The notes under the pieces are model-generated. The model did not search any database, was not told where the DNA came from, and saw only the letters and a list, made by a program, of their open reading frames with translations. A DNA stretch of 64,000 nt from a phage. A program made the translations under genes and the position numbers. Positions 1-64,000 of this stretch are shown here, in pieces. Position 1 is the stretch's first letter; the number at the start of each line of letters is the position of its first letter. The stretch lies in NCBI GenBank assembly GCA_024673055.1, contig GCA_024673055.1_4537.1; one strand, given 5' to 3'.

Positions 1-82
1 ATTATTTCCTTGTTAATGGGAAGGAGTATGCTGTAGCAAAGACCTTGGTTGATAAGGGTAAAACGTGGAAAGTGGAGGCACT

Positions 83-289
83 ATGATCCCTGTAGCTGGG
101 TGGGTGGTATTGGCAACACTTAATGGGAATGTTACTGTGGAGACTAAAACCATCTTCAAAGCACCAGAAGATTGCTATAACTCCTTGGTAACTTGGCCTC
201 GTGATGAGGATGATAAGGCAGAGTATCAGTGTTTTTACATTGAGGGTAAGCCTGTAGAATTTGAGGTTAAAGTGAAGGAGGAAAAATGA
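83..289 (+). CDS. hypothetical protein
   Basis: Track ORF 65..289; GGAGG at 74-78 favours ATG 83; stop overlaps next start (ATGA). Confidence 0.4.
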   Translation: MIPVAGWVVLATLNGNVTVETKTIFKAPEDCYNSLVTWPRDEDDKAEYQCFYIEGKPVEFEVKVKEEK

Positions 290-756
290 GAATTAAAGTA
301 ACTAAAGCTTACGATGATAACCCGAAGTTTATCTCTTTGAATAAGAGTTATGGTGTCGAAAACGGCGATGAGTTCGAGGTTATCGATCTTTTTGAGGATC
401 ACGGGTATATTGTCAAAGCCCCAATCACAGAGCAGGCTATTATCATCTTACGCACAGAGGCTGTTGAGGTAGGTTCTGATGAACCTCAATATGACAGCCC
501 ATACATGACAGAGTGGATTGTGGCTGTAGATGTTGGAGGCAGGGTTTCTGTATTGAAAGCTCCTAATCTCCATCCTAGTTTTACAGAGAACGGTTTGACA
601 GCTTTGGATTATGGGTTGCCAGAAGATGTTGAGAATACACCGCCAGGTATGTACCGTTGGATTTGCTCTTTCCATGAAGAGAAGGATTGGGAATCAGGAC
701 TTGTTGATGATTGGCATTTTGAAGTGGAAAGTTCTTTTTTGATCATGCCAGCTTAA
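286..756 (+). CDS. hypothetical protein
   Basis: 156-aa ORF, GGAGGA SD upstream, translationally coupled to neighbours. Confidence 0.55.
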   Translation: MRIKVTKAYDDNPKFISLNKSYGVENGDEFEVIDLFEDHGYIVKAPITEQAIIILRTEAVEVGSDEPQYDSPYMTEWIVAVDVGGRVSVLKAPNLHPSFTENGLTALDYGLPEDVENTPPGMYRWICSFHEEKDWESGLVDDWHFEVESSFLIMPA

Positions 757-766
757 AGGAGGCTAT

Positions 767-1111
767 ATGAAAGTTTGGATAGATGATATGCGGAACCCAG
801 CCGACTATGGACAGGAAGATGCAATTTGGTTTAAAACGTCACAAGAAGCTATGGCCTTTCTCAATGATCCTGCTAAACTGTATCGAAGAGTAACCGAGTG
901 GTCTTTTGACAATGATTTAGGTATGGAGTCAGACCAAGATGGGTATGATGTTTTCCTGCACCTGGAAGAACTTCTGGCGTTTGGTAAACCTTGCTTTGGT
1001 TCACCTACCATTTTCGTGCATACTTCTAATCCCGCCGCTGGGGATAAATTCATGCTTGCAAAAGAATCCATGCTGCGTTATGGTATTAAAATGATTCGTG
1101 TGCACTACTAA
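767..1111 (+). CDS. hypothetical protein
   Basis: 114-aa ORF with AAGGAGG SD 7 nt upstream of ATG. Confidence 0.55.
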   Translation: MKVWIDDMRNPADYGQEDAIWFKTSQEAMAFLNDPAKLYRRVTEWSFDNDLGMESDQDGYDVFLHLEELLAFGKPCFGSPTIFVHTSNPAAGDKFMLAKESMLRYGIKMIRVHY

Positions 1112-1120
1112 GGAGAAAAC

Positions 1121-1264
1121 ATGCATCATTCGGTTTGGTCGGAACAAGAAGAGGACGAAGGTTACTTTATCTACCGAGAAGAAGAGGATTGGCCCGACAC
1201 AAGTAATGATCTTTTACTTCCAGACACTAGTTTTTTCGAGGATAACTTAAGAGAGGAGGATTAG
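1121..1264 (+). CDS. small acidic hypothetical protein (47 aa)
   Basis: ATG 1121 preceded by AAGGAGAAAAC; fills gap between annotated ORFs; below 60-aa track cutoff. Confidence 0.3.
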   Translation: MHHSVWSEQEEDEGYFIYREEEDWPDTSNDLLLPDTSFFEDNLREED

Positions 1265-1270
1265 GAAACA

Positions 1271-1627
1271 ATGAGTGGTATTGAAAACAACATTTGTTAC
1301 CAACCTCTTACCTGGATTGGTGAGGGTCATTATGCGCAACGTGTTATCGTCTGTGCTGCGAATAAGTATATTTTGAATAATGGTGAAGAGTTAATTATTC
1401 CTTGTGTTCGACATGCAAATCCTGTACTATATGCACAGTTAAGCGTGTTGAAAGAAGCAGGTGTAATCAACAAAACTTTGTGCACACCAGATAATCAAGG
1501 CTTTATCGATCAGTATTACAATTGGTGGAGTCGTGCGGATGCTTACATCATCGCGGAAAATGCTGACCAGATCGACCATGAGCGTAATGGTCACGACCAT
1601 GAATTATTTAGCGAGGGATTATACTAA
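1271..1627 (+). CDS. hypothetical protein
   Basis: 118-aa ORF, GAGGAGGA SD, stop overlaps next start. Confidence 0.55.
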   Translation: MSGIENNICYQPLTWIGEGHYAQRVIVCAANKYILNNGEELIIPCVRHANPVLYAQLSVLKEAGVINKTLCTPDNQGFIDQYYNWWSRADAYIIAENADQIDHERNGHDHELFSEGLY

Positions 1628-2178
1628 TGTTTATTACAAGCGATTTGCATTTTATGCATAAACGTATTCGAGAGTTTGCTCCTGAATATCGTCCGTGGGA
1701 AGATATGGACCACATGACAGAAGCCTTGATCGAAGCATGGAACAAATGTGCTACTACTCCTGGTGTTAAGATGTGGCATTTGGGCGACTTCTGTTTCGGA
1801 ACTGAAGAAGATACCCGTAAAATTGCTTCCCGTCTCCAAGGAGATATCACCTACTGTGTTGGGAACCATGACTACAGCAAACACCGAGAAGTGCTTGCAG
1901 AGTATGGAGAAGTGGTGTATTATGACGAAGTGAAATATCAGAAGCTGTTCTTCGTCTTAAGCCATTACCCTATGGCCTCCTGGAATAAACAAGGTCGTGG
2001 ATCAATCATGCTACACGGGCATTCCCACGGATCTTTCCCTGATGAAGCTTATGGTAAAATGTTAGATGTGGGTTGGGATGCACACGGAAAAATCTTGCAT
2101 TTTGATGAGATAATTTCTATGATGAGTAAACGAGATATCGTGACTGTAGACCATCACAAAATAATCAAAGGAGAATAA
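1627..2178 (+). CDS. calcineurin-like metallophosphoesterase (candidate 2',3'/3'-phosphatase of RNA repair cassette)
   Basis: Motifs SDLHFMH (DxH), LGDFCFG, VGNHDY (GNHD), LHGHSHG (GHxH) typical of metallophosphoesterases; immediately upstream of RNA ligase. Confidence 0.7.
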   Translation: MFITSDLHFMHKRIREFAPEYRPWEDMDHMTEALIEAWNKCATTPGVKMWHLGDFCFGTEEDTRKIASRLQGDITYCVGNHDYSKHREVLAEYGEVVYYDEVKYQKLFFVLSHYPMASWNKQGRGSIMLHGHSHGSFPDEAYGKMLDVGWDAHGKILHFDEIISMMSKRDIVTVDHHKIIKGE

Positions 2179-2179
2179 T

Positions 2180-3112
2180 GTGGCTAAATTTAATTGCGAC
2201 GATTTGGTTGAAAAAGGTTTAGTTCATAAGAAAACATATAAAGAAGGAGAGTATTCTGGTCTATCTGTTCTTAAGTATAAGAACAAAGTTTTCTGGGATA
2301 ACTTATGGAGCATTGATTCTCGTCTTCTAGAATGTCGCGGAATCGTTGTTGATGCTGATGACAATGTTGTTATTTGGCCTTTCACTAAGATTTTTAATCG
2401 TTTTGAGAATGGCACAGATCTACCAGCGGATGAACTTGTAGATGTGGTTCGTAAAGTAAATGGTTTTATGGCCTCTGTAGGTGTATATAAAGGTCAACTT
2501 ATTGTATCGACAACAGGAAGCCTTGAATCAGATTTTGCAAGTATTGCAAAGAATCATATTGTTTCAGAGTGTGATGACATAGAACATTTCATCAAATGGA
2601 CAGAGAGTGCAAAAGCAACTTTCCTTTTTGAAATCTGTGATCCTTCTGATCCGCATATTGTCGAAGAAGAACCAGGTGCATACTTAATTGGTGCCAGAAT
2701 TCAAAATCCTGATGGGACAAGTTTTATGTTACCTGAAGGTGCTCTTGATGGAATTGCTTCTGTCACCAAATTTAAGCGTCCTGAAGTTCATCCAATGGTT
2801 AAGTTTTCAGATGTTGTTGAAATGTCTAAACATTGTAAACACGAAGGGTTTGTAGTTCGTGAAACAAACTATCCGTTCAACTTACTTTTAAAAATTAAAT
2901 CACCACACTATCTTACTAAGAAGTTTCTTATGCGCGGTGGAGATAAAAAGTGGGATCTGATTTGGGATAATCCAAAAAATGCCAAACAAATGGTTGACGA
3001 AGAATATTACGCTTTGTTAGAATGGATTCGAAATAATTTTACGAAGATTCAATGGGCTGCTTTAAATCAGCAAGAGCGACGTGAAAAAATCGAAAACTTT
3101 TTTGGAGGATAA
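2180..3112 (+). CDS. rnlA: RNA ligase 1 (T4 gp63/Rnl1 family)
   Basis: GTG start after AAGGAG; LECRGIVVD and KVNGFMASV (nucleotidyltransferase motif I lysine) and STTGSLESDFASIAKNHI align with recalled T4 Rnl1 LECRGIMFE / KEDGSLVST / KSKGSIKSEQALMANGIL. Confidence 0.7.
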   Translation: MAKFNCDDLVEKGLVHKKTYKEGEYSGLSVLKYKNKVFWDNLWSIDSRLLECRGIVVDADDNVVIWPFTKIFNRFENGTDLPADELVDVVRKVNGFMASVGVYKGQLIVSTTGSLESDFASIAKNHIVSECDDIEHFIKWTESAKATFLFEICDPSDPHIVEEEPGAYLIGARIQNPDGTSFMLPEGALDGIASVTKFKRPEVHPMVKFSDVVEMSKHCKHEGFVVRETNYPFNLLLKIKSPHYLTKKFLMRGGDKKWDLIWDNPKNAKQMVDEEYYALLEWIRNNFTKIQWAALNQQERREKIENFFGG

Positions 3113-3517
3113 ATGAAACAACTTATCATTTTACGTGGTGTTTCAGGTGCTGGTAAATCTACAGTAGCAGAAATTATTTCTGAAGGTTATTGGCCTATCT
3201 GTGAGGCAGATCAATATCATTACACAGAGAGTGGTGTTTACGATTGGAAGCCAGAAAATGTAGGTAAAGCACACGCATGGTGTCAGGGTATTGTTCGTGA
3301 TGCTATGGCATCTAATCTTAACAAGATTATTGTTTCTAATACTTCAACCACAGAGAAAGAACTTAAACCTTATCTAGCTCTTGCTGAAGAGTTTGGTTAT
3401 CAAGTTATCTCTTTAGTTGTTGAAAATAGGCACGGTAATGATTCAATTCACGAGGTTCCACAATATATCCGTGATCAGCAAGAGAAACGTCTTCGTGGTT
3501 CACTTAAACTTCAATAA
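3113..3517 (+). CDS. P-loop polynucleotide-kinase-like protein
   Basis: Walker A GVSGAGKST at N-terminus; 134 aa; resembles kinase domain of T4 Pnk; adjacent to Rnl1. Confidence 0.55.
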   Translation: MKQLIILRGVSGAGKSTVAEIISEGYWPICEADQYHYTESGVYDWKPENVGKAHAWCQGIVRDAMASNLNKIIVSNTSTTEKELKPYLALAEEFGYQVISLVVENRHGNDSIHEVPQYIRDQQEKRLRGSLKLQ

Positions 3518-3526
3518 GGAGAAATA

Positions 3527-3853
3527 ATGCAGATTTATACAGATGATCGTAAATATGAGACAATTTTAGATGAAGATACTGGACGAATTACCGTTCTCCG
3601 TCACGGTGAAGAGTGGCGTGATGAAACGGGAGACAATTATATCTTGTCTCTGATTCATCTTATTGAACAAATGCGTGATGATTACGCTGAACTGCATTAT
3701 GAAAATGAGGCTAATAAAGTAAAATTTGAAAATGAATTAGAAGAGAAAGAATCCGAAATGGTATATCTAAAAGAAGAGATCTCCCGTTTGGAGGAAGAGA
3801 TTGATGCTCTTCAAGAAGAGATTTACGAACTCAACAACGAACTTAACGCTTAA
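3527..3853 (+). CDS. hypothetical coiled-coil acidic protein
   Basis: 108-aa ORF, AAGGAG SD; C-terminal heptad-like EEEI repeats. Confidence 0.5.
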   Translation: MQIYTDDRKYETILDEDTGRITVLRHGEEWRDETGDNYILSLIHLIEQMRDDYAELHYENEANKVKFENELEEKESEMVYLKEEISRLEEEIDALQEEIYELNNELNA

Positions 3854-3862
3854 GGAGGGATT

Positions 3863-4054
3863 ATGAAAAAAGATATCGTTGTTGTTGGTTGGCTGACTTG
3901 CCCTTGTGGTAGTAATGACATAACTGTAAACACAGAGGGTGATAAAAATTATTTATTCTACGGGGATAAAATCACTTGCAATACCTGCGGACGTGTTGGT
4001 ATTATAGAAACCGATGATTGTTGTGCTTTTGAATCTTGGGATGAAGAAGAATGA
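3863..4054 (+). CDS. small zinc-ribbon protein
   Basis: CPCG...CNTCG paired Cys motifs; AAGGAGG SD. Confidence 0.45.
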   Translation: MKKDIVVVGWLTCPCGSNDITVNTEGDKNYLFYGDKITCNTCGRVGIIETDDCCAFESWDEEE

Positions 4055-4272
4055 GTACTGCATTTTATGTTCGTAGCGGAGACGAGGATTTTTTAGCTAC
4101 TTTTGATGACGGTGATCTTGAAGATATGTATGAAGATATGCTTGACTATGCCAAAGGGCAAGGTTTCACAAGCATTGATTACATGTTGGCAACATCTACA
4201 ACGTTACTCGACGCAGATTTGGATGAAGTGTGTAACAGATTGAAAATTTCAGTTTTTAAATGGGAGGACTAA
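4051..4272 (+). CDS. hypothetical acidic protein
   Basis: 73-aa ORF overlapping stop/start with neighbours. Confidence 0.4.
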   Translation: MSTAFYVRSGDEDFLATFDDGDLEDMYEDMLDYAKGQGFTSIDYMLATSTTLLDADLDEVCNRLKISVFKWED

Positions 4273-5387
4273 TGCAACAAACAAATCAAACGCTGTATGG
4301 TAAAGATTCAAAAGGAAAACTTAAACAGTGGACAGTGTATACAGATGGTGCAGTTGTTACTGTAGCTCATGGAAGAGTAGGTGGAAAAATCACAGAAAAA
4401 TCTTATACAGCAGAAGCAAAAAACATTGGTCGCTCCAATGAAACAACACCGGAAGAACAAGCTGAACTTGAAGCTTTTGCCAAATGGACAAAACAGTTAA
4501 AGAATGGTTATTATAAAACAAAAGAAGAAGCTGAAAACCATGTTCCTTCCACACCAATGAAATGCCAGGATTATAAAGATTATCCTGAAAGGGTTGTGTT
4601 CCCTGGTTATGCACAATACAAACTGAACGGGTTACGTTCTATGATTAACATGAAAGGAGAGTGTTTATCAAAAGCTGGGGAAGTGTATAACCTGCCACCT
4701 CATTGGAAAGGTATTCCAAACTTTATTAGTGAAGTTGTTGGTCATCCTCTTGATGGTGAAGTGTTTGCTGGGTTAGGTGTCCTTAGTCTGCAACAAATTA
4801 ACAGCGCCTGGAAGAAGCATAATGCAAATACACCTTTGCTGAATTATTACGTATACGATATTCCAGTTCCAGATCTACCGTTTGAAAAACGTGTTGATGT
4901 TCTTGCTGCTCTTAAGGCAGTAGTTGAAGATTATGGTCTTAATGAGCTTATTTGTGTAGTTCATACAGAGTATATTGAAAACCAAGAACAGTTTGATGCT
5001 TTCTATGAAAAAGCTTTACTTGAGAAAGCTGAAGGTGTAGTATATCGTAATGCTCACGGAGTTTACGAATTTGATAAACGTTCTTATGACGTTATTAAAC
5101 GTAAGCCTCGCCATACCCTTGAAGTTAAAGTAACAAATTCAAAAAGTGATAAAAATGGCGATGGAGTGTTGACAGGTGAGATGGAAAATGGTAAAGTAGT
5201 CGAATTCTTAATGCGTAAAGATGCTCATGAGACTATCAATTATCGTAAAGCAGAGAATGCTTCTACCTTGATTAATCAGTTTGTTGAAATAGAGTATGAA
5301 GAATTTTCAGATGAAGGTATTCCAACAAAACCTGTTGGTGTTCGTATTCGAGAAATGATCCCAGGCACTTGGGAACCAGCAGAATAA
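4272..5387 (+). CDS. ATP-dependent ligase-family nucleotidyltransferase (probable DNA ligase)
   Basis: Start ATG 4272 after GGGAGGA; motif I variant KLNGLR (KxDG-type), LDGEV, EGVVYR, DVIKRK spaced as in covalent nucleotidyltransferases. Confidence 0.5.
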   Translation: MQQTNQTLYGKDSKGKLKQWTVYTDGAVVTVAHGRVGGKITEKSYTAEAKNIGRSNETTPEEQAELEAFAKWTKQLKNGYYKTKEEAENHVPSTPMKCQDYKDYPERVVFPGYAQYKLNGLRSMINMKGECLSKAGEVYNLPPHWKGIPNFISEVVGHPLDGEVFAGLGVLSLQQINSAWKKHNANTPLLNYYVYDIPVPDLPFEKRVDVLAALKAVVEDYGLNELICVVHTEYIENQEQFDAFYEKALLEKAEGVVYRNAHGVYEFDKRSYDVIKRKPRHTLEVKVTNSKSDKNGDGVLTGEMENGKVVEFLMRKDAHETINYRKAENASTLINQFVEIEYEEFSDEGIPTKPVGVRIREMIPGTWEPAE

Positions 5388-5396
5388 GGAGGAAAA

Positions 5397-5591
5397 ATGT
5401 TCTTAGCCATTTTAATCGTTTTCAGTGTGCTTTCTTTTTATTGTATGAATGCTTCGGAAAGCTTTCCTAAGAATTCAAAGAAAAGAACCGTATGTATTGC
5501 GATTGATTCATGTATGTCTGGAGTTGGGTATGCGGTAGTTTCTTGTTTCTTAGCTTATCATTGTGCAAAATACCTGGAGGCATTTTTATGA
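5397..5591 (+). CDS. small hydrophobic protein
   Basis: 64-aa ORF with N-terminal hydrophobic segment; SD AGGAGG. Confidence 0.35.
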   Translation: MFLAILIVFSVLSFYCMNASESFPKNSKKRTVCIAIDSCMSGVGYAVVSCFLAYHCAKYLEAFL

Positions 5592-5770
5592 TAATTTTAG
5601 CAACAATTCTTATGATGTTGATAGCCATTGCTATTGTAATTCTGGCATCTTTTCCGGCGGATAAATGGTATTTCAATATTCCACGTATGCTTGTTTTCGG
5701 TTTCGCAGGAATTTACATGGGTGAGACTGTAGTAAATATTAGCAACTTTCTAGAAAGCTATTTTAAATAA
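5588..5770 (+). CDS. small membrane protein
   Basis: GGAGG SD then ATG 5588; two predicted TM helices (IILATILMMLIAIAIVILA, MLVFGFAGIYM). Confidence 0.4.
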   Translation: MIILATILMMLIAIAIVILASFPADKWYFNIPRMLVFGFAGIYMGETVVNISNFLESYFK

Positions 5771-5779
5771 GGAGTTATA

Positions 5780-6505
5780 ATGATCGAGAATTTTTTTAAA
5801 GATATTAAATTCGATACTGAATTTTTCAAAAATGCAGCAAAGCACGTAATTGATTGGAATGCCAAAGCACGAGGTGGTGAACAACCTGAATTCACTCAAG
5901 AGTTATTTATGTCCCAAATCGGGTTCGTTCGTGAAGAGCTTAAAGAGTATGAAACAGCCGCGAAAGTAAACGATCATGTAGAACTCTTGGATGCAGCAGC
6001 GGATATTTTTGTAGTATCTAGTTATCTTACTTACATGTTCTTTGGTGAAGAACATACGCTGAATTTCTTGGACTATGCTGTAGGCGATGTTTTTACTCCA
6101 ACTGTGTATACCGATTTCGATGCTTTGGAACAAACATTTACAGAGCCAGTTCAAATGGCGCTAATGGCTGCTGGTATTATGCGTATGTCTCGTGACACTC
6201 TGATCCGTTCAAAATATCCAGAAAAGAAAGTTATTAAAGAGGTATTGAAAAGTAATGATTCCAAGTATCCAACTAAACAACAGTTGCTGAAAACTTGGAA
6301 AACTTCAGATATCGATTCAGCCATTGCACAAGAATGCGCTGCAATTGAAGAACGAAATGCCAATCGTCCAGAAGGGGCATACACTGGTGTTCATGCCGTT
6401 TATAATGAAAAACAGAAAGTGTATGTGTTCTTTGATGATAAAGGTAAGATCATGAAGTGGTCAGGTTTCATTAAACCTAATATCGCAGGTATTATTAACA
6501 AGTAA
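5780..6505 (+). CDS. hypothetical protein (possible all-alpha MazG-like NTP pyrophosphohydrolase fold)
   Basis: 241-aa ORF; segment REELKEYETAAKVNDHVELLDAAADIFVV resembles MazG/HisE EExxE...D motif; weak. Confidence 0.45.
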   Translation: MIENFFKDIKFDTEFFKNAAKHVIDWNAKARGGEQPEFTQELFMSQIGFVREELKEYETAAKVNDHVELLDAAADIFVVSSYLTYMFFGEEHTLNFLDYAVGDVFTPTVYTDFDALEQTFTEPVQMALMAAGIMRMSRDTLIRSKYPEKKVIKEVLKSNDSKYPTKQQLLKTWKTSDIDSAIAQECAAIEERNANRPEGAYTGVHAVYNEKQKVYVFFDDKGKIMKWSGFIKPNIAGIINK

Positions 6506-6561
6506 TGTTGTAAGCAGCCCTTTACGGGCGGTAATGTGAGATGTATTAAATAGGAGGAAAC

Positions 6562-7440
6562 ATGTTTGTAAAATCTTTTAAATCTGCTCTGCCTATGGTT
6601 GTTGGTGACGATGCTTCTGTAGCATCCCTTAACAGCATTACAGATATTCCTCTGGAATTTGTAACAGCAGAAGGCTCCCAGTCACACACTATCGGTCTTG
6701 TTCGTTTCGAAGATGACTCTAAATTTGTAAAAGAGTTTTCAGATCTTGAACTGCTTAATGTAGGTCAATCTGTGAAGAAGGTAGATAAAAAGAAAGTTAA
6801 ACGTATTCTGAATGAACGTCTAGAAGAAATGCGTCAGGACATGGAGAGCGAAGGTAAAGAGTTTTATGTCGATAAAGAAGTAGTCAAAGCAATGAAGGAA
6901 GATATTGAATTTGCACTATTGCCTGAAACAGAACCTGAAGATTTCTTTAACTATGTTGTCTTGGATAAAACTACGAATCTTCTTTATGTTCTTAATGGAA
7001 GTAAAAAGGTCGCAGAAGAGATTACTTCTTTCCTCCGTTCCGTTCTGGGGACTTTCCCTTCGGTAGGTTTTAGTGTGCACGAAGAAGCTATTGTAAAAGG
7101 TTTTGGTGAATTGCTGGAGAATCATGAAGCAGATCGTATTACTCTCGGAAATTATATCAAAATGGAGGATAGCGAGGGCGTTGTTGTTTGGAGTAAAGAA
7201 TCCCTATACGAGTCTAAAGCTGTCGAACTAAAAGAGGATGGTAAAGATGTGGTTGCAATCGGTCTTGAATATGACGGTGTTGTAGATTTTGTAGTGGATA
7301 AAGAGTTTAAACTTTCTAAACTACGTTTTCCGAAATATTTTGCAGACGAAGAAGGTAGTATTGAAGCTTCAGTCCTTCTGTGCTTCAATGAGATTCGAGG
7401 TCTGATGGAAGATTTAACCAAAGCAACAATCCTTAAATAA
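6562..7440 (+). CDS. hypothetical acidic protein
   Basis: 292-aa ORF with AGGAGGA SD; no confident family assignment. Confidence 0.5.
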   Translation: MFVKSFKSALPMVVGDDASVASLNSITDIPLEFVTAEGSQSHTIGLVRFEDDSKFVKEFSDLELLNVGQSVKKVDKKKVKRILNERLEEMRQDMESEGKEFYVDKEVVKAMKEDIEFALLPETEPEDFFNYVVLDKTTNLLYVLNGSKKVAEEITSFLRSVLGTFPSVGFSVHEEAIVKGFGELLENHEADRITLGNYIKMEDSEGVVVWSKESLYESKAVELKEDGKDVVAIGLEYDGVVDFVVDKEFKLSKLRFPKYFADEEGSIEASVLLCFNEIRGLMEDLTKATILK

Positions 7441-7444
7441 GTTC

Positions 7445-7473
7445 TTGACTTGCGGGATTAGTTATGATATTAT
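7445..7473 (+). promoter_or_regulatory. sigma70-like early promoter (TTGACT-17-TATTAT)
   Basis: -35 TTGACT 7445-7450, 17-nt spacer, -10 TATTAT 7468-7473. Confidence 0.5.
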
Positions 7474-7502
7474 GCCTACCTACTTAATGAGGTAGGCTTT
7501 TT
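7474..7502 (+). terminator. stem-loop with U-tract overlapping promoter
   Basis: GCCTACC...GGTAGGC stem followed by TTTTT, directly after the -10 element. Confidence 0.45.
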
Positions 7503-7512
7503 AGGAGGCGTT

Positions 7513-7722
7513 ATGAAAAAGATTCTGACAGTCGTTCTTTTAGCTTTTAGTTTCACAGTAGCAGCAGGTCAAATTACTTTAATCTTGTCTGATTCTGAAG
7601 TTAATGGCAACACAAAATATTGCTACTATTCTAACGCTAACCAAGATGAAGTTATAGCAATCCCGAAAAGTCGTCAATGTCCGTATACTAAAACATTCTC
7701 AACAGAGGATGACGATGAATAA
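7513..7722 (+). CDS. small secreted protein (signal peptide)
   Basis: MKKILTVVLLAFSFTVAAG N-terminal signal-like sequence; AGGAGG SD. Confidence 0.5.
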   Translation: MKKILTVVLLAFSFTVAAGQITLILSDSEVNGNTKYCYYSNANQDEVIAIPKSRQCPYTKTFSTEDDDE

Positions 7723-8163
7723 TTAGGGGGAAATATTAGCGGTTATATTTTAATTAAACCTGAAGATCTTCATTTATATGTCAACGAAGAAACAATAGCT
7801 GCAATTGATTATGATCAGATCGCTTTCCAAGCAGCGTCTGCATTAGAGAAAAGAACAATCATTGCGAAGCACATCCCTTCAGGTGCTCAAAAGGAATTTA
7901 AAAATAAGACAGAGTTTTGGGGTAAAAGTAAGACTAAAATTGGAGGTTGGCTAGGAGATACAAATGCAGAAAGAGCCTCCAAAAACAAACGTCCCTTCAC
8001 AAAGGAAGAGTTCGAAATTATTGATAAGCAATACCCGCCAGAAGATATCGGACACACCTTCCAAGCAGCTAAAACAAAAGTCTTAGGTATTCTAAAACAT
8101 CTACGTTTAGAAAAATATTGCGGAGTTATTGGCGTAGGAAAAACTTTCAGACACGCCTTCAAA

Positions 8164-8853
8164 ATGCCTGTAGAATATAAGTCTGAACGATTAGATATCA
8201 AACCACTTCAGCTTTCAGAAACCAAAGATTATCTTGTGGAGTTCCACAATGGTGATGTTGTTACTGTAATAGAGGCTGACGATGAGTTAGAGAAGTATGG
8301 TTTCCAAGGTTATAAAGATTATAAAAGGACGGGTAAATTTTCTTATATCGTAGTGTCTATAGATAAAGATAGTTTACATACTCCTAGTATCCTTTTTAAT
8401 TTCTACAAAGAGGATGGAGTATTTAAAAATCCAGATATAATTCTTATTGACGAGTCTATTGGCGACATATGGATCGTAGATAAAGGTAAAAAGAAAGAAG
8501 TTAAAGGTTGGGGAAGTTATTGGTTAGCCTATCAGATGCTAATGGGAGATAAAACAGATAGTATCCGACCTTATCAAGATTTTGATATTAAGTTCGGAGA
8601 TATTACTTGTTTTAATCTTCTTTCAGCTTGTAAAACTCAAGCAGAACTTTTCCAAACAGTTAAAGATACTTACTACTCGTGGTTCCCAGATGGTGTTAAT
8701 TTTACTTCTTGGGATGGAGAAGAAGTCCATATGACAACAGATGAATGGATAGAAACAATTTTCCAGTTGGTATACATGAAACGCTGGGATAATGACGATA
8801 CAACATTTGAGAGTATGCTTCAGTCATACATCTCACAACAGGAGGCAGAGTGA
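8164..8853 (+). CDS. hypothetical protein; 5' end uncertain (open frame continues upstream to 7723 without ATG/GTG/TTG)
   Basis: Track ORF; ATG 8164 lacks SD; same frame stays open for 147 codons upstream. Confidence 0.45.
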   Translation: MPVEYKSERLDIKPLQLSETKDYLVEFHNGDVVTVIEADDELEKYGFQGYKDYKRTGKFSYIVVSIDKDSLHTPSILFNFYKEDGVFKNPDIILIDESIGDIWIVDKGKKKEVKGWGSYWLAYQMLMGDKTDSIRPYQDFDIKFGDITCFNLLSACKTQAELFQTVKDTYYSWFPDGVNFTSWDGEEVHMTTDEWIETIFQLVYMKRWDNDDTTFESMLQSYISQQEAE

Positions 8854-9809
8854 GCAGATTAACAGAAGAGCAGAAAGCAGATATCCTTAGTATGAGTGCA
8901 GAGGGTATGTCTTCTCGCAATATTGCAGCAATTGTTTTAGGTAGTCCAACAAGAAAAAGCACAGTAAATGATTTCCTTGCACGTTTCGGTGCAAGTAAAC
9001 AAGAGCCAGTTAAAAAGAAACAACCAGTTATTAAAATTATTGATGTTGAAACTGCACCAGAGATTGCATATACTTTCCGTCGATTCAAAGCCTTCATTTC
9101 TCCAGACCAGGTAATTCGTAGGGGTTATTTGTTATCTTACTCTTCTGCTGATTTGTATACAGGTGAAGTAGAAGGTAAGAACTTATCTTCTTATCCTCTT
9201 TTCGATATCGATCATACAGATGATTGGGAACTTTGCCAAGATCTTTGGAATCTTCTGAATGAAGCTGATGTTGTTGTGGCTCATAATGGATACAAGTTTG
9301 ACCGTGCATACATTAACCAACGCTTCGCATATCATGATATGGCTCCACCTTCTAACTATGTAGTTGTTGATACCTTGAAGGCAGCTAAGAAACAGTTTGC
9401 ACTTCCTTCCAATTCTCTTAAAGAAATGGGAGCGTATTTTGAAACAGAAAGTGAAAAACTGGATAACGAGGGGTTCCCTTTATGGAAAGCATGTTGTGAA
9501 GGTGATCGTGATGCTTTTGAACGTATGCAGATTTACAATGATGGTGATGTTGTTTCACTTCGTGATTTGTATATGAAAATCCTTCCGTGGATTCCACAGC
9601 ATCCTAACTTATCCGCTTATTACCCAGATGAGAAAGTCCGTTGTTCTCGTTGCGGCAGTGATCATGTTCACGTTGTTACTGGTAAGCAATACCACACTGC
9701 GGTAAGTTCTTTCGATATCATTCGTTGTGAATCTTGTGGAGGTTTGTCACGTAGTAGAGCAAACACCAGATCCAAAGATAAACGAGCAGCAACTATTATT
9801 GGAATCTAA
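8850..9809 (+). CDS. DnaQ/DEDD-family 3'-5' exonuclease with N-terminal HTH and C-terminal zinc ribbon
   Basis: Exo motifs IIDVETAP (DxE), VVVAHNGYKFDRAYIN, YNDGDVV; CSRCG...CESCGG Cys pairs. Confidence 0.6.
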   Translation: MSRLTEEQKADILSMSAEGMSSRNIAAIVLGSPTRKSTVNDFLARFGASKQEPVKKKQPVIKIIDVETAPEIAYTFRRFKAFISPDQVIRRGYLLSYSSADLYTGEVEGKNLSSYPLFDIDHTDDWELCQDLWNLLNEADVVVAHNGYKFDRAYINQRFAYHDMAPPSNYVVVDTLKAAKKQFALPSNSLKEMGAYFETESEKLDNEGFPLWKACCEGDRDAFERMQIYNDGDVVSLRDLYMKILPWIPQHPNLSAYYPDEKVRCSRCGSDHVHVVTGKQYHTAVSSFDIIRCESCGGLSRSRANTRSKDKRAATIIGI

Positions 9810-9815
9810 TAATCA

Positions 9816-9838
9816 GGGAGCTTATTGCTCCCTTTTTT
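9816..9838 (+). terminator. intrinsic terminator
   Basis: GGGAGC-TTAT-GCTCCC hairpin followed by TTTTTT. Confidence 0.6.
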
Positions 9839-9839
9839 A

Positions 9840-9868
9840 TTGACAAAAATTTGATATTAGTGTATACT
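9840..9868 (+). promoter_or_regulatory. sigma70-like promoter (TTGACA-17-TATACT)
   Basis: -35 TTGACA 9840-9845, spacer 17, -10 TATACT 9863-9868. Confidence 0.55.
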
Positions 9869-9895
9869 CTGCTAACCACAATAAAAGGAGGAAAT

Positions 9896-10123
9896 ATGAG
9901 CATTACATTAACAGGTAACGAAATTTTCGAACTGTTTGAAATGTTAGGTTTAAACTATACCATCGAGAAAGACCCAGATTTACTTGACGTTGAAATAACA
10001 ATTCAAGAAGATACAGCAATCTACAATGATGATGGTGATGTTATCTATCAAGGTAGGGTAGCTTATTATACAGATTACCCAGAAGAAGGCGCAGTAGGAA
10101 TTCAGGAGGAAAATTATGTCTAA
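9896..10123 (+). CDS. hypothetical protein
   Basis: ATG 9896 after AAGGAGGA; downstream of promoter. Confidence 0.5.
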   Translation: MSITLTGNEIFELFEMLGLNYTIEKDPDLLDVEITIQEDTAIYNDDGDVIYQGRVAYYTDYPEEGAVGIQEENYV

Positions 10124-10517
10124 TGCTTTTGATAATCAGGTTGACGGTGATCACTACACAAAAATGGCAATGCAACCTATTGAACTAGCTTATTTGGTTG
10201 GTGGCACACCTTGTTTTTGCAAATTGGCAAAATACGCAACACGTATTAAAGGTGAACGTCAGATTAACCTAGATAAAGCTATTCATTGTATTGAACTAGA
10301 AAGAACCCTTATGCAAAATAACACGTATATGGTTCGTGAAAATTATCCATCTATGACAAATGCAGCTAAACATGATCAAGCTATGCTTCTTATTGATTTC
10401 TTCACAAAAGATCCTTTAGTACGAGTAGCACTGAAACACATGTATAACTCTTCTTATGTAGATGCAGTTGAAGCTATTAAACAACTTAAGGAACGTATTA
10501 GTGGCGAGCAATACTAA
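10116..10517 (+). CDS. hypothetical protein
   Basis: 133-aa ORF, GGAGGA SD. Confidence 0.5.
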   Translation: MSNAFDNQVDGDHYTKMAMQPIELAYLVGGTPCFCKLAKYATRIKGERQINLDKAIHCIELERTLMQNNTYMVRENYPSMTNAAKHDQAMLLIDFFTKDPLVRVALKHMYNSSYVDAVEAIKQLKERISGEQY

Positions 10518-10605
10518 ACAATATGGAGCAGGAGAAGTTTATAAAATATTCAACCGAAAAGGTGATAAACTTTTACTAACTTTGACTATTCCAGAAACAA
10601 TGTGC

Positions 10606-10635
10606 AAGGCGGGGTTAGACCGCCTTTTGTTTTTT
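10606..10635 (+). terminator. intrinsic terminator
   Basis: AAGGCGG-GGTTAGA-CCGCCTT hairpin followed by TTTTGTTTTTT. Confidence 0.55.
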
Positions 10636-10705
10636 AAACACAATATCCCACCAGGGGAATATACAGCTAAAAAGGTGAGCAATATTGGCAGGTGAACCAA
10701 AAATA

Positions 10706-11260
10706 ATGTGGGGTGAAGGAACACCCTGGAAAACACAAGCTGAATTTTATACTTATCTTAGGGGATGTTTTAGAAAAGCATGGATGAGACACCCTAATAA
10801 AATTAAGGTTATCAATGCAAGGCGTTTTAAAGTTGATCGAGTAGATAAAGACGGCAATGTGATGATAGACAAGAAAACTGGAAAACCAAAACAAGTTTGG
10901 AATTGTGAGTGCGAAATATGTGGACATAGAGGAGGAATGAAAGACTTCCAAGTGGATCATATTCACGCAGCAAAACAACTTCAATGTTTTGATGATATTC
11001 CTCTTTTTGTTTTCCGTTTAATCTATGTGAAAGAAGAAGATTTGCGAATGGTTTGTAAATTGTGCAACTCTATTCTTGCTTATGCAGACAAGCAAGGCAT
11101 ATCTTTTGAAGAAGCAAAAGCTGAAAAAGAAGCGATAGCTTTGTGTAGAGCTAAGAAAGATAAAGCGTGGCTGAAGAAGCGTAAAATAGAACCTGAAAGC
11201 ACAGTAGCAAAACGCCGTAAACAAATAGTCAAAATCCTATTGCAGGAAATTGAAAGTTAG
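10706..11260 (+). CDS. HNH-family endonuclease
   Basis: CECEICGH...FQVDHIHAAKQ...CKLCNS His-Me finger/HNH-like Cys/His pattern. Confidence 0.5.
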   Translation: MWGEGTPWKTQAEFYTYLRGCFRKAWMRHPNKIKVINARRFKVDRVDKDGNVMIDKKTGKPKQVWNCECEICGHRGGMKDFQVDHIHAAKQLQCFDDIPLFVFRLIYVKEEDLRMVCKLCNSILAYADKQGISFEEAKAEKEAIALCRAKKDKAWLKKRKIEPESTVAKRRKQIVKILLQEIES

Positions 11261-11296
11261 TATAAGATAACTATACTGAAAGAGAGAGGAGGTTTT

Positions 11297-11905
11297 ATGC
11301 AGATAGTATGTGATTGGGATTTAGTTGTGGCTCCATTAGATGTTGCTTGGTTAGAATGGTTGAATAAGATTAGTGGACTTGGTGTTAAGATAGATACATT
11401 CACAAAAAATGCAGACTATGATCTTACCAACTACTTTCCTGGTTTCAGGGAGGAGTTCAATATAGATCCTTACGGATTTCTGGATAATCCTCATCTCTAT
11501 GATACAATGGGTTTTGTTTCAGGTATGCCAGATTTCTTAAAGTATGTTTCAAGGAAAGGTAGCAATCTTTTGATCGCAAGTGTGACAAAAGGTGGTCACT
11601 TAAGTTCTAAACATAAGCATGTTTTAAGAACGTTAGATACGATTGATTTTAGCAAAGGATCTGGTAACGGCTTTTTTGCTACGAAAGAAAAATACTTATT
11701 GCCTTGTGATATAGCAATAGATGACAGGGCTGATAACCTACTATATTTTCCAGATGAAGTGGTTAAAATATATTTTAATACGCCTTATAAAGATAACCAT
11801 CTAGAAGAACTAAAGAAAAAACCAAATGTTGTGATCACAGGTTTAGAAGATCAGTGGCTAACATGTTTGGATGTTTTTAACACTTTGAACAATTTTAAAA
11901 ACTAA
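11297..11905 (+). CDS. hypothetical protein (possible HAD-like nucleotidase)
   Basis: 202-aa ORF; N-terminal IVCDWDLV (DxD-like) and distal IDDRADN are weakly HAD-like. Confidence 0.4.
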   Translation: MQIVCDWDLVVAPLDVAWLEWLNKISGLGVKIDTFTKNADYDLTNYFPGFREEFNIDPYGFLDNPHLYDTMGFVSGMPDFLKYVSRKGSNLLIASVTKGGHLSSKHKHVLRTLDTIDFSKGSGNGFFATKEKYLLPCDIAIDDRADNLLYFPDEVVKIYFNTPYKDNHLEELKKKPNVVITGLEDQWLTCLDVFNTLNNFKN

Positions 11906-11914
11906 GGAGAAAAA

Positions 11915-12913
11915 ATGACAAAACAGATTTCGGCTAGTATTATTGCGCATTCCATCACTGAAGACGGAAAAGAGATTGTAACTTTTGAACTAGAATATCC
12001 ACGTATTATTCATTCAGAATTGATGACTCACCGCCTGTTCAGTCGTAATGCTGCTTCTAGCCGTGCTATACCTGTTAAAACACTGATTGAAATGGTGCGA
12101 AATCAACCTGCTCGTCCTTATCGTTTTGGGGCTAACCAACCTGGTATGCAGGATAAAGGTGTTGATCACGATGCTCTTATTGATGCAGGTTATACTGCTC
12201 AAGAGTGGTGGGATCTTGCCGCGCTTAGTGCAGCACGTTTTGCAGAAGAATTCTCTTTGGCAGGGTACCACAAACAAGTTGCAAACCGTCTTCTGGAACC
12301 TTTCCAACGAATTAAAACAGTTCTGACAGCAACAGAATATGAAAATTTCTGGTGGCTGCGTGATGACAAAGAAGCCGATCCTACTATCGAAGCTTTGGCT
12401 AAAGAGATGCACAAAGAGTATGAAGGATCTACACCAGAAGTGCTGAAACCAGGGCAATGGCACACACCTTATGTAGACCATTTCTATGATACTATTGGCA
12501 CAGAAGGTGACGATCATTTTGTTTTTGGTGGATACTACGTTCAAGATGAATCTGGAGAAGTTGTTGTGCTTACTTTGGAAGAAGCCAAAGCTATTTCAGC
12601 TTCGTGTTGTGCACAGGTTAGCTATCGTCGTTTGAATGCAACTAAAGATAAAGCTTTAGATATCTATGGTCGTTTGCTGACTGGGCGCAAGGTTCATGCT
12701 TCTCCGTTTGAACATCAAGCCACTCCAATGCAAGAAACATACGAACAATATGGAGAGAACTGTTTTGAAGATTTGTTTATCAATGCTCCTTGGGATTTTA
12801 ACTCTTGGGAGCCAGGCATTACCCATGTAGATCGTAATGGTAAGTTTTGGTCTGGCAATTTCAAAGGCTGGATTCAACATCGTCAACTTTTAACAAATCA
12901 TACTAAATGGTGA
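11915..12913 (+). CDS. thyX: ThyX-like flavin-dependent thymidylate synthase (divergent motif)
   Basis: THRLFSRNAASSR matches the ThyX RHRxxSxxxxSxR signature except R->T; occupies td position upstream of nrdA. Confidence 0.5.
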   Translation: MTKQISASIIAHSITEDGKEIVTFELEYPRIIHSELMTHRLFSRNAASSRAIPVKTLIEMVRNQPARPYRFGANQPGMQDKGVDHDALIDAGYTAQEWWDLAALSAARFAEEFSLAGYHKQVANRLLEPFQRIKTVLTATEYENFWWLRDDKEADPTIEALAKEMHKEYEGSTPEVLKPGQWHTPYVDHFYDTIGTEGDDHFVFGGYYVQDESGEVVVLTLEEAKAISASCCAQVSYRRLNATKDKALDIYGRLLTGRKVHASPFEHQATPMQETYEQYGENCFEDLFINAPWDFNSWEPGITHVDRNGKFWSGNFKGWIQHRQLLTNHTKW

Positions 12914-12929
12914 TCTGTTTAAATAGTTA

Positions 12930-12957
12930 TTGACTTTAGTATTAGTTTTAGTATAAT
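12930..12957 (+). promoter_or_regulatory. sigma70-like promoter (TTGACT-16-TATAAT)
   Basis: -35 TTGACT 12930-12935; -10 TATAAT 12952-12957. Confidence 0.55.
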
Positions 12958-12970
12958 ATAGCACAATACT

Positions 12971-12990
12971 GGGAGGAGGTGAGTCCTCCC
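12971..12990 (+). promoter_or_regulatory. leader stem-loop after promoter
   Basis: GGGAGGA-ggtgag-TCCTCCC perfect 7-bp stem immediately downstream of promoter. Confidence 0.45.
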
Positions 12991-13011
12991 ATTCAAAATG
13001 AAGGAGAAAAT

Positions 13012-13422
13012 ATGTCATTAGTAAATACTACAACTTGGGCTACCGTAAGCATGTCTACTGTAATGTCTACCCCTATCTGGAAACTAGAATCAAATAAACA
13101 CAATGGTAATATCCCACACGAGAAACAAAATGCTGTTATTAGAGCGTCGCTTGTAATGCTGGGTATGGCTGAAGATTCACACTATTCTGTTGAGCGTAAT
13201 GTGAATATCCGAAGCAATAACGATAAGCGAGTAGTGTTTGCAAATACAACGCTTTTCACTTTCCCTGTTTCACCTAATTGTGGTTTTAAACGAATCTACC
13301 AAGAAAATGATATTTTTCATTTTGGTGATGAAGAATTTACAGGTTGGGGTGCGTCACATATTAAGATGGATGATTTCGGTAACTCTTATGATCCTGCGAA
13401 AGCAGATGATACTAATCAATGA
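13012..13422 (+). CDS. hypothetical protein
   Basis: ATG 13012 after AAGGAG; track ORF 12979..13422 trimmed to SD-supported start. Confidence 0.5.
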   Translation: MSLVNTTTWATVSMSTVMSTPIWKLESNKHNGNIPHEKQNAVIRASLVMLGMAEDSHYSVERNVNIRSNNDKRVVFANTTLFTFPVSPNCGFKRIYQENDIFHFGDEEFTGWGASHIKMDDFGNSYDPAKADDTNQ

Positions 13423-13430
13423 GAGGGACA

Positions 13431-13673
13431 ATGACTGATAATAAATATGAAGGCTGTGAAATCGAAGTCTATTTTGATGAAACTGTTGGTTGTAATGTAA
13501 CTGTAATTCTAGACACTTCAAAACGTTTATCTCCTAAAAGACAAGAAGCAGACCGTCGAGCAAAAGCAAAAGGGTTTGATGACATAACTCATTTTGAAGG
13601 TTTTCTATATGCTAATGGACTTTTTAATGAAATGAAGTTCGGTTATGATGTAGATGTTTTGAATATGCATTAA
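13431..13673 (+). CDS. hypothetical protein
   Basis: ATG 13431 after GAGAGGGACA. Confidence 0.45.
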   Translation: MTDNKYEGCEIEVYFDETVGCNVTVILDTSKRLSPKRQEADRRAKAKGFDDITHFEGFLYANGLFNEMKFGYDVDVLNMH

Positions 13674-13689
13674 TAATAGGGAGGAGAAG

Positions 13690-15933
13690 TTGATTCGTTT
13701 TGTAACTAAATCTAACGGTAAGACAGAGGAGTTTAATCCAGAAAAACTTCGCAAGTGGTCTGAATTTGCAGCAGGTAAACTAAACTGGTCTGAAATTGAA
13801 TTAGAAGCTGTGAAGCGGTGTTATGACGGTGTGTCTACACGTGATCTGCATAAAGCAATGATTGCAGCGTGTATTGACAAGAAAACACAAGCTTACAGTG
13901 ATATGGCAGGAAGACTTCTTCTGGGTATGATTTACAAACAGGCTCATGGGGGATACCACAGTATCCCTTCACTGAATACCTTTTATCATGATATGGTAGA
14001 ACGTGGACATTGGGCTAAAATGGATTATACTGATGAAGAGATCAAAGAAATCGGTAAGATTGTAAAGCATAATAAAAATCTAACTTATGGTTATTCTGTT
14101 TTACGTCAGATGGTAGATAAATATCTTATTCGAGATGCAGTAAACGATGTTGTGCATGAGTCCCCACAGTTTCTTTTCATTGGTATCGCAATGAAGGTTA
14201 TGGAGATCCAACCAAAAGAACGCCGTATAGAAGATATTAAAAAACTTTATACTTATGTTAGCGATCTTAAGATTAATCTGCCATCGCCGTATCTGACAAC
14301 TCTACGAACTCCAATCAAAGGAAGTGCGTCTTGTTGTTTATTCCGTGCAGACGATACGGCAGAGTCTTTAGCCATTGCTAACTACTTAGCTCATGAGTAT
14401 ACGTTGAATAACGCAGGTATTGGTGTTAATCTTCAAACTCGTGCCACAGGTCAAGGTGTTAAGAATAATCGTATTATTCATGGTGGTCTTCTTCCGTATC
14501 TGAAATGGATGGAAGATAGTGTTGGAGCTTCGAAGCAAGCAAGCCGTGGAGGTAGTGCTACAGTTACCTTTACCATACTTGAACCAGATTTCGACGATCT
14601 GATTCGACTGAAGAATCCAACAACACCTATAGATAAACGAGTAGACAAACTGGATTATTCTATTGTTGTTAACCGTTCATTCTTGCGTCGAGCAGCAAAA
14701 AACGAAGATTGGATGTTAGTTAGTTGTGATGATGCTCCTGAACTTTATGAAGCTTTGTATAAAAGTGAAGAAGAGTTTGATGCAGTTTATGGCAAAGTAA
14801 GCCGTCGTCGCATTAAGAAAAAATTTGTTAAGGCTCGTGATCTTCTGACAGAGATTATTGTTCAACGTGCAGAAACAGGACGTATTTACATGTTCTTTGC
14901 TGACAACGTTAACAACCATACACCTTTCCTGGATACGGTGTATCAATCAAACCTGTGTCAAGAGATTTTCTTACCGACTAAAGCTTTCCACAATATGCCG
15001 GATCTCTTTACTGGTGAGAATACTGAAGATCAAGAATTGGCTTTATGTTTCTTATCTTCTATTGTTGCTGGTCGTGTATTACCTGAAGAATATGAAGATG
15101 TTGCATACTACACTGTATTGACAATTGACAACGTTATTGAAACAATGGATTATCCATTTAAACATAACGAAATAACTGCTAAAGCACGTAGATCTATTGG
15201 TGTAGGCATTACAAACTTAGCGCATTACTTGGCAAGTAATTTTGTAAATTATTCAGATGCTTATGCTAAAAAATTAATGCATGAACTTGCAGAACGTCAT
15301 TACTTTTGGTTGGCAAAAGCCTCTCTGCGTCTGGCTAAGGAAAAAGGTAATGCGGAGTGGATCGATAAGACCAAATGGCCTCAAGGTTGGCTACCAATTG
15401 ACACTTATGCTAAAACAGTAGATAGTATCGGTAATTTTGATCTTAAAATGGACTGGGAAGGCTTACGTGCTGAAATCATTGAACAAGGTGGTATCCGTAA
15501 CAGTGTCTTGGCTGCTATTGCACCCAATGAGTCCAGCAGTTTGGTAAGCAATACTACTAACTCTCTGTATCCTGTTCGTGATACCATTATGTATAAACAA
15601 AGTCAGAAAGGCAGTGTATTATTTATTGTTCCAGACTATGAAAAACTGAAAATGTTCTACCAATCTGCCTGGGATACTCCGGCTAAAGATCTTGCAGAAA
15701 TGTATGGTATCTTTACCAAGTTTACGGACCAAGGAATTTCTTGTGATTCTTGGTTAGATTATTCTAAATTGGTAGGGGGACGTTTATCAGTTAAAGAAGA
15801 GATGAAATTTATTTTGAACTTTGCTAGACTGGGTGGTAAGTCATTGTATTACCTTAATAGTAGAACAAAATCAGCAGACTCTTTAGCACAAGAAGATTCT
15901 GAAGACGAAGGATGTAGTGCCTGTAAAATGTAG
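13690..15933 (+). CDS. nrdA: ribonucleoside-diphosphate reductase large subunit (class Ia)
   Basis: 747 aa; N-terminal ATP-cone-like region; C-terminal CSAC tail; TTG start after GGGAGGAG. Confidence 0.9.
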   Translation: MIRFVTKSNGKTEEFNPEKLRKWSEFAAGKLNWSEIELEAVKRCYDGVSTRDLHKAMIAACIDKKTQAYSDMAGRLLLGMIYKQAHGGYHSIPSLNTFYHDMVERGHWAKMDYTDEEIKEIGKIVKHNKNLTYGYSVLRQMVDKYLIRDAVNDVVHESPQFLFIGIAMKVMEIQPKERRIEDIKKLYTYVSDLKINLPSPYLTTLRTPIKGSASCCLFRADDTAESLAIANYLAHEYTLNNAGIGVNLQTRATGQGVKNNRIIHGGLLPYLKWMEDSVGASKQASRGGSATVTFTILEPDFDDLIRLKNPTTPIDKRVDKLDYSIVVNRSFLRRAAKNEDWMLVSCDDAPELYEALYKSEEEFDAVYGKVSRRRIKKKFVKARDLLTEIIVQRAETGRIYMFFADNVNNHTPFLDTVYQSNLCQEIFLPTKAFHNMPDLFTGENTEDQELALCFLSSIVAGRVLPEEYEDVAYYTVLTIDNVIETMDYPFKHNEITAKARRSIGVGITNLAHYLASNFVNYSDAYAKKLMHELAERHYFWLAKASLRLAKEKGNAEWIDKTKWPQGWLPIDTYAKTVDSIGNFDLKMDWEGLRAEIIEQGGIRNSVLAAIAPNESSSLVSNTTNSLYPVRDTIMYKQSQKGSVLFIVPDYEKLKMFYQSAWDTPAKDLAEMYGIFTKFTDQGISCDSWLDYSKLVGGRLSVKEEMKFILNFARLGGKSLYYLNSRTKSADSLAQEDSEDEGCSACKM

Positions 15934-15944
15934 TAGGAGAACAG

Positions 15945-16601
15945 ATGAAGAAGGGTAAACGTAAAGTTACCGTTCTCACAGAGAGGGGAGAAATCCCCTT
16001 GATTGTGGATGTTGAACGTAGATTGTGGGAAGGTGGTGTTATCAATGGGAAAAGGGTTAATACATTCATAGACCCTTCCTATGCAGCTTGGAAAGGCATG
16101 TTTAATCGTGCATATCGTATGGAAAACATTAGACCAGGTTATAAAGATGTTACTGTGTGTGATGCTTGGTTCACCTTTTCAAACTTTGATAACTGGTATC
16201 AAGAACACAATGTGGAAGGCTTTGTTTTAGATAAAGATCTTGTTCTTGAAGGAAATACTGTTTATTGTCCTGAATATTGTAGGTTTGTTCCTCCTTATAT
16301 AAATACACTCTTAAATTATGCTAAGAGGTATGAAAGAAAATACTTACTAGGAGCACATGTTAGGAAAGATGGTAAGATTTATGCCAAAGCTTCTGGGAGT
16401 AAAGGAAAGCATTTAGGCTACTTCGCTACAGAGGAAGAGGCACACTTCGCTTGGCTAAAAGATAAAGCTAAGTCAATCAGGGAAACAGCGGATCGTTACA
16501 AAGAGGAAGAACATTTTTATCCAGAGGTGTACAACACTCTTGTAAACAAGGCGGATTTCTATTGGCACCTGGCGGAAACAAAAACAGTATTTCGAGGCTA
16601 A
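15945..16601 (+). CDS. HNH/AP2-type homing endonuclease inserted between nrdA and nrdB
   Basis: Position identical to T4 mobE; AP2-like GYFATEEEAHFAW segment; LDKDL...GN...PEYCRFV HNH-like core. Confidence 0.5.
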   Translation: MKKGKRKVTVLTERGEIPLIVDVERRLWEGGVINGKRVNTFIDPSYAAWKGMFNRAYRMENIRPGYKDVTVCDAWFTFSNFDNWYQEHNVEGFVLDKDLVLEGNTVYCPEYCRFVPPYINTLLNYAKRYERKYLLGAHVRKDGKIYAKASGSKGKHLGYFATEEEAHFAWLKDKAKSIRETADRYKEEEHFYPEVYNTLVNKADFYWHLAETKTVFRG

Positions 16602-16605
16602 ATAT

Positions 16606-16629
16606 AAAGGGGCTTCGGCCCCCTTTTAT
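16606..16629 (+). terminator. intrinsic terminator (UUCG tetraloop)
   Basis: GGGGC-TTCG-GCCCC followed by TTTTATT. Confidence 0.65.
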
Positions 16630-16644
16630 TGAGGAGAATTTTAA

Positions 16645-17730
16645 ATGGCAGCAATTAATTTACACAATGAAGTTTACAAAACAGGAAAATATCCAGTATT
16701 TTTGGGGGAGCAATTAGGGATCTTTGATTCTGTTAACGTAACTTATCCAGAAATGCACAAACTCTACAAACTTCAAAAAGCACAAGATTGGGATGAAAAC
16801 GAAGTTAATCTGGATCAGACACGTAAAGATTTCGTAGCTTGTTCTAAAAACAACTATGATGTTATGATTAAAAACTTATCGTTCCAATGGGAAAATGATT
16901 CTCTTGCAAAATCAATCATCACTTTGTTCTCTCCATTCTTGAGTAACAATGAAGCCTGTGCTATGATGATGAAGCAGAGTGAAATGGAAGTTCTCCATGC
17001 GTTAACGTATTCTGAAATAATCCGTCAATGTACTCCAGATCCAATTGAAGTCATCAATCAGATTATGATTAATGATAAAATTTTCAATCGTATGGGTATC
17101 ATTGCTGATATCATGGGTCAGTTGGAAGAAGCTGGTCATAAGTATGCTCTAGGATTGATTGAAGCTAACGATGAACTTCGATTACTGATTCTTAAAGGGA
17201 TGGTAGCCCTGATTGGATTAGAAGGTATTCAGTTTATATCTTCCTTCTCTGCTACTTTTGCTATGGCAGAACAACAACTGTTTGTTGGGGCTTGTAAACT
17301 GATCCAGAAAATTATGCTAGATGAAATCTTGCATGTTAAGATGGATTATGCTGTAATTGATGCATTGATGCATGACCCAATTTGGCGTAAAATTTACGAA
17401 GATAATATTGAAGAGTTGACTTTGATCCTCGACACTGTTGTTGAACAAGAGGAACAGTGGTGTGACTACCTGTTTAGTGAAGGTCGTTTTATTGTAGGTC
17501 TTAACGCCGAATTGTCTAAACAGTGGGTTTATTTCAATGCTGCTCCTATTTATCGTCGATTGAAAATGAAAGCCAAGTTTAAAGCACCTAAACATAGTCC
17601 TTTAGCTTGGATGGAAAAATGGTTGAATCCTGATTTGATTCAGTCAGCAGCCCAAGAGATTCAGTTAACTAATTACAAATTGAATTCAGCTAACAAAGAT
17701 CTCTCTGATGATGAGGAGCTTGACTTCTAA
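16645..17730 (+). CDS. nrdB: ribonucleoside-diphosphate reductase small subunit
   Basis: 361 aa; acidic C-terminal tail (LSDDEELDF); immediately downstream of nrdA/homing endonuclease. Confidence 0.85.
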   Translation: MAAINLHNEVYKTGKYPVFLGEQLGIFDSVNVTYPEMHKLYKLQKAQDWDENEVNLDQTRKDFVACSKNNYDVMIKNLSFQWENDSLAKSIITLFSPFLSNNEACAMMMKQSEMEVLHALTYSEIIRQCTPDPIEVINQIMINDKIFNRMGIIADIMGQLEEAGHKYALGLIEANDELRLLILKGMVALIGLEGIQFISSFSATFAMAEQQLFVGACKLIQKIMLDEILHVKMDYAVIDALMHDPIWRKIYEDNIEELTLILDTVVEQEEQWCDYLFSEGRFIVGLNAELSKQWVYFNAAPIYRRLKMKAKFKAPKHSPLAWMEKWLNPDLIQSAAQEIQLTNYKLNSANKDLSDDEELDF

Positions 17731-17939
17731 TGATTTTGAGATGTGTTGGTATAATCGACACATTCAAAGACGTTTTTGACAAAGAGGCTTCTTATGAAGC
17801 CTCCGAAATGAAGAATGGTTTTTGTGATGTATTCGGTAAACGCCTGAAGAAAAACGGCGATCCTTGGCTAGGAGTTATGTCTTGTGGTCATATTATTGTA
17901 AATGGTGTTGCCAAGTTTGAAATAATTAAGGAGGAATAA
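17730..17939 (+). CDS. hypothetical protein
   Basis: 69-aa ORF coupled to nrdB stop. Confidence 0.4.
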   Translation: MILRCVGIIDTFKDVFDKEASYEASEMKNGFCDVFGKRLKKNGDPWLGVMSCGHIIVNGVAKFEIIKEE

Positions 17940-18091
17940 TGGCTGAAAAACTTATTTTTTGTCCTGTGTGTGGTGGGACTGGACAGATGGAAGTGGAAAT
18001 TATGGTAACATTTCCTTGCCTGAATTGTCATGGTGAAGGACGAGTAGTAGTCTTTGAAAAAGAAGGGTTGGAGGTAGAAGATGGAGAGTGA
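17939..18091 (+). CDS. small zinc-ribbon protein (50 aa)
   Basis: AAGGAGGA SD; CPVCGG...CLNCHG; below track cutoff. Confidence 0.35.
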   Translation: MAEKLIFCPVCGGTGQMEVEIMVTFPCLNCHGEGRVVVFEKEGLEVEDGE

Positions 18092-18245
18092 AAAAGAGTA
18101 TGTCCGAATTCCACGAGAATTAACAGATCACATTGCAGAAGCAATAGCTTTCGAAGCTAGATGTTGTGGAGGCATTGCTTACGATATTTATGAAGCAATT
18201 ATTAAAGCTGCTCAAGAAGAGGAGGAGATGAAAAATGGGTATTGA
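18081..18245 (+). CDS. small hypothetical protein (54 aa)
   Basis: GGAGG SD then ATG 18081; fills otherwise empty coding gap. Confidence 0.3.
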   Translation: MESEKEYVRIPRELTDHIAEAIAFEARCCGGIAYDIYEAIIKAAQEEEEMKNGY

Positions 18246-18561
18246 TATCGAATGGCGTATGTTACAGGGTGCACCTTTTAATAAGTGGGAAGAGGTTGTA
18301 GGAGAAGATCCTAGAATTGAAGAAGAATTTGATGGAGATTTTAACTGGTTCTTACAAGAAGGTCTTGACTTAAGTCGCATCTCTCCTTTCTACGATGCTG
18401 ATGAGTCTTATTGCATATATGGTATTTATTTAGAAGGCGGAGAAGGAAGCGTAGCTGTAGATCTTGAGCAAGTAAATGAGAATGCAAAAGAAGCCTATGC
18501 AGAGCTACTTGAAAAATATAACATTAAAACGGAAACTATTATTTCTCAACATGTCTGGTAA
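18235..18561 (+). CDS. hypothetical acidic protein
   Basis: 108-aa ORF, GAGGAGGAG SD. Confidence 0.5.
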   Translation: MGIDIEWRMLQGAPFNKWEEVVGEDPRIEEEFDGDFNWFLQEGLDLSRISPFYDADESYCIYGIYLEGGEGSVAVDLEQVNENAKEAYAELLEKYNIKTETIISQHVW

Positions 18562-18570
18562 GGAGAGAAA

Positions 18571-19137
18571 ATGAAAGTAGAAAAAACAAAAATTGAAGGT
18601 GCGGTAATTATCAAACCAGACGTTTATAAAGATGATCGTGGTTTCTTTTTAGAAACATACAATGAACAAAAATACGAAGATATCATTGGTAAACAAACTT
18701 TCGTTCAAGATAATATGTCTAAATCAAACTTCGGTGTTTTGCGAGGAATGCACTTTCAAACAAATAACCCGCAAGGTAAGCTTGTTCGTTGTGTAAGTGG
18801 AGAAGTATTGGATTTCGCTGTAGATTTACGTAAAGATAGTCCAACTTACGGTGCTTGGGACGGTGTTGTTCTTCGTGCACGACACCATACGCAGTTTTGG
18901 CTTCCCCCTGGTTTGGCACATGGTTTTATAGTTTTGAGTATGGACGCTATCTTTGAATACAAATGCACAACTCCATACGACCCTTCTAGCGAACAAAGTT
19001 TACGTTGGGATGATCCTGACATAGGGATCGATTGGGGCTTCGATATGATTTTTGACGAAGGTTTTAAACCTATCTTATCAACAAAAGATGCAATGGCTAA
19101 ATCTTTTCAACAGTTGCGTAGTGAGGGTGTATGCTAA
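18571..19137 (+). CDS. rmlC: dTDP-4-dehydrorhamnose 3,5-epimerase
   Basis: Cupin-fold RmlC signature DDRGFFLET and GMHFQ; 188 aa. Confidence 0.8.
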   Translation: MKVEKTKIEGAVIIKPDVYKDDRGFFLETYNEQKYEDIIGKQTFVQDNMSKSNFGVLRGMHFQTNNPQGKLVRCVSGEVLDFAVDLRKDSPTYGAWDGVVLRARHHTQFWLPPGLAHGFIVLSMDAIFEYKCTTPYDPSSEQSLRWDDPDIGIDWGFDMIFDEGFKPILSTKDAMAKSFQQLRSEGVC

Positions 19138-19973
19138 CATATCTGGTATTGGGTGGTAATGGACAACTGGGACAAGCTTTACGTAAAGTGGTTCCTTCTA
19201 ATGTATCTTTAATTTATCCTAAAGAACGTGTAGATATTACAAATTTTGAAGCTGTGCGAAACGCTATTGTTGAAGATTATGTAGACGGTGTTATTAACTG
19301 CGCTGCTTATACGGCTGTAGATAAAGCAGAACATGATTTTGCTACTGCTTTGGCTGTTAATGCGTATGGACCTGCAAATATTGCGGCAGTGTGCAGCAAA
19401 CTTAAAATTGATTTTGTGCATATTTCTACAGACTATATTTTTAATTACTCTCACCCTATTTTTGAAGATACTACACCTAACCCAATAAACAATTATGGGT
19501 ATACGAAAGAACTTGGTGAAAAAATGGTGCGAGGAGTTAACCCAAATGCATATATTATTCGAACAGCCTCGGTATATAGCGAATTTGGAAATAACTTTCT
19601 AAAAACGATGTTGTCTCGCTATAATGATGGACAACGTGATTTTATTATTGTTGCTGATCAGTTCTCTTGTCCAACATATGCTCCAGATTTAGCAGAAGCT
19701 ATTTTTGAAGTATTAAAGACAGGTTGGTCAAGGTCTGTTAAGACTTACCATTTTGCAGGAAGCCATTTTATTTCTTGGGCGGAGTTTGCGGAAAAGATCT
19801 TGACACAGATGCCAGAACCTGTTAAGATATCGGCGGTATCAGCTTCAACCTATAATGCTCCAGCAGCACGTCCGGTGAAGTCACAACTAGTAACCAGTCA
19901 CTACCTTACAAAATCAGATTTAAATAAAGGTATTGAACAGTCTTTAGCAGTATTACTTAATAAGGAGAGGTAA
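19131..19973 (+). CDS. rmlD: dTDP-4-dehydrorhamnose reductase
   Basis: N-terminal GGNGQLG Rossmann motif; YTAVDKAE and STDYIF motifs characteristic of RmlD. Confidence 0.75.
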   Translation: MLTYLVLGGNGQLGQALRKVVPSNVSLIYPKERVDITNFEAVRNAIVEDYVDGVINCAAYTAVDKAEHDFATALAVNAYGPANIAAVCSKLKIDFVHISTDYIFNYSHPIFEDTTPNPINNYGYTKELGEKMVRGVNPNAYIIRTASVYSEFGNNFLKTMLSRYNDGQRDFIIVADQFSCPTYAPDLAEAIFEVLKTGWSRSVKTYHFAGSHFISWAEFAEKILTQMPEPVKISAVSASTYNAPAARPVKSQLVTSHYLTKSDLNKGIEQSLAVLLNKER

Positions 19974-20233
19974 TGGAATTTGTAATTTTTGGTAAACCTA
20001 ACTGTCAATTTTGCGAAATGTCAAAACAACTATTAACCATGCGCAATAAACAGTTTGAATATTTAAGTCTTGATCAAGACTATGATTTAGAATCAATGAC
20101 TAAAACAGTTGTTGATCTTACCGGAGTTCCTCCACGCACATTTCCACAAATTCTATCTGAAGTGAACGGGGAGGTAACATACGTAGGCGGTTTTACCGAA
20201 CTGCGTGATCTCATGGCTCAAATTGCGGAGTAA
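19973..20233 (+). CDS. nrdC: glutaredoxin-like protein (T4 NrdC-type)
   Basis: 86 aa; CQFC redox motif near N-terminus; size and layout as T4 NrdC. Confidence 0.7.
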   Translation: MEFVIFGKPNCQFCEMSKQLLTMRNKQFEYLSLDQDYDLESMTKTVVDLTGVPPRTFPQILSEVNGEVTYVGGFTELRDLMAQIAE

Positions 20234-20238
20234 CAATT

Positions 20239-20388
20239 ATGAAAAGTAAACAGAAACGTAAGATCTTTTCTCGTGCTTTGGCAAATGAGCTGAAGTCCAA
20301 CATAAAGAAAACGAAACCAAAACGTGAGACTTCTCCAGAACATCTGTTGTTTAACGAGTTGGATCACGGAGTAGGAGACGATGAATAG
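20239..20388 (+). CDS. small basic hypothetical protein (49 aa)
   Basis: ATG 20239 after GGAG; fills gap before lysozyme. Confidence 0.3.
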   Translation: MKSKQKRKIFSRALANELKSNIKKTKPKRETSPEHLLFNELDHGVGDDE

Positions 20389-20395
20389 GAAGTAA

Positions 20396-20896
20396 ATGGC
20401 TAAAGTAGTAGATGAGTTTGATATGCTACGAGTCGATGAAGGACTGAAGCTTACTGTTTACCAAGATCATCTTGGTTATTGGACAGTTGGCATAGGACAC
20501 CTTCTGACTAAAATAAAAGATAAAGCAAAGGCTATTCAAATCTTAGATAATCTTCTTGGTCGTAAGACTAATGGAGTTATCACAGAAAAAGAAGCCCGTC
20601 AAATCTTTGCTGACGATGTTGCAAAAGTGAAGAGAGACATAAAAAACAGTACTATCTTATCACCAATCTATGATAAGGTTAGTGATACTCGTAAATTGGG
20701 AATAATCAACATGGTTTTCCAGTTGGGGTTAAAAGGTGCTGAAGGGTTTCAAAATAGCTTGACTTTAATCAGCAATGCATATTATACTCAAGCAGGTAAA
20801 AACATGCGTAAAAGCCGATGGTATAGCCAGACGCCAAACCGTGCTGAACGAGTAATTAAAGTTCTGACTTCTGGAACTTTAGATGCTTACAACTAA
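20396..20896 (+). CDS. e: T4-type lysozyme (endolysin)
   Basis: MLRVDEGLKLTVYQD...GYWTVGIGHLLTK...NMVFQLG...KSRWYSQTPNRAERVI closely parallels T4 lysozyme including the catalytic Glu/Asp/Thr region. Confidence 0.9.
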   Translation: MAKVVDEFDMLRVDEGLKLTVYQDHLGYWTVGIGHLLTKIKDKAKAIQILDNLLGRKTNGVITEKEARQIFADDVAKVKRDIKNSTILSPIYDKVSDTRKLGIINMVFQLGLKGAEGFQNSLTLISNAYYTQAGKNMRKSRWYSQTPNRAERVIKVLTSGTLDAYN

Positions 20897-20898
20897 TA

Positions 20899-20920
20899 AA
20901 GGGGCTTCGGCCCCTTCTAA
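20899..20920 (+). terminator. stem-loop (UUCG tetraloop), weak U-tract
   Basis: GGGGC-TTCG-GCCCC followed by TTCTAAAA. Confidence 0.45.
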
Positions 20921-20933
20921 AAGGAGTGCTACT

Positions 20934-21692
20934 ATGGGAAATAAAACCGCAGCTAAAACACAACGGCAGAAACTGGCTAATTCAGCAAAGATTGAAAGCC
21001 GTTATGCAGCAAAAGCGGTAGGTAATGACGATTACCGTTTAGATGAATTTATGCCTGAAGGGGACCAAAATAAGATTGTTCAAAGCATGATTTGGAATGA
21101 TCTGACTGTTGTAAATGCTCCGGCAGGGACTGGTAAAACCTCTGTTGCTTTATGGAAAGCTTTGCAGATGCTTCGTTCAGGAGACTTCCGTAAACTACTT
21201 TTTATCAAGAACCCTACTGAAGTCGGAGATGATCAGATTGGTTTCTTGTCGGGGGATAAAACAGATAAACTAGCAGCACACTATGAATCTACAAAACGTA
21301 TTTTCCAGCAATTCATGACAGCCAACAAATTGGAAAACGATATTGGATCAGGTAAGATCGAATTGAATATTCCTAACTATTTGTTAGGGGCTACCCTGGA
21401 TAATACAATCGTCATTATTGACGAAGCACAACTTATGTCAACAGAAACACTTAAACTTCTTATTGAACGTGCAGGTATTAATACGCATGTTATTGTATTA
21501 GGCGATGTTCGCCAGACATATGCAATTAAAAAACGTAGCAATGGTCTGCATCAAATTTTGGAACTTTTATATCCAGAAAATGAAGAAGGTGTTCGTGAGC
21601 CAATTGTAGATTTTATTGGATACGTTGAACTGACAACGGACGATAATAAACGTGGACGTTTGTCTAAACTGATTACTGAAGTGTTTATTTAA
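20934..21692 (+). CDS. phoH: PhoH-like ATPase
   Basis: Walker A APAGTGKTS, Walker B IIDEAQ; start ATG 20934 after AAGGAG (track start 20883 overlaps lysozyme and terminator). Confidence 0.75.
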   Translation: MGNKTAAKTQRQKLANSAKIESRYAAKAVGNDDYRLDEFMPEGDQNKIVQSMIWNDLTVVNAPAGTGKTSVALWKALQMLRSGDFRKLLFIKNPTEVGDDQIGFLSGDKTDKLAAHYESTKRIFQQFMTANKLENDIGSGKIELNIPNYLLGATLDNTIVIIDEAQLMSTETLKLLIERAGINTHVIVLGDVRQTYAIKKRSNGLHQILELLYPENEEGVREPIVDFIGYVELTTDDNKRGRLSKLITEVFI

Positions 21693-21727
21693 TAACATGG
21701 CAGGGAAGCCATTTATAAGGAGGATTG

Positions 21728-22228
21728 ATGGGTGTAGCAACAATAGCTATCGGAAGAAGCGGTATAGATGAGTGCTATCAAACGGGACTCGTAAAACCTA
21801 ACGAATTTCGTCAAATTTGTGTAAACCATATTGAAAAAGAGATTGCTCTTACTTTAGAGAATATGACCCTCCGAGATAAACTGGAAATGTTTAAATGTTG
21901 GTGTCTAGGAGAAGATTGGCTTTTAAACCATTTTCAAGAACTTTCTGATAGTAAAGAAAGCTTGTTTGATTGTATAATAGGAATAGCTGGCTCCGATCCT
22001 AGCCTTCTGCACATAACAGAAGAAGAGGCGAAGTTACTGTTCTTAAGTAATTTGTTTAATAAGAAAGCACTGCTTGTTCGTGATTGCAGTGATCTTCTTA
22101 ATAACCCGCTCGCAACGTCTGATCAAATTTTTGTTGACAAAGAGACACTACGTGCGATAGAATACATCTGCAAATATGTGAATGGCGGGAAAGCGGTTCT
22201 TAAAACATTAACAGAGGAGGAAGAATAG
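21728..22228 (+). CDS. hypothetical protein
   Basis: AAGGAGGA SD then ATG 21728. Confidence 0.5.
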   Translation: MGVATIAIGRSGIDECYQTGLVKPNEFRQICVNHIEKEIALTLENMTLRDKLEMFKCWCLGEDWLLNHFQELSDSKESLFDCIIGIAGSDPSLLHITEEEAKLLFLSNLFNKKALLVRDCSDLLNNPLATSDQIFVDKETLRAIEYICKYVNGGKAVLKTLTEEEE

Positions 22229-22920
22229 TGACGACAATTATTGCAACCAAAAATAAGATTTTGAGTGACGGTAAGGTAACTTTTGGTGGACGTGTAGATT
22301 CTATTAATTTCAAAAAGGTCCGAAAAATTGGAGATTACCTTGTAGGTGGTGCTGGTCGTCTGACCTCCGTGCTTTCTTTCTTTCAATGGTTTGAACAAAA
22401 TCTACAGTGCGAAGCAGCACGTGATGCTGTCCCTGGTTTGATGATTCACTCTGATCCAGATAAAGAAGATGAAGAGTTTATTGCACTTGTTGTTCATCCA
22501 GACGGACGTATTTTCCTGCACGAAGGTAACAACCCAACACGTGCATATCCGATTGATGAAGAATATTATGCAGTAGGGAGTGGGTCAGATTTTGCTTTAG
22601 CTGCTCTTGATGCAGGGGCAACACCAGAACAGGCTATGGAAGTAGCTAAAAAGCGAGATGCTTTTTCTGGTGGTGAAACATTTATTGAAGAACAAGACGA
22701 GATTATTGAATTAACAGATGATGATTTAGAAAACTTCTCCAAAGAAGAATTGATCAATCTTTTGAAATTCGGTAATCCCTACGGTGAAGAAGAACCTCGT
22801 AACGTGGCAGGTAACGAGGCGGATACTGAAGAAAAATCTGTTGCAGAAAACAACTTGACTTCTAAATCTGAAAATATTAATCTCGTAAATGTGGCGGATT
22901 TCGAAGGAACCGCTATTTAA
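22228..22920 (+). CDS. HslV/proteasome-beta-like Ntn peptidase with acidic C-terminal extension
   Basis: N-terminal M-TTIIATK (Thr1 nucleophile after Met removal), GGAGRL, YYAVGSGSDFALAALDAG matches HslV GSGG/active-site region. Confidence 0.55.
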   Translation: MTTIIATKNKILSDGKVTFGGRVDSINFKKVRKIGDYLVGGAGRLTSVLSFFQWFEQNLQCEAARDAVPGLMIHSDPDKEDEEFIALVVHPDGRIFLHEGNNPTRAYPIDEEYYAVGSGSDFALAALDAGATPEQAMEVAKKRDAFSGGETFIEEQDEIIELTDDDLENFSKEELINLLKFGNPYGEEEPRNVAGNEADTEEKSVAENNLTSKSENINLVNVADFEGTAI

Positions 22921-22925
22921 CAAAC

Positions 22926-22945
22926 TGCCCCTTCGGGGGCATTTC
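22926..22945 (+). terminator. intrinsic terminator
   Basis: GCCCC-TTCG-GGGGC followed by ATTTCTT. Confidence 0.5.
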
Positions 22946-22965
22946 TTAAACATAGGAGATTAATA

Positions 22966-23400
22966 ATGTTACAAGTTCCTGCTAAGTTTGTTGAAGGCGC
23001 TATCCACTCTTACCGTCAAACATGTAAGAGGGCAAGAAACTGTTTAGATGGTCTGGTGGCAAAAACCTATACTGTTGAAAAGAAGAAACGTTGGTTTGGC
23101 AAAGATGTTTATGAAGTTAATATTTTTGGTGAACATAAACTAAACCATGACACTCCTGAAAACATGTTAGAAATATTTCTAAGAGATGACAAAATATCTC
23201 CTATGGATTACCAACTTTTAAAATTTTATGATTCTTCTTTGGCTATTGATAAGTTTGTTGAAGATATTCTGTCTAGAAAAACAGATAAAAACACTTATCC
23301 TCTAGAAGCTGATCAAATAGGATTATTAAACGAGATTTCATCCTTTAAAGAGTTGGATAATATTACAAAAGAGGAGATTTTAGATGGCATTAGATTATGA
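22966..23400 (+). CDS. hypothetical protein
   Basis: 144-aa ORF, AGGAGA SD. Confidence 0.5.
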   Translation: MLQVPAKFVEGAIHSYRQTCKRARNCLDGLVAKTYTVEKKKRWFGKDVYEVNIFGEHKLNHDTPENMLEIFLRDDKISPMDYQLLKFYDSSLAIDKFVEDILSRKTDKNTYPLEADQIGLLNEISSFKELDNITKEEILDGIRL

Positions 23401-23893
23401 TCGCCCAACGAGCGATTATTATCCGACACCGCAAAAAGCAATCAATAGTTTGTTTAGTGTTATAGATTTCAAAAATCTAAAGGAAGAAGGTTGGGTTTTT
23501 GCAGAACCTTGCAGAGGTGAAGCTGAAGCGATTTATCGCCATTTTCCTGAAGGTTCAGAATATTGCGAACTTGAAGAAGGTAAAGATTATTTTAGTCATG
23601 AATGGGAAAATCGTCCCGACATTATAATCACAAATCCTCCATTTAAGTTAGCAATGGAGTTCTTGGAAAAGAGCTTAAAAGAGGCGGATGTTTGTATTTA
23701 TCTTCTTCGGTTGGGTTTCTTGGAGTCAAAGAAACGACGAGAGTTCCATCAAAAGAATCCACCAACAAACCTTATAGTCCTTTCAGAACGGCCTTCGTTT
23801 GTTGCAGGTGGAACAGATAAGACAGCATACGCTTGGTATGTATACGACCCAAAGAATCGTTTGGGCCTCTCTCAACCATTTTATTTTGTTTAA
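23384..23893 (+). CDS. small amino-methyltransferase-like protein (phage Dam-like, NPPF motif)
   Basis: IIITNPPF (motif IV of N6A/N4C MTases) and FAEPCRGEAEA (SAM-binding-like); 169 aa. Confidence 0.5.
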   Translation: MALDYDRPTSDYYPTPQKAINSLFSVIDFKNLKEEGWVFAEPCRGEAEAIYRHFPEGSEYCELEEGKDYFSHEWENRPDIIITNPPFKLAMEFLEKSLKEADVCIYLLRLGFLESKKRREFHQKNPPTNLIVLSERPSFVAGGTDKTAYAWYVYDPKNRLGLSQPFYFV

Positions 23894-23905
23894 GGAGTGT
23901 GAACT

Positions 23906-24142
23906 ATGGGTAAACTAATTATGACAGTGGCTATTGATTTTGATGAAGTAGATGAAAGCCTCAACCTTTCACTTTCTACTGACGTAGATGGCGAAATGGA
24001 TAATATTGAAGCAGCTACTGCTCTTTTCTTCAAAAAAGCCATTGAAGTTTATGCCGAACATGCTGCAAATCAGGCAGTAGATTACGGTGGTATCGTGCGA
24101 GCTTTAGTTCACTCTACCGAGGGCAATGACTGGGAAGATTAA
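23906..24142 (+). CDS. hypothetical protein
   Basis: 78-aa ORF. Confidence 0.4.
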   Translation: MGKLIMTVAIDFDEVDESLNLSLSTDVDGEMDNIEAATALFFKKAIEVYAEHAANQAVDYGGIVRALVHSTEGNDWED

Positions 24143-24345
24143 TGGCTTACAATTATTACTGCATTTATGCACATGAAAAGAAAAAAGGTGACACTGGGAC
24201 TAACGTTTATGCAGAGTCCGAATCTCATGCAAAAGAGATTGGTGCTATCCTTTTATCACGCTGGACTGGAAATAATTACAGTGCAGAAGATATGTTTGCA
24301 GAAGTGGATTCTAGTATCCAAGAAGACAACATAACAACTACGTGA
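24142..24345 (+). CDS. hypothetical protein
   Basis: 67-aa ORF coupled to upstream stop. Confidence 0.4.
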   Translation: MAYNYYCIYAHEKKKGDTGTNVYAESESHAKEIGAILLSRWTGNNYSAEDMFAEVDSSIQEDNITTT

Positions 24346-24390
24346 TATACTTATACTCCCTTTTCGGAGGGAGTATTTTAAGGAGGGATT

Positions 24391-24585
24391 ATGCAGAGCG
24401 GAGAAGAACTTTTAGAGAAACAATTCTCAACGCGTCAACAAGCTTTAAGTTATATGGTTTTTCTAAGCAATCTTGATGTGAATGAGATACTTTTACGGCG
24501 CGAAGGTAATTTCTGGAGCGTTAAATATCATGCAACAAGGTCTGTAATCTACCTGGAAGAGGCGGAATTCTCTTTGGTAGAATGA
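24391..24585 (+). CDS. hypothetical protein
   Basis: AAGGAGGGA SD; preceded by stem-loop CTCCC-TTTTCG-GAGGGAG. Confidence 0.4.
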   Translation: MQSGEELLEKQFSTRQQALSYMVFLSNLDVNEILLRREGNFWSVKYHATRSVIYLEEAEFSLVE

Positions 24586-24599
24586 TCCGAGGAGTAGTT

Positions 24600-25172
24600 A
24601 TGCGTTCAACTTTCACTGGCAAAATAAATGCTGGTTTGATTTTTACAGCAGTAAGCATTCTTAGCAAAAAGTTTAAAGTTGTTAACTTACCTGTGTGTGT
24701 CGATTTCGATCATGTTTTTGATCCTTCGAACCCCACTCGTTGCATAGTAAGGAGCAATGTTGAAAACCCAACAGAAAATCTTTTTTATGTAACAAAACCA
24801 TCTCAAAGCATACTTAACCAGGTTGAGGCGAAATTGATACCTAACGGTAAATATTACTCCTTTTTACCTTGTAAGTCGGTTGAAGTAGAGAATAGCAGTA
24901 CTTTCGCTAACAACTTGTCTGTATTCGTTTTCTTTGTTTCACAGGAAGACGAAACAGATGAAATGGTAGCAACAGTGAGATCACTTTATGACTCTTTAGG
25001 GGTTGTTTATAGTCAACAAGTGTGCGAAAATAATAAAGCCTGTGTAGATTTCATTATCAACGGTATTTGTGTTTGTAGAGTAGAATCTTTTTGGCTGCAC
25101 GATACATATGTGACTGTAGCAGAGGTTATATCTGAACCAAGATTTAGTCATGCGGTTTCGTTAATAATTTGA
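24600..25172 (+). CDS. hypothetical protein
   Basis: GAGGAG SD then ATG 24600 (track start 24582 lacks SD). Confidence 0.5.
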   Translation: MRSTFTGKINAGLIFTAVSILSKKFKVVNLPVCVDFDHVFDPSNPTRCIVRSNVENPTENLFYVTKPSQSILNQVEAKLIPNGKYYSFLPCKSVEVENSSTFANNLSVFVFFVSQEDETDEMVATVRSLYDSLGVVYSQQVCENNKACVDFIINGICVCRVESFWLHDTYVTVAEVISEPRFSHAVSLII

Positions 25173-25182
25173 GGAGGAAGGA

Positions 25183-25512
25183 ATGGAAATTACTACAGAA
25201 CAAGCCCTTATCGACGAGGGTCGTAAAATCTTAGAAAAGTATTTAGGGGAGATTCATAAAACCCCTGGCTATTTGGGTTGGAGAATTGTTGAAGCTGTAG
25301 ATTTCCTTCCTCGTAACAGTAAAAACGTCGAAATGCGATCTCTTTTCTTATTAGTAAAGGTGGATGGGGATACACCTTTTAAAGATGCCGCAGAACATAT
25401 TGAAAAAGTTGAAGAGAAAGCTTATGCAGAATTTGCCGATCTTGTTTTAGAACAAGAGATTGAAGGAAAGGTGAATATTTTTATTTTCTTAGATTTTGAG
25501 GAGGATAAGTGA
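25183..25512 (+). CDS. hypothetical protein
   Basis: 109-aa ORF, GAGGAGGAAGG SD. Confidence 0.5.
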   Translation: MEITTEQALIDEGRKILEKYLGEIHKTPGYLGWRIVEAVDFLPRNSKNVEMRSLFLLVKVDGDTPFKDAAEHIEKVEEKAYAEFADLVLEQEIEGKVNIFIFLDFEEDK

Positions 25513-26252
25513 TCATACACAGAGAAATTACTGTTGAAAGCGATCAAGATCTTTTTATAATTGGAGATCTACACGGTTGTTATAATTTGTATGAAAAAGG
25601 AAAGGCAAAGTTAGGTATCCGAGATACAGATGTGGTTGTATCTCTAGGAGATCTTACTGACCGTGGAAAGCAAAACTTTCGTTGTGTTTTAGAATTTACT
25701 CGTAAACACAATCGCTACGCTATTCGTGGAAATCATGAAGACATGATGATTAAAGGTATGCTGGAAGGAGATCGTAGCTACTACGAGTGTTGGTATCAAA
25801 ATGGAGGATATACGGTCTTTGAAGAATGTGGTGAAGAAGGAGCTACAGCCTTAGCAATGATGACAGAAGATTTACCTGTTGTTCTCATTGTTAACTACAG
25901 AGGCATGAAACTTGCGTTTATTCATGGTGGGTATCCATCTTCTTTGGAATATCTCCCTGTAACAGATATTCCAGAATACATTTCGAAGATGACAAAAACA
26001 CAGGAAAACCGTTTTGCTGAAGCACTTATGTGGGACAGAGATATGGTAGACTGTGCTAAAGAGGGAATGAAACTTCCTGTTGTGATGGGTGTGGATTATG
26101 TGTTTCATGGACACTCTTATGTAAAAACACCTATTATCAATGCGAATCGTGTTTATATGGATACTGGATCTGTGTTCAATAATAACTTAACATTTGCTTA
26201 TTTCGATATGGACGGTGGTCTTCAATTTTATTCAACTCTTGAGGAGGATTAA
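25509..26252 (+). CDS. Ser/Thr protein phosphatase (lambda PPase-like metallophosphatase)
   Basis: GDLHG, GDLTDRG, RGNHE motifs in canonical order; GTG start after GAGGAGGA. Confidence 0.75.
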   Translation: MIIHREITVESDQDLFIIGDLHGCYNLYEKGKAKLGIRDTDVVVSLGDLTDRGKQNFRCVLEFTRKHNRYAIRGNHEDMMIKGMLEGDRSYYECWYQNGGYTVFEECGEEGATALAMMTEDLPVVLIVNYRGMKLAFIHGGYPSSLEYLPVTDIPEYISKMTKTQENRFAEALMWDRDMVDCAKEGMKLPVVMGVDYVFHGHSYVKTPIINANRVYMDTGSVFNNNLTFAYFDMDGGLQFYSTLEED

Positions 26253-26560
26253 TGTATAAGATTACAATTATTCAAAGTGTAGGTAATATCCGTAAAGAAG
26301 TTATCTTAGAAACAGAAGATGTTAATCTTGTTCGTGAGATTGTTCTTAAGGAAGATAACCTGCAAGCTGTAGAATCAGATGCACCGAATCTTATGGTGGA
26401 TCAAGAATATTCTGAACTTCGTCGTATTTTTGAAGAGATTCAGAAGAAAGAAACACAACCGACCATAAAACCTTTTGGTCCTTATGATCCGAGCAATCCT
26501 AGCAGTCCTTGGATCATGAGAAATACGGAACCGTATACACCTTTTGAAATTACTTGTTGA
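26252..26560 (+). CDS. hypothetical protein
   Basis: 102-aa ORF. Confidence 0.45.
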   Translation: MYKITIIQSVGNIRKEVILETEDVNLVREIVLKEDNLQAVESDAPNLMVDQEYSELRRIFEEIQKKETQPTIKPFGPYDPSNPSSPWIMRNTEPYTPFEITC

Positions 26561-26567
26561 GGTGATT

Positions 26568-27149
26568 ATGGCAGAACTGTTCTATACGGGAGTTGGAAGT
26601 AGAGACATATCCGAAGAAGAGTGGGCTTTGATGGTAGGCATAGGGAAATGGCTTTCAAACCTTGGGTTTAAATTAAGGTCTGGGAAGGCAGAGGGTAGTG
26701 ATTCTGCTTTTGAAACAGGTGTCCAAGAGTCTGAAAATCCTACTAACAAGGAGATTTATGTTCCTTGGGAAAATTTCAAAGGTAATCAGATTCCAGGGGA
26801 TGTTATTGTTCTTGCAAAACCAGATACAATGAACTATGCTATCTCTGTGCAATGGATCAAAGATGTTCACCCAGCCTATGAAAAGCTTAAGCAGGGTGCT
26901 AGAAAATTGCACCAACGTAATGTGCATCAAGTGTTAGGTAGAGATTTGGAAAATCCTGCTCCATCATGTTTCTTGTTGGCTTGTGCTAATACTGATAAAC
27001 ATGGAGATGCAAAAGGTGGAACAGCTACGGCTTGGAAGATAGCTAAAGCCAATAATGTTCCTTGTTTAAACATTCGTGGGAAAACAAAACAAGAGATTTA
27101 CGATTTTCTACGACCTTTGGTAATGAGGGCAATAACAAGTGATTCCTAA
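26568..27149 (+). CDS. SLOG/DprA-like Rossmann-fold protein
   Basis: GVGSRD and RSGKAEGSDSAFETG resemble DprA/SLOG SGxAxGxD nucleotide-binding motif; weak. Confidence 0.35.
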   Translation: MAELFYTGVGSRDISEEEWALMVGIGKWLSNLGFKLRSGKAEGSDSAFETGVQESENPTNKEIYVPWENFKGNQIPGDVIVLAKPDTMNYAISVQWIKDVHPAYEKLKQGARKLHQRNVHQVLGRDLENPAPSCFLLACANTDKHGDAKGGTATAWKIAKANNVPCLNIRGKTKQEIYDFLRPLVMRAITSDS

Positions 27150-27651
27150 ACGTAAACGTGGTGAACAAAGAACAAACTTGGCAGAAATCTTAGATTACAA
27201 CATGGTTAATGATGTGACAAAAGAAATTCTGCCTGTTGTAGAAGATATTCTTCAAAGAGGGTTACGATTCTGCTCGGATCGGGTGCATTTCATGTGGACA
27301 CATAAAAGTGACTCCGCTTTGAATTTCTATCCTTTGGATTATACTCTGAACAATACAGAGATGAAAGATATCAACAAATACTTAATGGGATATAAAGATA
27401 TAACCGAAACTGTTCTTGGAGAATTGGCAGAAATCTTGGCTAACGATATTCTTAGAAATATTAATAAGGCTCTTGACAGAAGCCCAGCAGGAGTAGTAGT
27501 ATCTTTTGCTGTGCCAGATATGGTTAAATATGAGTCTACAATACCTAATAAAGCTTATGCCTTTCTTCGGAGAGACGTTCGTGGAAATGTGTTGGAGATG
27601 GAGTCAAACTACAAGATTGAGGAGGTTTTATGGCAGAGTTCGGATCAGTAA
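27139..27651 (+). CDS. hypothetical protein
   Basis: 170-aa ORF; start uncertain (GTG 27139 or ATG 27199). Confidence 0.4.
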   Translation: MIPKRKRGEQRTNLAEILDYNMVNDVTKEILPVVEDILQRGLRFCSDRVHFMWTHKSDSALNFYPLDYTLNNTEMKDINKYLMGYKDITETVLGELAEILANDILRNINKALDRSPAGVVVSFAVPDMVKYESTIPNKAYAFLRRDVRGNVLEMESNYKIEEVLWQSSDQ

Positions 27652-27920
27652 CAAGTTTTGAAAGTAACTTCGTTACCGCTTGGGAAGCTTGGGATGAAAT
27701 GGGTGTTGGGGAACTTTATTTTTACAATGTAACACTACGTCCAGAGTATGCTTACCTGGTACCAGAAGGAACAGTTCAAATTGGCATGTATCTGTCTTCT
27801 CAAGATGGTGTTGTTCAATTTGAGTTTTATTCAAACACAACGGACAACGAATTTACATATCGTGCATTTCATGTCAACATGTCTTTAGGAGAGGAGAAAT
27901 TTTATGACGACCAAGTTTAA
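27630..27920 (+). CDS. hypothetical protein
   Basis: 96-aa ORF, GAGGAGG SD. Confidence 0.45.
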   Translation: MAEFGSVTSFESNFVTAWEAWDEMGVGELYFYNVTLRPEYAYLVPEGTVQIGMYLSSQDGVVQFEFYSNTTDNEFTYRAFHVNMSLGEEKFYDDQV

Positions 27921-28101
27921 AACAGTAGAAGAAGCCGTAAAAGCAGCTTATGAGGCTTTAGCGGAAGCAGAGCAGTTAGCAGATGAGACTGGTAAAGGTT
28001 TCCGTTTCTCCCCTGAATATGGGATGGGTGGCTATTATGATCCAGAAGATGAAAATGAGAATACTGGAACAAATTGGCATCCATCTTCTTTAAGTTGTTA
28101 A
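27904..28101 (+). CDS. hypothetical protein
   Basis: 65-aa ORF, GGAGAGGAG SD. Confidence 0.4.
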   Translation: MTTKFKTVEEAVKAAYEALAEAEQLADETGKGFRFSPEYGMGGYYDPEDENENTGTNWHPSSLSC

Positions 28102-28112
28102 TAGGAGGTAAA

Positions 28113-28388
28113 GTGGGAATCGAAGATATCAAAGGTTATAAGGCGCATACTGACGATAAGATTGGCAAGGTTAACGCTATTAAAGATGCAGAAGAGCGTT
28201 TAGGTTTAATCTTCAAAGCTTTAGAGGAAGAGTATTGTGAAGCATATCATGGGTCTTTTGACGGCACAGAAAAAGAATTAGATCTTGCATACGAACGTAT
28301 TGATCAAATCCGTTGTGCTATTAAACATTTAAAAGAAGCTAGTATGTGGGCTTGTCGTTCAGTTTTCCAACCAGAGGAGAAATACTAA
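28113..28388 (+). CDS. hypothetical protein
   Basis: AGGAGG then GTG 28113. Confidence 0.4.
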   Translation: MGIEDIKGYKAHTDDKIGKVNAIKDAEERLGLIFKALEEEYCEAYHGSFDGTEKELDLAYERIDQIRCAIKHLKEASMWACRSVFQPEEKY

Positions 28389-28606
28389 TGAGTGATCGTA
28401 ATGTTGAAGAATTAACTGAAAAAGCCCAAGCTATTATGGCTTTAGTGGACGAACTTACAAAAGAAGCTGAAGATGCTGGTTTTGGTCTTAGTTTAGAAAA
28501 TGACGCAATCTGTTTTGAAGATTGGCAATCCTCTTCTTGTTATGGTGAAGGTGATGATGGTTTCGTCGTTAATTCTCAAGGCGTTTGGCACAGTAGTAGC
28601 TGTTAA
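28388..28606 (+). CDS. hypothetical protein
   Basis: GAGGAGAAATACTA then ATG 28388. Confidence 0.4.
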   Translation: MSDRNVEELTEKAQAIMALVDELTKEAEDAGFGLSLENDAICFEDWQSSSCYGEGDDGFVVNSQGVWHSSSC

Positions 28607-28615
28607 GGAGAGATT

Positions 28616-28888
28616 GTGGAGTCTGAAGGCGAACTGCTGATAAAAAAGAAAGTTAAAGAGATGGAACAAGCACAAAGAAAGTTTCGTAAGGAGATTGAAG
28701 AACTTTGTGAACAGTTTCAGGAACAAGCTTGGATAGGTGACTACGGTAACGGAGAAACTTATTACCCTACAGGAACGCCAGCCGCAGATCACTATATTGA
28801 TTTCATTTGTGAAGATTATGGTGTAGAGTTGGATGAAAATGGTTTAACCACAAGAGGTGTTTGGATCTCTTCTTCCTTAATGTGTTAG
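28616..28888 (+). CDS. hypothetical protein
   Basis: GGAGAGATT then GTG 28616. Confidence 0.4.
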   Translation: MESEGELLIKKKVKEMEQAQRKFRKEIEELCEQFQEQAWIGDYGNGETYYPTGTPAADHYIDFICEDYGVELDENGLTTRGVWISSSLMC

Positions 28889-28897
28889 TAAATAATA

Positions 28898-28919
28898 ACC
28901 CGCTTCGGCGGGTTTTTTA
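28898..28919 (+). terminator. intrinsic terminator (UUCG tetraloop)
   Basis: ACCCGC-TTCG-GCGGGT followed by TTTTTT. Confidence 0.65.
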
Positions 28920-28922
28920 TTG

Positions 28923-28951
28923 ACAGGAATCTGGAAGCTTGATAAACTTAA
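28923..28951 (+). promoter_or_regulatory. sigma70-like promoter (TTGACA-17-TAAACT)
   Basis: -35 TTGACA 28923-28928 immediately after terminator; -10 TAAACT. Confidence 0.45.
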
Positions 28952-28978
28952 CCTATCAACCAATAGAGGAGAAATATT

Positions 28979-29920
28979 ATGGTGTTAATTGGTAGCCGTG
29001 CATTGCAAATTCATGCTATGGACATGGGAAAAGACTTGTATCGCCCTTGTGTAGATTTAGATTACCTGTGTACAGAACAAGAGTGGGAAGAATTATTAAA
29101 AATGTTCTCTCAAGAGGAGTTTGTTGAACTTGTAGAACGTAAAGGAAACAAAGGCCATGTCAAAATGATAGCTGGTGCACATTTGGAATACGATATTGCT
29201 TCTCAAGGAGATAGCACAGAAGCTTTGATTAGTTATTGTGAAGATTCTGATGATGTTCGTCGAACTTACGCTGGACATGTTGTTGCTCCTTTAGATGTGC
29301 TCTACCTTCTTAAAATGAGTCATCGTTTTAAAAAGGATAGTCCTCACTTCTTTAAAACTATGAAAGATATTCATTTCATGCGGTCACTGGGCGCAAAGAT
29401 CCCAGAAAATCTTAAGAGTATTTATGAGTTGCGTGAGAAAGAAACATACACTTACTCTCATCCGAACTTAAACGTAAAAAGTAAAGACTTCTTTAAAGGT
29501 GATGAGGTTCCGTATGTTTATGATCATGATTCTATCCATGAAGCAATCTCGGTAATGGATGCTCCAGCATATAAATCTTATATGAAAGATGGAAGTGAAG
29601 TTATGACCAGCAAAGAAAAGTTTTTTGCTCAACCAAAACATGTGCGCCTGTTAGGTGTTTATGAAGAAGCGTGTGTTTTGGCTTTGGAACGTTCACAAAT
29701 CCCTTTCGGTGAAGAGATCGGAGGTCCAACCCCTAAGCAAAGTTTTATAATGGCTTTATCTAAAGTCTGCACATCCATCACTAGTGGTTGGTTTAGGGAA
29801 TATGCTTGGGAAAACTTTTATGTTGTTACTAAGCTATATGAAAACATGGGCGAAAACGATTATGTTGAACGTTTTAAAGCTAATCAACATGTAGTTAAGC
29901 CTTTTGAAGGAGGTTATTAA
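28979..29920 (+). CDS. hypothetical protein (possible minimal nucleotidyltransferase fold)
   Basis: 313-aa ORF; N-terminal LIGSRAL...DLD loosely resembles pol-beta-type NTase GS...DxD; weak. Confidence 0.45.
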   Translation: MVLIGSRALQIHAMDMGKDLYRPCVDLDYLCTEQEWEELLKMFSQEEFVELVERKGNKGHVKMIAGAHLEYDIASQGDSTEALISYCEDSDDVRRTYAGHVVAPLDVLYLLKMSHRFKKDSPHFFKTMKDIHFMRSLGAKIPENLKSIYELREKETYTYSHPNLNVKSKDFFKGDEVPYVYDHDSIHEAISVMDAPAYKSYMKDGSEVMTSKEKFFAQPKHVRLLGVYEEACVLALERSQIPFGEEIGGPTPKQSFIMALSKVCTSITSGWFREYAWENFYVVTKLYENMGENDYVERFKANQHVVKPFEGGY

Positions 29921-29921
29921 T

Positions 29922-30317
29922 ATGTGTGGATATCTTTCAGAAAGTTATTTCAAAGTGACCCATGAGGATTTAGAAAAAGCACGATTGAAACTGACAGCTA
30001 TTATTGAATACTCTAATACTGTTGATCACAGATTAAAGACTACTAAAGTATCTGTTCCTTGTTGGTTAGGTTTACGGCATAAAACAATGTCTCAGCATGA
30101 CCATGTTGTTCGAGAGATGCATGGTTGGTGTTGGTTTCACGATGTGGCTCTGCATTTTGGTTATATTACAGAAGAAGAGCATAGATTCTGTGAACTAACA
30201 TATCGTATTCCAACCCTTCACGATTTAGATTTGTGGAAGAAAGCAAACGAGATTTTTCTTACAGAAAGTGATTGGCGTAAAGTTATGGCTTGTCTTGAAT
30301 GGAGGGGTAATGAGTAA
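29922..30317 (+). CDS. hypothetical protein
   Basis: AAGGAGG then ATG 29922. Confidence 0.45.
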   Translation: MCGYLSESYFKVTHEDLEKARLKLTAIIEYSNTVDHRLKTTKVSVPCWLGLRHKTMSQHDHVVREMHGWCWFHDVALHFGYITEEEHRFCELTYRIPTLHDLDLWKKANEIFLTESDWRKVMACLEWRGNE

Positions 30318-30993
30318 AACAGTTTTGTCTATGTTTGACGGATCTGGGATCATGGTGTTACGTTATGCCGAAGCAGGTCACAAGTGTTTTTGTGTAAACG
30401 CTGATGAAGGGGATCACGGTAAATACGAGGTTAGGATGGAGCACCCAAACATAACCTATGTGAATGCCTGGATAGATTCTACATTCAACCCTGAAGATCA
30501 TGGGATACCTAAACCCGATATTATTTTTGGATTTCCACCCTGCACTATGTTAGCAGGTAGTGGTAGCAAACACGAACGTAGCACAGAGGAATTAGATGAA
30601 GCTTTAGCTAATATTCGTGTAGTGGAAGCTTTGGGTAACAAATATAATGTTCCTTGGATGATTGAGAACCCAGTAGGTAAACTTTCAACCTTATGGCGTA
30701 AACCCGATTTTTACTTTGATCCTTATGAGTATGGTGGGTATTTGTTTGAAGAGGAAGGAAGCTTTCATCCTAAAATGCCTACCCGTGATGGGTATACAAA
30801 GAAAACTTGTATTTGGCACGGCAATGGTTTTGTTCAACCAGTGAAGAAACCAGTAGATCATATAGGCTGCTTCTGGGGTTGGAAAAGCTTAGGTGGAGCT
30901 AGTGCAAAAACAAAACAACTTAGATCACTAACCGCACGTGGTTTTGCTCGTGCAGTGTTTTTGTCTAACAATCTTCTAGATAAGGAGAAATAA
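30310..30993 (+). CDS. cytosine-C5 methyltransferase-like protein (minimal, PCT variant)
   Basis: Start ATG 30310 after GGAGG; FDGSG (motif I-like), FGFPPCTMLAG (motif IV PC(Q)-like), IENPVGKL (motif VI ENV-like); no obvious target-recognition domain. Confidence 0.45.
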   Translation: MSKTVLSMFDGSGIMVLRYAEAGHKCFCVNADEGDHGKYEVRMEHPNITYVNAWIDSTFNPEDHGIPKPDIIFGFPPCTMLAGSGSKHERSTEELDEALANIRVVEALGNKYNVPWMIENPVGKLSTLWRKPDFYFDPYEYGGYLFEEEGSFHPKMPTRDGYTKKTCIWHGNGFVQPVKKPVDHIGCFWGWKSLGGASAKTKQLRSLTARGFARAVFLSNNLLDKEK

Positions 30994-31646
30994 TGTCAAA
31001 TTCAAAACCAGTGGTTGCTTATCAAGTAGATCGTAATGATGGTGAAGGAAGTGTTGTTATTTTCAGTACACACGGTCTTGAGGCTCGTCGAAAAGGTGCA
31101 TATCGTTTAGAATGTGAGTTTGAAGACTGCACAAGCCACCGTGTCAAACAATTCGATCAATATGCTGATAAAGGCTTCGTCCCTATCAAAGCGTTACTGG
31201 AAGATGGTTGGTGGGTATATTCTGCTTTTGATTACTCAAAACTGGAGGAGTCAGCTTCGTGCGCCTCCGAGATCGAATATGATGATTACTATGACACTCT
31301 ATACCTTCCAGAATGGCTTGTCTTTTCTCCTGATGAGAGAAGTGTCTGGAAAACGTGGGAAGAAATGGAGAGACATGCGTATAGCATCAATGAAGCTTTA
31401 GATCGTAAAGCTTGGTTTATTGAGGCAGTAAAGGCGGCATACCCCCAATTCTCATTCTGTGATTTCACTGGTGGCCCAGGATACATTACACATACAGCCT
31501 CTTTTGAGTTTCCTGGTTCACGTTATAAGGGTAATGTTTATTGGGACTGGGATGAAAATAAACAACCTTCGGCTCAAGACTTCCGTTGCTATGTTTGTCA
31601 AGGTGATCAAGAAGCCCTTGACAAATACCTTGAAAGTCTGGTATAG
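30993..31646 (+). CDS. hypothetical protein
   Basis: 217-aa ORF, AAGGAGAAATA SD. Confidence 0.5.
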   Translation: MSNSKPVVAYQVDRNDGEGSVVIFSTHGLEARRKGAYRLECEFEDCTSHRVKQFDQYADKGFVPIKALLEDGWWVYSAFDYSKLEESASCASEIEYDDYYDTLYLPEWLVFSPDERSVWKTWEEMERHAYSINEALDRKAWFIEAVKAAYPQFSFCDFTGGPGYITHTASFEFPGSRYKGNVYWDWDENKQPSAQDFRCYVCQGDQEALDKYLESLV

Positions 31647-31654
31647 TGCCGATA

Positions 31655-31690
31655 TCTGAACAAAGCCTCCTGTTTCAGGGGGCTTTTCTT
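31655..31690 (+). terminator. probable intrinsic terminator
   Basis: GCCTCC-tgtttca-GGGGGC stem-loop followed by TTTTCTTTT. Confidence 0.45.
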
Positions 31691-31704
31691 TTATAGGAGG
31701 GAAT

Positions 31705-32190
31705 ATGTTTCAAGTAAATGTCAATGTGCATAATAGTTACTCTGATTGTGAAACGTGTGGCTATAATTCATCTAATGTTATTCGTATTAGTGGCGATTTA
31801 GGAGAAGCTTCTTTTGGAGAAGAAGCAAGTTGCTTTAGTGGTATGGATGCAGAATGGAATGATATTGCACATTGGTTAGTGAGCAAACTAAAAGAAAAAG
31901 AGAAACCATTTCCTACTCTGCTTGATCGTTCTCTTGTGGAAGATGCAGGTAAAGCATATGCAGACTATGCGTATGCAGACGGGAAATATTTGGAAGATGA
32001 TAAGGCTAACCATTTGCTTTATGTTTACTATGAAGCTGAATCTGCCTACGATAATTATTACAGCATGTCTAACATCCTACGTCTGTTTGCAGAGTTTGAT
32101 ATTTATTTCGAAGTAGAATTTTCAGAAGATGATACTTACGAGTACAATTCTTATGATCCATTTGAGGAGGAAGAATGCCAAGACGAGTGA
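31705..32190 (+). CDS. hypothetical acidic protein
   Basis: 161-aa ORF, AGGAGGGAATATG. Confidence 0.5.
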   Translation: MFQVNVNVHNSYSDCETCGYNSSNVIRISGDLGEASFGEEASCFSGMDAEWNDIAHWLVSKLKEKEKPFPTLLDRSLVEDAGKAYADYAYADGKYLEDDKANHLLYVYYEAESAYDNYYSMSNILRLFAEFDIYFEVEFSEDDTYEYNSYDPFEEEECQDE

Positions 32191-32990
32191 TTTTTGTAAG
32201 TGGTGCAGGTTTAAGTGCAGACAGTGGGATTCGAACATTTAGAACAGACACAGATAGTGGTCGTGCTTTATGGGAAGAATATGATTTAGAAGAGGTCTGC
32301 GATATTGGAGCTTTCCAAGCAGGTTATCGTGTTAGAACATCTCCAGATCTTCCAGTGGTCGGTGGTGTAGACGAGAACGGTATGGATTTGTATGCCAAAA
32401 CACACGAATTTTATAACAAAAGACGTGTTGAGCTTAAAGATGTACAACCTAATGCTGCACATATTCAAATAGCAAAGTGGTTTAAGGAATATCCTAACCA
32501 AATAGTAAACTTGACAACAAACGTTGATGATCTACTAGAGCGAGCAGGTGTAGACAGAGATTCTGTTATTCACGTACACGGATATCTTCCTGAAGTAGTT
32601 TACCGTATGCATCCTGGAGATTACAAAACACTGGTAGATATTGGTTACAATAGTATAAACATAGATGATTATAACTGGGTGAAGCCTAATGTTGTATTTT
32701 TTGGTGAGGCTGCACCTTTGTATGCAGATATGGCTCACTTGTTCGATACTTTGACCATGCAAGATTTGGTTGTAGTAGTAGGATGTTCAAACCAAGTTAT
32801 CAATTTTAATTGGGAATTATTTCCTGCACTTAGTATGGGTACAAAAATGGTTGTAGTTAACCCTGGAGTTAATTACGAAGAAACACTTCTCTATGAAGAT
32901 CGTGGAGTTTTTGTTTACCGAGAAAAAGCTGCAACAGCCTTCAGCAATGAAGGTTTCATTAAAATGGTCGAAGACCACTTAAACAAATAA
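32175..32990 (+). CDS. SIR2-family (sirtuin-like) NAD-binding protein lacking zinc module
   Basis: FVSGAGLSADSGIRTFR matches sirtuin GAGxSxxSGIPxFR; NVDDLLERAG and HVHG motifs present; no CxxC zinc ribbon. Confidence 0.65.
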   Translation: MPRRVIFVSGAGLSADSGIRTFRTDTDSGRALWEEYDLEEVCDIGAFQAGYRVRTSPDLPVVGGVDENGMDLYAKTHEFYNKRRVELKDVQPNAAHIQIAKWFKEYPNQIVNLTTNVDDLLERAGVDRDSVIHVHGYLPEVVYRMHPGDYKTLVDIGYNSINIDDYNWVKPNVVFFGEAAPLYADMAHLFDTLTMQDLVVVVGCSNQVINFNWELFPALSMGTKMVVVNPGVNYEETLLYEDRGVFVYREKAATAFSNEGFIKMVEDHLNK

Positions 32991-32998
32991 ACCACTCA

Positions 32999-33024
32999 AG
33001 GGGGCTTCGGCCCCTTTCTTATTA
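32999..33024 (+). terminator. intrinsic terminator (UUCG tetraloop)
   Basis: GGGGC-TTCG-GCCCC followed by TTTCTTATT. Confidence 0.6.
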
Positions 33025-33034
33025 GGAGAATAAA

Positions 33035-33307
33035 ATGACTGAAGAAATCCGTGATTACTACCTTGCACATTACGTTTACTACTTTGCCAATGCTACACAA
33101 AAAGGGGAAGGTAATCTTTACTTGGCAACAGGACATGGAACAGGCGTTAGGAAATCAAATATTGATAATGCCTTGGCTCAAGTGGCTGCGGGGCTAGAAG
33201 ATAAACTTCAAACACCTGTAGTTGTAGTGATGCAAAATATAAGTTACCTAGCAAGTTGTACTGAAACCGAATTTAACGCGTCTGAGACGCAATCTAACGA
33301 AGAATAA
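33035..33307 (+). CDS. hypothetical protein
   Basis: 90-aa ORF, AGGAGAATAAA SD; last + strand gene before strand switch. Confidence 0.45.
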   Translation: MTEEIRDYYLAHYVYYFANATQKGEGNLYLATGHGTGVRKSNIDNALAQVAAGLEDKLQTPVVVVMQNISYLASCTETEFNASETQSNEE

Positions 33308-33310
33308 AAC

Positions 33311-33337
33311 AAAGGCACCCAAGTGGGTGCCTTTTCT
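33311..33337. terminator. bidirectional terminator at convergence point
   Basis: GGCACCC-AAGT-GGGTGCC hairpin flanked by T-tracts on both strands between converging gene blocks. Confidence 0.6.
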
Positions 33338-33376
33338 ATTTTAGAGCGTCTCTGTTCGATTTAGGTGGGTTCTAGC

Positions 33377-33607
33377 TTACTTGTGTAGTGCTCTCTCGTA
33401 TAACTCAATGATCAATTCATCCTCTACTGTAATACGCGCCATTTGATCCGTCTTAAGTATTGTTGGTTGGTAGTGGTGCATTTCACTATTGATACTACAA
33501 TCCCATTCGTCATAACCTAAATACTCTCCTACATGGACCTTAACCATAAAGGGAAACGGGTTATCTACCAAAAATGCCATACAACCTTCTTCGATTTTAT
33601 TTAACAC
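33377..33607 (-). CDS. hypothetical protein
   Basis: Track ORF; start ambiguous. Confidence 0.35.
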   Translation of the reverse strand: MLNKIEEGCMAFLVDNPFPFMVKVHVGEYLGYDEWDCSINSEMHHYQPTILKTDQMARITVEDELIIELYERALHK

Positions 33608-33698
33608 ACGACCTCCTATTGCTACAGATATGAAAAAACCCGCCGAAGCGGGTTCTATTGCTACGATAGGATCACTATCCTATAGTATTGTTTCTGTG

Positions 33699-33980
33699 TC
33701 AAGCCTTAGCGTAGAAAAACTTCTCATATTCAGATTTTGTTACGATTGTGGGGCAATCTTTTGTTCCATCCTCGATAACAGGGGCTTCTACCATTCTGGT
33801 GTTGAATAAGCAATAAGTTCCACGCATGTAAATACCCAGTTTTGTTTCTACGATGTGCTCTTTACTTACACTTGAAAACTTAATCTCACCATCGGAGTCT
33901 CTTATAGCAATAAGCGCATGTTCAGGCCAATCTTTTCCTTTTGCTCCTAAAGCATTATACAATTCTTGAACGAGTTCCAT
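33699..33980 (-). CDS. hypothetical protein
   Basis: 93-aa track ORF in same-strand array. Confidence 0.45.
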   Translation of the reverse strand: MELVQELYNALGAKGKDWPEHALIAIRDSDGEIKFSSVSKEHIVETKLGIYMRGTYCLFNTRMVEAPVIEDGTKDCPTIVTKSEYEKFFYAKA

Positions 33981-33992
33981 ATGACCTCCTTA

Positions 33993-34166
33993 TTAAATAA
34001 CAAATTTTTCTTCTTCTGGCTTATCGTAATCTGGAGAATAAACATGTGCGGGATTAAAACCTTTAAAATTTCCGCGACCTTTACGTGGACAGTTGAATGT
34101 GCGAGCTTGATGATCCCCAAAAGATTTCCCACAATGCATACATTTAAAATCAGTGCGTTTAGTCAT
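33993..34166 (-). CDS. small zinc-ribbon protein
   Basis: AAGGAGA SD then ATG 34166; CMHCG...CPRKG Cys pairs. Confidence 0.4.
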   Translation of the reverse strand: MTKRTDFKCMHCGKSFGDHQARTFNCPRKGRGNFKGFNPAHVYSPDYDKPEEEKFVI

Positions 34167-34218
34167 GCCATATCTCCTTTTAAAAGGCTGCACCTATTGA
34201 AGATGCAGCTTTGATAGA

Positions 34219-34320
34219 TTATTTAGATGAGTCTAAAATGTCTTTTACTTTTGCCGTGATAACGTCTTGATATTTGTTAATAAGATAGCCTACAACTACA
34301 CCTACGATAAATGAAACCAT
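34219..34320 (-). CDS. small membrane protein (33 aa)
   Basis: AAGGAGAAATA then ATG; single hydrophobic helix; below track cutoff. Confidence 0.3.
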   Translation of the reverse strand: MVSFIVGVVVGYLINKYQDVITAKVKDILDSSK

Positions 34321-34329
34321 TATTTCTCC

Positions 34330-34938
34330 TTATTTAAGTGGTGAGAGAACAATCTCTCGGTTTTTTAAGAACCAAAGCACGTCATCTTGATCATAGTCTG
34401 ATCCCTCTGTAGTAGAATTTTTGATAGAATCAAAAAACCAACGAGGTATACCAAAACAACTTCCAGATGACTGCATGTCTTTCTGCGACATTTTAAATGT
34501 GATTGGAAAATCACAATTATCAATCTCTCGGATATCTGCTGAAGATAAGATTGTAACTTCGACCAGTTCGTCGTTAGATGTAGTATCGTTGTCTTCCTGA
34601 ATAATGTCAAATGCTTTTTGCACATCTTTTGCATCTAATGTTAAACCTGTGGCTTTCTGAAAAGCCGAAACAAAAATTAGAGCTTCTTCAGAGCAAGGGG
34701 CTTCCAGCAAATGAGCCATAATAGGTGACAAGCAAATGTTAAGATCTTTGTCATACCAACGAACAATCCACACAGGCGTTGCTCCGTTTTGTTTGTCACG
34801 AGCCAAAATTGTAACGTGCTGACCTTCTTCTGGTATATGATACAAACCAGAAAAACCAGGACCCGTAGTAGATTTTTTGACACGCGCTACGTGTCCAACT
34901 TCTAAAGGATCTTTACCATCCCAAATCTTCTCTTCCAT
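34330..34938 (-). CDS. hypothetical protein
   Basis: 202-aa ORF with AGGAGG SD. Confidence 0.55.
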   Translation of the reverse strand: MEEKIWDGKDPLEVGHVARVKKSTTGPGFSGLYHIPEEGQHVTILARDKQNGATPVWIVRWYDKDLNICLSPIMAHLLEAPCSEEALIFVSAFQKATGLTLDAKDVQKAFDIIQEDNDTTSNDELVEVTILSSADIREIDNCDFPITFKMSQKDMQSSGSCFGIPRWFFDSIKNSTTEGSDYDQDDVLWFLKNREIVLSPLK

Positions 34939-34946
34939 ATAACCTC

Positions 34947-35210
34947 CTAAATAACATCTTTGAAATAGTGAATCACTTCAATATTATGGTACAAAGTGCT
35001 TCGCTCTTTTGTGTACTCTGTTTTAGTAACAAACACTTTTGCAATACCGTACTTATGCGCTGGTAGGCTTGGATTGGTTTGCATAATTTCTTTCACTACA
35101 CTTATAGTTTCGTGCTCGGATTCCCAATAAGTGAAGTAACCCTCACTATCAACGATTAAAGACTCGTTTTCAAGATCTACAAAACAGAAAAATATTGACG
35201 GATGGCTCAT
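34947..35210 (-). CDS. hypothetical protein
   Basis: 87-aa track ORF. Confidence 0.45.
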   Translation of the reverse strand: MSHPSIFFCFVDLENESLIVDSEGYFTYWESEHETISVVKEIMQTNPSLPAHKYGIAKVFVTKTEYTKERSTLYHNIEVIHYFKDVI

Positions 35211-35374
35211 TCTTTTTCTTCAACCTTCCTCAAAGCTTTTTGATCGAATATAGCGTGTTGCAACTCCCCGTTTTCATCAAACCAAGTTACTTTACAAGAT
35301 TCACCATAACTTTCTATTACTGTCATTTGTTTGTTTGCACCTTTAAGACAAACAACATCACCTACTTGCATCAT
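35207..35374 (-). CDS. small hypothetical protein (55 aa)
   Basis: AAGGAAC then ATG 35374; fills gap between ORFs. Confidence 0.3.
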   Translation of the reverse strand: MMQVGDVVCLKGANKQMTVIESYGESCKVTWFDENGELQHAIFDQKALRKVEEKE

Positions 35375-35820
35375 GATTGAGTTCCTTTTTGTTTTTCAAT
35401 AGCTGCACGAATTTCTGCTAAAGGCTCTGCTACCAGATCTTCAACTTCTTGGATTTGTTCATTCATTACGTCACGAACCATTTGAATCCGCTCTTCAAGG
35501 GAAACAGCAAGTTCATCTGCATAAGCCATATTAAGAACGTGGTAGAAATTTTCTTGTGCACTTAAAGCACCAGATAACAAATAATCCTGATCTTCCTCTG
35601 GTAAAAGCATGTGTTGCTCATATTCAGCAAAAGTGTTTTTGTTAATCTCAAGTAAAGCACCCATCATAACATCATACTGATAATCTTTATGACCAGGGTT
35701 GTTTAAAATAACATCTTCAAAGATATTAAGAAGAATCTTAGTAACAAAAGCATTGTTTTCGGCACCTTCCATCTGACGGATTACCGTGATTACTTCTTTT
35801 TCTTTAGCGTTTTGGCTCAT
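35371..35820 (-). CDS. hypothetical protein
   Basis: 149-aa track ORF. Confidence 0.5.
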   Translation of the reverse strand: MSQNAKEKEVITVIRQMEGAENNAFVTKILLNIFEDVILNNPGHKDYQYDVMMGALLEINKNTFAEYEQHMLLPEEDQDYLLSGALSAQENFYHVLNMAYADELAVSLEERIQMVRDVMNEQIQEVEDLVAEPLAEIRAAIEKQKGTQS

Positions 35821-36010
35821 AGTGTTTCTCCTCTGATTCTATTTGGATATAACCTGTGGTTTTGCACGGGTTACACTCGTAAATTTGACCTACGTCCGCC
35901 ATAACATATCCTGCACCACCACAATAGGGGCAAGGCATAGGAGGACAAGGTATGGACGTAGTGATTGTTACGACATTATCAATTTCCAACATTTTCGCCA
36001 TTACTACCAT
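35804..36010 (-). CDS. small zinc-ribbon protein
   Basis: CPPMPCPYCGG...CNPCKTTG. Confidence 0.45.
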   Translation of the reverse strand: MVVMAKMLEIDNVVTITTSIPCPPMPCPYCGGAGYVMADVGQIYECNPCKTTGYIQIESEEKHYEPKR

Positions 36011-36252
36011 TCCGCTATTAACGTCAAACCAAGTGCATCGTTAAAACGCTCAACATTTGAGTATAGGTATGGAGGGGTTATTTGCTCTAAAATTTGTGCT
36101 GCTTCCACTTGGTGTTCTATGTTTTGAGAAGTTCGGGCATAAACTAAGACACCCATTTTATTCAAAATAAAAACAGAATCAGACCCATCCAGCTTATCAA
36201 CGGCTGCATACATTTTAGTCATATTTTCTCCTGGATTACCATTCAGCAACAA
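36004..36252 (-). CDS. hypothetical protein
   Basis: 82-aa track ORF; C-terminal ...LIAEW shared with next ORF. Confidence 0.4.
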   Translation of the reverse strand: MLLNGNPGENMTKMYAAVDKLDGSDSVFILNKMGVLVYARTSQNIEHQVEAAQILEQITPPYLYSNVERFNDALGLTLIAEW

Positions 36253-36451
36253 GATTAGGATTCATAGCAAAAGCTTTGAAAGTTGTTATGTCATGACTAA
36301 CATTAAAACTAACACCTTTTACTTTCTCTAATATTTGAACTTTCGTCTCTCCGTCCCACGGTAGGATGATAACACCATCTTCTGTGATCAACCACCAATG
36401 GTTCTCTCCATCTCGTGAATCTTTTGCTTTGTATAGAAAATTGGAACTCAT
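36236..36451 (-). CDS. hypothetical protein
   Basis: 71-aa track ORF; C-terminal ...LVAEW. Confidence 0.4.
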   Translation of the reverse strand: MSSNFLYKAKDSRDGENHWWLITEDGVIILPWDGETKVQILEKVKGVSFNVSHDITTFKAFAMNPNLVAEW

Positions 36452-36811
36452 TCTTCCTCCTGTTCGGTATTATTCACCTGTGAGACACAATGTAACACAA
36501 GCTTTGTGAGTTTGTCAAGGATCTAATTACATTCTATAGAAGAAGAGGGTTAATAACTATAGGAATAGTCTGACTATACGTGCAATACTAGTTAAGAGTT
36601 AGATTGATAGGTAAGACTTATCTTAAACGGATAATTGATAGGTGAGTCAGCATTGACTTTTTCAAAAAAATATGGTACCCTAAACATATGTTTACGAGCG
36701 ATAGCGAGTAGTAGATTTCTATATAATAATGTTTCATGTTACTCACGATAGTGAGGTATGAAACGTAAGTGAAGGTAGATAAACTATGATCATCTATCTA
36801 CCATCTATTAA

Positions 36812-37021
36812 TCAATATAGATCTAATGTTAGACTAACAGTTATCCAACAAACAATAGCAGTCCATATAACAAGTAATGATCTACAAACTACATCCCATT
36901 CAAATACATTGTATGTTAACCATTCTCCCATCACAACAGAAGAACCCAACCAACATCCAACAACAACTATAATCCAATAAAAGAATCCTACAGTAGAGTA
37001 TACAGCAAAAGCTTTTAACAT
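36812..37021 (-). CDS. small membrane protein
   Basis: GGAGGA SD; two hydrophobic helices. Confidence 0.35.
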   Translation of the reverse strand: MLKAFAVYSTVGFFYWIIVVVGCWLGSSVVMGEWLTYNVFEWDVVCRSLLVIWTAIVCWITVSLTLDLY

Positions 37022-37434
37022 CTTTCCTCCAGAAGTTGTTCAACAGTTTGACGAGTATGATTGTCCCAGTAAACCTTAGTGAAGTCAAGAGTTCCTTGTT
37101 CGTTTCTCTTAGTTTCGAAGAAGTATCCGCCTTCTCTTTCTACTCTGTCTCTAATGTGCTCTATGAGGTGCTTTTTACAAGATGCTGATAAACAATAGTC
37201 ATATTCCCCACGAAGCAATGCTATAGCTGCAAGTCTGTTATCACCAACTTGAGATATTGTCCAAGAAAGCATACTACCTTTTATACCTAAAGGTGTTTGT
37301 CGAATGGAATATCCACCATGCCGACTGATAGAAATTATGGCAAGTGGTTCTCCTGTTAGAGATCTTCCTAATGCACCTTCTGTTGGACTTCCTTCAACAA
37401 TACGTTTGAAAAAAGCTTTGATCTTACCTAACAT
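37015..37434 (-). CDS. hypothetical protein
   Basis: 139-aa track ORF. Confidence 0.5.
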   Translation of the reverse strand: MLGKIKAFFKRIVEGSPTEGALGRSLTGEPLAIISISRHGGYSIRQTPLGIKGSMLSWTISQVGDNRLAAIALLRGEYDYCLSASCKKHLIEHIRDRVEREGGYFFETKRNEQGTLDFTKVYWDNHTRQTVEQLLEERC

Positions 37435-37453
37435 AAGTCCCCCTTAAAACTTA

Positions 37454-37585
37454 CTTGTTTAAAGTATCTCTTACTTGTTCTGCTTGACGTTTAGTAATAA
37501 AAGTCCCAACCGAAACGTTAAATTCATTGACTACAGAGAACGATCCATCACGATTCTCACGAATATTAAACAATTTCTTACTCAT
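37454..37585 (-). CDS. small hypothetical protein (43 aa)
   Basis: GAAGGAGG SD then ATG 37585. Confidence 0.3.
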
Positions 37586-37781
37586 TTCTACCTCCTTCGA
37601 TGCTTTGTGCCGTACCATCCCAAGCCATTAGAATATTTGCCAATAGTTCACGAGGCTCTTTAAACCAAACTTCCATTTCATCAAGAATCTCGTCCGTGTC
37701 GTAAGTATAACCTGGAACACCAAGTTCGCATTTCTTAAGATAGCTTTCTAACCAGCGGTGATAATTCTTAACCCCATTCAT
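37578..37781 (-). CDS. hypothetical protein
   Basis: 67-aa track ORF. Confidence 0.4.
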   Translation of the reverse strand: MNGVKNYHRWLESYLKKCELGVPGYTYDTDEILDEMEVWFKEPRELLANILMAWDGTAQSIEGGRNE

Positions 37782-38154
37782 ACTGTGCTACCTTTTCTTT
37801 TACCCAATCTACACGATCTTTATCATAATGTTGAGTGCCAAGGAAAAGACCATTGTGGAAACTTTCCTCACCGAAAGGATAAATCGGATCTAAACCATCT
37901 TCTTCAAATAACATTTTTAGTCTCTGTGATGTAGATTTCTTAGTTTCTGAGTTGTAGTTTGTGGTTATAAGCCAATCTTCCAAACAACGACACAAACCTT
38001 GACGAGAATCCCAAGGAAAAACACAATCTCCAACAGGAGCTTTTTCCGCCCATTCTAACCAACCTTTAAAAAAGTTATACAATATGTAGTCTTCAGTGTA
38101 ATACATTAGCGCCTCCTTTACATATACAATAACACCCCGCAGAACGGGGTGCAA
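37768..38154 (-). CDS. paralog family A (GLC...YPF...WVK family)
   Basis: Shares GLCRCL, IYPFG, RVDWVKEKV motifs with six other ORFs. Confidence 0.5.
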   Translation of the reverse strand: MHPVLRGVIVYVKEALMYYTEDYILYNFFKGWLEWAEKAPVGDCVFPWDSRQGLCRCLEDWLITTNYNSETKKSTSQRLKMLFEEDGLDPIYPFGEESFHNGLFLGTQHYDKDRVDWVKEKVAQYEWG

Positions 38155-38157
38155 CTG

Positions 38158-38769
38158 TTATTTAATCTGTTTAAAAATTTCGTTTGGAACGGTACCGTTT
38201 AAAATACCTTCTACGATCTCTTGTGCAGACGTGTAAGAGAGTCCAAAAGAAGCTACGCCTAAAATTGCCTCCTTTAAAGGATCTGGCAGGGGTTCAAAAT
38301 TACCTGCAACAAAGCCACCTGCACAAGCAGCACCTTCATCATCCCAGAAAACAACTGCTACGTCGTTACCATGCGAAGTTGTGCGATGTGCAATAACTTC
38401 AACTTCTGTTCCTTCTTTAGGAACAGAATAAGAACTGTCCCAAGAATATCTTTCCAAATCAGGAACAAAGATAACCTTTTCACCTACTGGCGGCAGTTCA
38501 CAACGATAATACCAAGAATTTTTTTCGTTCATTGTTTTATTTTCCTCCGCGTCTTCAAAAGTAACGATCCAATCGTAGCCGTAAGAAAACGGATATTTTA
38601 GATCTAAAGAATAAGTTTGACCTAGATCGTCCTCAACAAGAACCATCCTGTCAAAGTTTGCGATGTTAGGATTATGTTTAATGATAGGGTATGTTTCCCC
38701 TACAGTAAATTGCCCCAAATGGTAAAGTTCATCTCTCCAAGTAATTTGGATATGAGTGCATTGAATCAT
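38158..38769 (-). CDS. hypothetical protein
   Basis: 203-aa track ORF. Confidence 0.55.
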   Translation of the reverse strand: MIQCTHIQITWRDELYHLGQFTVGETYPIIKHNPNIANFDRMVLVEDDLGQTYSLDLKYPFSYGYDWIVTFEDAEENKTMNEKNSWYYRCELPPVGEKVIFVPDLERYSWDSSYSVPKEGTEVEVIAHRTTSHGNDVAVVFWDDEGAACAGGFVAGNFEPLPDPLKEAILGVASFGLSYTSAQEIVEGILNGTVPNEIFKQIK

Positions 38770-38773
38770 AAAA

Positions 38774-39046
38774 TCACCCCCAAGAAATATTTATATATCT
38801 TACAATGTTTGCACTGTCTAAAGCCATGTTTGCACCACACCCACGCTCGCGCCAGTAACTAACAATACCTTCACAGATACTCTCTTGTATCTTCTTATCA
38901 CTTGGCATTTCTAGTATAAGACTTGGGTTGTGGATGTTTATGTTATAATATCCTTCCTCTGCGGCTTGAGCTACCAATTTACTTACTTTTTCAAAGTACG
39001 GGGAATTAGTGGCATCTGCCATTGTTTTTAAGGTTTGTCTATCCAT
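38774..39046 (-). CDS. hypothetical protein
   Basis: 90-aa track ORF. Confidence 0.45.
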   Translation of the reverse strand: MDRQTLKTMADATNSPYFEKVSKLVAQAAEEGYYNINIHNPSLILEMPSDKKIQESICEGIVSYWRERGCGANMALDSANIVRYINISWG

Positions 39047-39444
39047 TATTCTGCCTCATCGTAGAAGAAATCCAACTCTTGTTCCAGTTGTTTAACTTGA
39101 TCCTTAACCCACTGTACACGTTTTTCATTAAACATGCAACGTTTTTCCTTACACTCTTGCTCAAAAGATTTTGCTGTGTTAAATGGGAAAGTTGTATCTA
39201 AACCAGCGTTTTCAAAACTGGCTAATTGCATACCATAAACAGAATATGCTAAAGAATGCTCTGCCCGAAATTCATCACTTATATACATACGCAGACCTCG
39301 GCATAAGCCAACATCAGCGTAACCACTTTCTCTTGGAAAGAGACGGAGGTGTTCTAACCAATTATTATAGAAATCTAAAAGAATCCTTTTACACTTCAAA
39401 TCGATTGTCATAAAAAGTTTCTCCTTCATCAAACAAGTTGGCAA
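39046..39444 (-). CDS. paralog family B (GLC...PF...WVK family)
   Basis: VGLCRGL, TFPFN, RVQWVKDQV motifs; start uncertain. Confidence 0.45.
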   Translation of the reverse strand: MPTCLMKEKLFMTIDLKCKRILLDFYNNWLEHLRLFPRESGYADVGLCRGLRMYISDEFRAEHSLAYSVYGMQLASFENAGLDTTFPFNTAKSFEQECKEKRCMFNEKRVQWVKDQVKQLEQELDFFYDEAE

Positions 39445-39811
39445 GATTGTTCACGGCAATCTGGGTGGAAAGAAGACAACTGTTTGCAGACACATAAGCA
39501 CGAGCTATTTTGTAAACATAGGCTTTCGTATTACAATTGTCTAGGATCGGAAGACTTTCGTCGATAGCATCTATAACACTAAACATCACATCTAAAACTT
39601 TAATGGTGAGTGTTGTATTTGTATCTTCGTAACCTTTTTCAATCAGACCTGAATAGAAAGTATAGTCCTCAACAGTTCGTCGTTTAAATTGGCGCATAAA
39701 ATCGGAACCATCTGTAGCAGAATTGAACAAATTTTCAAAAAATACGTCCCATCCGGCAAAAAGTGCTGACAGCATGATTAAGTGATCTACAGATTCATTT
39801 TCTTGTTTCAT
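39389..39811 (-). CDS. hypothetical protein
   Basis: 140-aa track ORF. Confidence 0.45.
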   Translation of the reverse strand: MKQENESVDHLIMLSALFAGWDVFFENLFNSATDGSDFMRQFKRRTVEDYTFYSGLIEKGYEDTNTTLTIKVLDVMFSVIDAIDESLPILDNCNTKAYVYKIARAYVSANSCLLSTQIAVNNLANLFDEGETFYDNRFEV

Positions 39812-39819
39812 ATCCTCTC

Positions 39820-40497
39820 CTATTTAATGTTCAGTCTGGCACACAAACGAGAAACAGTTTTAGCATCCCATTTACCACCACGTGCTGTTGCTATTTTCTT
39901 ACTATTGAATTTTTCAGCAATAGTTTTGTAAGGTGTATTTAAATCTCTAAGGATCTCCAAACGTTCACGGAATGTCTCTGCAAAAGCGTCTGCTTTAACA
40001 GAGTTGTATTCCATTTTTCCTTTTCTACGTGCAGCGGCAGTTTTAGGATTAGCACTGCCTAATAAAACACCTTTGCTTTTTGCTACAGCAAGACCCTTTT
40101 TAATACGATCAGCAATACCTCTAACTTCTTGTTCAGCCAGAACAGACAGAAGCTGTATAACCATTTTATCTGCGTCTGGCATGATGGCTATCTTAACATC
40201 GATCATTTCTAGAAGAGTTGCTACGGAGGCGTTGTTACGACCCAAGCGGTCAACTTTAGCTACCAATAAAGTTGCTCCGGTAGCTTTACACATTTCAACC
40301 GCTTTAACCAGTTCCTTACGTTGCTTCCAATCGCCCTTACCCGAATAGTATTCAGAAAATTGACCAATAACTTCCGCATCAGGCACAGAGTCTAAGAAGT
40401 AACGGATATCGTTCTCCTGGCTCTGCATACCATACTGGGCTTCACCTTTCTTCTGTTTAGACAAACGGCTGTAAACAACAAACTTTTTCATGATCAA
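39820..40497 (-). CDS. serine recombinase (resolvase/invertase family)
   Basis: VYSRLSKQ (catalytic Ser region), LLVAKVDRLGRN, LLSVLAEQEVRGIADRIKKGLAVAKSKG align with Hin/Gin/resolvase core; C-terminal HTH-like tail. Confidence 0.7.
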   Translation of the reverse strand: MIMKKFVVYSRLSKQKKGEAQYGMQSQENDIRYFLDSVPDAEVIGQFSEYYSGKGDWKQRKELVKAVEMCKATGATLLVAKVDRLGRNNASVATLLEMIDVKIAIMPDADKMVIQLLSVLAEQEVRGIADRIKKGLAVAKSKGVLLGSANPKTAAARRKGKMEYNSVKADAFAETFRERLEILRDLNTPYKTIAEKFNSKKIATARGGKWDAKTVSRLCARLNIK

Positions 40498-40501
40498 CTC
40501 C

Positions 40502-40729
40502 TCAATCGTTATCAGGATTCCATTTTACAAACTTGAAGCAGTTATTGTCAAGGAATTTATTGGCATCTTTTTCCTGTTTCCAAACGGTGCATTGTTCTTT
40601 AAGGGCTATCTGCTCATTCTGCACGTCTGATACCGCATTAGCAAAGAGGATCAGAAATCCCAAAAAGACCAACATCAATAACAGATTAAAGAAAGTTTGA
40701 AAACTCATGCATCCTCCCATTTGATCCAC
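40502..40729 (-). CDS. small membrane protein (paralog of 46911..47147)
   Basis: TM helix; WKQEKDANKFLDNNC matches LKHERNAEKFLDLEC in the paralog. Confidence 0.4.
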   Translation of the reverse strand: MDQMGGCMSFQTFFNLLLMLVFLGFLILFANAVSDVQNEQIALKEQCTVWKQEKDANKFLDNNCFKFVKWNPDND

Positions 40730-40956
40730 AGAATCATTTCTTCAACGTAAACCTCTTTACCTTTGTTATTGATGAAAGTGTATTCTATGAACTCCGCTGT
40801 ATACTTTTTGTTGTATTGCTCCGCTGCTGGGATCGGACACTTTGTCATACGTGTCTCAACCCATTGACGATGAATCGTTGCCTTGTTTTTGGGGTCAAAC
40901 GGGTGTAAATAGTGCGGTTCTCCCTCTTGACTATGCCCCATTTTATTCTTCTTCGC
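40705..40956 (-). CDS. hypothetical protein
   Basis: Track ORF trimmed to ATG with GGAGGAGG SD (40956). Confidence 0.4.
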   Translation of the reverse strand, partial: AKKNKMGHSQEGEPHYLHPFDPKNKATIHRQWVETRMTKCPIPAAEQYNKKYTAEFIEYTFINNKGKEVYVEEMILWIKWEDA

Positions 40957-41287
40957 CATGCTGCACCTCCTCCAGACGGTCATACACCCAAGCAAGACGA
41001 TCGAAGTTTTTGTGTTGGGTGCCGGACTTCTTCTCAATCCAATAACAAGGAATCCAACCTGACAGATCCCACTCGCCATCGAACGGATAGTTCCATTCTA
41101 AACCTTCCGCTTCAAACTGCTCTACCATTTCATCAGAGAGGGAAAGATACAAATCTTGGTCTTCCCCGCAATACACTTCCACTGCATGACACAAACCGCA
41201 AGCTTTGATGTTTTCGGGTGGATTTTGACTCATAGCTTGATCCAACCACCACTCATAGAATTCCAACAACATGATACTTGATTTCAT
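40943..41287 (-). CDS. paralog family C (GLC...YPF family)
   Basis: LLEFYEWWL, CGLCHAV, NYPFDG motifs. Confidence 0.5.
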   Translation of the reverse strand: MKSSIMLLEFYEWWLDQAMSQNPPENIKACGLCHAVEVYCGEDQDLYLSLSDEMVEQFEAEGLEWNYPFDGEWDLSGWIPCYWIEKKSGTQHKNFDRLAWVYDRLEEVQHGEEE

Positions 41288-41655
41288 TTGTCTTCCCCTT
41301 TCTCCATAAGCGGCGAAGCCGCGATCATCGACTTATAGACAACTTCGGCTGTTCGGGTTAGCCCCGTCCAGTCCTTCGCTGCCTCCAACATTTCTGAGGT
41401 AGGCTCTTTCGGGACCAAGACATACCCTTCTGGGATACACATTCCACTCTCTTTCTTTTCAGCTTCTTCCGACATAACTTGCCACACTCCGTAGCTGCAA
41501 TTCTCGAACAAACAATAGAGTTCAGATCCTTCATCATCCACGACAATGAAACAGTTCTCATCTGCTACTTTGGCGTTGTAAATCCGACCTATGGTCAAAT
41601 AGTCTCGGACATTAATAAACTTAGAGGCAAGAAACTTCACACGAATGTTTTTCAT
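41284..41655 (-). CDS. hypothetical protein
   Basis: 123-aa track ORF. Confidence 0.5.
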   Translation of the reverse strand: MKNIRVKFLASKFINVRDYLTIGRIYNAKVADENCFIVVDDEGSELYCLFENCSYGVWQVMSEEAEKKESGMCIPEGYVLVPKEPTSEMLEAAKDWTGLTRTAEVVYKSMIAASPLMEKGEDK

Positions 41656-41891
41656 TTCTTAAACTCCGAAAAGCAACCCAAAGAGATGACCCCGCCATTA
41701 TAGACGATAGCAAACTGGCACCCTGTTTTTGTGTCTGTGATGATGTAATCTAAAGCCCCAGTCATGCCAGTTTGAACAAAGCGATCCTTGGTTACAACTT
41801 TTGAGTCCGAGAAGCCGTTAACTTTCGGCACAGTGTCTGCCATAACAGCAGGAGTCACCAGAAACAATGCAATCAGTAATGCCTTTTTCAT
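41652..41891 (-). CDS. small secreted protein (signal peptide)
   Basis: MKKALLIALFLVTPAVMA signal-like N-terminus. Confidence 0.5.
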   Translation of the reverse strand: MKKALLIALFLVTPAVMADTVPKVNGFSDSKVVTKDRFVQTGMTGALDYIITDTKTGCQFAIVYNGGVISLGCFSEFKK

Positions 41892-41902
41892 AAATCCTCC
41901 AG

Positions 41903-42217
41903 TTAGCCTTGAAATGAATTGCGACGACCAATACGGGCACAGCGATCACCTTCATAAGAGGTGAAATCCAAACTCACTCGGAAGCCAGGGTGGGTATCAG
42001 AGATCCCCACATTCTTCACCCACATCTCGAAACTGCCGATATGTAAGGTCATAATGTTTACATACCATTCCAGCGTCACTTCTGTGCCGTCTACACCTGT
42101 GATGTAAAACTCACGAGCGAAATGGGTGTCGTGCTTCTCTTTCTGACGCTCATACTTAGCGATTGCACCTTTCTCAACAGCCGCTTTCAGGATCACTTCT
42201 AATTCTTCTATTTGCAT
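41903..42217 (-). CDS. hypothetical protein
   Basis: 104-aa track ORF. Confidence 0.5.
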   Translation of the reverse strand: MQIEELEVILKAAVEKGAIAKYERQKEKHDTHFAREFYITGVDGTEVTLEWYVNIMTLHIGSFEMWVKNVGISDTHPGFRVSLDFTSYEGDRCARIGRRNSFQG

Positions 42218-42272
42218 GTTCTCTCTCCTCTTGTTGTTGATGCAATCACTATAATATGTCTGACACTCTCTG

Positions 42273-42488
42273 TCAAATGTTTTCTGCTTCCAGTACTACT
42301 CTCTGGATCTGCACATCGTCAATGTTTGCAAGACAAGTCCCTAAGATAAGCCCTGCTCGGAAAGGGGCTTGGAATTTGGAGGAAGCCCCCACTCGAATAG
42401 AATACTCCACACCGCACATAACATAATCTACACGGTACATATTCAAGCCCATGAACATGAGTTCTTCTTCCGACTCTTCGATTTGCAT
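42273..42488 (-). CDS. hypothetical protein
   Basis: 71-aa track ORF (preferred over overlapping 42319..42510). Confidence 0.4.
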   Translation of the reverse strand: MQIEESEEELMFMGLNMYRVDYVMCGVEYSIRVGASSKFQAPFRAGLILGTCLANIDDVQIQRVVLEAENI

Positions 42489-42500
42489 TTTTATCTCCTC

Positions 42501-43055
42501 TTAGTTCCAACTAACGATGATGTGTTTGATAACCCCAAAAACGCTATATTCCGCTGTTGTCAACGTTACATCTAAACCTTTTGCACGCAACATTGTGGCT
42601 ACTACATTCACCCCTTCTTTCTGTTTATCCATCTCTTCGTAAGAAGAAGGGCTGTTACACAAACCAAAACTCGAAGGTTCAAAATATTTTTGGAATTTCC
42701 CCTGTTCTGCATAATCTTCAATCTCCGGCAGAATACAGTCTACCATTTCAGTAAAATGGGAATTTGCTTGCAGTGCTTTACTACGTAGTTTATCACGTAA
42801 ACTTCCCACAAACCCTTCCTGATCTTCTGTTTGCTCTTCTTCACAGAAAGGATGAAGTTCAGCCCAGTCCCAAACGTCTCCCTCTAAAGCAAACGTTGTG
42901 TTGTAGTTGAAGAAGGTGCAACGTGGAAGTTCCCCGTTGAAAGAGTCCTTCAGCAAAATGTATTTCTTACCATTTGCGTGGAAGAGTTCCCCTTTGATAA
43001 CCTTGCCTTTCTCGATATCGCTGTTGGTGGAACGGGTGCAGATAAACTGTTTCAT
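42501..43055 (-). CDS. hypothetical protein
   Basis: 184-aa track ORF. Confidence 0.55.
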   Translation of the reverse strand: MKQFICTRSTNSDIEKGKVIKGELFHANGKKYILLKDSFNGELPRCTFFNYNTTFALEGDVWDWAELHPFCEEEQTEDQEGFVGSLRDKLRSKALQANSHFTEMVDCILPEIEDYAEQGKFQKYFEPSSFGLCNSPSSYEEMDKQKEGVNVVATMLRAKGLDVTLTTAEYSVFGVIKHIIVSWN

Positions 43056-43109
43056 GATTTTCTCCTCTCTGTTTCGATGAGATGATTATGACAAAGACAG
43101 ATCCCTCTG

Positions 43110-43436
43110 TCAACCAATTATTTCTTCTGCTACACGTTCTTTTACCCAGTTCACGCGATCCACATTCAAATGACAACGGCTTCTTTCTGCTTCTAAGGTG
43201 TACTTTCCAAAATTACTGTTGAAAGGCAGCACCATAACCAAACCTTTGTGGTAGAACTGCTCATGCATTTCATCCAGTACAGGTTCGTATCGTTCGCTTT
43301 CTCCCATATCGTAAAAATCATAGAGGTTCGTGCACAAACCTGTGCAACGGGTGAACGGTTCGCCTTCAGGAGCACCAGCTTCCAACCATGCCAAATACGT
43401 GCGGTAAAATGTTAATAGTTCTTCGCTCATTTCCAC
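43110..43436 (-). CDS. paralog family D
   Basis: LTFYRTYLAWLEAGAP, TGLCTNL, VLPFN, RVNWVKERV. Confidence 0.5.
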   Translation of the reverse strand: MEMSEELLTFYRTYLAWLEAGAPEGEPFTRCTGLCTNLYDFYDMGESERYEPVLDEMHEQFYHKGLVMVLPFNSNFGKYTLEAERSRCHLNVDRVNWVKERVAEEIIG

Positions 43437-43639
43437 TCTCCTTCATGATAGTAAACCTCAAAAGAATAGTAAGTGAACATGCTCATTGTAACACCTGCCA
43501 TTTCTGGATCAAAGGGAGTGTTGTTATACATGTCAACCACTGCCTGACCCGCTGCTTTGGCATGTGCTGCCGAATCACAGGCACAAACATCTTTCTCCCA
43601 CGGAAACTTGCCATCGTACTTAAGACGGACAATCCACAT
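43427..43639 (-). CDS. hypothetical protein
   Basis: 70-aa track ORF. Confidence 0.45.
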   Translation of the reverse strand: MWIVRLKYDGKFPWEKDVCACDSAAHAKAAGQAVVDMYNNTPFDPEMAGVTMSMFTYYSFEVYYHEGEWK

Positions 43640-43641
43640 GC

Positions 43642-43869
43642 TTATTCCTCCATCTCAAACCATTCAGGGAACACTTTACGGAAGACACGGGTTGTTTCCA
43701 AAAGGAATTCCAATTCTTTTTCCAGATCTGCGTTCCAATCGTGCACTTTAACATTGATTGCCAATGCACTTGCACGGCGACTTAATTCTTGACAGATTGG
43801 ATCACGCAGAACTATTGAGTCGTAAAACTGACAAACGGCCTCAAGTTCATACCAGTTATAATCCGACAT
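43642..43869 (-). CDS. hypothetical protein
   Basis: 75-aa track ORF. Confidence 0.45.
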   Translation of the reverse strand: MSDYNWYELEAVCQFYDSIVLRDPICQELSRRASALAINVKVHDWNADLEKELEFLLETTRVFRKVFPEWFEMEE

Positions 43870-44195
43870 TATTCATCCTCCTCTGCAATACGATCTCTTA
43901 CCCAATTAATCCTGTCCACGTTCAGGTGACATACCTCTGCATCTGATTCTAAGACATATGCATCGTAGTTCTCATTGAAAGGGAGTTCTTGACTCAACCC
44001 TTTGTAGTAAAACTGTGAGTGCATTTCGTCTGACAAGGTTGTTATAAGGAGATTGTAGCCATCTGCGTGCACATAATCGAACAAGTTGGCACACAAACCG
44101 CAATCTCGCCGAAAAGGTTTACCATCAGGAGCACCAACATCAATCCATGCTAGATAAATTTTATAAAACTCCATCAACCCTGCGCTTGTTTTCAT
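43869..44195 (-). CDS. paralog family E
   Basis: MEFYKIYLAWIDVGAP, CGLCANL, LPFN, RINWVRDRI. Confidence 0.5.
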   Translation of the reverse strand: MKTSAGLMEFYKIYLAWIDVGAPDGKPFRRDCGLCANLFDYVHADGYNLLITTLSDEMHSQFYYKGLSQELPFNENYDAYVLESDAEVCHLNVDRINWVRDRIAEEDE

Positions 44196-44433
44196 TTAGC
44201 CACCTCGTTAGTTTTTCTTGCTCTTTGTTTGCGCGTTCTAAGCTTCTAAACTTTAAACAAAGGGAACGAGAATCCCTACCCATGCACAAGCTTTCATCTA
44301 AGCTGTGCTCCCCAACCAACCAAAGAGAATATGTTTGAACATCTAACCCATAGTTTCTGTCTTTCCATAATCTCACCCCAAGAACATCAAAAGGCGCTTC
44401 CGCGACTAAAGAAAGAAACCGATCTTTATTCAT
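44161..44433 (-). CDS. hypothetical protein
   Basis: 90-aa track ORF. Confidence 0.4.
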   Translation of the reverse strand: MNKDRFLSLVAEAPFDVLGVRLWKDRNYGLDVQTYSLWLVGEHSLDESLCMGRDSRSLCLKFRSLERANKEQEKLTRWLNENKRRVDGVL

Positions 44434-44495
44434 ATTACACCACCTTTCTCACGTTGATAATGTATGTATACCATACATAAAATAAATGTCAAGGC

Positions 44496-44696
44496 TTATC
44501 GACACAGATAGTTGTAACGATCTGCTTTATCCTCTGCTTCAGCAAAGTCAGCAATCAAGGAAGTTTTGAGTTCTTCCAACTCTTTCACCCAAGAGTCGTA
44601 ATCGTTCTGTGTTTCTCCAATAGTTTGGAGAAAACAATCGTCGTAGCCAATAGACATGGCTAACTCGATAATACGTTCCAGTTTTTCTTCCATCAC
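44496..44696 (-). CDS. hypothetical protein
   Basis: 66-aa track ORF. Confidence 0.4.
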   Translation of the reverse strand: MMEEKLERIIELAMSIGYDDCFLQTIGETQNDYDSWVKELEELKTSLIADFAEAEDKADRYNYLCR

Positions 44697-45055
44697 TTCT
44701 CTCCTTCTACAGACTTCTGTTTAACATAGAAGTAAGCACCACGAGCAAGATACAAATCATGTTCAATATCGCTCACAGGAAAACCATCTGGATTTTTAAA
44801 ACCATCTTCTACAGCCAAAATGAGAGATCGTAAACTGATAGCTAACAACTCCATTTGATCTTGTAGTTTTCTATTTTCTGCGTAAAGGTTTTTGCATTTT
44901 TGTTCTGCATTTTTCCATTGTTCTAATGCATGATCATAGCGGTGCATAAGAATAGCTTTTTCTTGTTCACGCTTAAAAGTTTCTTCACAAATGAAATCCG
45001 TGCCTAAACCAGTTTCTTCATCTTTGACAAATACTTCAACAAAATCTTTAGACAT
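44693..45055 (-). CDS. hypothetical protein
   Basis: Track ORF trimmed to ATG 45055 with AGGAGA SD. Confidence 0.45.
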   Translation of the reverse strand: MSKDFVEVFVKDEETGLGTDFICEETFKREQEKAILMHRYDHALEQWKNAEQKCKNLYAENRKLQDQMELLAISLRSLILAVEDGFKNPDGFPVSDIEHDLYLARGAYFYVKQKSVEGEK

Positions 45056-45056
45056 A

Positions 45057-45320
45057 TTATCTCCTATTTGCTTTTGGATACTCCCAACCCTCTGGGAGAT
45101 CTTCTTTACACATCCACTCAAAAGGCCAGCGACAATAACTGTGCCACTTCCCATCGAGATACAAGCAATCTTCATCTACTGGTCCACAAGGGTTGATAAC
45201 TACAACACACCCTTTCGCTCGCCAATATTGAACTATTTCAGGGTAAAAACAAGAAACGTCGGTCCACTCCCAAATACGCTCATCATTCAAACGATATGCT
45301 GCTGGCAATGTTTCTTCCAT
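45057..45320 (-). CDS. hypothetical protein
   Basis: 87-aa track ORF. Confidence 0.45.
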   Translation of the reverse strand: MEETLPAAYRLNDERIWEWTDVSCFYPEIVQYWRAKGCVVVINPCGPVDEDCLYLDGKWHSYCRWPFEWMCKEDLPEGWEYPKANRR

Positions 45321-45324
45321 ATTA

Positions 45325-45771
45325 TTAAACCTCTGTCAAAGAGAACCGCCAATCCTTACTACTACCTACACCAAGGAAGATATAGTCTCCGGTACTAACG
45401 GAATATCTCCAAGCGGGAATCCAATCAGGAATCTCTGGCTTATGGCTGTAGCCATAACGCTCGCCACTCGAATCTGTTGCAATATAATTAACAAATTCAG
45501 GAACCTCTAAAATTTCACCTTGATACTCTACACGCTTGAAGCCATCTTCCACTTCTTTCTCACCTTCTACCAGACAAGCAAGAAGTTTGATGTGAGGGCA
45601 AGTGAAATCTTGTCCTGGATAACGTGAACGGATATCAGTTAACAATGCGATCACAGCATCCGATAACTCTTTATAATCCTCATATCTTACAAATGTGCCT
45701 TCTGTCGGATCATCAGGACATAAACGCCAAACATCGTTGCAGTTTACAGCATAATGTCGCATTTTAGTCAT
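45325..45771 (-). CDS. hypothetical protein
   Basis: 148-aa track ORF. Confidence 0.5.
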   Translation of the reverse strand: MTKMRHYAVNCNDVWRLCPDDPTEGTFVRYEDYKELSDAVIALLTDIRSRYPGQDFTCPHIKLLACLVEGEKEVEDGFKRVEYQGEILEVPEFVNYIATDSSGERYGYSHKPEIPDWIPAWRYSVSTGDYIFLGVGSSKDWRFSLTEV

Positions 45772-45781
45772 AAATACCCCC

Positions 45782-46180
45782 TTATCGTTGCGTACAATCA
45801 GCTTCTAGAGTAAGAACATTCGTTATTGTTTTATCATTTTTTAGAAATGCAAACCAAGCCAAAGTGTCTCGATACTCTGTGCGCATCATTACTACTTCAG
45901 TAGTGCCAATAAACTGTTGTGAACCGTACATAGCACTACCATCTTTACTTTTTTCTCCTGTGTATTGCAGAATGCCACTCATCAAAGCACCACCTGAATT
46001 TTTAAGGATAAAGGAGTTATCTTTATTAATGACAACAGAAGCCATTTTCTTAGGACCAGAAATCACTTCACCTTTCAGATTTTTAACAACCACATCTGAC
46101 ACACACTCATAAACTTGAGACGCATTTGCTGTTCCAAGTGATGCAATGAGTAACAATAAACCTACAATGATCTTTTTCAT
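45782..46180 (-). CDS. secreted protein (signal peptide)
   Basis: MKKIIVGLLLLIASLGTANA signal peptide. Confidence 0.5.
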   Translation of the reverse strand: MKKIIVGLLLLIASLGTANASQVYECVSDVVVKNLKGEVISGPKKMASVVINKDNSFILKNSGGALMSGILQYTGEKSKDGSAMYGSQQFIGTTEVVMMRTEYRDTLAWFAFLKNDKTITNVLTLEADCTQR

Positions 46181-46275
46181 ATAAACTCTCCTCTTTATTT
46201 ACCCGACGCGCCCCTGTTGGGCGGAAAGGGTTGTACGCAAAATTTTTAGCTCCAATCGTCGGGTGTCCCGACTCC

Positions 46276-46482
46276 TTACGCTTTTAATGTTTTAACAGAA
46301 TGACAAGCTTTGCAAACCATAACCGGAACAAGTTCATCTCCATTATCCGCATAAATCACTGTTTTCTTCATTCTGCCACCACATGAACAATACTCCGTAT
46401 GATCCACTGGAATATTAAATATTCCGTAATCACTTTCATACTGTTTCTTACATATGGACACTGCTTTTGTAAAACAAGACAT
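46276..46482 (-). CDS. small zinc-ribbon protein
   Basis: CKKQ...CSCGG...CKAC. Confidence 0.45.
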   Translation of the reverse strand: MSCFTKAVSICKKQYESDYGIFNIPVDHTEYCSCGGRMKKTVIYADNGDELVPVMVCKACHSVKTLKA

Positions 46483-46484
46483 AC

Positions 46485-46706
46485 CTACTCCGAAAGAACA
46501 TTCACTTCATCAGAGAAAAATACGTAATCACAACCTTCCCAAACATCTTCTTCAAACCACTCCCATCCCTCAACTTTGGACATTTCTTCTATCGTAACAA
46601 AGAATGTTGTCATATCATCGCTAACAAGATGTGCTTCAACAACAAAAGGAATCTGAACATTCTCAAAACCAACATAACCCAATACATCGCAAACTCTAAT
46701 TTTCAT
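46485..46706 (-). CDS. DYVFF-family small protein (paralog of 49962..50192)
   Basis: Shares W-rich acidic C-terminus ...EGCDYVFFSDE with ...EGEDYVFFPHE. Confidence 0.45.
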   Translation of the reverse strand: MKIRVCDVLGYVGFENVQIPFVVEAHLVSDDMTTFFVTIEEMSKVEGWEWFEEDVWEGCDYVFFSDEVNVLSE

Positions 46707-46707
46707 A

Positions 46708-46908
46708 TTATGCTCCTTTGTAGATTATGTTGGTGCGTTCACACTCTGCCACCAGCAAGCGATTAGCGATGTTGTCCATAGGAACATCAATCTCTACGCT
46801 CCAGGCATTGATATACACTTCTTCAATCTTTGCTCCAAGCGTTTGTGCGATCAGGGCAACAGCCCCAGCATATTCAAGTTTAATCTCTATTACCATTTTG
46901 CACCTCAA
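46708..46908 (-). CDS. hypothetical protein
   Basis: 66-aa track ORF. Confidence 0.4.
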   Translation of the reverse strand: MRCKMVIEIKLEYAGAVALIAQTLGAKIEEVYINAWSVEIDVPMDNIANRLLVAECERTNIIYKGA

Positions 46909-46910
46909 GG

Positions 46911-47147
46911 TTATTTATCTTGCTTGTATCTTACAAGGCGATCACACTCTAGGTCAAGAAATTTCTCCGCATTTCGTTCATGTTTGAGCACAATACATTG
47001 TTCTTTCCAGTCTGTAGCTCTTTGCTGCGCTGCTCCTGGGTCAAAATCCCAAAGCCATGCCGCGAAAAGAACAACCATAACAATTATCAAGAAACTAAAC
47101 ACTATTGGCATTGCACATCCTCCTGTGTAGCATGATCTTTTACCCAT
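46911..47147 (-). CDS. small membrane protein (paralog of 40502..40729)
   Basis: TM helix plus conserved KEQC...AEKFLDLEC segment. Confidence 0.4.
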   Translation of the reverse strand: MGKRSCYTGGCAMPIVFSFLIIVMVVLFAAWLWDFDPGAAQQRATDWKEQCIVLKHERNAEKFLDLECDRLVRYKQDK

Positions 47148-47416
47148 TTTATACGGGCAGCATTCAAATGTAATAGCCCGTTTCTTTGTGCAAAATCATA
47201 TTTAAACCAGTCTCCGTCATCAAACGGGTATTCTTCAGACAACCCTGCTTCTCGAAATTGCATTTGCATTTCATAATTTAGATCATCGTAACCACCAGTC
47301 CAAAGGTAGAGGCAACTACATAATCCTTTATCGTGCCAGAAAGGATTATTATCTGGAGCACCAGCTAATAGCCAGTTATGATATGCCTGATAAAATTCTT
47401 TAAGTTCTTCTGACAT
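47102..47416 (-). CDS. paralog family F
   Basis: LKEFYQAYHNWLLAGAP, KGLCSCL, EYPFD, RIKWVKDH. Confidence 0.5.
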   Translation of the reverse strand: MSEELKEFYQAYHNWLLAGAPDNNPFWHDKGLCSCLYLWTGGYDDLNYEMQMQFREAGLSEEYPFDDGDWFKYDFAQRNGLLHLNAARIKWVKDHATQEDVQCQ

Positions 47417-47614
47417 TTAACCTCCTGTATACAGTGTTGAAAGATACACAGCAAAAGCATTCTCGGCTGTTTTCACCTCCTCTTCAAGATCTTCACGCTC
47501 TGCTGGCGTTAATGCATTCCGCACAGCAGCGTCTGCTTCTCGGATTTTTCTTACTAAACGTGAAACATCTTTCAATTGTTGAAAAGTAGCCATAATCTTT
47601 CTCCTTTTAGTCAA
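47417..47614 (-). CDS. hypothetical protein
   Basis: 65-aa track ORF. Confidence 0.4.
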   Translation of the reverse strand: MTKRRKIMATFQQLKDVSRLVRKIREADAAVRNALTPAEREDLEEEVKTAENAFAVYLSTLYTGG

Positions 47615-47858
47615 ACCAGTTGTATTCAGAAGGGTAACGAGCGTAGTTTGGCTTGTACCCCAGCCTTTTCATCTTGACAGACATACGAGTGAAGCCAAAG
47701 GTTGTTTTGCCCTTAGACATAAACTTCTTCCCACTCTTCATTGGCTTCTTAGGGTCTTTGATCGTCTGGTGTAACGCTCGCGCAAGCCATAAAGTGTATG
47801 CGCTCGGCACTTGATTAACTTTCATCTTGTTACCTTTCATCATTTCACCTCGGACCAA
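47607..47858 (-). CDS. hypothetical basic protein
   Basis: 83-aa track ORF; lysine-rich. Confidence 0.4.
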   Translation of the reverse strand: MVRGEMMKGNKMKVNQVPSAYTLWLARALHQTIKDPKKPMKSGKKFMSKGKTTFGFTRMSVKMKRLGYKPNYARYPSEYNWFD

Positions 47859-48139
47859 TCAATAGTGATCCACTCGTATGCCCCGTTCAGATCCATTTCT
47901 TTATAAACAATAAGCCCACGCTCACGAAGAATTGCTACTGCTTCATCCATCCATTTCACCTGATTGTAGATTTCCCCTGGGTGAGTAGGAGAATTATCCA
48001 AACCAAAATCGGATGGCGTGAAATTCCTTGAAGAGTTTCCCGCTCGTGCTTCAGCAAAACAAGTCTCGATCACTTCTTCAACAGGGAAGTTGAAGGAAGC
48101 TTCTTTTGCAATACGGCGTAACTGTTCGGTCAGATTCAT
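47840..48139 (-). CDS. hypothetical protein
   Basis: 99-aa track ORF. Confidence 0.45.
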   Translation of the reverse strand: MNLTEQLRRIAKEASFNFPVEEVIETCFAEARAGNSSRNFTPSDFGLDNSPTHPGEIYNQVKWMDEAVAILRERGLIVYKEMDLNGAYEWITIDWSEVK

Positions 48140-48166
48140 CTTATTCTCCTTTCGTTGTGCGAAACA

Positions 48167-48604
48167 TTATAACAGATCTAATGCTTTCAACTCTTCTTTC
48201 AATGATTCAGGCAGGTCACATTCAATGTCAATCAGAGATAACAAGTGACCAACAATGCCTTCCAGATGTTGATACTCACTATAACTTATAAATTCAGAAT
48301 TGTAAACAGAAACATCCTTAGTTTCTTTCACAACTTCCCCCGCAGACACGCACATAAAAAAGTTACGCTCTCCGCGAGCTAACAATATCTCCCAACTTCT
48401 GAACGGATACTGTCCAGCTTCAATAATATCCCCGCTGTCCAATAAAGTCAATGAGCAAACAGACCCTGATTCACTAACATCTTCGACGCGGAAACAAGAC
48501 CCTTCAATCAAAGCTGCCATTTTGAAATTTTCATCCGAGATCACAGAGAAAGCTTCACAGGCAGCTTTACTTTTGAAACAGTAAACAGCATTAACTTTAA
48601 ACAT
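48167..48604 (-). CDS. hypothetical protein
   Basis: 145-aa track ORF. Confidence 0.5.
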   Translation of the reverse strand: MFKVNAVYCFKSKAACEAFSVISDENFKMAALIEGSCFRVEDVSESGSVCSLTLLDSGDIIEAGQYPFRSWEILLARGERNFFMCVSAGEVVKETKDVSVYNSEFISYSEYQHLEGIVGHLLSLIDIECDLPESLKEELKALDLL

Positions 48605-48616
48605 AACATTCCCCTT

Positions 48617-49153
48617 TTAAACAAAAGATACTCCGATGGTAGCAACAACCAAACGTTTATAAACTTCAACCTCTTCTGTAGGATTAGCCATTTTATGCTC
48701 TGCTGCTTCTTTCAAAGCTTCTTCATAACTTTCAAATCCAGAAATACAGGTGTCATCAGTCATTACAACATACCACTCTTCTTTTGTTGTATCAACAGGT
48801 TCTTCTTGGGGTTTTCCACGACCACCACGAATACCACCGTCAACAAAATAATCTATATGAGCAGAATTGATTATGTAACGATCCCCATCACTAGCAGTGA
48901 TAATACCGTCTCTCCCTATCACAACAATTGACAAGATATTACCATTTGCATCAGTGCTCAACACCTCGAAAAAATTCTCTCCGATGATAGCCGCAATACT
49001 GTTATCAAAGGTAGAATATAGTCGCATATAATCCTCATCCTGGAAACGGTAGACATGACCTTCTTTAAACATTGTATGCTCCTTCTTGTTCAAGAGTGAA
49101 AGGAATGATTTCACCATAGCTGTATCGCATAGCATCAACTTCTGCTTCTGCAC
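48617..49153 (-). CDS. hypothetical protein
   Basis: 178-aa track ORF. Confidence 0.5.
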   Translation of the reverse strand: MQKQKLMLCDTAMVKSFLSLLNKKEHTMFKEGHVYRFQDEDYMRLYSTFDNSIAAIIGENFFEVLSTDANGNILSIVVIGRDGIITASDGDRYIINSAHIDYFVDGGIRGGRGKPQEEPVDTTKEEWYVVMTDDTCISGFESYEEALKEAAEHKMANPTEEVEVYKRLVVATIGVSFV

Positions 49154-49259
49154 GTTGTGCTAGTTCTAATGTTGCACAGATCTTGTAAGGGACAGTGCTG
49201 CATTGGCTCCAGCCTGGGGTATTCTTTGTTACTAAATATACAGTAGTTCCTTTATTCAT
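49065..49259 (-). CDS. hypothetical protein
   Basis: 64-aa track ORF; overlaps upstream gene by 89 nt, uncertain. Confidence 0.3.
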   Translation of the reverse strand: MNKGTTVYLVTKNTPGWSQCSTVPYKICATLELAQRAEAEVDAMRYSYGEIIPFTLEQEGAYNV

Positions 49260-49713
49260 AACTTTCTCCTCCTAGTTCATCATACCATTTCAAAGCGTCT
49301 TTTGGAAGCATACCAAAATCTTCTTTCAGTTCTTTTTCAATCTCTTCTTGCATTTCCATCAGCGTTTTCAGTTGACGGACTTTTTTGTGCATAGCCACAT
49401 TCCTTTCATTAAGGTTTGTCACTACATTATTTGCACGACTCGGTGGGAATGACAAAGGTTTCACGGGAAGATAATCTTCAATATTATCTAATGCATTACG
49501 AAAATTATGATCCAAGAAACGCACATCTACACGATTGTAATCGGCAGCTACAACAGTGAACACTTTAAACGGCACATTGGATAAAGTATGTTGCACACAG
49601 ACAGTACCCATATTGCCTTCAATTTTACTATTAACTTCCAGCAAACCTGTATGAGCACTAACATAATCGTGAACACATTGCACATAAGCTGCCAGTATAG
49701 TGAATTGTCTCAT
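49252..49713 (-). CDS. hypothetical protein
   Basis: 153-aa track ORF. Confidence 0.5.
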   Translation of the reverse strand: MRQFTILAAYVQCVHDYVSAHTGLLEVNSKIEGNMGTVCVQHTLSNVPFKVFTVVAADYNRVDVRFLDHNFRNALDNIEDYLPVKPLSFPPSRANNVVTNLNERNVAMHKKVRQLKTLMEMQEEIEKELKEDFGMLPKDALKWYDELGGESYE

Positions 49714-49958
49714 TTTCTACCTCCCCATAATGCTAACATTTTATTGAAAATGGAAACGCGTCGTGCGCGAGATGCCATATCATAATTCATTCTTTCCGTC
49801 TCTGCAAGAAATTGATCTACTGTAATCAACGCTTCCGTCTTCTCTTTCAGAGTTTGCACATTCATCCATTCACATTCAGAGTACCAGTTATCGAAATACA
49901 AACTATCAAGAAGATCCATTGCTGCTTCATTCTGTTGTGGTGTGATCATTGCACACAA
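49710..49958 (-). CDS. hypothetical protein
   Basis: 82-aa track ORF. Confidence 0.45.
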   Translation of the reverse strand: MCAMITPQQNEAAMDLLDSLYFDNWYSECEWMNVQTLKEKTEALITVDQFLAETERMNYDMASRARRVSIFNKMLALWGGRK

Positions 49959-49961
49959 CCT

Positions 49962-50192
49962 TTAATAGACAATTTCATATTCGTGAGGAAAGAAAACATA
50001 ATCTTCCCCTTCTCGTGCATCTATCTCGTCCCAAAACCATTCCTGCACTTCCATCATCTTCGAGAATCGCACATGAGCAAGCCCACTGTATTCCACTGTA
50101 GCTTCCAACACAAGTGGAAATTTTGCATGTGCCAATCCTTTATAACCACCATCATTCTCAATACGAATTTTCATGCGTTTCATGTTATGCAT
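49962..50192 (-). CDS. DYVFF-family small protein
   Basis: Paralog of 46485..46706. Confidence 0.45.
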   Translation of the reverse strand: MHNMKRMKIRIENDGGYKGLAHAKFPLVLEATVEYSGLAHVRFSKMMEVQEWFWDEIDAREGEDYVFFPHEYEIVY

Positions 50193-50394
50193 CCTTCAGA
50201 CCCTTAATGAAGTAACGACTAACCGGATTCCCTCGGAAGTATTCGTTAATGAAATCGATAACACACGTTTCACTGCCTGTCACAACGGACGGCTTACAGT
50301 TTTGGAATTCTACAGCTACACGGCTGGCTTTAGCCAGTGCTTGCACACGTGTAGGATCAGTCAAGAACATTGTGACAGTTTTCAAATTCTTCAT
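50185..50394 (-). CDS. hypothetical protein
   Basis: 69-aa track ORF. Confidence 0.4.
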   Translation of the reverse strand: MKNLKTVTMFLTDPTRVQALAKASRVAVEFQNCKPSVVTGSETCVIDFINEYFRGNPVSRYFIKGLKDA

Positions 50395-50443
50395 TTCATC
50401 TCCTCATTGGCTATCTGTTATGTCATCCATTATACAAACATCT

Positions 50444-50818
50444 TTATTCAATGCAAGCATTATTTGCATCTTCAATTCTGTCTTTCACCCACTGAAGACG
50501 TAACGTGTTGGTATGACACGCCAAGTTTATACACTCTGAAAGGTAATCCATGCAATCTGCATTGAACGGAAGATTGTAGTCCAACCCTGCACATGTAAAT
50601 TGTTTCCTCATTTCATATTTCAAACGGTCCAACAAACTATCCCGCCATCTTCTATCTTCTTCTCTAGTTGTCTCACCAACAAAATCATCTACATAATCTA
50701 CCAGACAACCGCATAAGCCACTCGTTGTGCGATTCATTGCAGGATAGTTGGCAATCCATGCTTTATAGAAGCGAAGTAATGTTGCACTACTCAACGGAAC
50801 ATTTTTACTCTCTTGCAT
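50444..50818 (-). CDS. paralog family G (first gene of the minus-strand block)
   Basis: LLRFYKAWI, SGLCGCL, NLPFN, RLQWVKDRI. Confidence 0.5.
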   Translation of the reverse strand: MQESKNVPLSSATLLRFYKAWIANYPAMNRTTSGLCGCLVDYVDDFVGETTREEDRRWRDSLLDRLKYEMRKQFTCAGLDYNLPFNADCMDYLSECINLACHTNTLRLQWVKDRIEDANNACIE

Positions 50819-51157
50819 GATAATCTCCTCTCATCGTTAGCCATCTTTCATGGCAATCATCAATCACCAACATCATACGATCAATCTTAAGGAATTACAA
50901 TCGAATTATCATAGGGGATTCCTATCAATTATCCTATATATACCGATTATTTTTGACACCCCACTCTTGTATAAAAAGTAACCCAAAATATCTACGGGGA
51001 GAGATTATTTCGACACACCCTGTTTCATGGCAATCATGGCAAGAATATCTAATAGAATCAATATGATATGGCAAAAATCATGGCGCATACGTAAGAAGTG
51101 CTTAACGCGAATTTTCGGGCCGTCAGGTCCACGCAGCGACAATTCCCAAATATCATG

Positions 51158-51181
51158 CGAATGAGAATAATTATCATTCGT
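51158..51181. repeat. palindromic operator-like box (Fur-box-like)
   Basis: GCGAATGAGAATAATTATCATTCG near-perfect inverted repeat. Confidence 0.45.
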
Positions 51182-51336
51182 ATTCAATGACTTATGCAAG
51201 GCTCATGCCAACATAGCGACAAGGTGGGCCACTTGATTATAAATCACACAAACACTTATTTATCAATGGTTTGGCAACTTCATCATATGACGGAACAATG
51301 TCAACTAATCCCGCCCATGACAGACGGACTATTATT

Positions 51337-51358
51337 TATATGAGAATGATTATTATTT
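51337..51358. repeat. palindromic operator-like box
   Basis: ATATGAGAATGATTATTATTTA, same core as 63829 repeats. Confidence 0.4.
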
Positions 51359-52247
51359 AAACGTTTATTAACATAAAAACCAGAATAAATCAAGAATTTT
51401 CTGATTTTATTTACGTTTAAGAGAACGTGCTCAACATCCTACCGGATCGCCGTTGGCAATCCTCGGGTATTTACGCCCCCATAATTATTGCCATGCTAAT
51501 TATTTCCTTATGTAATTACCACAATGATTATTGTTATTGCGCTAATGTTATGATCTTGGTAATTACATATAATGCTAATAATAAGCCAGCGCAATAAGTG
51601 TAAGCGTCATTACGCTTGCAATTATTGCAAGCTACGCAGTAACAAGAAATAACCATCACCGATGGTTATGATTGTTGGGGTGTAGTTGGCTTATTATTAG
51701 CTCGCTATGTGTCCGGCATAGCGTGCTAATGATAATCCTGGGAATGATTCGTTTTGTAATGATTTCATTCAGTCACTATTATGGCAATAGTTATTATTTT
51801 AATGGTTTCGTTTGTTATTGTTCGTTAGTTGGTTGTTTTGTCGTGTTATCGTTATCTTGCTTAGTATTCATCATGGTTTGATTGTTTGTCGTTATCAATC
51901 ATCTTGCTATTATTCCTTTGATTATGATTAGTTTGCTTATTGTTTTAGGTTGTTGGTTAGTTAGTTGTTGCGAACTATTATCAACATTATAGTTATGCAC
52001 TTATATTGCATAGATAAACATGGATAGATGATAATGGTTATCATTGCACTAGAAAGGAGGTAAAAGGGTGTTTTTGATGGTTTGTTGTTGGTTGTTGATC
52101 GATTTTAACCGCTATAAATGGCTCTCTAACAGCCTGTTACCCTGGGAGGTATGGTTATTCGTTTAATGGTTGATTAGCTCGATACCGCGATTTATTCAAT
52201 TTTGTTCTGTGTCGGTTTTTCATAGGCGAAAGCTATCAACATTGTTC

Positions 52248-52277
52248 GGGCAAAAAGAAAGGGCGCTTGGTGCGCCC
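52248..52277 (-). terminator. intrinsic terminator ending the small-gene array
   Basis: GGGCGC-ACCAA-GCGCCC hairpin (read on - strand) followed by TTTCTTTTT; same hairpin recurs at 52826 and 58301. Confidence 0.55.
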
Positions 52278-52293
52278 CTTGTTTTGTTGTCGC

Positions 52294-52713
52294 TTATAAC
52301 GCTTCATAGATTGAGTAGATCCGGTTTGCAAGGTCATTACGAAAGCGGAATTTTTCATCACGTTTGATCATCAGATCCTTAAAACCGCATTCTTTCAGTG
52401 CTTCATTAACTTTATGGCGGCAAACGTTCATATTATCCTGCGCGTCACCAATAAACTTATTACTGTGATGCATTGCTTTGATCTCTTCCTCCAATACCAG
52501 GGCAACTACACGGATCGGATCAAGCTGATATGCGGTAACATCCATGCGGCATTGTAAACGGCTTTTAACATCGTTTACCGGATACACTGCAACCTCTTCC
52601 CCGTCAACGTTCACGATAACCAATTTACCATCGATTTCGAAGCCTTTGGCGGCGCTACCGTGACAAAAAGCGTTATCGAAGGAGTAAGCTGGATTATTTG
52701 ATTTAATGTTCAT
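52294..52713 (-). CDS. hypothetical protein
   Basis: 139-aa track ORF. Confidence 0.5.
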   Translation of the reverse strand: MNIKSNNPAYSFDNAFCHGSAAKGFEIDGKLVIVNVDGEEVAVYPVNDVKSRLQCRMDVTAYQLDPIRVVALVLEEEIKAMHHSNKFIGDAQDNMNVCRHKVNEALKECGFKDLMIKRDEKFRFRNDLANRIYSIYEAL

Positions 52714-52825
52714 GGTGTTGTCCTTTGTTTCGTTTCGTTGTTTGCTGCCAGTGAGTTAAATATAATATAACGCCGATCCCCTGTCAATAGGGGATAGCGC
52801 ATTATTTACATTTCTTTACGTTAAA

Positions 52826-52842
52826 GGGCGCTTGGTGCGCCC
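52826..52842 (-). terminator. stem-loop (copy of GGGCGCTTGGTGCGCCC)
   Basis: Identical 17-bp hairpin downstream of 52853..53221. Confidence 0.4.
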
Positions 52843-52852
52843 TTGTATAATC

Positions 52853-53221
52853 TTACTTTGTGCTGTTGTAAACGTTATCGCGTTCAACCATCACGGCAAG
52901 GCGGATCAGTTGATCAGTTGTATCGCGTAAATTGTCGGGCCATGTTTTACTGTTCCAGCTATCCAGGTTTGACTGTATATAGGTTTCAATGGCTTGATCC
53001 ATATTATCAAACAAGTTTTCCTCCAGGCTCTCGGCTGTTTCACACTGGAAAGCATTAGCGACACTATTAATCAATAAGCAAGCCAGTAAATCAGCATTAC
53101 GCCAATTTTTACGGATAGTTTCATCTGTCAGATAACCAACGAGATTAACCTTTGCGCCAGTGGTTGACGTTGCGATCACTTCTTGTGCTTTTTCAAGTGC
53201 TTTAATTGCTGATTTGCTCAT
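52853..53221 (-). CDS. hypothetical protein
   Basis: 122-aa track ORF. Confidence 0.5.
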   Translation of the reverse strand: MSKSAIKALEKAQEVIATSTTGAKVNLVGYLTDETIRKNWRNADLLACLLINSVANAFQCETAESLEENLFDNMDQAIETYIQSNLDSWNSKTWPDNLRDTTDQLIRLAVMVERDNVYNSTK

Positions 53222-53299
53222 CTTCTTTTCCTCTTTGTGGGCTTGCTGTATTGCTCGCCCTACGCAATAACTATAAGTTAACAGGAGAAATAAAGCAAG

Positions 53300-53533
53300 C
53301 TATTTTTTATAAAATTTTTCTGCTGTGATATTCTTCCCAGTAGGCTTAACCACTTGCAAGATCTTATCATGTGCCGAACGTCCAAAAGAGTAAGATCCGT
53401 ACACGGTAAACCAATAATCCCCGTTCGGTTGAACGGTTACGGCGGCGTACGGTGTACCTCTTTCATTATCCCCGATAAAGTGAGAAACATTACCGTTAAC
53501 ATTTGGTTTAGTGCTTTTAATTTGTTCGATCAT
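53300..53533 (-). CDS. hypothetical protein
   Basis: 77-aa track ORF. Confidence 0.45.
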   Translation of the reverse strand: MIEQIKSTKPNVNGNVSHFIGDNERGTPYAAVTVQPNGDYWFTVYGSYSFGRSAHDKILQVVKPTGKNITAEKFYKK

Positions 53534-53551
53534 GATATAACTCCTAAATCA

Positions 53552-53610
53552 GGCGGGAAACATTCCCGCCCTACGTGATAAATGATAATGTAAGCGTGAT
53601 CCGGTGTCAA
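53552..53610 (-). promoter_or_regulatory. promoter + stem-loop cassette (PeSL-like)
   Basis: On - strand: TTGACA (53605-53610) ... -10 ... hairpin GGCGGGAA-tgt-TTCCCGCC (53552-53570) in leader. Confidence 0.5.
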
Positions 53611-53785
53611 TAGGTAGGATTGTAAAGATTTGATAGTTTATCTCTTTGATGTTTTGTTGTTTGATAGATGTTAGCTATCAATATATAGCGGGGTCGTCCG
53701 GTGATTATCTTCCCCTGCTCCCAGGTGCCGCCCGTTCAATAAGTATAACAAAAAACAGGACAAAAACAAGCCCTGTTTATTTATC

Positions 53786-53920
53786 TTAAAACCAGTTGCC
53801 AACCGTTTCCAATAGGTCACTGACTACCAGGACAACATTAATCAGCACATGTTCAACCATGAAAGGGATAAGCGCCAGCGTTGCTACTACGATCCCCATT
53901 GTGATGATTACCTTTCTCAT
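53786..53920 (-). CDS. small membrane protein (44 aa)
   Basis: ATG 53920; hydrophobic helix; below track cutoff. Confidence 0.3.
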   Translation of the reverse strand: MRKVIITMGIVVATLALIPFMVEHVLINVVLVVSDLLETVGNWF

Positions 53921-53922
53921 GG

Positions 53923-54207
53923 TTAGCGGCTTACGTAAGCTTTACCGTTTACGGTCATCGGTATGGCCTCAAGGTCTGGATCTTCCTTAAGGTCGCGTGC
54001 AAGCTCACCGCAGCGGATACCCTCGAATCCGTAGTACTCTGTTGTGCCGTCCTGGAAAGTTTTAGCGGCAAGGCATAGGCGATAATTAACGCCGATCCGG
54101 TTCACTGCGTTAATATCGGTTAACGTGATGGATTCTGGCAACTCTTTCGCCATTACAGGCGCGTTAATACCAACAACCAGGGCAACTACTGCGATCATCT
54201 TTTTCAT
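53923..54207 (-). CDS. secreted protein (signal peptide)
   Basis: MKKMIAVVALVVGINAPVMA signal peptide. Confidence 0.5.
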   Translation of the reverse strand: MKKMIAVVALVVGINAPVMAKELPESITLTDINAVNRIGVNYRLCLAAKTFQDGTTEYYGFEGIRCGELARDLKEDPDLEAIPMTVNGKAYVSR

Positions 54208-54262
54208 GCTTTCTAGCCTCTTCCTATTGCGTTTAATGGGGCGTTACCGCCGCGCTTATGGT

Positions 54263-54499
54263 TTATTGATTGATGTTATAATGAAAATTATTTTCTTCAA
54301 TAGCTTTTAAAATAAAAGCCGTGATCGCTTTCGTGTCTACTTGTTCGAACGTATCGGAATAGCACCAATAATGATCATCCCCTACTTTCGGCGGGTAAAC
54401 CTGGACAAGGAGATCGCCACCTGGTTGATCTATAAGCTCAACATGCAAGCCGGATGATTCAGCGGTTTTAACGGCGGTTAATACTGTTGCAATACTCAT
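54263..54499 (-). CDS. hypothetical protein
   Basis: 78-aa track ORF. Confidence 0.45.
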   Translation of the reverse strand: MSIATVLTAVKTAESSGLHVELIDQPGGDLLVQVYPPKVGDDHYWCYSDTFEQVDTKAITAFILKAIEENNFHYNINQ

Positions 54500-54543
54500 A
54501 ATCTTTTCCTTTCTGATGTGGGGCGTTGCCGCCCCTTTGTTGA

Positions 54544-54843
54544 TTAGATCGCTGTTTCCAGTAGTTCGGCTAACGTCTTACCGCCTGATAGTTGGTCTAA
54601 CGTTTGCTCTTCTGGCAAGAAATTAGCTGATATTAATCCGACTTGATTTCCTTTGTGCCAATTAGCTTGACGGATGATTCCATCCTTTAAAGATTTTACC
54701 GCCATTGTGCAACCGTCGCCAAATGATTCATTTTTATGATCCATCACTTCATAAGCGCCCAGCTTGCTACTGTTAGGCACCATTAACGCGAATACATCAC
54801 CAACAACCAGTTTTTCTACGGTAATAATAGCGATAGTTTCCAT
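54544..54843 (-). CDS. hypothetical protein
   Basis: 99-aa track ORF. Confidence 0.45.
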   Translation of the reverse strand: METIAIITVEKLVVGDVFALMVPNSSKLGAYEVMDHKNESFGDGCTMAVKSLKDGIIRQANWHKGNQVGLISANFLPEEQTLDQLSGGKTLAELLETAI

Positions 54844-54921
54844 TTTACTTTCCTCATTATCGGCGGCACCATTGCCGCCCTACGCATTAAATATAAGTTA
54901 TCTAAGAGATTAGATCAAGGA

Positions 54922-55113
54922 TTATTTTGTAAAGATTACAGCTTCATCAAAATTTTCAACATAGTAAGCAAGCTCTTCATTTGCTGCAACCATTCCTAAA
55001 AGTTGGCTATAAGATAAACCTTTGATCCCTTCCTCGTTGTTTAATGCTTCGATGATTTCATCAACGGGCGCAAAAAACATGTTATTCGATTCCAGATAGG
55101 TGATAGTTTTCAT
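54922..55113 (-). CDS. hypothetical protein
   Basis: 63-aa track ORF. Confidence 0.4.
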   Translation of the reverse strand: MKTITYLESNNMFFAPVDEIIEALNNEEGIKGLSYSQLLGMVAANEELAYYVENFDEAVIFTK

Positions 55114-55134
55114 AATGTTTACCTTTTACAGTGA

Positions 55135-55190
55135 GCGGCACCATTGCCGCCCTACGTGGTAAATATTAGCACACTGGCGATCTGTGTCAA
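55135..55190 (-). promoter_or_regulatory. promoter + stem-loop cassette (PeSL-like)
   Basis: - strand TTGACA (55185-55190), -10 near 55162-55167, hairpin GCGGCA-ATGG-TGCCGC (55135-55150). Confidence 0.55.
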
Positions 55191-55196
55191 TACTTT

Positions 55197-55583
55197 TTAT
55201 TCAATATAAATCAAATTATCTTCACCAATGTAAGCCGACACGTCCGGCATGAATTTAGCGGCATTTGTTAGGCGGTTCGCCGTGTTAGTGGTGTATATTT
55301 CAGGTCGATCCCAAAAGCCTACGCCGTGACTGTTACGGGTAAAATGTAAATCATTTCCGATCTGGTTGGCTGTTGCGCCGTCGCTCATTGCCTCAGAGAT
55401 AGCGGCAAGATTAGCATTAATAAAGGCTGTTACATCCTGGGCGATCCGTTTGTCCGCGCTAGGAGAAAAATCATAATCGTCTAAGTTATCAATAAAATTA
55501 CCTTCATGATCCCTTGCTGATTCAGCAAAAATAAAGGCTTCTTTATAGCCGTTGATGACTTCGTTAATGATTTCTGTTTTCAT
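55197..55583 (-). CDS. hypothetical protein
   Basis: 128-aa track ORF. Confidence 0.5.
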   Translation of the reverse strand: MKTEIINEVINGYKEAFIFAESARDHEGNFIDNLDDYDFSPSADKRIAQDVTAFINANLAAISEAMSDGATANQIGNDLHFTRNSHGVGFWDRPEIYTTNTANRLTNAAKFMPDVSAYIGEDNLIYIE

Positions 55584-55804
55584 GCTGTACGCTCGACAAT
55601 AATAATGGTTTGCGGGATCTCGTTTTCTGCAACTATCAAGGCTTTTTTCTGCGTAATAGATATTTTAACACGTTGTAAACTAGCGGTAAAGTCTTTCATT
55701 TCATTGTGTGCGGACTTCGTGCAATGCCAGATCTCAGGCTTACCAATTTGTAAGCCGCGTAAAAATTCCGTTTTTCCTATTTTGTTCGTGATCATTTGTT
55801 TCAC
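55580..55804 (-). CDS. hypothetical protein
   Basis: 74-aa track ORF. Confidence 0.45.
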   Translation of the reverse strand: MKQMITNKIGKTEFLRGLQIGKPEIWHCTKSAHNEMKDFTASLQRVKISITQKKALIVAENEIPQTIIIVERTA

Positions 55805-55805
55805 C

Positions 55806-55910
55806 TTAACCGATACCGTGGGAAGATAGGATCATGTTAGCCATAGTTGCAACCACTCCAACCGATAACGCCAGGCCCACTATTACAACCGTGAAAATTT
55901 TCTCTAACAT
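55806..55910 (-). CDS. small membrane protein (34 aa)
   Basis: ATG 55910; hydrophobic; below cutoff. Confidence 0.3.
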   Translation of the reverse strand: MLEKIFTVVIVGLALSVGVVATMANMILSSHGIG

Positions 55911-55928
55911 GATTCTACCCTCATTAAT

Positions 55929-55990
55929 GGGCGTTGCCTTATTGCCCCGCCCTACGAAATACATTCTACCCGATTTATAATTGTTGTCAA
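55929..55990 (-). promoter_or_regulatory. promoter + stem-loop cassette (degenerate)
   Basis: TTGACA at 55985-55990 (- strand); imperfect GC-rich hairpin. Confidence 0.4.
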
Positions 55991-55991
55991 A

Positions 55992-56261
55992 TTATTTTTT
56001 CAAGCTTGACCACTCAAAACACGGGGCGATCTCGTTAAAACTTGCACCCTGTAAAGCACATAATTTTTTAGCAATAGCCGCCGTAACCTGGCGTTGTACG
56101 CGCGGATCTGCTACTGATTGGAGAAAGTAGGCGGCTTTATATGTGATCATGCTTTCGCCTGTTTCCTTGTTAACATGATGCACTATTTTAGCCTTATCAT
56201 CTTTTACCAGGATGTAACCGGATTCGATGGCCTTGATTGCAACGTCCAATGATATTTTCAT
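55992..56261 (-). CDS. hypothetical protein
   Basis: 89-aa track ORF. Confidence 0.45.
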   Translation of the reverse strand: MKISLDVAIKAIESGYILVKDDKAKIVHHVNKETGESMITYKAAYFLQSVADPRVQRQVTAAIAKKLCALQGASFNEIAPCFEWSSLKK

Positions 56262-56308
56262 GATTTACCTCTTTATTGACGGCGGGGAATACTCCCCCGC
56301 CTCATTAA

Positions 56309-56479
56309 TTATTCTTCATCGTCGCTGTTATAGTATTCAATGCCATTTTCATCGGTTACGGTGATGTTAACGCCACCGATAGCAACACGATCACGGGCAA
56401 ACGTCATAGCTTCATTTAAATCTTCAGACCAAAAAATATTGTGACCTTTGCGCGATACATAAAACATAGTCGGGATCAT
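56309..56479 (-). CDS. hypothetical protein (56 aa)
   Basis: Track ORF 56309..56563 trimmed: N-terminal 28 codons are translation of the conserved cassette hairpin (YHIGRRNGP). Confidence 0.4.
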   Translation of the reverse strand: MIPTMFYVSRKGHNIFWSEDLNEAMTFARDRVAIGGVNITVTDENGIEYYNSDDEE

Positions 56480-56498
56480 GATTTGTTTCTCTTCTGTT

Positions 56499-56563
56499 GT
56501 GAGCGGTGGACCATTCCGCCGCCCTATGTGGTAAACTTTACTACGTTGTTTGCGTGCTGTCAA
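56499..56563 (-). promoter_or_regulatory. promoter + stem-loop cassette
   Basis: TTGACA 56558-56563 (- strand); hairpin GGCGGTGGACCATTCCGCCGCC. Confidence 0.5.
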
Positions 56564-56564
56564 A

Positions 56565-56849
56565 TTATTTTTTAATGTTTTGCCCTACAAAATTAATCAT
56601 TTCCTTAAGCTGTCTCTCTGTCATGATCGTACCTGGTAACTCTTCTTTAATTTCTTCCGGTAAATAGATATTACCGCGCCAGGTTAACAAACAACCGTTT
56701 TGATCTTCGCAGATAGAATAAGAAAACATCCACTCGCAATCATTTTCAAGCTCCCAAAAACACAAAAAGTCTTCTTTCCCTAAGTTTTCAACGGTTAAAC
56801 ATAATCCGCGACGTGCTGCATAATTAGTTAGGCTTTTTGTAATTTTCAT
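56565..56849 (-). CDS. hypothetical protein
   Basis: 94-aa track ORF. Confidence 0.45.
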   Translation of the reverse strand: MKITKSLTNYAARRGLCLTVENLGKEDFLCFWELENDCEWMFSYSICEDQNGCLLTWRGNIYLPEEIKEELPGTIMTERQLKEMINFVGQNIKK

Positions 56850-56870
56850 GATTTTTCTCTCTTCTTGTGA

Positions 56871-56926
56871 GCGGCACCATTGCCGCCCTACAAGATATAT
56901 ATTATCAGACTAGGCGGACTTGTCAA
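56871..56926 (-). promoter_or_regulatory. promoter + stem-loop cassette
   Basis: Hairpin GCGGCA-CCAT-TGCCGC 56871-56886; TTGACA 56921-56926 (- strand). Confidence 0.55.
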
Positions 56927-56927
56927 A

Positions 56928-57038
56928 CTATTTTTTCTTTTTCTTTGCTTCCAACCGTCTAAAGTTACGGCTTGACTTATTGCGCAAGGCGCTTAGATCG
57001 TCGTACCCTTTCCATGCTTGCATATCTTTCGGATTCAT
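56928..57038 (-). CDS. small basic protein (36 aa)
   Basis: AAGGGGATAAC then ATG 57038; lysine-rich C-terminus. Confidence 0.3.
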   Translation of the reverse strand: MNPKDMQAWKGYDDLSALRNKSSRNFRRLEAKKKKK

Positions 57039-57047
57039 GTTATCCCC

Positions 57048-57209
57048 TTACTTGTTAGCCGGATCATATACCAGGACCGCGCCGCTTGCTTTCACGCTTT
57101 CCGCTTCATAGTTGCGCAGATCGTTTTCTGTAAGATTGAGCGCGATCACTTCCTCGATCTCAACGCCAGCGGCAAGGGCGATCTCTTTGATAATATCTGT
57201 TGTTTTCAT
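57048..57209 (-). CDS. small hypothetical protein (53 aa)
   Basis: ATG 57209; no internal stops. Confidence 0.3.
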   Translation of the reverse strand: MKTTDIIKEIALAAGVEIEEVIALNLTENDLRNYEAESVKASGAVLVYDPANK

Positions 57210-57219
57210 GGTGTGCACC

Positions 57220-57339
57220 TTATAAGATGATTAATAAGATAGTGACAACGAAAGCGATTATACTGATGGCAAATGTCATCTTTTTACCTTCGGATACTGC
57301 CGGATTCTCTACCGTGTATTCTACTGTGTACTTGCTCAT
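57220..57339 (-). CDS. small membrane protein (39 aa)
   Basis: GAGGATTACACG then ATG 57339; C-terminal TM helix. Confidence 0.3.
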   Translation of the reverse strand: MSKYTVEYTVENPAVSEGKKMTFAISIIAFVVTILLIIL

Positions 57340-57362
57340 CGTGTAATCCTCTCGTTTGCTTT

Positions 57363-57420
57363 GGGAACTATTCCCGCCGCCCTATGAATTAAATATACAC
57401 TATCTCAAAATGATTGCAAG
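57363..57420 (-). promoter_or_regulatory. promoter + stem-loop cassette (TTGCAA -35 variant)
   Basis: Hairpin GGGAACTATTCCC; TTGCAA at 57415-57420 (- strand). Confidence 0.4.
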
Positions 57421-57436
57421 CCTTTTTCTAAATTAT

Positions 57437-57721
57437 TTATGCAGTAAACAAACCATCATTTACAACGGCGGCGATGATCTCCCGTGCCATTGATTCAGGG
57501 AAAGGGGCGCTATAATCCTGGCTTGTCTCATCGGTATCGGTGATCCAATGATAAGCTAACGAGTAAAAGCCTTTACTAACTGTTTTCAGTGAGATGATGA
57601 TCACTCGGTCAAGCTTATTGGTGAATGTTGCCGTTAATGTGTTACCCTCCTGCGTCATGTTGGACAAGTAAGCTGGATCATTAATCAGGGAAAACATTAG
57701 CACGGTGTTAGCTTTACTCAT
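57437..57721 (-). CDS. hypothetical protein
   Basis: Track ORF trimmed to second ATG (57721) downstream of cassette hairpin. Confidence 0.45.
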   Translation of the reverse strand: MSKANTVLMFSLINDPAYLSNMTQEGNTLTATFTNKLDRVIIISLKTVSKGFYSLAYHWITDTDETSQDYSAPFPESMAREIIAAVVNDGLFTA

Positions 57722-57741
57722 GATTGCATCCTCAAAGGGGC

Positions 57742-57795
57742 GCGGCACCATTGCCGCCCTACACGATAACTATAACACAATGTAAAACAGGATCA
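57742..57795 (-). promoter_or_regulatory. promoter + stem-loop cassette (TTGATC -35 variant)
   Basis: Hairpin GCGGCA-CCAT-TGCCGC 57742-57757. Confidence 0.4.
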
Positions 57796-57999
57796 ACCTT
57801 TATTTTTCCACGGTGTTAGTTTGTTAATCATTGGTGATAAATAGCGTTTACCAACGTAAAACAGCACGCCAACTGATGCAACGGCGGCGACCTCATGCAT
57901 AGCCGACGGGAAACGGGTATCATAATAAGATCCAATAATAGCAATAGCGGCAACGGCTGCAACGTCGATAATGATTTTCTCTTGTTTTGCGGTGATCAT
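57793..57999 (-). CDS. small membrane protein
   Basis: 68 aa; two hydrophobic helices. Confidence 0.45.
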   Translation of the reverse strand: MITAKQEKIIIDVAAVAAIAIIGSYYDTRFPSAMHEVAAVASVGVLFYVGKRYLSPMINKLTPWKNKG

Positions 58000-58021
58000 A
58001 ATATTTACCTTTTTGTATGGT

Positions 58022-58078
58022 GGGGAACTATTCCCCGCCTGATGTAATACAGTTTAACAGGTCCGGTTATGGTGTCAA
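58022..58078 (-). promoter_or_regulatory. promoter + stem-loop cassette
   Basis: Hairpin GGGGAACTATTCCCC; TTGACA 58073-58078 (- strand). Confidence 0.5.
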
Positions 58079-58084
58079 CCACTT

Positions 58085-58270
58085 TTAAAGATATTTTATG
58101 CTAATGACGTTTTCAGGTTTTACCTTGTTATGATGTGCATCAACATAGATTAAACCATCGTCAGAAAAGCCCAGGATCACGCCCTGCGCGATAAAACCGT
58201 ACTCGTCACGGTAACGCACGGCTATTTTTAATGTTGCGTTGTAGGCTGTTTTAAGCTCGTTTAAAGTCAT
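58085..58270 (-). CDS. hypothetical protein
   Basis: 61-aa track ORF. Confidence 0.4.
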   Translation of the reverse strand: MTLNELKTAYNATLKIAVRYRDEYGFIAQGVILGFSDDGLIYVDAHHNKVKPENVISIKYL

Positions 58271-58300
58271 TTTTGTTTATCCTCTACATGTAAAAAGAAA

Positions 58301-58317
58301 GGGCGCTTGATGCGCCC
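58301..58317 (-). terminator. stem-loop (third copy of GGGCGCTTGATGCGCCC) with U-tract
   Basis: Hairpin followed on - strand by TTTCTTTTT. Confidence 0.45.
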
Positions 58318-58325
58318 TTGTTATG

Positions 58326-58472
58326 TTAATCCTCTAAATCCATCCAATTATATTTGTCACTCTTCCCGCGCTTTGTTTTATTGCGCTTGTCGCCTTTGCG
58401 GATCACTTCCTCGTTCCAGGCCTTGCGGATCTTGGAAGATTGGATTTTTTCTGCGCGATTAGATGTATTCAT
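58326..58472 (-). CDS. small basic protein (48 aa)
   Basis: ATG 58472 downstream of cassette; lysine/arginine-rich. Confidence 0.3.
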   Translation of the reverse strand: MNTSNRAEKIQSSKIRKAWNEEVIRKGDKRNKTKRGKSDKYNWMDLED

Positions 58473-58492
58473 TTTGTTTCCTCTTTATATGA

Positions 58493-58545
58493 GCGGCACC
58501 ATTGCCGCTATATTATTAATTTAAACTTTTTTGTAAAATTGTCAA
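58493..58545 (-). promoter_or_regulatory. promoter + stem-loop cassette
   Basis: Hairpin GCGGCA-CCAT-TGCCGC 58493-58508; TTGACA 58540-58545. Confidence 0.5.
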
Positions 58546-58551
58546 GGTTTA

Positions 58552-58905
58552 TCATTCATAAGAGCAAGCAAGGATCACGCCTGCAATATAAAGCCAATAA
58601 TTTTCCCTTTCTCGTTGGATTTTATCATCGCTGCTATTCTCTTTAATGTATCCCCAGGATGTTAACAAGCGATCAATTTCCCAATATTCGAAAGCGATAT
58701 TAATATCTGATGGCAAACCTTGTAACCATGATGCAAGTGCTTTAACAATACTATAATTAAAACGTGATTGGTTATCAGGGTACCAGTACTCGGAATTAAA
58801 ACGGCGCATCAATTCCGCGATCTTCTCTTTTTCGGTTGTAATACCGTAATCATTAAAATCGATAGCGGCAAGGATGTACTCTTTAATTGCATTTTGTGCT
58901 TTCAT
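58552..58905 (-). CDS. hypothetical protein
   Basis: 117-aa track ORF. Confidence 0.5.
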   Translation of the reverse strand: MKAQNAIKEYILAAIDFNDYGITTEKEKIAELMRRFNSEYWYPDNQSRFNYSIVKALASWLQGLPSDINIAFEYWEIDRLLTSWGYIKENSSDDKIQRERENYWLYIAGVILACSYE

Positions 58906-58923
58906 GGTTTTTCTCTCTTTTTA

Positions 58924-58980
58924 GCGGGAACTATTCCCGCCCTACGTGTAACAGTTTACTGAAAATTAAATCCGTGTCAA
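58924..58980 (-). promoter_or_regulatory. promoter + stem-loop cassette
   Basis: Hairpin GCGGGAA-CTA-TTCCCGC; TTGACA 58975-58980. Confidence 0.5.
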
Positions 58981-58983
58981 GCT

Positions 58984-59205
58984 TTATTTTGTTACTACCA
59001 TTTGGTACCCTGTCTCAATGTTAGTAAACACTGTTATCCCGTCCTGGCGTTCACTCATTAACATACAAGGCGCTAACATCCTTTCTACTGCCTTGCACTC
59101 GTTGTAAACGGCGGTTATATCTCCTGCGGCCTTGTCTTCTGTGGTGAATGTATCGTTTACGTAAACTTGACCAGCAACAACGGTGACAATAGCGAAAGTG
59201 ATCAT
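58984..59205 (-). CDS. hypothetical protein
   Basis: 73-aa track ORF; shares first 5 codons (MITFA) and upstream 20 nt with next gene. Confidence 0.45.
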   Translation of the reverse strand: MITFAIVTVVAGQVYVNDTFTTEDKAAGDITAVYNECKAVERMLAPCMLMSERQDGITVFTNIETGYQMVVTK

Positions 59206-59279
59206 GGTGTTTCCTTGTCAGTAGTGGTTTCTCTTCTCTATAGCGCCCATTATAAGGCGCTATAACGAAAAGTCAACGA

Positions 59280-59447
59280 TTATTTTTTAAGGCTTAAAGT
59301 GCCTAGCTTATCAGCGTGACGCAGACCAGGGAAGATCCATTTTCCTGATTCATCTTTTACAGGTGCTTTAAACGTAGCGCCCAGGTTGGCGGCGTTAACT
59401 TTACGGGCAACGTTGCGAGCGGCTTCACGGGTAGCGAAAGTGATCAT
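59280..59447 (-). CDS. small hypothetical protein (55 aa)
   Basis: ATG 59447; N-terminus MITFA duplicated from 58984..59205. Confidence 0.35.
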   Translation of the reverse strand: MITFATREAARNVARKVNAANLGATFKAPVKDESGKWIFPGLRHADKLGTLSLKK

Positions 59448-59472
59448 GGTGTTTTCCTCTTCTCTTTGTTAG

Positions 59473-59558
59473 GCGGTGGACCATTCCGCCGCCTTGATGT
59501 AATACAGTTTACTTTATTTTATTAAGATTGCAAGCGGTTTTATGAAATAATTGTCAAA
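59473..59558 (-). promoter_or_regulatory. promoter + stem-loop cassette
   Basis: Hairpin GGCGGTGGACCATTCCGCCGCC; TTGACA 59553-59558. Confidence 0.5.
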
Positions 59559-59755
59559 GTAAAATCATAAGACTGATTTAATTTATATTGTACTTTATTG
59601 CCGTAGTAGTCACCTTTACGTAAAGATCCGCGAATACCTATCACATCCTTTACATCTTTAAGATTTTTTACGCCTGTAATGTCTTTATTGAAATACTCGT
59701 CATCTGAAAATAAAACTTGACTTGCATTTTTTAACAGTGTGCGGATATTGGCCAT
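59540..59755 (-). CDS. hypothetical protein
   Basis: 71-aa track ORF. Confidence 0.4.
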   Translation of the reverse strand: MANIRTLLKNASQVLFSDDEYFNKDITGVKNLKDVKDVIGIRGSLRKGDYYGNKVQYKLNQSYDFTLTIIS

Positions 59756-59780
59756 CGTAATAATCTCTCTTCTGTTGTGA

Positions 59781-59836
59781 GCGGCACCATTGCCGCCCTA
59801 CGTAATACAGTTTACTCTTTTTCTTTCCGGTGTCAA
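59781..59836 (-). promoter_or_regulatory. promoter + stem-loop cassette
   Basis: Hairpin GCGGCA-CCAT-TGCCGC 59781-59796; TTGACA 59831-59836. Confidence 0.55.
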
Positions 59837-59845
59837 CAATCTTTT

Positions 59846-60073
59846 TCAGATTAATTCGTCCAGGCATAACAGGCGATCAACGTTGAGATCGGTTAGGCTG
59901 ATGGTTGGCACCTGGTAGGATTCGATGTACTCAACGCTTGCATATTCCCCAAAATTAGCAACAGCCCACTTATTCAAGATCTCACATACATCATTAATCT
60001 TTTTGTTTGTTACAACGGCAATGACCTGGGAAGTGCCAACGGTGCCAGATACGCGAACAATATTGATAGCCAT
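59846..60073 (-). CDS. hypothetical protein
   Basis: 75-aa track ORF. Confidence 0.45.
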   Translation of the reverse strand: MAINIVRVSGTVGTSQVIAVVTNKKINDVCEILNKWAVANFGEYASVEYIESYQVPTISLTDLNVDRLLCLDELI

Positions 60074-60085
60074 AATCTTTAATCT

Positions 60086-60154
60086 CTCTGTTTTGGCGGG
60101 AAACCACTTCCCGCCCTATGTGATACATCTTACACTAATTTTAAACGTTGTCAA
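60086..60154 (-). promoter_or_regulatory. promoter + stem-loop cassette
   Basis: Hairpin GGCGGGAA-ACCAC-TTCCCGCC 60086-60106; TTGACA 60149-60154. Confidence 0.55.
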
Positions 60155-60163
60155 CTGTTTTTA

Positions 60164-60403
60164 TTACATTCCAACCATCGCGGCACGGATCGCAGTAGTG
60201 CTATATTTGAAACCGTCTGGCGTTTTATCTTGTCCAGTTTGTTCCAGAAAAAGCATCATATCCCGCGCCGCATCATTACGATTAGCATTAGCGTTAATAA
60301 AATCTTGGGCCAACCGGTATAACGATTCATCGTTATTAATCCAAAGGCTTACATTCCAATGATTTTTGTTTTTGTGACCGTTGTACATTTTAGATTTAGC
60401 CAT
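60164..60403 (-). CDS. hypothetical protein
   Basis: 79-aa track ORF. Confidence 0.45.
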   Translation of the reverse strand: MAKSKMYNGHKNKNHWNVSLWINNDESLYRLAQDFINANANRNDAARDMMLFLEQTGQDKTPDGFKYSTTAIRAAMVGM

Positions 60404-60427
60404 GATTTTTCTCTCTTTTTCAGTGAG

Positions 60428-60486
60428 GCGGGAAGTGTTCCCGCTCTCTATGTAATATAGTTTACTCTTTCTATTCGTGCTGTCAA
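60428..60486 (-). promoter_or_regulatory. promoter + stem-loop cassette
   Basis: Hairpin GCGGGAAGTGTTCCCGC; TTGACA 60481-60486. Confidence 0.5.
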
Positions 60487-60492
60487 TGCTTT

Positions 60493-60876
60493 TTATAAAT
60501 CTTTTTTACGTTTTACATCGCTCGCATGACTGTATACAGTGATCCCATTGTCACGGCAAAAACGGGAAAGGTAGGCATAATTTGAAAACTCTTTACCTTC
60601 CAGGTTGATAACCTTGCTAAACTCTTCTAGGGCAACGGTATCAAAATGATCACCATAGCCATATTGAAACGGAACGTTAACCACCTCGATCAGTTTACCG
60701 CCGATCTCAACGTCAACCATTAAAGAAAAATATGTGTTACCGTAGGACCGTTGAAACCAGCGACGGGCGCTAATATGCACCGCCTCAATGCTGGATAATT
60801 CAATTTTAGCCGTGTTAGCCATGGTAGCATAAGCGGAAACATTAATATTAATAGCCATGATGATAACCTTTTTCAT
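60493..60876 (-). CDS. hypothetical protein
   Basis: 127-aa track ORF. Confidence 0.5.
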   Translation of the reverse strand: MKKVIIMAININVSAYATMANTAKIELSSIEAVHISARRWFQRSYGNTYFSLMVDVEIGGKLIEVVNVPFQYGYGDHFDTVALEEFSKVINLEGKEFSNYAYLSRFCRDNGITVYSHASDVKRKKDL

Positions 60877-60880
60877 TGTT

Positions 60881-60940
60881 GGCGGGAAACCACTTCCCGC
60901 CTTATGTGGTAAACTATACCAGAAGTTTAAACAGTGTCAA
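60881..60940 (-). promoter_or_regulatory. promoter + stem-loop cassette
   Basis: Hairpin GGCGGGAAACCACTTCCCGCC; TTGACA 60935-60940. Confidence 0.5.
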
Positions 60941-60946
60941 CCGTTT

Positions 60947-61309
60947 TTATTCGTAAATTTTACCGCTTTCGGCCCATACCATAACGCGGCGCATACTATC
61001 CCAAGTGTTTTGATCCAAGTTTAAGCCGTGCAACTCTTCGGTACTTCCCAGACCAGGTACCGCCTTGTTGTAAGTTGCATATAAGCGCCCTTGATACTCA
61101 TACGCCAGGGTGAGATCCGTTTGAATCATCTTTTTAAGCATAGCATTAAGCATCATATTAGCGGCATGTTGATCACGTTTTAGCGGTAACATATCAATAA
61201 GGGCGCGATAAGCTGAAACATGAATATCAACCGTTTCACGTGGTAAATTTTTCATATCATCGCGGAAAGATACCAGATTAAACATGATAGTATTGATTTG
61301 CTTGCTCAT
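60947..61309 (-). CDS. hypothetical protein
   Basis: 120-aa track ORF. Confidence 0.5.
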   Translation of the reverse strand: MSKQINTIMFNLVSFRDDMKNLPRETVDIHVSAYRALIDMLPLKRDQHAANMMLNAMLKKMIQTDLTLAYEYQGRLYATYNKAVPGLGSTEELHGLNLDQNTWDSMRRVMVWAESGKIYE

Positions 61310-61330
61310 TGTGTTACCCTTTTTTGTTTT

Positions 61331-61391
61331 GGCGGTGGACCATTCCGCCGCCCTATGTGATACATCTTATCAGATTAAAAAACGTTGTCAA
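61331..61391 (-). promoter_or_regulatory. promoter + stem-loop cassette
   Basis: Hairpin GGCGGTGGACCATTCCGCCGCC; TTGACA 61386-61391. Confidence 0.5.
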
Positions 61392-61400
61392 GAATATTTT

Positions 61401-61496
61401 TTAGAAAATAATAGCCGCTACTACAACCCAAAATGGAACGGCGAAAATGATAGCGTTAATCGTTCCAACCGTCAAGCTATTTTCTTTATTAATCAT
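61401..61496 (-). CDS. small membrane protein (31 aa)
   Basis: ATG 61496; hydrophobic C-terminal half. Confidence 0.3.
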   Translation of the reverse strand: MINKENSLTVGTINAIIFAVPFWVVVAAIIF

Positions 61497-61525
61497 TGCA
61501 AACCTCTTGCATAATTTCACTATGA

Positions 61526-61582
61526 GCGGCACCATTGCCGCCCTACGTGGTAAATATTATGCCAGTGGCGGCGATATGTCAA
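61526..61582 (-). promoter_or_regulatory. promoter + stem-loop cassette
   Basis: Hairpin GCGGCA-CCAT-TGCCGC 61526-61541; TTGACA 61577-61582. Confidence 0.55.
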
Positions 61583-62145
61583 AGACTATTTTCAAAGTTT
61601 TCTAGCGCGATCCTTTTTTCTTCCTCTGTCGGCTGATAATCAGGAAAAGCATCAACACACAACAACGGCGGGATCTCTTCGTACTCTTCCTCTTCCGTTG
61701 TCTCCTCGTCTTCCTCCTGGGCTATGGCTGCAATTTTGGCTAATTTTCTTTCAGCTTGAATCAATTTACCATCAAGTACGTTTTTTGCCATGTTGTAAGC
61801 GGTCCAGGTGATGCGCTTACTTTCCAGGGCTTGATCGAGCGCCGCTATCTTGCTGGGGTATTCATCCAGGACACGAAAAGCCGGATCAATTTTGTACAAA
61901 GGATTATCTTTCGCGCCGTCGCTCGCATCTTCCGCACTGGATAAATCAGCGTTACCATTTGCCAGCCAACCAGGGCGCACATAACGCGCTTTTACGTTGC
62001 CGTTACTACGTGCTAATCTGTTACCTATTTGCTCACCGCTATATCCCGTGGATTCATCGATAAGATGATCGGGAATGATGCGCGGATCATCTGCTTCATG
62101 TTTTACCCAAGACTGGATCACATATTCGCGGCCCATATTAACCAC
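61579..62145 (-). CDS. hypothetical protein with acidic C-terminal region
   Basis: 188-aa track ORF. Confidence 0.5.
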   Translation of the reverse strand: MVNMGREYVIQSWVKHEADDPRIIPDHLIDESTGYSGEQIGNRLARSNGNVKARYVRPGWLANGNADLSSAEDASDGAKDNPLYKIDPAFRVLDEYPSKIAALDQALESKRITWTAYNMAKNVLDGKLIQAERKLAKIAAIAQEEDEETTEEEEYEEIPPLLCVDAFPDYQPTEEEKRIALENFENSL

Positions 62146-62395
62146 CTTTTTTCAACAATTGGCATACTTTAAAAAGACTTGCTGAATCCTTGCAAGGGTA
62201 GAAAGATGTACGATAATCACGTACGCCAACCTTGCGGATCTCGATGTTTTCGCATGTTGTTTGATCAAAGATATTTATTTCATCCCGCCCCCTTATATAA
62301 ACATAGTGGGGATGTATTAACGCATATTTTGCTAATCTGTAAAAAGCGTTATCTTTGAACGCGATCACGTGACCTTTTAATTTGATGTAAAACAT
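62138..62395 (-). CDS. hypothetical protein
   Basis: 85-aa track ORF. Confidence 0.45.
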   Translation of the reverse strand: MFYIKLKGHVIAFKDNAFYRLAKYALIHPHYVYIRGRDEINIFDQTTCENIEIRKVGVRDYRTSFYPCKDSASLFKVCQLLKKGG

Positions 62396-62413
62396 TCTAC
62401 CACCTTACAAATA

Positions 62414-62468
62414 GCGGGAACTATTCCCGCTTTATGTAACATATTAACAAATTAGTCGTTAATGTCAA
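62414..62468 (-). promoter_or_regulatory. promoter + stem-loop cassette
   Basis: Hairpin GCGGGAA-CTA-TTCCCGC; TTGACA 62463-62468. Confidence 0.5.
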
Positions 62469-62471
62469 ACC

Positions 62472-62744
62472 TTAAAGCAAAAACGCTACATCTTGCGCTT
62501 TTAGTGTAGTGTCGATCATTTTCGGGCTTTTATAATCCACAAAGCGCGCGGTTTTTTCAATAGCAAAACCGAGATAATCTTGCTTGTTGAAATTACATTC
62601 TTTCTTAAATGTTTCCCGTGCAATGGCAATCGCTGCGTCCAGGGATAAACGCCCGTCAATATTGATATTAGCGAAAGATCCGCCACCGCTCATAGGTTTA
62701 CCAGTTGTGCCAGCTACGATCATTGTTGCGCTATATGATGCCAT
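62472..62744 (-). CDS. hypothetical protein
   Basis: Track ORF 62472..62801 trimmed: first 19 codons (MYHIGRRNGP...) are the translated cassette hairpin. Confidence 0.45.
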   Translation of the reverse strand: MASYSATMIVAGTTGKPMSGGGSFANINIDGRLSLDAAIAIARETFKKECNFNKQDYLGFAIEKTARFVDYKSPKMIDTTLKAQDVAFLL

Positions 62745-62766
62745 GATGATAATCTCTCTGTTGTGA

Positions 62767-62827
62767 GCGGCTGGACCATTCCGCCGCCCTATGTGATACA
62801 TCTTATCAGGTTGTTGTTTGTTGTCAA
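62767..62827 (-). promoter_or_regulatory. promoter + stem-loop cassette
   Basis: Hairpin GGCTGGACCATTCCGCCGCC; TTGACA 62822-62827. Confidence 0.5.
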
Positions 62828-62833
62828 TACTTT

Positions 62834-63031
62834 TTATTCTATCCCTGCAATTTGATTAACGCGCTTGCATTTTGTAGCGTGCTGGTCTTCTGTAATGACT
62901 CCCATTTCTAACAAGGAATCAATAAAAGATAAAACCGTTTCATGATCATCCTGGGGATGACTGAACTCAGTAAAACCATTTACCACGACGCTGATTTGTC
63001 CTGCTTTCGCTACTATGTGCAATGTTGCCAT
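62834..63031 (-). CDS. hypothetical protein
   Basis: 65-aa track ORF; first (most upstream) gene of the array. Confidence 0.4.
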   Translation of the reverse strand: MATLHIVAKAGQISVVVNGFTEFSHPQDDHETVLSFIDSLLEMGVITEDQHATKCKRVNQIAGIE

Positions 63032-63304
63032 GATTTTAACTCCAGGTGATGAATGATGTTTTTTGTTGGTGGACGGTGGATTATGGAGATCCTCACCTTT
63101 GCCCGTCCTGCATTGCGCCCGCCTGTTGTTTATTGTCGTTGTGCCGCGCCCCCCTCGACAAGATGAATACTACGCTACCAGGTGAGGAACGTCAACCACT
63201 TTTTCAATCTTTTTTATTTTCTTTTTGCTTGCTATGTATAAAGGAAAAGGCTATCATCTTTCTACCGCGCCAACCAGGGCGCACAACAAAGAAAGGGCGA
63301 CACC

Positions 63305-63571
63305 ATGACAAATACTACATTACACCTTATGCACTCATTGGGCTGGCAAGGCGGCACGGTGCACCAGGTCGCAAGCGCAACGGGCTTAAAGGTTGAAACC
63401 GTTCTCAACCTGGGCGATCATAAGGTGGAAGAAATAGAAAACTTTGATCCGTTCGCTGATGGTTATTTATGGGCTTGCAGTGGCGGCGGGGAAAGCAAGA
63501 TCCCACCAGGGGCGCGGGGCGATATGCATTTTTGGTTAGGTGTCCTATCCTGGCAAGAAAACAAAAAATAA
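63305..63571 (+). CDS. hypothetical protein (GC-rich ORF)
   Basis: 88-aa ORF; upstream AAAGGGCG weak SD; noticeably more GC-rich than the early module. Confidence 0.35.
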   Translation: MTNTTLHLMHSLGWQGGTVHQVASATGLKVETVLNLGDHKVEEIENFDPFADGYLWACSGGGESKIPPGARGDMHFWLGVLSWQENKK

Positions 63572-63575
63572 TCTT

Positions 63576-63605
63576 GACAAGCCCAGGGATCGGGCTTATA
63601 CTGTT
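63576..63605 (+). promoter_or_regulatory. sigma70-like promoter (TTGACA-17-TATACT)
   Basis: -35 TTGACA 63576-63581; -10 TATACT 63599-63604. Confidence 0.45.
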
Positions 63606-63828
63606 TTACATACAGAAGAGGAAGCGCCACCCCACGGCGTAAAGGCGGGGCTAACATACCAGGGCGCTGGTTGGAAGGTTGATCGCCGGTAGGCTGGGCG
63701 CTATATATTTGTAAAGAAATGTAAAGATAAAATAATCGCTTGCTTTCCTGGCTGGATCTGTTATTCTTATTACATGGCGAGGGGACACGGGAGCGCGAGA
63801 CAAACACCGCCCCTGCGCGTCATTCTCT

Positions 63829-63937
63829 AAATGAGAATGATTATCATTTACCTTATCAAATAAGAATCAATCTCATTTATAAACCTAAATGCGAATCATT
63901 ATCATTTGCATTTCCACATGAGAACTCTTCTCATTCT
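63829..63937. repeat. four tandem palindromic 22-bp boxes at 29-bp periodicity (iteron/operator-like, Fur-box-like)
   Basis: AAATGAGAATGATTATCATTTA (63829), AAATAAGAATCAATCTCATTTA (63858), AAATGCGAATCATTATCATTTG (63887), ACATGAGAACTCTTCTCATTCT (63916). Confidence 0.55.
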
Positions 63938-64000
63938 CACCTGCATAAAAATTTTTGTAAACTTTAAATTTTGGTTTTGTACTTTCATTTTTGTAAAAGC

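Follow-up and report, generated by a model that had tools for sequence, protein, structure and literature searches.

A zinc-less, CobB-like sirtuin encoded by a phAPEC8-like phage and its candidate functions

What does a phage do with a sirtuin that lacks the zinc site of its family? The question is raised by a gene in a stretch of 64,000 nucleotides of phage DNA (hereafter the window), which belongs to a Phapecoctavirus, that is, a phAPEC8-like E. coli myovirus. The gene itself is already known: it carries the annotation "Sir2 (NAD-dependent deacetylase)", its product is 100% identical to an annotated protein of phage Schickermooser, and the family has been discussed in the literature. A literature search for a biochemical or genetic study of any phage sirtuin returned none. 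An earlier note on this DNA had compared the protein with the SIR2 NADases of bacterial defence systems; here we ask which sirtuins it resembles and which function its sequence, modelled fold and gene neighbourhoods would favour.

A canonical-type sirtuin gene

A rightward block of ~34 kb and a leftward block made up of small ORFs converge on a bidirectional terminator (33311-33334), and the sirtuin gene is the last but one of the rightward block; the gene's description in the earlier note as lying at the end of the early module is fair by position. The gene and its immediate surroundings comprise the following features:

31618..31647, + strand: sigma-70-like promoter match (TTGACA, 18 nt, TATAGT, with TG), 11/12 consensus, 5' of the two-gene unit
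31705..32190, + strand: upstream ORF for an acidic protein of 161 aa, PHROG 9509 (unknown function), with conserved CETCG and ASC motifs
32175..32990, + strand: sirtuin gene, ATG start, 271 aa, stop codon within the coordinates; zinc-less, CobB-like, PHROG 2162
32998..33016, + strand: terminator-like hairpin with T-run directly 3' of the sirtuin stop codon, an annotated terminator in phage Schickermooser

A Shine-Dalgarno sequence (GAGGAGG) is located just 5' of the sirtuin ORF, and the end of the 161-aa ORF overlaps the sirtuin start by 16 nt, suggesting translational coupling of the two genes. The promoter was called from its consensus, and promoter-like sites are overall no commoner in this DNA than in shuffled sequence.

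Comparison with the Pfam SIR2 profile (PF02146) yielded 80.5 bits at a cut-off of 24 (E 1.9e-22), a match far beyond chance that places the ORF among the canonical sirtuins. The motifs expected of an active enzyme are found in the usual order:

32202..32243, + strand: signature GAGLSADSGIRTFR for NAD+ binding, aa 10-23, read from the sequence; its F22 and R23 belong to the cofactor-binding loop
32514..32531, + strand: TTNVDD, aa 114-119, the QNxD motif with Q replaced by T115, and with N116 and D118 retained
32571..32582, + strand: HVHG with the catalytic His135, aa 133-136, aligned with CobB HMHG
32682..32708, + strand: KPNVVFFGE, aa 170-178, aligned with CobB RPHVVWFGE; the FGE loop with which sirtuins bind substrate
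32781..32825, + strand: GCSNQVINFNWELFP, aa 203-217, comprising the NAD-binding GTS loop, which reads GCS in this protein, and a conserved clade-specific motif after it, delimited by per-position conservation in zinc-less versus zinc-containing proteins

Thus, the SIR2 signature pointed out previously is borne out by both the motif at aa 10-23 and the Pfam match. The same holds for the catalytic His and Asn, whose lack in an alignment had been named as the observation that would speak against an NAD+-dependent enzyme: H135, N116 and D118 are present, as are G10 to S14, F22 and R23, the one departure being T115 at the Q position of QNxD. These residues are also well preserved in the family. G10, G12, S14, F22 and R23 are kept in 98-99% of 214 zinc-less relatives, and among 299 relatives conservation reaches 100% for N116, H135 and G136 and ~99% for D118; for the FGE loop it amounts to 99% (F176) and 98% (E178), so that F22, R23, N116, D118, H135 and the FGE loop all fall between 98 and 100%. 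After GCS, the conserved motif NQVINFNWELFP occupies the place where V-x-P usually stands. Comparison with 97%-identical homologues gave a dN/dS of ~0.08-0.09, and the gene is under purifying selection. Judged by its sequence, the product of the ORF is apparently an active sirtuin of the canonical type (PF02146) that does without zinc.

A cysteine-free ribbon and a class III-type pocket

The zinc ribbon of canonical sirtuins, which holds a structural zinc by two Cys pairs, has a counterpart here that is devoid of cysteines:

32583..32681, + strand: cysteine-free zinc-ribbon counterpart, aa 137-169, a predicted beta-ribbon with 0 Cys as compared to four in CobB and the jumbo-phage relatives

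The segment in question, GYLPEVVYRMHPGDYKTLVDIGYNSINIDDYNWVKP, lies between the catalytic HG and KPNV, where E. coli CobB has its zinc cysteines. As the whole protein contains just two cysteines, C42 and C204, both outside the ribbon, a four-Cys zinc site is impossible, and the absence of the ribbon Cys pairs noticed earlier is confirmed. The zinc site of sirtuins is a structural rather than a catalytic feature (PMC8556138), and we therefore file the protein as a zinc-less variant of PF02146. Zinc loss in phage sirtuins is itself not new, having been reported in 2016 (Skliros et al., PMC5107563). In the AlphaFold2 (AF2) model (pLDDT 86.3 and pTM 0.85 for the whole protein), the ribbon is built with strands 136-144, 152-155 and 168-173 at pLDDT 90-93. 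An 'IGY' motif in the ribbon is common to the phage protein and to zinc-containing relatives, which are found in jumbo phages. Loss of the zinc cysteines is accompanied family-wide by the Q to T exchange in QNxD, T115 being present in 92% of the zinc-less and Q in 82% of the zinc-containing proteins. A rough neighbour-joining tree has a zinc-containing root state and places our protein inside a purely zinc-less clade; it requires ~8 changes of zinc state, reflecting either multiple losses or tree noise.

Fold and sequence agree on the nearest relatives. The model shows the Rossmann domain and the small domain (helical plus ribbon) of sirtuins, and its best fold matches are CobB, Sir2Af1 and SIRT5, the top Foldseek hits being CobB-peptide complexes (TM 0.81-0.85, target-normalised). 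In a phmmer search of solved structures CobB was likewise best (E 7.6e-19), followed by Sir2Af2, Sir2Tm and SIRT5. Two further features align with the acyl pocket of class III sirtuins, whose hallmarks are a Y-x-x-R pair and a small residue at the position of CobB A76 (SIRT5 A86):

32298..32300, + strand: C42, aligned by phmmer with A76 of wild type CobB (VEDVAT) and with the A76G variant 6rxm (VEDVGT)
32409..32426, + strand: FYNKRR, aa 79-84, in which Y80 and R83 form the class III Y-x-x-R anion-binding pair; aligned with CobB FYNARR (Y92, R95)

A76 is an acyl-pocket residue of CobB that has been mutated in engineered crystal structures. In the zinc-less clade, C42 is conserved in 95%, Y80 in 99% and R83 in 94% of the proteins. 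Thus, sequence and fold put the protein among the canonical deacylase sirtuins, nearest to class III.

CobB of E. coli and Salmonella, a class III bacterial sirtuin and protein lysine deacylase, is the closest solved relative by both measures. It shares with the phage protein the two-domain fold, GAGxS, FR, NxD, HG, FGE, the Y-x-x-R pair and a small residue at the A76 position. However, the identity is only ~26-27%, and the phage protein differs by lacking the zinc cysteines, by T in place of Q in QNID, by GCS instead of GTS with the extra conserved motif behind it, and by a variable insertion at aa ~48-72. When the NCBIfam CobB-type models (NF040867, NF001753 and related ones) were applied, all scores fell far below the cut-offs (at best 106.3 bits versus 243; 85.9 versus 320), showing that the protein is CobB-like and no CobB orthologue. 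The other solved class III sirtuins, Sir2Af1, PfSir2A and SIRT5, have a four-Cys structural zinc and known substrates, whereas the phage protein is zinc-less.

Within phages the protein is a regular member of its family. It matches PHROG 2162, the 'distinct viral sirtuin clade' of Iyer et al. 2022, over its full length with E 2.8e-104, residues 2-271 aligning with positions 10-271 of a profile of 277 positions. This family includes the 'Sir2-like protein' of T5-like, rV5-like, phAPEC8-like and Mydo-like phages and the Sir2/CobB proteins of Vibrio phages KVP40 and phiSt2; identities to the T5-like, Mydo-like and rV5-like proteins are 47-62%. The zinc-less ribbon, T-N-V-D, GCS and NQVINFNWELFP are all shared, and we see no difference at the protein level. 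Homologues occur in 984 of 50,697 phage records (~2%), with the zinc-less form in the majority. More distant are the sirtuins of jumbo phages (Serratia phage BF, Yersinia phage fHe-Yen9-04 and loci L059 and L060; 30-40% identity), which have the ribbon 'IGY', the Y/R pocket and an RNA-repair gene context in common with the phage protein but, unlike it, keep four cysteines and QNxD. Scanning 185,579 species genomes for exact motif words detected 5 loci (best 42% identity, on a Bacilli MAG contig), so that by this exact-word scan the zinc-less clade looks phage-restricted. The protein is part of a phage-specific branch, and the cellular proteins closest to this branch are the class III sirtuins CobB, Sir2Af1 and SIRT5.

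Gene neighbourhoods and candidate functions

As for the function, we tentatively favour an NAD+-dependent lysine deacylase, a reading that in the form of a deacetylase was already reached by homology modelling of a zinc-less Vibrio-phage homologue (Skliros et al. 2016, PMC5107563). Evidence in its favour is the class III pocket of C42, Y80 and R83 with its 94-99% conservation, the retained FGE loop and the confident AF2 model of the cysteine-free ribbon. In the proposed mechanism, NAD+ would sit in the Rossmann cleft, and an acyl-lysine substrate, probably negatively charged (e.g. succinyl or malonyl), would be held by Y80 and R83. Its carbonyl oxygen would attack C1' of the nicotinamide ribose and displace nicotinamide, upon which H135 would activate the ribose 2'-OH, leading to free lysine and O-acyl-ADP-ribose. 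Packing of hydrophobic and aromatic side chains would replace the zinc staple of the small domain. Expression would come from the rightward early/middle block, jointly with the small acidic upstream protein, and in the infected cell the enzyme would remove acyl groups from proteins of the host or the phage. Its role would be an accessory one. In the T5-like phages EPS7 and DT57C the gene is frameshifted and mostly deleted, respectively, which argues for an accessory rather than an essential function. Two observations count against a deacylase: the clade departs from proven deacylases near where substrate and NAD+ bind (T for Q in QNxD, GCS for GTS, the conserved NQVINFNWELFP for V-x-P), and in several unrelated phage lineages the gene resides among RNA-end-repair genes (see also PMC9503650), which points to a role related to nucleic acids.

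The window contains an RNA-repair-type module as well, at a distance from the sirtuin gene:

767..6505, + strand: module of cREC, metallophosphatase, T4 Rnl1-type RNA ligase, AAA_33 kinase, ATP-dependent DNA ligase and MazG-like genes, detected with HMMs made from related loci and by Pfam matches (PF20274, PF00149, PF09511, PF13671, PF01068 and PF01503)

This module lies ~26-31 kb upstream on the same strand and is not adjacent to the sirtuin gene. Directly around the latter, the ORFs of 137, 227, 217, 161 and 90 aa matched families of unknown function in Pfam and PHROG, plus PHROG 757 'DNA methyltransferase'; the Dcm-like ORF had M.HaeIII as sole match among PDB sequences (E 0.081). As compared to other PHROG 2162 loci, the order found here, in which the Dcm-like gene and two uncharacterised ORFs precede the sirtuin, is specific to phAPEC8-like phages. 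The direct neighbours co-occur with the sirtuin only within this group, the 161-aa ORF adjoining it solely in phAPEC8-like relatives; the Dcm-like gene is also directly adjacent at one further locus (L047). No tRNA genes are present within the window, the tRNA cluster of the phage being located just outside.

From gene neighbourhoods, Iyer, Burroughs, Anantharaman and Aravind (2022; PMC9503650, section 3.7.3) predicted a role in RNA repair resembling that of Tpt1. According to this proposal, which we consider possible but rather doubtful, the sirtuin would use NAD+ to ADP-ribosylate the 2'-phosphate that remains where an RNA (tRNA) has been repaired, at the junction or the end, as Tpt1/KptA does; H135 would then activate the ribose 2''-OH, yielding ADP-ribose 1'',2''-cyclic phosphate and an RNA with a 2'-OH. 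The sirtuin would thereby complete repair by cREC, kinase and Rnl1 against anticodon nucleases of the host. Several related loci speak for it. In Mydo/rV5-like phages the sirtuin is inside the module, between the kinase and the DNA ligase gene (Rnl1 ligase, cREC, kinase, sirtuin, DNA ligase, with MazG further on); in 28 T5-like loci a HAD_SAK_2 gene ('HAD domain in Swiss Army Knife RNA repair proteins') follows directly downstream or one small ORF beyond; a 608-kb phage contig has an Rnl1 ligase gene two positions upstream of its zinc-containing relative; and on a 279-kb contig RNA-repair genes of the Thg1-like and RlaP kinds are present at a distance of up to 4 kb. Our phage carries the same RNA-repair module together with 11 tRNA genes, and DT57C has lost sirtuin and HAD gene together, although EPS7 has an intact HAD gene beside a broken sirtuin. 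On the chemical side, the two-step reaction of sirtuins would map onto that of Tpt1, and the Y80/R83 anion pocket could accommodate a phosphate. Tpt1/KptA is nonetheless proposed as a functional analogue only (ADP-ribosyl transfer from NAD+ to an anionic oxygen, then attack by the ribose 2''-OH; PMC9503650); its fold is unrelated and there is no sequence similarity. The setting described by Iyer et al. 2022, a sirtuin amid Rnl1, cREC, kinase, MazG, HAD, 2H and Nudix genes, is seen at related loci but not in the window, where the immediate neighbours have no known function. Hence, the related loci agree with the RNA-repair proposal, but the sirtuin is unlinked from the module in this phage. Adjacency is also weaker evidence than in bacteria because genes of nucleotide metabolism crowd the early regions of large phages. 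With a pI of 4.83 (median of the clade 5.05) and a net charge of -15, the protein is moreover strongly acidic, its fold is close to that of peptide-bound CobB, and the FGE loop is retained. That the phage clade may even be the first nucleic-acid-acting sirtuin, a convergent Tpt1 and no protein deacylase, seems unlikely; by this analogy the class III carboxylate pocket of Y80 and R83 would have been re-used for phosphate, and the phage pathway, with cREC as its cyclic phosphodiesterase, would amount to tRNA repair in the style of yeast Trl1.

Like our protein, the defence SIR2 NADases (ThsA, DSR1/2, SIR2-HerA, SPARSA, KomC, Avs5) have the Rossmann core of the superfamily, use NAD+ and are without a classical zinc ribbon. 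An identity as a defence-type SIR2 was nevertheless rejected, as PADLOC gave no match to a defence SIR2 model (ThsA, DSR, HerA-SIR2) at E <= 10 and Pfam SIR2_2 (PF13289) none at E <= 1; the protein is built like CobB. Thus, the earlier note was right about a zinc-less SIR2 protein, but the kinship it drew with defence NADases does not hold. A related function, as NAD+ glycohydrolase, protein ADP-ribosyltransferase or processor of ADP-ribose signals directed against Thoeris, DSR or CBASS or serving host takeover, appears improbable. The NAD+ site and catalytic residues are intact, the changes near the active site (T115, GCS, NQVINFNWELFP) could shift the outcome of the reaction, and the gene is accessory like many anti-defence genes. 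However, destruction of NAD+ would harm the lytic phage itself, and among the neighbours scanned no adjoining macrodomain, SLOG, HerA or Argonaute partner was present. Nor is a sensor or partner (SLOG, HerA, pAgo, STAND or a long C-terminal domain) fused or adjacent to this single-domain protein of 271 aa. The marks of the SirTM (class M) enzymes, namely a macrodomain operon, GcvH-L/LplA2 and loss of the catalytic His (review PMC8556138), are missing as well, H135 being kept. In a related genome (NC_052662), no NAD+ salvage genes are annotated at 1-50,000 and 60,000-151,202. Finally, loss of the zinc site might have destabilised the enzyme and left a decayed, non-catalytic remnant that survives as binding protein or genomic baggage, in line with the absent cysteines and with the broken genes of some T5-like phages. 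This we regard as highly improbable, since conservation of all catalytic and NAD+-binding residues stays at 98-100% across hundreds of diverged sequences, dN/dS is ~0.08, the zinc-less form prevails across the 984 phage records, and the ribbon is modelled with high confidence.

Significance for phage biology

The phage sirtuin provides a natural example that zinc is probably dispensable for folding of the sirtuin small domain. Should the protein be a deacylase, as we favour, lytic phages would gain a direct means to rewrite host protein acylation. If it instead removes 2'-phosphates from RNA, sirtuin chemistry would extend to nucleic acids and the missing last step of phage tRNA repair would be filled. 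The T5-like, rV5-like and phAPEC8-like carriers of this family include phages in therapy collections.

A sirtuin of CobB-like fold without zinc

The earlier note had placed a SIR2-like gene with a clear NAD-binding signature, lacking the Cys pairs of the zinc ribbon, at 32175–32990, and these observations hold: the ORF, on the plus strand, starts with ATG, is closely preceded by the ribosome-binding site GAGGAGG and encodes 271 aa, residues 10–23 of which read GAGLSADSGIRTFR, and there are two cysteines in total, C42 and C204. The stretch from the catalytic HG to the KPNV strand, where the zinc cysteines sit in E. coli CobB, reads GYLPEVVYRMHPGDYKTLVDIGYNSINIDDYNWVKP. The catalytic Asn and His, on which the assignment had been made to depend, were found as N116 with D118 (TTNVDD) and H135 (HVHG). 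Pfam SIR2 (PF02146) matches the protein with an E-value of 1.9e-22 and 80.5 bits (curated cut-off 24).

The closest solved relative by sequence is E. coli CobB (1s5p, E 7.6e-19), followed by Sir2Af2, Sir2Tm, Sir2Af1 and SIRT5. CobB-type NCBIfam models match as well, every score falling far under the curated cut-off, and the protein is therefore not a CobB orthologue. With 21 family members as input, AlphaFold2 gave a confident model (pLDDT 86.3, pTM 0.85), the weak spots of which are the cofactor-binding loop (aa 20–26) and a variable insertion (aa ~50–70). Comparison of this model with the PDB by Foldseek returned CobB-peptide complexes first (TM 0.81–0.85, target-normalised), then Sir2Af1, SIRT5 and Sir2Tm. 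A CobB-like two-domain fold without zinc is evident. In the phmmer alignment with CobB, wild-type as well as engineered, C42 corresponds to the position of CobB A76, Y80 and R83 to those of Y92 and R95, and V117 to that of I131. C42, Y80 and R83 are the counterpart of SIRT5 A86, Y102 and R105, the class III triad forming the pocket for negatively charged acyl groups. The phage protein has an intact NAD+ site, the canonical catalytic residues and the anion pocket of class III.

Zinc loss and distribution of the family

Zinc loss was followed in an alignment of 307 non-identical relatives, collected through a homologue search, a search of 50%-identity representatives and 58 viral loci. Zinc-cysteine state and the residue at the Q of QNxD were strongly associated, with counts that are not phylogenetically independent: T occupies this position in 202 sequences without and nine with zinc cysteines, Q in 71 with and 12 without, and 13 sequences of either state carry other residues. 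Additional signatures of the zinc-less group are C42, GCS replacing GTS and, at the place of V-x-P in other sirtuins, the conserved motif NQVINFNWELFP. F22, R23, Y80, R83, N116, D118, H135 and the FGE loop are kept to ~75–100% in both groups, which also share an ‘IGY’ motif within the ribbon. The zinc-containing relatives are encoded by jumbo phages, namely Serratia phage BF, Yersinia phage fHe-Yen9-04 and 279- and 608-kb contigs. A rough neighbour-joining tree puts a zinc-containing state at the root, with about eight state changes overall, and nests the window sirtuin in a clade whose 29 representatives are all zinc-less. That the gene is a dead remnant is very unlikely, as dN/dS values of 0.08–0.09 indicate purifying selection and the cysteine-free ribbon is predicted by AlphaFold2 to form three strands with pLDDT >90. 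Rather than a decaying gene, the zinc-less sirtuin is an evolved, functional variant.

The 3 kb round the gene are 99.5–99.7% identical to ~20 Phapecoctavirus genomes, phAPEC8-like E. coli myoviruses of the Stephanstirmvirinae (e.g. Mt1B1_P17, phAPEC8_ev052 and Schickermooser), which already label it ‘Sir2 (NAD-dependent deacetylase)’ or ‘Sir2-like protein’. PHROG 2162, a known family of phage sirtuins with this gene among its annotated members, covers the full length of the protein (E 2.8e-104). Of 50,697 phage records searched by tblastn, 984 contain a homologue; among them are T5-like Demerecviridae, rV5-like and phAPEC8-like myoviruses, Mydo-like Klebsiella phages, KVP40-like Vibrio phages and jumbo phages. 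Scanning 185,579 bacterial and archaeal species, each represented by one genome, for sequence motifs gave five weak loci only, the best with 42% identity on a MAG contig, so that the zinc-less clade, within the limits of a motif-based scan, appears confined to phages. Some homologues are misannotated, as ‘tail assembly protein’ in Pectobacterium phage DU_PP_V and as ‘DNA polymerase’ in Klebsiella phage vB_Kpn_K23PH08C2. An rV5-like copy occurs in 25 records named ‘Campylobacter phage’ (e.g. C11, 58.8 kb), which suggests that these are misattributed E. coli phage sequences.

Gene neighbourhoods and RNA-repair genes

The sirtuin is the penultimate gene of a ~34-kb rightward block, which in the related genome NC_052662 starts directly behind 11 clustered tRNA genes. 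The surroundings of the sirtuin comprise:

~28979–29920 (17980–18921 in comparison locus L002), plus strand: 313-aa DUF7277 + DUF7275 protein, PHROG 2141
30310–30993, plus strand: short Dcm-like ORF two genes upstream of the sirtuin (227–241 aa; 7274–7999 in L047, another contig)
31618–31647, plus strand: strong sigma-70-like near-consensus match (TTGACA, 18 nt, TATAGT, extended –10 TG)
31705–32190, plus strand: 161-aa very acidic ORF, PHROG 9509, its end overlapping the sirtuin start by 16 nt
33311–33334, both strands: perfect bidirectional terminator hairpin at the junction of the rightward block with a long run of small ORFs directed leftward

The 161-aa family conserves CETCG and ASC motifs and, in most members, an EEEECQD(E/D) tail; it evolves fast, with 32–66% identity where the sirtuin has 70–97%. 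Its product may act together with the sirtuin or regulate it. Terminator-like hairpins flank the pair at 31662–31686 and 32998–33016. The former is strong and lies within ~15 nt after the candidate promoter, so that a transcript from there would start by forming a terminator; the arrangement (31618–31686) may be attenuator-like, or the end of an upstream operon overlapping a promoter. The 161-aa ORF, a 217-aa ORF and, downstream, a 90-aa ORF travel with the sirtuin in phAPEC8-like phages alone. The Dcm-like ORF does so in these phages as well, and is directly adjacent in one other contig, L047. By eye it has C5-methyltransferase-like motifs (FDGSG, FPPC, ENPVG), there is no Pfam match, the M.HaeIII match is marginal (E 0.081), and it is too short for a normal target-recognition domain. 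The PHROG 2141 protein is kept upstream of it in all phAPEC8-like loci.

From gene neighbourhoods, a KptA-like RNA-repair role has been predicted for viral sirtuins, most of which fall into a clade of their own in proteobacterial phages (Iyer et al. 2022, PMC9503650). We re-tested the neighbourhoods by clustering all ORFs from 60 loci. Mydo/rV5-like phages have the order metallophosphatase, other genes, Rnl1 ligase, cREC, kinase, sirtuin, DNA ligase and then MazG, and T5-like phages a HAD_SAK_2 phosphatase gene 3' of the sirtuin, directly or one small ORF later. Zinc-containing sirtuins have an Rnl1 ligase (Pfam) two genes upstream in the 608-kb contig (L060, 5582–10029) and the genes of RlaP and of a Thg1-like tRNA 5'-repair enzyme at most 4 kb away in the 279-kb contig (L059, 7284–12642). 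The former locus also holds an arginase-family gene (Pfam) and, by eye and without Pfam match, HAD-like and P-loop kinase-like genes; the latter holds a nucleoside 2-deoxyribosyltransferase-like gene and DUF4031. In the window, the RNA-repair-type module of the Mydo/rV5-like loci lies complete at 767–6505 (plus strand), ~26–31 kb from the sirtuin and, in the related genome, ~3.8 kb downstream of the 11-tRNA cluster:

767–1111, plus strand: cREC (PF20274)
1627–2178, plus strand: metallophosphatase
2180–3112, plus strand: T4 Rnl1-type RNA ligase (RefSeq label ‘hypothetical’)
3113–3517, plus strand: AAA_33 kinase
4260–5387, plus strand: ATP-dependent DNA ligase
5780–6505, plus strand: MazG-like pyrophosphatase
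6562–7440, plus strand: RdgC, next after the module

T5-like DT57C (L068, NC_027356 46.5–46.8 kb) has lost both the sirtuin and the HAD_SAK_2 gene, its remnant joining sirtuin residues ~169–233 to the 41 C-terminal residues encoded by the HAD_SAK_2 gene. In T5-like EPS7 (L069, NC_010583 59.8–60.6 kb), only the sirtuin is split by a frameshift; the HAD gene, which is intact, is mislabelled ‘Sir2 (NAD-dependent deacetylase)’. Neighbourhoods and losses together show that the association with RNA repair is real across lineages but broken in the window phage, and that at least some phages can grow without an intact sirtuin gene. The gene is under selection and accessory in status. Just outside the window, NC_052662.1 13858–14391 is annotated ‘GTP cyclohydrolase II / COG3236’ and presumably belongs to the NADAR (ADP-ribose-processing) family; Mydo-like phages carry a NADAR-like ORF (by eye only; cluster c61) a few genes downstream of the sirtuin.

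Function of the phage sirtuin

We favour, tentatively and at somewhat under even chances, a lysine deacylase that depends on NAD+ and whose inferred substrates probably carry acidic acyl groups. Fold, FGE peptide loop and tunnel-lining positions, all still as in peptide-bound CobB, support this preference, as does the strong acidity of the protein (pI 4.83, net charge –15), which is unfavourable to RNA binding and in this respect speaks against a Tpt1-like enzyme removing 2'-phosphates from RNA. The latter, less probable yet a serious rival, draws on the neighbourhood signal seen again in several lineages and on clade-specific changes close to the substrate site; by analogy, the two-step chemistry of sirtuins would fit the Tpt1 reaction well. 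An NADase, ADP-ribosyltransferase or anti-defence role, along the lines that the earlier note had drawn from a likeness to defence SIR2 NADases, is improbable: PADLOC, which includes defence SIR2 models, yielded nothing meaningful for this protein. What the earlier note observed stands, but its interpretation was only partly right.

Lysine deacylation has a precedent in the proposal that a Vibrio-phage Sir2/CobB, modelled on CobB, deacetylates host acetyl-CoA synthetase; T5 and other phages were named as further Sir2 carriers (Skliros et al. 2016, PMC5107563). Our literature search brought up neither a biochemical nor a genetic test for a member of the phage sirtuin family. The gene is already annotated, and the zinc-less character and possible RNA-repair role of phage sirtuins are already published.

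Follow-up and report, generated by a model that had tools for sequence, protein, structure and literature searches.

Why should a phage keep seven versions of one small gene in a single block of its genome? The DNA analyzed here (the window, 64,000 nucleotides in all) belongs to a Phapecoctavirus, that is, a phAPEC8-like myovirus of E. coli. The original prediction made for it described seven minus-strand ORFs as a paralogous family, produced by repeated duplication and diversified under arms-race selection, as might be expected of an early host-takeover or anti-defense protein. The seven ORFs are all present on that strand with the stops originally given, and with three starts corrected they are as follows (dN/dS values are for orthologs).

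37768..38106, minus strand: member A, 112 aa; profile score 93.8 bits, leave-one-out E 3e-16, dN/dS 0.13.
39046..39411, minus strand: member B, 121 aa; profile score 118 bits, leave-one-out E 5e-18, dN/dS 0.07.
40943..41287, minus strand: member C, 114 aa; profile score 102 bits, leave-one-out E 2e-21, dN/dS 0.19.
43110..43430, minus strand: member D, 106 aa; profile score 114 bits, leave-one-out E 4e-32, dN/dS 0.18.
43869..44195, minus strand: member E, 108 aa; structure predicted, leave-one-out E 1e-32, dN/dS 0.38, the highest in the family.
47102..47416, minus strand: member F, 104 aa; profile score 102 bits, leave-one-out E 2e-23, dN/dS 0.02.
50444..50818, minus strand: member G, 124 aa; profile score 157 bits, leave-one-out E 4e-21, dN/dS 0.25.

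The gene neighbors in the window are small ORFs without assigned function and a resolvase.

The starts were re-placed using Shine-Dalgarno sites, which are present in all seven members, together with ortholog annotation. Those of A, B and D had been set too far upstream and move to the ATGs at 38106, 39411 and 43430, giving 112, 121 and 106 aa; the products are small proteins, as first described, and because of these shifts they span 104-124 aa instead of 104-132 aa. The start of A is preceded by AAAGGAGG (its ESCO13 ortholog is annotated as 339 nt), those of B and D by GAAGGAG, that of F by CAGGAGG and that of G by GAGAGGAG. The seven proteins are acidic without being extreme (pI 4.19-5.30; 18-25 D+E against 7-18 K+R per protein), and by eye no signal peptide or membrane segment is evident in any of them; judged by their sequences, they are best explained as cytoplasmic, acidic proteins of roughly 105-125 aa.

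That these ORFs form one family is well established. Every pairwise blastp comparison among them is significant (21 of 21, at 23-52% identity), and a profile of the seven, run against the ORFs of the window, finds exactly those seven (E 1e-36 to 1e-46), the next best ORF standing at E = 0.36. When each member in turn is left out of the profile, all seven are regained at 55-108 bits (E 3e-16 to 1e-32), whereas none of 1000 shuffled sequences exceeds 16.5 bits and no ORF outside the family exceeds 8.7 bits, so that the homology lies well above shuffled controls. A and B make up the most divergent subfamily. The conserved scaffold with variable segments between its motifs is likewise real, and L..FY...W, GLC..L, EM..QF..GL, PF(N/D) and R..WV can all be recognized; the 'AGAP...PF' element once ascribed to the whole set holds for D, E and F only.

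The claim that the family resembles none already known is correct for functionally named families and incorrect for catalogued ones: all seven members have full-length matches to phrog_2510 (best E 1.8e-31), and the tuntematon and nieznany orthologs are tagged pVOG VOG7392. These entries, with phrog_6418, phrog_27059 and phrog_2176, represent the same family as cluster identifiers only; they are always labeled "hypothetical" and carry no function, structure, Pfam entry or paper, and the invariant residues, early-region position and multi-copy arrays reported here are not described in them. In Pfam-A no family comes near threshold for the seven members (single-member noise matches only, E 0.016-0.17), an NCBIfam scan of the seven gives no match, none of the seven matches a PADLOC-DB defense profile at E≤1, and a PDB sequence search returns nothing below E 0.17 with the 7-sequence profile or below E 1 with a 38-sequence profile. 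A literature search on phrog_2510/VOG7392, phAPEC8_0044, Phapecoctavirus paralogs, Stephanstirmvirinae anti-defense and accessory-gene screens produced one table line, in which phAPEC8_0044 was listed in 2013 as a BLAST match of gp5 of phage JG068 (PMC3765740), itself a homolog of the family.

The family is nonetheless large. An exhaustive profile search yielded 1,878 clusters (50% identity) at E≤1e-3 and 917 at E≤1e-10; the carriers are phages of alpha-, beta- and gamma-proteobacteria with at least five phage architectures, and all members with a name are phage proteins or come from phage-sized contigs of about 150 kb. A search of plasmids found no homolog, and the idea of a plasmid leading-region family was rejected on that ground; a single-protein scan of 185,579 representative bacterial genomes, which detects close relatives only, found no chromosomal or prophage homolog. 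No named homolog, domain fusion or conserved neighbor ties the family to a function: the ten longest family proteins lack Pfam domains, as do all 28 matches of a wide search with a 109-sequence profile, and no neighboring gene is conserved across JG068, Axy11, Sadiya and contigs L013 and L017-L020.

Promoter-proximal early sites are where takeover and counter-defense genes are usually found, and the early-gene role originally proposed is well supported by the location of the family in several unrelated phage architectures. In N4-like phages every match is found no more than about 6.5 kb from one end of the genome, in the interval that runs from the terminal repeat or the N4 gp1/gp2 homologs to the RNAPII genes. 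In the T7-like phage JG068, gp5 precedes primase and is flanked by the annotated host promoters and the early terminator, and the left end of that genome holds the class I early genes (PMC3765740). In a temperate lambdoid phage the family member follows the cI terminator and an operator-like promoter with no other gene intervening; since these elements separate cI from the gene, we rejected a rex-like reading in which the lysogen expresses it. The window itself contains a block of small ORFs with sigma-70-like promoters matching at 11 of 12 positions (71 sigma-70-like matches against 52.4 ± 6.7 expected; among them four 11/12 matches on the minus strand). Member G stands at its head, the first gene after 1.5 kb of non-coding DNA, with promoter matches upstream at 51033-51004 and 50900-50872. 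From these matches, and by analogy with the other phages, we infer that the genes are expressed early in this phage as well.

In some phages family members lie beside the Sadiya helicase, a D5_N primase or the N4 RNAPII, and this, with the purifying selection described below, might suggest regulators or chaperones of the phage's own transcription, replication or assembly. We consider this quite improbable. The carriers follow unrelated transcription strategies (T7-like single-subunit RNAP, N4 virion RNAP, host-RNAP-dependent myoviruses, temperate lambdoids), and no phage partner common to all of them can be recognized; copy number ranges from 1 to 10, with single copies dispensable among close relatives; and the acidic pI speaks against DNA binding. 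Less probable still is a role in superinfection exclusion or competition between phages. Such a role would accord with the member that adjoins the immunity region of the temperate phage, with the small membrane proteins that adjoin members C and F, and with the N-terminal membrane segments seen in a few family members; but that temperate-phage copy, behind its terminator and operator-like promoter, would not be expressed in a lysogen, most carriers are strictly lytic, and the seven window proteins show no membrane segment by eye.

What kind of protein is made? The AF2 model of member E consists of five helices (pLDDT 94.7, pTM 0.87). In BFVD the same predicted fold occurs in 17 viral proteins, all uncharacterized, and the model has no match to any solved PDB structure, those of anti-defense proteins included. 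Nor is the family a known structural protein domain, an outcome that would have told against the original prediction: its PHROG category is unknown function, its BFVD neighbors are all uncharacterized small proteins, and the genes sit among small ORFs and a resolvase, not in a structural module. Over 230 domains drawn from diverse clusters, P72 and F73 are conserved in 100%, C35 in about 100% (229 of 230), R95 in 99%, G33 in 97%, N92 in 94%, E57 and Q61 in 82% and H90 in 72%. Loop L2, by contrast, has the highest entropy in the family (3.94 bits) and within orthogroups is variable at 41% of its sites, against 8-21% elsewhere; member G carries a long insertion in it. Two or three domains are found in 24 of 208 profile-matching proteins (search representatives and cluster members), and in these tandem fusions C, PF and R are kept in both domains. 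A 199-aa fusion was modeled with no low-confidence linker (pLDDT 94.6, pTM 0.75), the pTM being only moderate evidence for fixed packing of the two domains.

We suggest that each protein is a compact five-helix domain, part of a large phage-restricted family, which would be produced as soon as infection begins and directed at a host component, and not at the virion or the replication machinery of the phage. The conserved half (helices 1, 2 and 5 and the P72-F73 loop; C35 and R95 invariant, N92, E57, Q61 and H90 nearly so) would form one shared pocket or contact site for a common chemistry or binding function, and each paralog would owe its own partner or ligand to the hypervariable, length-variable L2, together with L1 and helix 4. 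Helical periodicity and conservation point to this putative pocket; the conserved polar residues might instead make up a buried network with helix caps whose role is purely structural. From the naturally occurring tandem fusions, the functional unit may be a dimer or pseudo-dimer. The seven copies would then be an old panel of variants, partly assembled by horizontal transfer, which purifying selection maintains and which gain and loss of gene segments reshuffles from one related phage to another. For this reading as a whole, we put the chance of its being correct at about even. One point against it is that a single host protein, as target, would not obviously require seven to ten copies that all have the invariant site. 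A host-takeover or anti-defense function is a plausible candidate.

A sharper version of this proposal makes the protein a small enzyme or small-molecule sponge, in which C35 (at the N-terminus of helix 2), R95, N92, H90, E57 and Q61 line a catalytic or ligand pocket for a universal metabolite or immune signal and the paralogs differ in ligand or regulation. Packing by itself seldom preserves an invariant Cys, and both C35 and R95 approach invariance; the conserved polar residues appear, from helical periodicity, to lie on inward or edge faces of helices 2, 3 and 5; the domain is rich in aromatic residues; the site persists in both halves of the fusions; and conservation of the family extends to phages with widely differing hosts. 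Even so we hold this version to be rather unlikely. It has no fold or sequence likeness to Tad1, Tad2, Acb2 or any PDB enzyme, and the putative pocket is deduced from periodicity and conservation, not seen in three dimensions. The frequency of H90, taken with a Cys/His cluster at 35, 37, 89 and 90 in only 47% of domains, leaves no canonical metal site or catalytic triad. A metal site at these positions (C35, x37, C89, H90), considered as a feature of the whole family, was rejected on that count, which is of domains with at least three Cys or His there.

The evolutionary history given in the original prediction is not supported. The orthologs of every paralog are under purifying selection, not the arms-race selection proposed: dN/dS (NG86) is 0.02-0.38 with a median of 0.18, indistinguishable from that of 44 neighboring genes (median 0.15, IQR 0.11-0.23). 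Repeated duplication in this lineage is likewise unsupported. Judged by identity comparisons and average-linkage clustering rather than by a tree, the seven are not a monophyletic burst, each having 5-50 non-orthologous outside relatives closer than its best paralog in the genome; these comparisons indicate that the paralogs are probably old, and only D and E, at about 50% identity, resemble a local, recent duplication. A panel of anti-defense inhibitors, recently and repeatedly duplicated here and diversifying under positive selection, thus seems to us unlikely, in spite of the early accessory region, a copy number of 3-10 in the syntenic blocks of close relatives, the hypervariable L2 on a conserved scaffold, the D/E pair, and neighboring genes that are duplicated in segments too. 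Paralogs outside D/E share only 22-41% identity, near-total conservation of C35, PF and R95 across phages of alpha-, beta- and gamma-proteobacteria fits a shared site better than a freely evolving interface, and no solved anti-defense structure matches the fold. For our preferred reading too, the lack of gene-wide positive selection gives weaker support than a counter-defense role would predict.

T7 Ocr/gp0.3, lambda Ral and P22 Abc exemplify the small early proteins with which phages of the T7, N4 and lambda types take over the host or counter its defenses. The family is like them in being about 100 aa, acidic and helical and in occupying the same genomic places, at the promoter-proximal end of early operons. 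The Ocr/ArdA fold of DNA-mimic anti-restriction proteins is not found in the family; in charge, where such mimics are very negative (pI about 4 or lower), the seven proteins are acidic without being extreme (pI 4.19-5.30). The Tad1, Tad2 and Acb2 sponges are also small, early and probably oligomeric, with conserved pocket residues and sometimes several per phage; there is no structural or sequence match, and the likeness is one of concept only. Polymorphic-toxin immunity arrays (Imm, SUKH) share the several divergent small helical paralogs, tandem copies and fusions, but our family has no Pfam Imm or SUKH match and no adjacent toxin gene, and it sits among phage early genes, not in bacterial toxin loci. 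It is conceivable, if improbable, that we are dealing with a new fold class of counter-defense or host-takeover effector, a five-helix domain that works as a dimer. Its invariant Cys/Arg pocket would bind, or chemically modify, some conserved molecule of the host or of its immunity; large myoviruses would carry arrays of 3-10 old specificity variants and small podo- and siphoviruses a single copy at the head of an early operon.

Despite its abundance (some 1,900 clusters at 50% identity), the family has yet to receive a Pfam entry, a solved structure or a publication, and at present it is a well-defined candidate whose function is predicted, not the discovery of a mechanism. A confident model, a fold unmatched in the PDB and a few invariant residues make C35, R95 and P72-F73 clear targets for mutation. 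A function found for one member would annotate thousands of "hypothetical" early genes and could explain why large coliphages in therapy collections keep several copies.

Gain and loss of individual copies can be followed among close relatives of this phage. Member C has orthologs in only two of seven relatives (ESCO13 and PsgM04F) and lies in a segment of higher GC that only some relatives possess (GC 0.43 at 40-44 kb, against 0.38-0.40 in the flanks); orthologs of member D occur only in tuntematon, PsgM04F and EF1-1.

The seven small minus-strand ORFs singled out by the original prediction are all present in the window, and their paralogy is sound: blastp is significant for each of the 21 pairs, at 23-52% identity. 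In the identity comparisons of the paralogs, D and E share approximately 50% and all other pairs 22-41%.

Members of the family:
37768-38106, minus strand, member A
39046-39411, minus strand, member B
40943-41287, minus strand, member C
43110-43430, minus strand, member D
43869-44195, minus strand, member E
47102-47416, minus strand, member F
50444-50818, minus strand, member G

A profile built from the seven matches exactly seven of the window's 678 six-frame ORFs, the next ORF falling at E = 0.36. Leave-one-out profiles score the omitted members at 55-108 bits (E 3e-16 to 1e-32), against at most 16.5 bits for the best of 1000 shuffles and at most 8.7 bits for the best non-family ORF. The motifs originally listed correspond to real alignment columns. 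Every member has a good ribosome-binding site, and the proteins are acidic (pI 4.2-5.3). Three starts shift on the evidence of Shine-Dalgarno sites and ortholog annotation, to 38106 in A, 39411 in B, and 43430 in D, so that the proteins span 104-124 aa; of the predicted range of 104-132 aa, the lower bound holds and the upper does not.

Each of the seven matches phrog_2510, whose category is 'unknown function', and orthologs in other records carry the pVOG tag VOG7392. The earlier description of the family as unassignable was therefore half right: it is uncharacterized, but already catalogued. Nor is it new as a sequence cluster, and the copies seen here are 95-100% identical to deposited phage proteins. 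Pfam, NCBIfam, and PADLOC scans of the seven returned no match, as did PDB sequence searches with shallow and deep profiles alike. Searched exhaustively with a profile, 1.84 billion cluster representatives yielded 1,878 clusters at E ≤ 1e-3 and 917 at E ≤ 1e-10; all named members are phage proteins labelled 'hypothetical' (e.g., from Burkholderia BcepSaruman and BcepSauron, Klebsiella and Escherichia Drexlerviridae, and many coliphages). By tblastn, 246 of 50,697 phage records were matched at 628 places, in Stephanstirmvirinae, rV5-like and phi92-like myoviruses, T1-like siphoviruses, N4-like and T7/phiKMV-like podoviruses, and others, and the hosts of all these phages are Proteobacteria. No plasmid homolog was found, and no close relative among 185,579 representative genomes. 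The sole trace in our literature searches is one line of a BLAST table in the genome paper of phage JG068, in which gp5 resembles phAPEC8_0044 at 32% identity (PMC3765740).

An AlphaFold2 model of member E, built on a 38-sequence alignment (pLDDT 94.7, pTM 0.87), has five main helices, at residues 5-19, 34-42, 50-64, 77-85, and 93-107. Foldseek against BFVD finds the same predicted fold in 17 viral proteins, all uncharacterized. A small set of positions is nearly invariant.

Conservation across 230 domains from diverse clusters (member E numbering):
C35, P72, F73: 100%
R95: 99%
G33: 97%
F62: 96%
F10, L34: 95%
W17, N92: 94%
L7, W98: 93%
Y11: 92%
E57, Q61: 82%
H90: 72%

By helical periodicity, C35, E57, Q61, R95, and residue 102 should be located at or next to the inward-facing sides of helices 2, 3, and 5, forming a putative pocket. 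A canonical metal site was considered as the defining feature and rejected, because fewer than half of the domains (47%) have the full Cys/His cluster at positions 35, 37, 89, and 90. The most variable element family-wide is loop L2 of the domain (entropy 3.94 bits), which also varies in length; within orthogroups, 41% of its sites are variable, compared with 8-21% elsewhere. Two or three domains occur in 24 of 208 profile-matched proteins (search representatives plus cluster members), and the C, PF, and R residues are kept in both domains of fusions. One 199-aa fusion was modelled without a weak linker (pLDDT 94.6, pTM 0.75), a hint that single-domain members may act as dimers.

The position of the gene in other phages is informative. 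In N4-like phages all matches fall in the terminal 6.5 kb or so of the genome, with the terminal repeat or homologs of N4 gp1/gp2 on one side and the RNAPII genes on the other; in N4 this is the early region. In the T7-like Burkholderia phage JG068, gp5 sits between annotated host promoters and the early terminator, before primase and helicase, and class I early genes occupy the left end of that genome (PMC3765740). On a temperate lambdoid-like contig, the CI repressor is followed by a strong terminator and then by a promoter-like site containing three GTTCACA repeats; the family member comes first after that site, with KilA-N behind it, and heads an early-left operon. We rejected a reading of it as a lysogen-expressed gene, since the terminator and the promoter-like site separate it from CI. 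In the T1-like phage Sadiya and on other contigs, the member has small unknown ORFs around it and replication genes nearby.

The original prediction attributed the seven copies to repeated duplication under arms-race selection. Gene-wide dN/dS (Nei-Gojobori, window against seven relatives) is 0.13 for A, 0.07 for B, 0.19 for C, 0.18 for D, 0.38 for E, 0.02 for F, and 0.25 for G, a median of 0.18, compared with 0.15 (IQR 0.11-0.23) for 44 neighboring genes. Selection on the family is purifying and unremarkable, and the arms-race reading is not supported. Recent duplication is not supported either: identities are low save for D and E, and for each paralog 5-50 non-orthologous outside proteins are more similar to it than is its best in-genome paralog. 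The Sadiya protein, for example, shares 40-45% identity with D-G, a closer match than A or B has to any other member. The set is therefore old, or was assembled by exchange between phages, and is not a recent burst. Podoviruses and siphoviruses carry one copy; among close relatives the number varies.

Copies in the syntenic blocks of close relatives:
nieznany: 3
tuntematon: at least 4 (locus cut by the record end)
EF1-1: 5
Schickermooser: 6
phAPEC8_ev052: 6
window: 7
ESCO13: 7 (a set different from the window's)
PsgM04F: 10

The best-supported reading is that the family is an early, cytoplasmic, host-directed accessory domain. Such a domain would combine a single conserved site with a variable loop and would probably work as a dimer, and its copies would be maintained as a panel of old variants; members may be expressed early in this phage too, act on a host target, and perhaps serve in counter-defense. 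What the results show directly is homology, predicted fold, conservation, genomic position, selection, and copy number. The finding is real and well defined: a large, uncharacterized early-gene family whose fold is absent from the PDB and which offers clear experimental handles.

Three further paralog pairs occur in the same block.

40502-40729 and 46911-47147: 34% identity, E 7e-10
46485-46706 and 49962-50192: 37% identity, E 2e-11
42501-43055 (C-terminal half) and 47840-48139: 28% identity, E 2e-8

Because family members stand one to three genes away from each, the block grew by duplicating multi-gene segments, not single genes. The first pair encodes small single-pass membrane proteins, whose genes directly follow members C and F. 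On visual comparison, the last group may have a third relative at 38774-39046. GC content is 0.43 at 40001-44000 and 0.38-0.40 on either side. The richer segment carries members C and D and is found in only some relatives; of the seven compared, only ESCO13 and PsgM04F have orthologs of the genes at 40502-42217. The pattern suggests that C and D sit in a mosaic segment exchanged horizontally. Member C is separated from the downstream membrane-protein gene by approximately 214 nt in the window; in ESCO13 the two abut. A 124-aa ORF (40705-41079, minus strand) shares 137 nt with the 3′ end of member C. The query used its remainder, 40705-40942, which has no ortholog in the seven relatives, and the ORF is probably not a gene as called.

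GC skew and ORF layout define a single long minus-strand block that begins near 51 kb and ends near 33.4 kb.

32175-32990, plus strand: convergent ORF, by position alone the counterpart of the relatives' annotated SIR2-like NAD-dependent deacetylase gene
33311-33334: bidirectional terminator closing the block, a perfect hairpin between the block end and that ORF
39820-40497, minus strand: serine recombinase (Pfam Resolvase; phrog_125 DNA invertase), mid-block between members B and C
50819-52293: non-coding head of the block, 1.5 kb without convincing ORFs

Apart from the family and the recombinase, all block genes are PHROG 'unknown function'. On an unrelated 62.6-kb contig (L017), too, a family member has a Resolvase gene nearby. 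The non-coding head precedes member G, the block's first gene, and contains short direct repeats (e.g., 20-mers at 50841 and 51018), 21-28-mer repeats spaced by 441 and 364 nt, sigma-70-like promoter matches, and several inverted repeats, all imperfect; across the window, four sigma-70-like promoters on the minus strand match at 11 of 12 positions. Since several deposited relatives' records begin near this stretch, it may be close to a physical genome end or terminal repeat. Upstream, at 52294-64000, runs a series of small minus-strand ORFs (94-188 aa), each spaced by 100-700 nt of non-coding DNA, unlike the tightly packed block below; relatives have the same individually spaced genes.

Phapecoctavirus (phAPEC8-like, Stephanstirmvirinae) E. 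coli myoviruses match a 14-kb region at 95-97% identity, ESCO13 most closely. Several records this similar carry Campylobacter, Acinetobacter, or Pseudomonas phage labels (e.g., vB_AbaM_ABPW7), and those host labels look doubtful. The PsgM04F match for member E has approximately 81% protein identity. Within the block, the adjacent minus-strand genes 48167-48604 and 48617-49153 both match phrog_3710 (E 9.4e-07 and 3.8e-33) and are annotated in phAPEC8_ev052 as 'goF mRNA metabolism modulator of RB69' and 'RNA metabolism moderator of RB51'; this tandem pair may encode early proteins like T4 goF/comC-alpha.

Follow-up and report, generated by a model that had tools for sequence, protein, structure and literature searches.

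The locus raises a question: what does an intact site-specific recombinase, kept under purifying selection, do in a strictly lytic phage lineage? The gene lies in the window, by which we mean the whole 64,000-nucleotide stretch of phage DNA analysed here. A sequence-only reading of the locus had proposed that the product inverts a DNA segment as a switch, resolves concatemers, or marks a captured mobile element; of these options, we find concatemer or multimer resolution the most plausible. The recombinase is already known, being an annotated member of a very common family. The gene has some practical relevance, since phAPEC8-like phages are candidates for therapy and a recombinase counts as a marker of lysogeny in screening pipelines.

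Identity of the phage and distribution of the gene

The window matches phAPEC8/ESCO13-type phages at 94-99% nucleotide identity and, on the basis of this similarity, is assigned to Phapecoctavirus (Stephanstirmvirinae). The genome had been taken for T4-like, which is wrong, and the remark that T4-like phages normally lack such a gene is beside the point because the phage is phAPEC8-like. The placement of the recombinase among small early ORFs of a lytic phage was correct. A tblastn search of the recombinase against 50,697 phage records retrieved 163 records with one copy in each, among them essentially all Phapecoctavirus and Justusliebigvirus genomes. The protein is at least 99% identical in 63 Phapecoctavirus records, 66-80% identical in phiWec181/188, Citrobacter Tr1 and Schickermooser, about 54-57% identical in phi92-like Justusliebigvirus and some Klebsiella phages, and 30-39% identical in ~130-kb Vibrio phages, including some ICP1 isolates. 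As judged from these comparisons, the lytic myoviruses of the phAPEC8 and phi92 type (Stephanstirmvirinae) inherit it vertically as a near-core, single-copy gene. Purifying selection acts on it, as seen in dN/dS ratios of 0.05 against phAPEC8 and 0.21 against phiWec181.

Recombinases 99.6% identical to that of the window are annotated in 60+ phage records, and all independent assemblies found to carry the exact protein have the same arrangement. GenBank labels include resolvase, DNA invertase, serine recombinase, putative site-specific recombinase and recombinase family protein. Four records (OR062524.1, OR062526.1, MT496970.1 and NC_052662.1) call it a 'methionine ABC transporter ATP-binding protein', evidently a mis-annotation. 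It has been speculated that the recombinase keeps concatemers as single genomes (PMC10282059), and the authors of the ESCO5/ESCO13 announcement report finding no recombinase related to lysogeny (PMC5374246). Our literature searches found no functional study of the recombinase or of its ICP1 homologue.

Two records stand apart. In ICP1 isolate 2017_DRC_32 (L005, 4001-4756), a 30%-identical homologue is located in an isolate-specific accessory block, whose genes lack older GP numbers and lie between former gp30 and gp41. In Schickermooser (L017, about 3490-3770), ~8 small indels and frameshifts are scattered over the initial ~250 nt of the gene and affect the stretch that encodes the Ser and DRLGR motifs; the remaining two-thirds, towards the 3' end, are nearly the same as in the window, and the record annotates the C-terminal 128 aa only. 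The 5' third of this copy is either a pseudogene or poor-quality sequence. If the sequence is correct, the frameshifts imply that the recombinase is dispensable for plaque formation.

Gene structure and protein architecture

Features of the locus and related positions are collected in Table 1. The minus-strand ORF spans 39820-40497 and amounts to 225 aa when counted from TTG, which is the length first given for this small serine recombinase. The protein class stands; the length becomes 223 aa. The upstream sequence reads GAGGAG-TTGATC-ATG, and the ATG is the annotated start in both ESCO13 and phAPEC8. Because of the 6-nt spacing of the ribosome-binding site and these annotations, the ATG at 40491 is almost certainly the true start and TTG an unlikely one. 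The candidate promoter agrees with the consensus at 11 of 12 positions and is among the three best in 18.5 kb, suggesting that the recombinase probably has its own sigma-70-type early promoter in this phage. The upstream gap of only 10-70 nt is taken up by this candidate promoter and the ribosome-binding site.

Table 1. Coordinates of the recombinase gene, its predicted domains and related features in the window.
Feature	Position	Strand	Details and basis
Serine recombinase CDS	39820..40491	minus	223 aa + stop, ATG at 40491; PF00239, homologue identity, dN/dS
Ribosome-binding site GAGGAG	40498..40503	minus	6 nt ahead of ATG; abuts TTG
Candidate sigma-70-type promoter TTGACA-N18-TAAAAT	40522..40551	minus	Consensus match only; immediately upstream of recombinase
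Catalytic domain, residues 1-105	40177..40491	minus	Invariant residues; aligned to Tn3/gamma-delta resolvase
E-helix, residues 109-139	40075..40167	minus	AlphaFold2 model; aligns with Tn3/gamma-delta resolvase E-helix
C-terminal helical DNA-binding domain, residues 149-223	39823..40047	minus	PF07508 weak match, motif, Foldseek
Empty counterpart of phi92-type recombinase site	24346..24390	plus	blastp synteny; sequence read
Variable early-gene segment upstream of recombinase	40562..42474	minus	blastn against phAPEC8/ESCO13; phiWec181 flanks
Seven paralogues, early protein of 104-132 aa	37768-38154, 39046-39444, 40943-41287, 43110-43436, 43869-44195, 47102-47416, 50444-50818	minus	

Two neighbouring ORFs deserve mention. 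The plus-strand ORF at 40004-40348 (114 aa), antisense to the recombinase, looks conserved in blastp because it is the shadow of a conserved coding sequence, and is unlikely to be a gene. The minus-strand ORF 40705-41079, which lies in the variable segment a short way upstream of the recombinase, encodes a DUF7202 protein (PF23832, E=7e-34); of ten neighbouring ORFs scanned, it alone has a Pfam match that passes the curated cut-off.

The recombinase matches the Pfam Resolvase family (PF00239) over residues 7-144 with E=8.6e-18 and 65.3 bits against a cut-off of 23.3. It also matches PHROG 125 'DNA invertase' (3e-32) and PHROG 95 'integrase', and its best NCBIfam match is the YneB resolvase-like family. 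Among PDB chains, Tn3 and gamma-delta resolvases were matched with E of about 1e-6 and Gin invertase with 6e-3; because of this difference, we consider the catalytic domain and E-helix to be nearer to Tn3/gamma-delta resolvase than to Gin. The motifs quoted in the sequence-only reading are both present in the translation, YSRLS at residues 7-11 and LVAKVDRLGRN at residues 76-86, and the codon for the nucleophile Ser11 is at 40459-40461.

Six residues, Y7, R9, S11, D81, R82 and R85, do not vary among 27 aligned homologues, which extend down to 29% identity. The residues crucial for Tn3 resolvase are Y6, R8, S10, D36, R68 and R71 (PMC2794168). The equivalents of Y6, R8, S10, R68 and R71 are Y7, R9, S11, R82 and R85, which makes up the catalytic set; the position of D36 is taken by E47 and is E or D in all 27 sequences. 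The catalytic serine and arginines, whose loss would have counted against the recombinase, are thus intact throughout the alignment, and the protein is, as predicted from these residues, catalytically competent and apparently active. This bears on the idea that it is now only a DNA-binding regulator whose recombination activity has been lost. Such a loss would agree with our failure to find sites and with the possible dispensability of the gene in Schickermooser, but selection for DNA binding alone would not preserve catalytic residues that are invariant in 27 homologues, and we regard a pure regulator as very improbable.

A confident AlphaFold2 model (mean pLDDT 87.7), built from the 27-sequence alignment, comprises an alpha/beta catalytic domain of the resolvase type, a long E-helix and, at the C-terminus, a domain of four helices. 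The long helix at residues 109-139 bears out the E-helix region that had been proposed. The proposed C-terminal HTH holds in so far as the C-terminal domain is helical; its type is not HTH_7 but one like the recombinase domain of large serine recombinases (LSRs). A Pfam scan found no match to HTH_7 (PF02796) in the recombinase at E<=0.1. For PF07508 'Recombinase', residues 189-218 gave a weak match that stays below the cut-off (E=0.003). PF07508 is also among the precomputed annotations of four more distant homologues (P0073, P0076, P0082 and P0087). Conserved in the C-terminal domain is the motif IAxxLNxxGxxTxRGxxW, which marks the start of the recombinase domain in large serine integrases. 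In Foldseek, the best full-length match of the model was Bxb1 (259 columns), and alignments to Bxb1, SPbeta-type and PhiC31 integrases covered 249-276 columns; after Bxb1 came the catalytic domains of Sin, a Streptococcus resolvase-family protein and TP901-1, and then gamma-delta resolvase. In sequence and model comparisons, the C-terminal DNA-binding domain is similar to the opening portion of the recombinase domain found in large serine integrases. No zinc-ribbon match was found in the recombinase, which is too short to accommodate a zinc-ribbon or coiled-coil domain behind its C-terminal domain. Proteins of ~220 aa with this architecture are common: searched with the alignment profile, 1.84 billion proteins yielded 3,594 cluster representatives at E<=1e-30, most of them 215-240 aa long and matched over their full length.

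The likeness to large serine integrases and the match to PHROG 95 could be read as signs of an integrase that enables cryptic lysogeny or a carrier state, and some filamentous phages, such as Ralstonia phiRSM, are integrated by small serine recombinases. However, when the gene was searched together with its flanks by blastn, none of 5,426 complete E. coli genomes gave a match. Since no copies occur in these genomes and the zinc-ribbon and coiled-coil domains of integrases are missing, an integrase role is highly unlikely, and the evidence argues against reading the recombinase as a sign of temperate behaviour. A repressor or lysogeny module is, moreover, unreported for phAPEC8-like phages (PMC5374246, PMC10282059).

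Crossover sites, genomic location and local mosaicism

We searched for inverted repeats at three scales, namely 20 kb, the whole window, and a 150.7-kb composite genome consisting of the window and the remaining phAPEC8 sequence; very short or degenerate crossover sites would escape these searches. Inverted crossover sites had been expected within about 5 kb of the recombinase and were not found there: the best inverted repeat within 5 kb on each side scored only 13.0, as against a mean maximum of 14.0 in 100 dinucleotide shuffles, 92% of which reached at least 13.0. Inverted repeats of at least 20 bp in the composite genome comprised only one opposite early-promoter cassette, terminator hairpins and look-alikes of ribosome-binding sites, and the remaining ones were chance 17-18-mers. 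A direct-repeat search returned the same classes, plus paralogous genes. In these searches, no res-like or crossover site was found for the recombinase. No dyad-symmetric element stood out in the recombinase upstream regions that we aligned and read across lineages; common to all were only the promoter hexamers and ribosome-binding sites.

Segment orientation was compared by megablast of window positions 21-45 kb and 44-64 kb against the 50,697 phage records. About 60 related genomes follow the 21-64 kb part of the window co-linearly and on one strand throughout, and the extra megablast 'places' are accounted for by repeated promoter cassettes and record ends. The tail and tail-fibre genes of phAPEC8 all lie on one strand, with no alternative cassettes. 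These results bear directly on the proposal of a DNA invertase that flips a phage segment as a phase-variable host-range or anti-defence switch. The 'DNA invertase' label in PHROG 125 and in several GenBank records points that way, and the intact catalytic residues would allow it. The absence of flanking inverted repeats, however, leaves the proposal unsupported; the co-linear genomes and single-strand tail-fibre genes give no sign of orientation polymorphism, the HTH_7 domain is absent, and Gin is a weaker match than the resolvases. We therefore consider an invertible switch very improbable.

Several other candidates were considered in the course of these searches and set aside. The records of WPEC1, WPEC2 and WPEC4, the three exceptions to the co-linearity, look rearranged near window 25.1-25.2 kb, where they have a patchwork of 75-155-bp pieces in both orientations that we read as an assembly artefact. 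In WPEC4 (L021, PV682947.1), about 6.5 kb at record positions 39000-45580 consist of 75-155-bp fragments from six genome positions, and similar patchwork is present in WPEC1 and WPEC2; it looks like a short-read assembly artefact that inflates the WPEC records to 155-161 kb. A prophage homologue adjoining a baseplate-like gene (P0071) was considered as a Mu-gin-like module, and no convincing inverted repeats were found with it. A P. aeruginosa homologue (P0089) is located at a prophage edge. The 'repeat_region' of anhysbys and tuntematon, considered as a genome terminus, proved to be a 38-bp intergenic repeat instead.

AT-rich near-palindromes AATGAGAATRATTATCATT occur at 51160-51178, 51339-51357, 63830-63848 and 63888-63906. 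They come close to the Fur-box consensus of E. coli: 6 strand-matches were counted where chance would give 0.21, every one of them in a gene-free region. As recombinase sites they were rejected on three grounds, namely agreement with the Fur consensus, a distance of 10-24 kb from the gene, and an arrangement unlike that of a res site. These Fur-box-like sites may serve iron/Fur regulation of phage early transcription, or Fur titration. The region 50820-52290 is also conspicuous, with ~1.5 kb without an ORF of at least 100 aa, a GC content of 0.356, a sign change in GC skew, many short dyads and iteron-like repeats. Its counterpart is phAPEC8 5512-7022, which is without annotated CDS, and it is a candidate origin or regulatory region. 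An Rfam scan of the window, this region included, found nothing.

Across lineages, the recombinase gene occupies two genomic sites. In phi92, a Klebsiella phage and five IMG/VR lineages, it is found between homologues of ORFs 24142-24345 and 24391-24585, inside a conserved operon of PhoH, HslV, methyltransferase, phosphatase and DprA-like genes. In the window, it lies 15 kb from this phi92-type site, on the opposite strand, in the array of small early ORFs. All alleles with 53-60% identity are at the phi92-type site, even where the flanking proteins have diverged to 32-72% identity, and all those with 66-100% identity are in the small-ORF array. Because location follows the recombinase phylogeny, we interpret this pattern as one old relocation rather than a hopping cassette. 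The empty counterpart in the window contains a perfect 24-nt hairpin with a 9-bp stem, ATACTCCCT-tttcgg-AGGGAGTAT, at 24353-24376, and phi92 has a similar hairpin directly ahead of the recombinase start codon.

The existence of two sites gives at best weak support to the proposal of a captured mobile element, since the split follows gene phylogeny. In its fuller form, this proposal holds that promoter and recombinase make up a selfish or relic cassette, captured or self-moving, with no role in phage growth. Each of the two intergenic sites has a clean empty counterpart or precise gene-boundary junctions, relatives are plasmid-borne, the ICP1 copy is confined to an isolate-specific accessory block, and the Schickermooser copy may be a pseudogene. 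A cassette of this kind is nevertheless hard to reconcile with a gene that is always single-copy, near-universal and under strong purifying selection, with invariant catalytic residues and a single old relocation, and our inverted- and direct-repeat searches found no terminal repeats flanking the recombinase. We judge it unlikely.

The surroundings of the gene are mosaic. The 1.9-kb variable segment is replaced by 835 bp in phAPEC8 and is common to ESCO13 and phiWec181; it ends exactly at the recombinase promoter, with phAPEC8-type homology starting at 40561. In phiWec181, proteins of this segment are 92-98% identical to those of the window, and the promoter and 5' UTR also match closely. The catalytic part of the phiWec181 recombinase (L014, 3501-4175) has 80-97% nucleotide identity to window 39820-40491, while its DNA-binding part has only about 50%, as do the downstream genes. 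By this alignment, the phiWec181 allele is evidently chimeric, its DNA-binding domain having been exchanged together with a downstream gene block. Since the DNA-binding domain was swapped and the upstream region kept, the cognate site is probably outside the shared upstream and promoter region.

The junctions at the promoter and within the coding sequence fit ordinary homologous or modular exchange. The paralogues listed in Table 1 share the invariant residues L..F...P...GLC...F..GL...PF...R..WV, and no Pfam family was found for the four members scanned. Upstream of small early minus-strand genes at 53500-63000, there are at least 10 direct promoter-plus-hairpin cassettes (plus strand, ...GAGCGGCACCATTGCCGCCCTACGTGGTAAATAT...TTGTCAA), with one oppositely oriented copy elsewhere in the genome; in phAPEC8 they are annotated as PHIRE/MEME promoters. 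Similar promoter-early stem-loop cassettes have been linked to modular shuffling in T4-type phages. Together, the paralogues and repeated cassettes provide ample substrates for homologous or modular exchange. The density of paralogues near the recombinase had been taken as consistent with recombinogenic activity; the seven copies are real, and nothing ties the mosaicism to activity of the recombinase.

Exchange of the DNA-binding domain between otherwise similar phages, as if targets vary, also suggests a recombinase that acts in trans on the host chromosome, prophages, satellites or plasmids, with the rearrangement benefiting the phage. Predicted early expression from a host-type promoter among host-takeover genes would suit such a role, as would the lack of a detectable cognate site pair in the phage genome. 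No phage-host junctions or phage DNA were found in the 5,426 E. coli genomes, but trans action would leave none. We rate this explanation as rather less probable than the selfish cassette.

Proposed resolvase-type recombination and comparison with known systems

The recombinase matches 109 plasmid records, 102 of them over at least 80% of its length. The full-length plasmid relatives are 35-39% identical, and the plasmids are mostly non-mobilizable, several of them only 5.7-6.4 kb in size. The 5.8-kb plasmid pMaD11 of Marinovum algicola encodes little besides RepA, ParA and a recombinase, which aligns end to end with that of the window (38% identity, E=2e-42). For pLM20P5 of Paracoccus yeei, a multimer-resolution module was listed by the authors as a prediction only (PMC4447125). 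The plasmid relatives are found in contexts typical of multimer resolution.

Because of these plasmid relatives and a catalytic domain closer to resolvases than to Gin, resolvase-type recombination is the mechanism with the best support. Like the homologous recombinases of small plasmids, the phage protein would act as a resolvase, with a pair of directly repeated cognate sites as its substrate. A phage genome offers a single site more than once only when its DNA is multimeric, concatemeric or terminally redundant, and for this reason we propose that the recombinase monomerises or cyclises replicating phage genomes early in infection. This reading, resolvase-type action on a single phage site rather than phase-variable inversion, draws on the plasmid analogy and is put forward tentatively, as the leading candidate but with somewhat less than even confidence.

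Several points weigh against a resolvase. Our searches found no res-like site, and the few nucleotides upstream of the gene leave no room for a res site of the classical kind. Multimer resolution is not an evident need of phages that package from concatemers. The analogy with plasmids consists of 35-39% identity and predicted plasmid functions. Lastly, the recombinase would be dispensable if the Schickermooser sequence is correct. A wider proposal is that the life cycle of the strictly lytic ~150-kb Stephanstirmvirinae includes a conserved step of site-specific recombination, in which the early-expressed recombinase would cyclise or monomerise the phage genome or rearrange host or competitor DNA in trans, and which exchange of the DNA-binding domain between phages would retarget. 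We hold this generalisation to be doubtful.

The closest known counterparts of the phage recombinase are the short plasmid serine recombinases of pMaD11 and pLM20P5, which are alike in length and two-domain architecture and homologous in full-length, collinear alignment. They differ in host, small plasmids as opposed to a 150-kb lytic phage, and in setting: non-coding DNA of 650-680 bp, enough room for res, precedes the plasmid genes, and only 10-70 nt precede the phage gene.

Tn3 and gamma-delta resolvases (PDB 1GDT, 5CY1) align with the phage recombinase through the catalytic domain and E-helix, with D36 replaced by E and with an insertion, SKQKKGEAQYG, after the catalytic serine of the phage protein. 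Their DNA-binding domain is HTH_7, whereas the phage C-terminal domain is longer, at about 75 aa, and LSR-like. They also have a three-subsite res upstream and a transposase partner, neither of which accompanies the phage recombinase, and no repeated dyad sites were found near it. Hin, Gin and Cin, the latter two acting on the Mu G segment and the P1 C segment, share the serine recombinase catalytic fold and a phage-encoded origin. Such invertases rely on a Fis-dependent enhancer inside the gene or close to it. Inverted crossover sites of ~26-34 bp bound their segments, and no such pair flanks the phage recombinase; phAPEC8-like phages, which are strictly lytic, have neither an invertible tail-fibre cassette nor an HTH_7 domain in this protein.

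In its C-terminal motif and weak PF07508 match, the phage recombinase is similar to the beginning of the recombinase domain in the large serine integrases Bxb1, PhiC31, TP901-1 and A118. At 400-700 aa, they carry a full PF07508 domain, a zinc-ribbon and a coiled-coil, in contrast to the 223 aa of the phage recombinase, and the domains missing from the latter control att-site choice in large serine integrases. Cre/loxP of P1 offers a functional analogy only. Cre is a tyrosine recombinase, from an unrelated protein family; P1 is temperate and plasmid-borne, and no lox-like site was identified for the phage recombinase. Yet Cre can cyclise terminally redundant infecting DNA and resolve multimers, a role like that proposed here.
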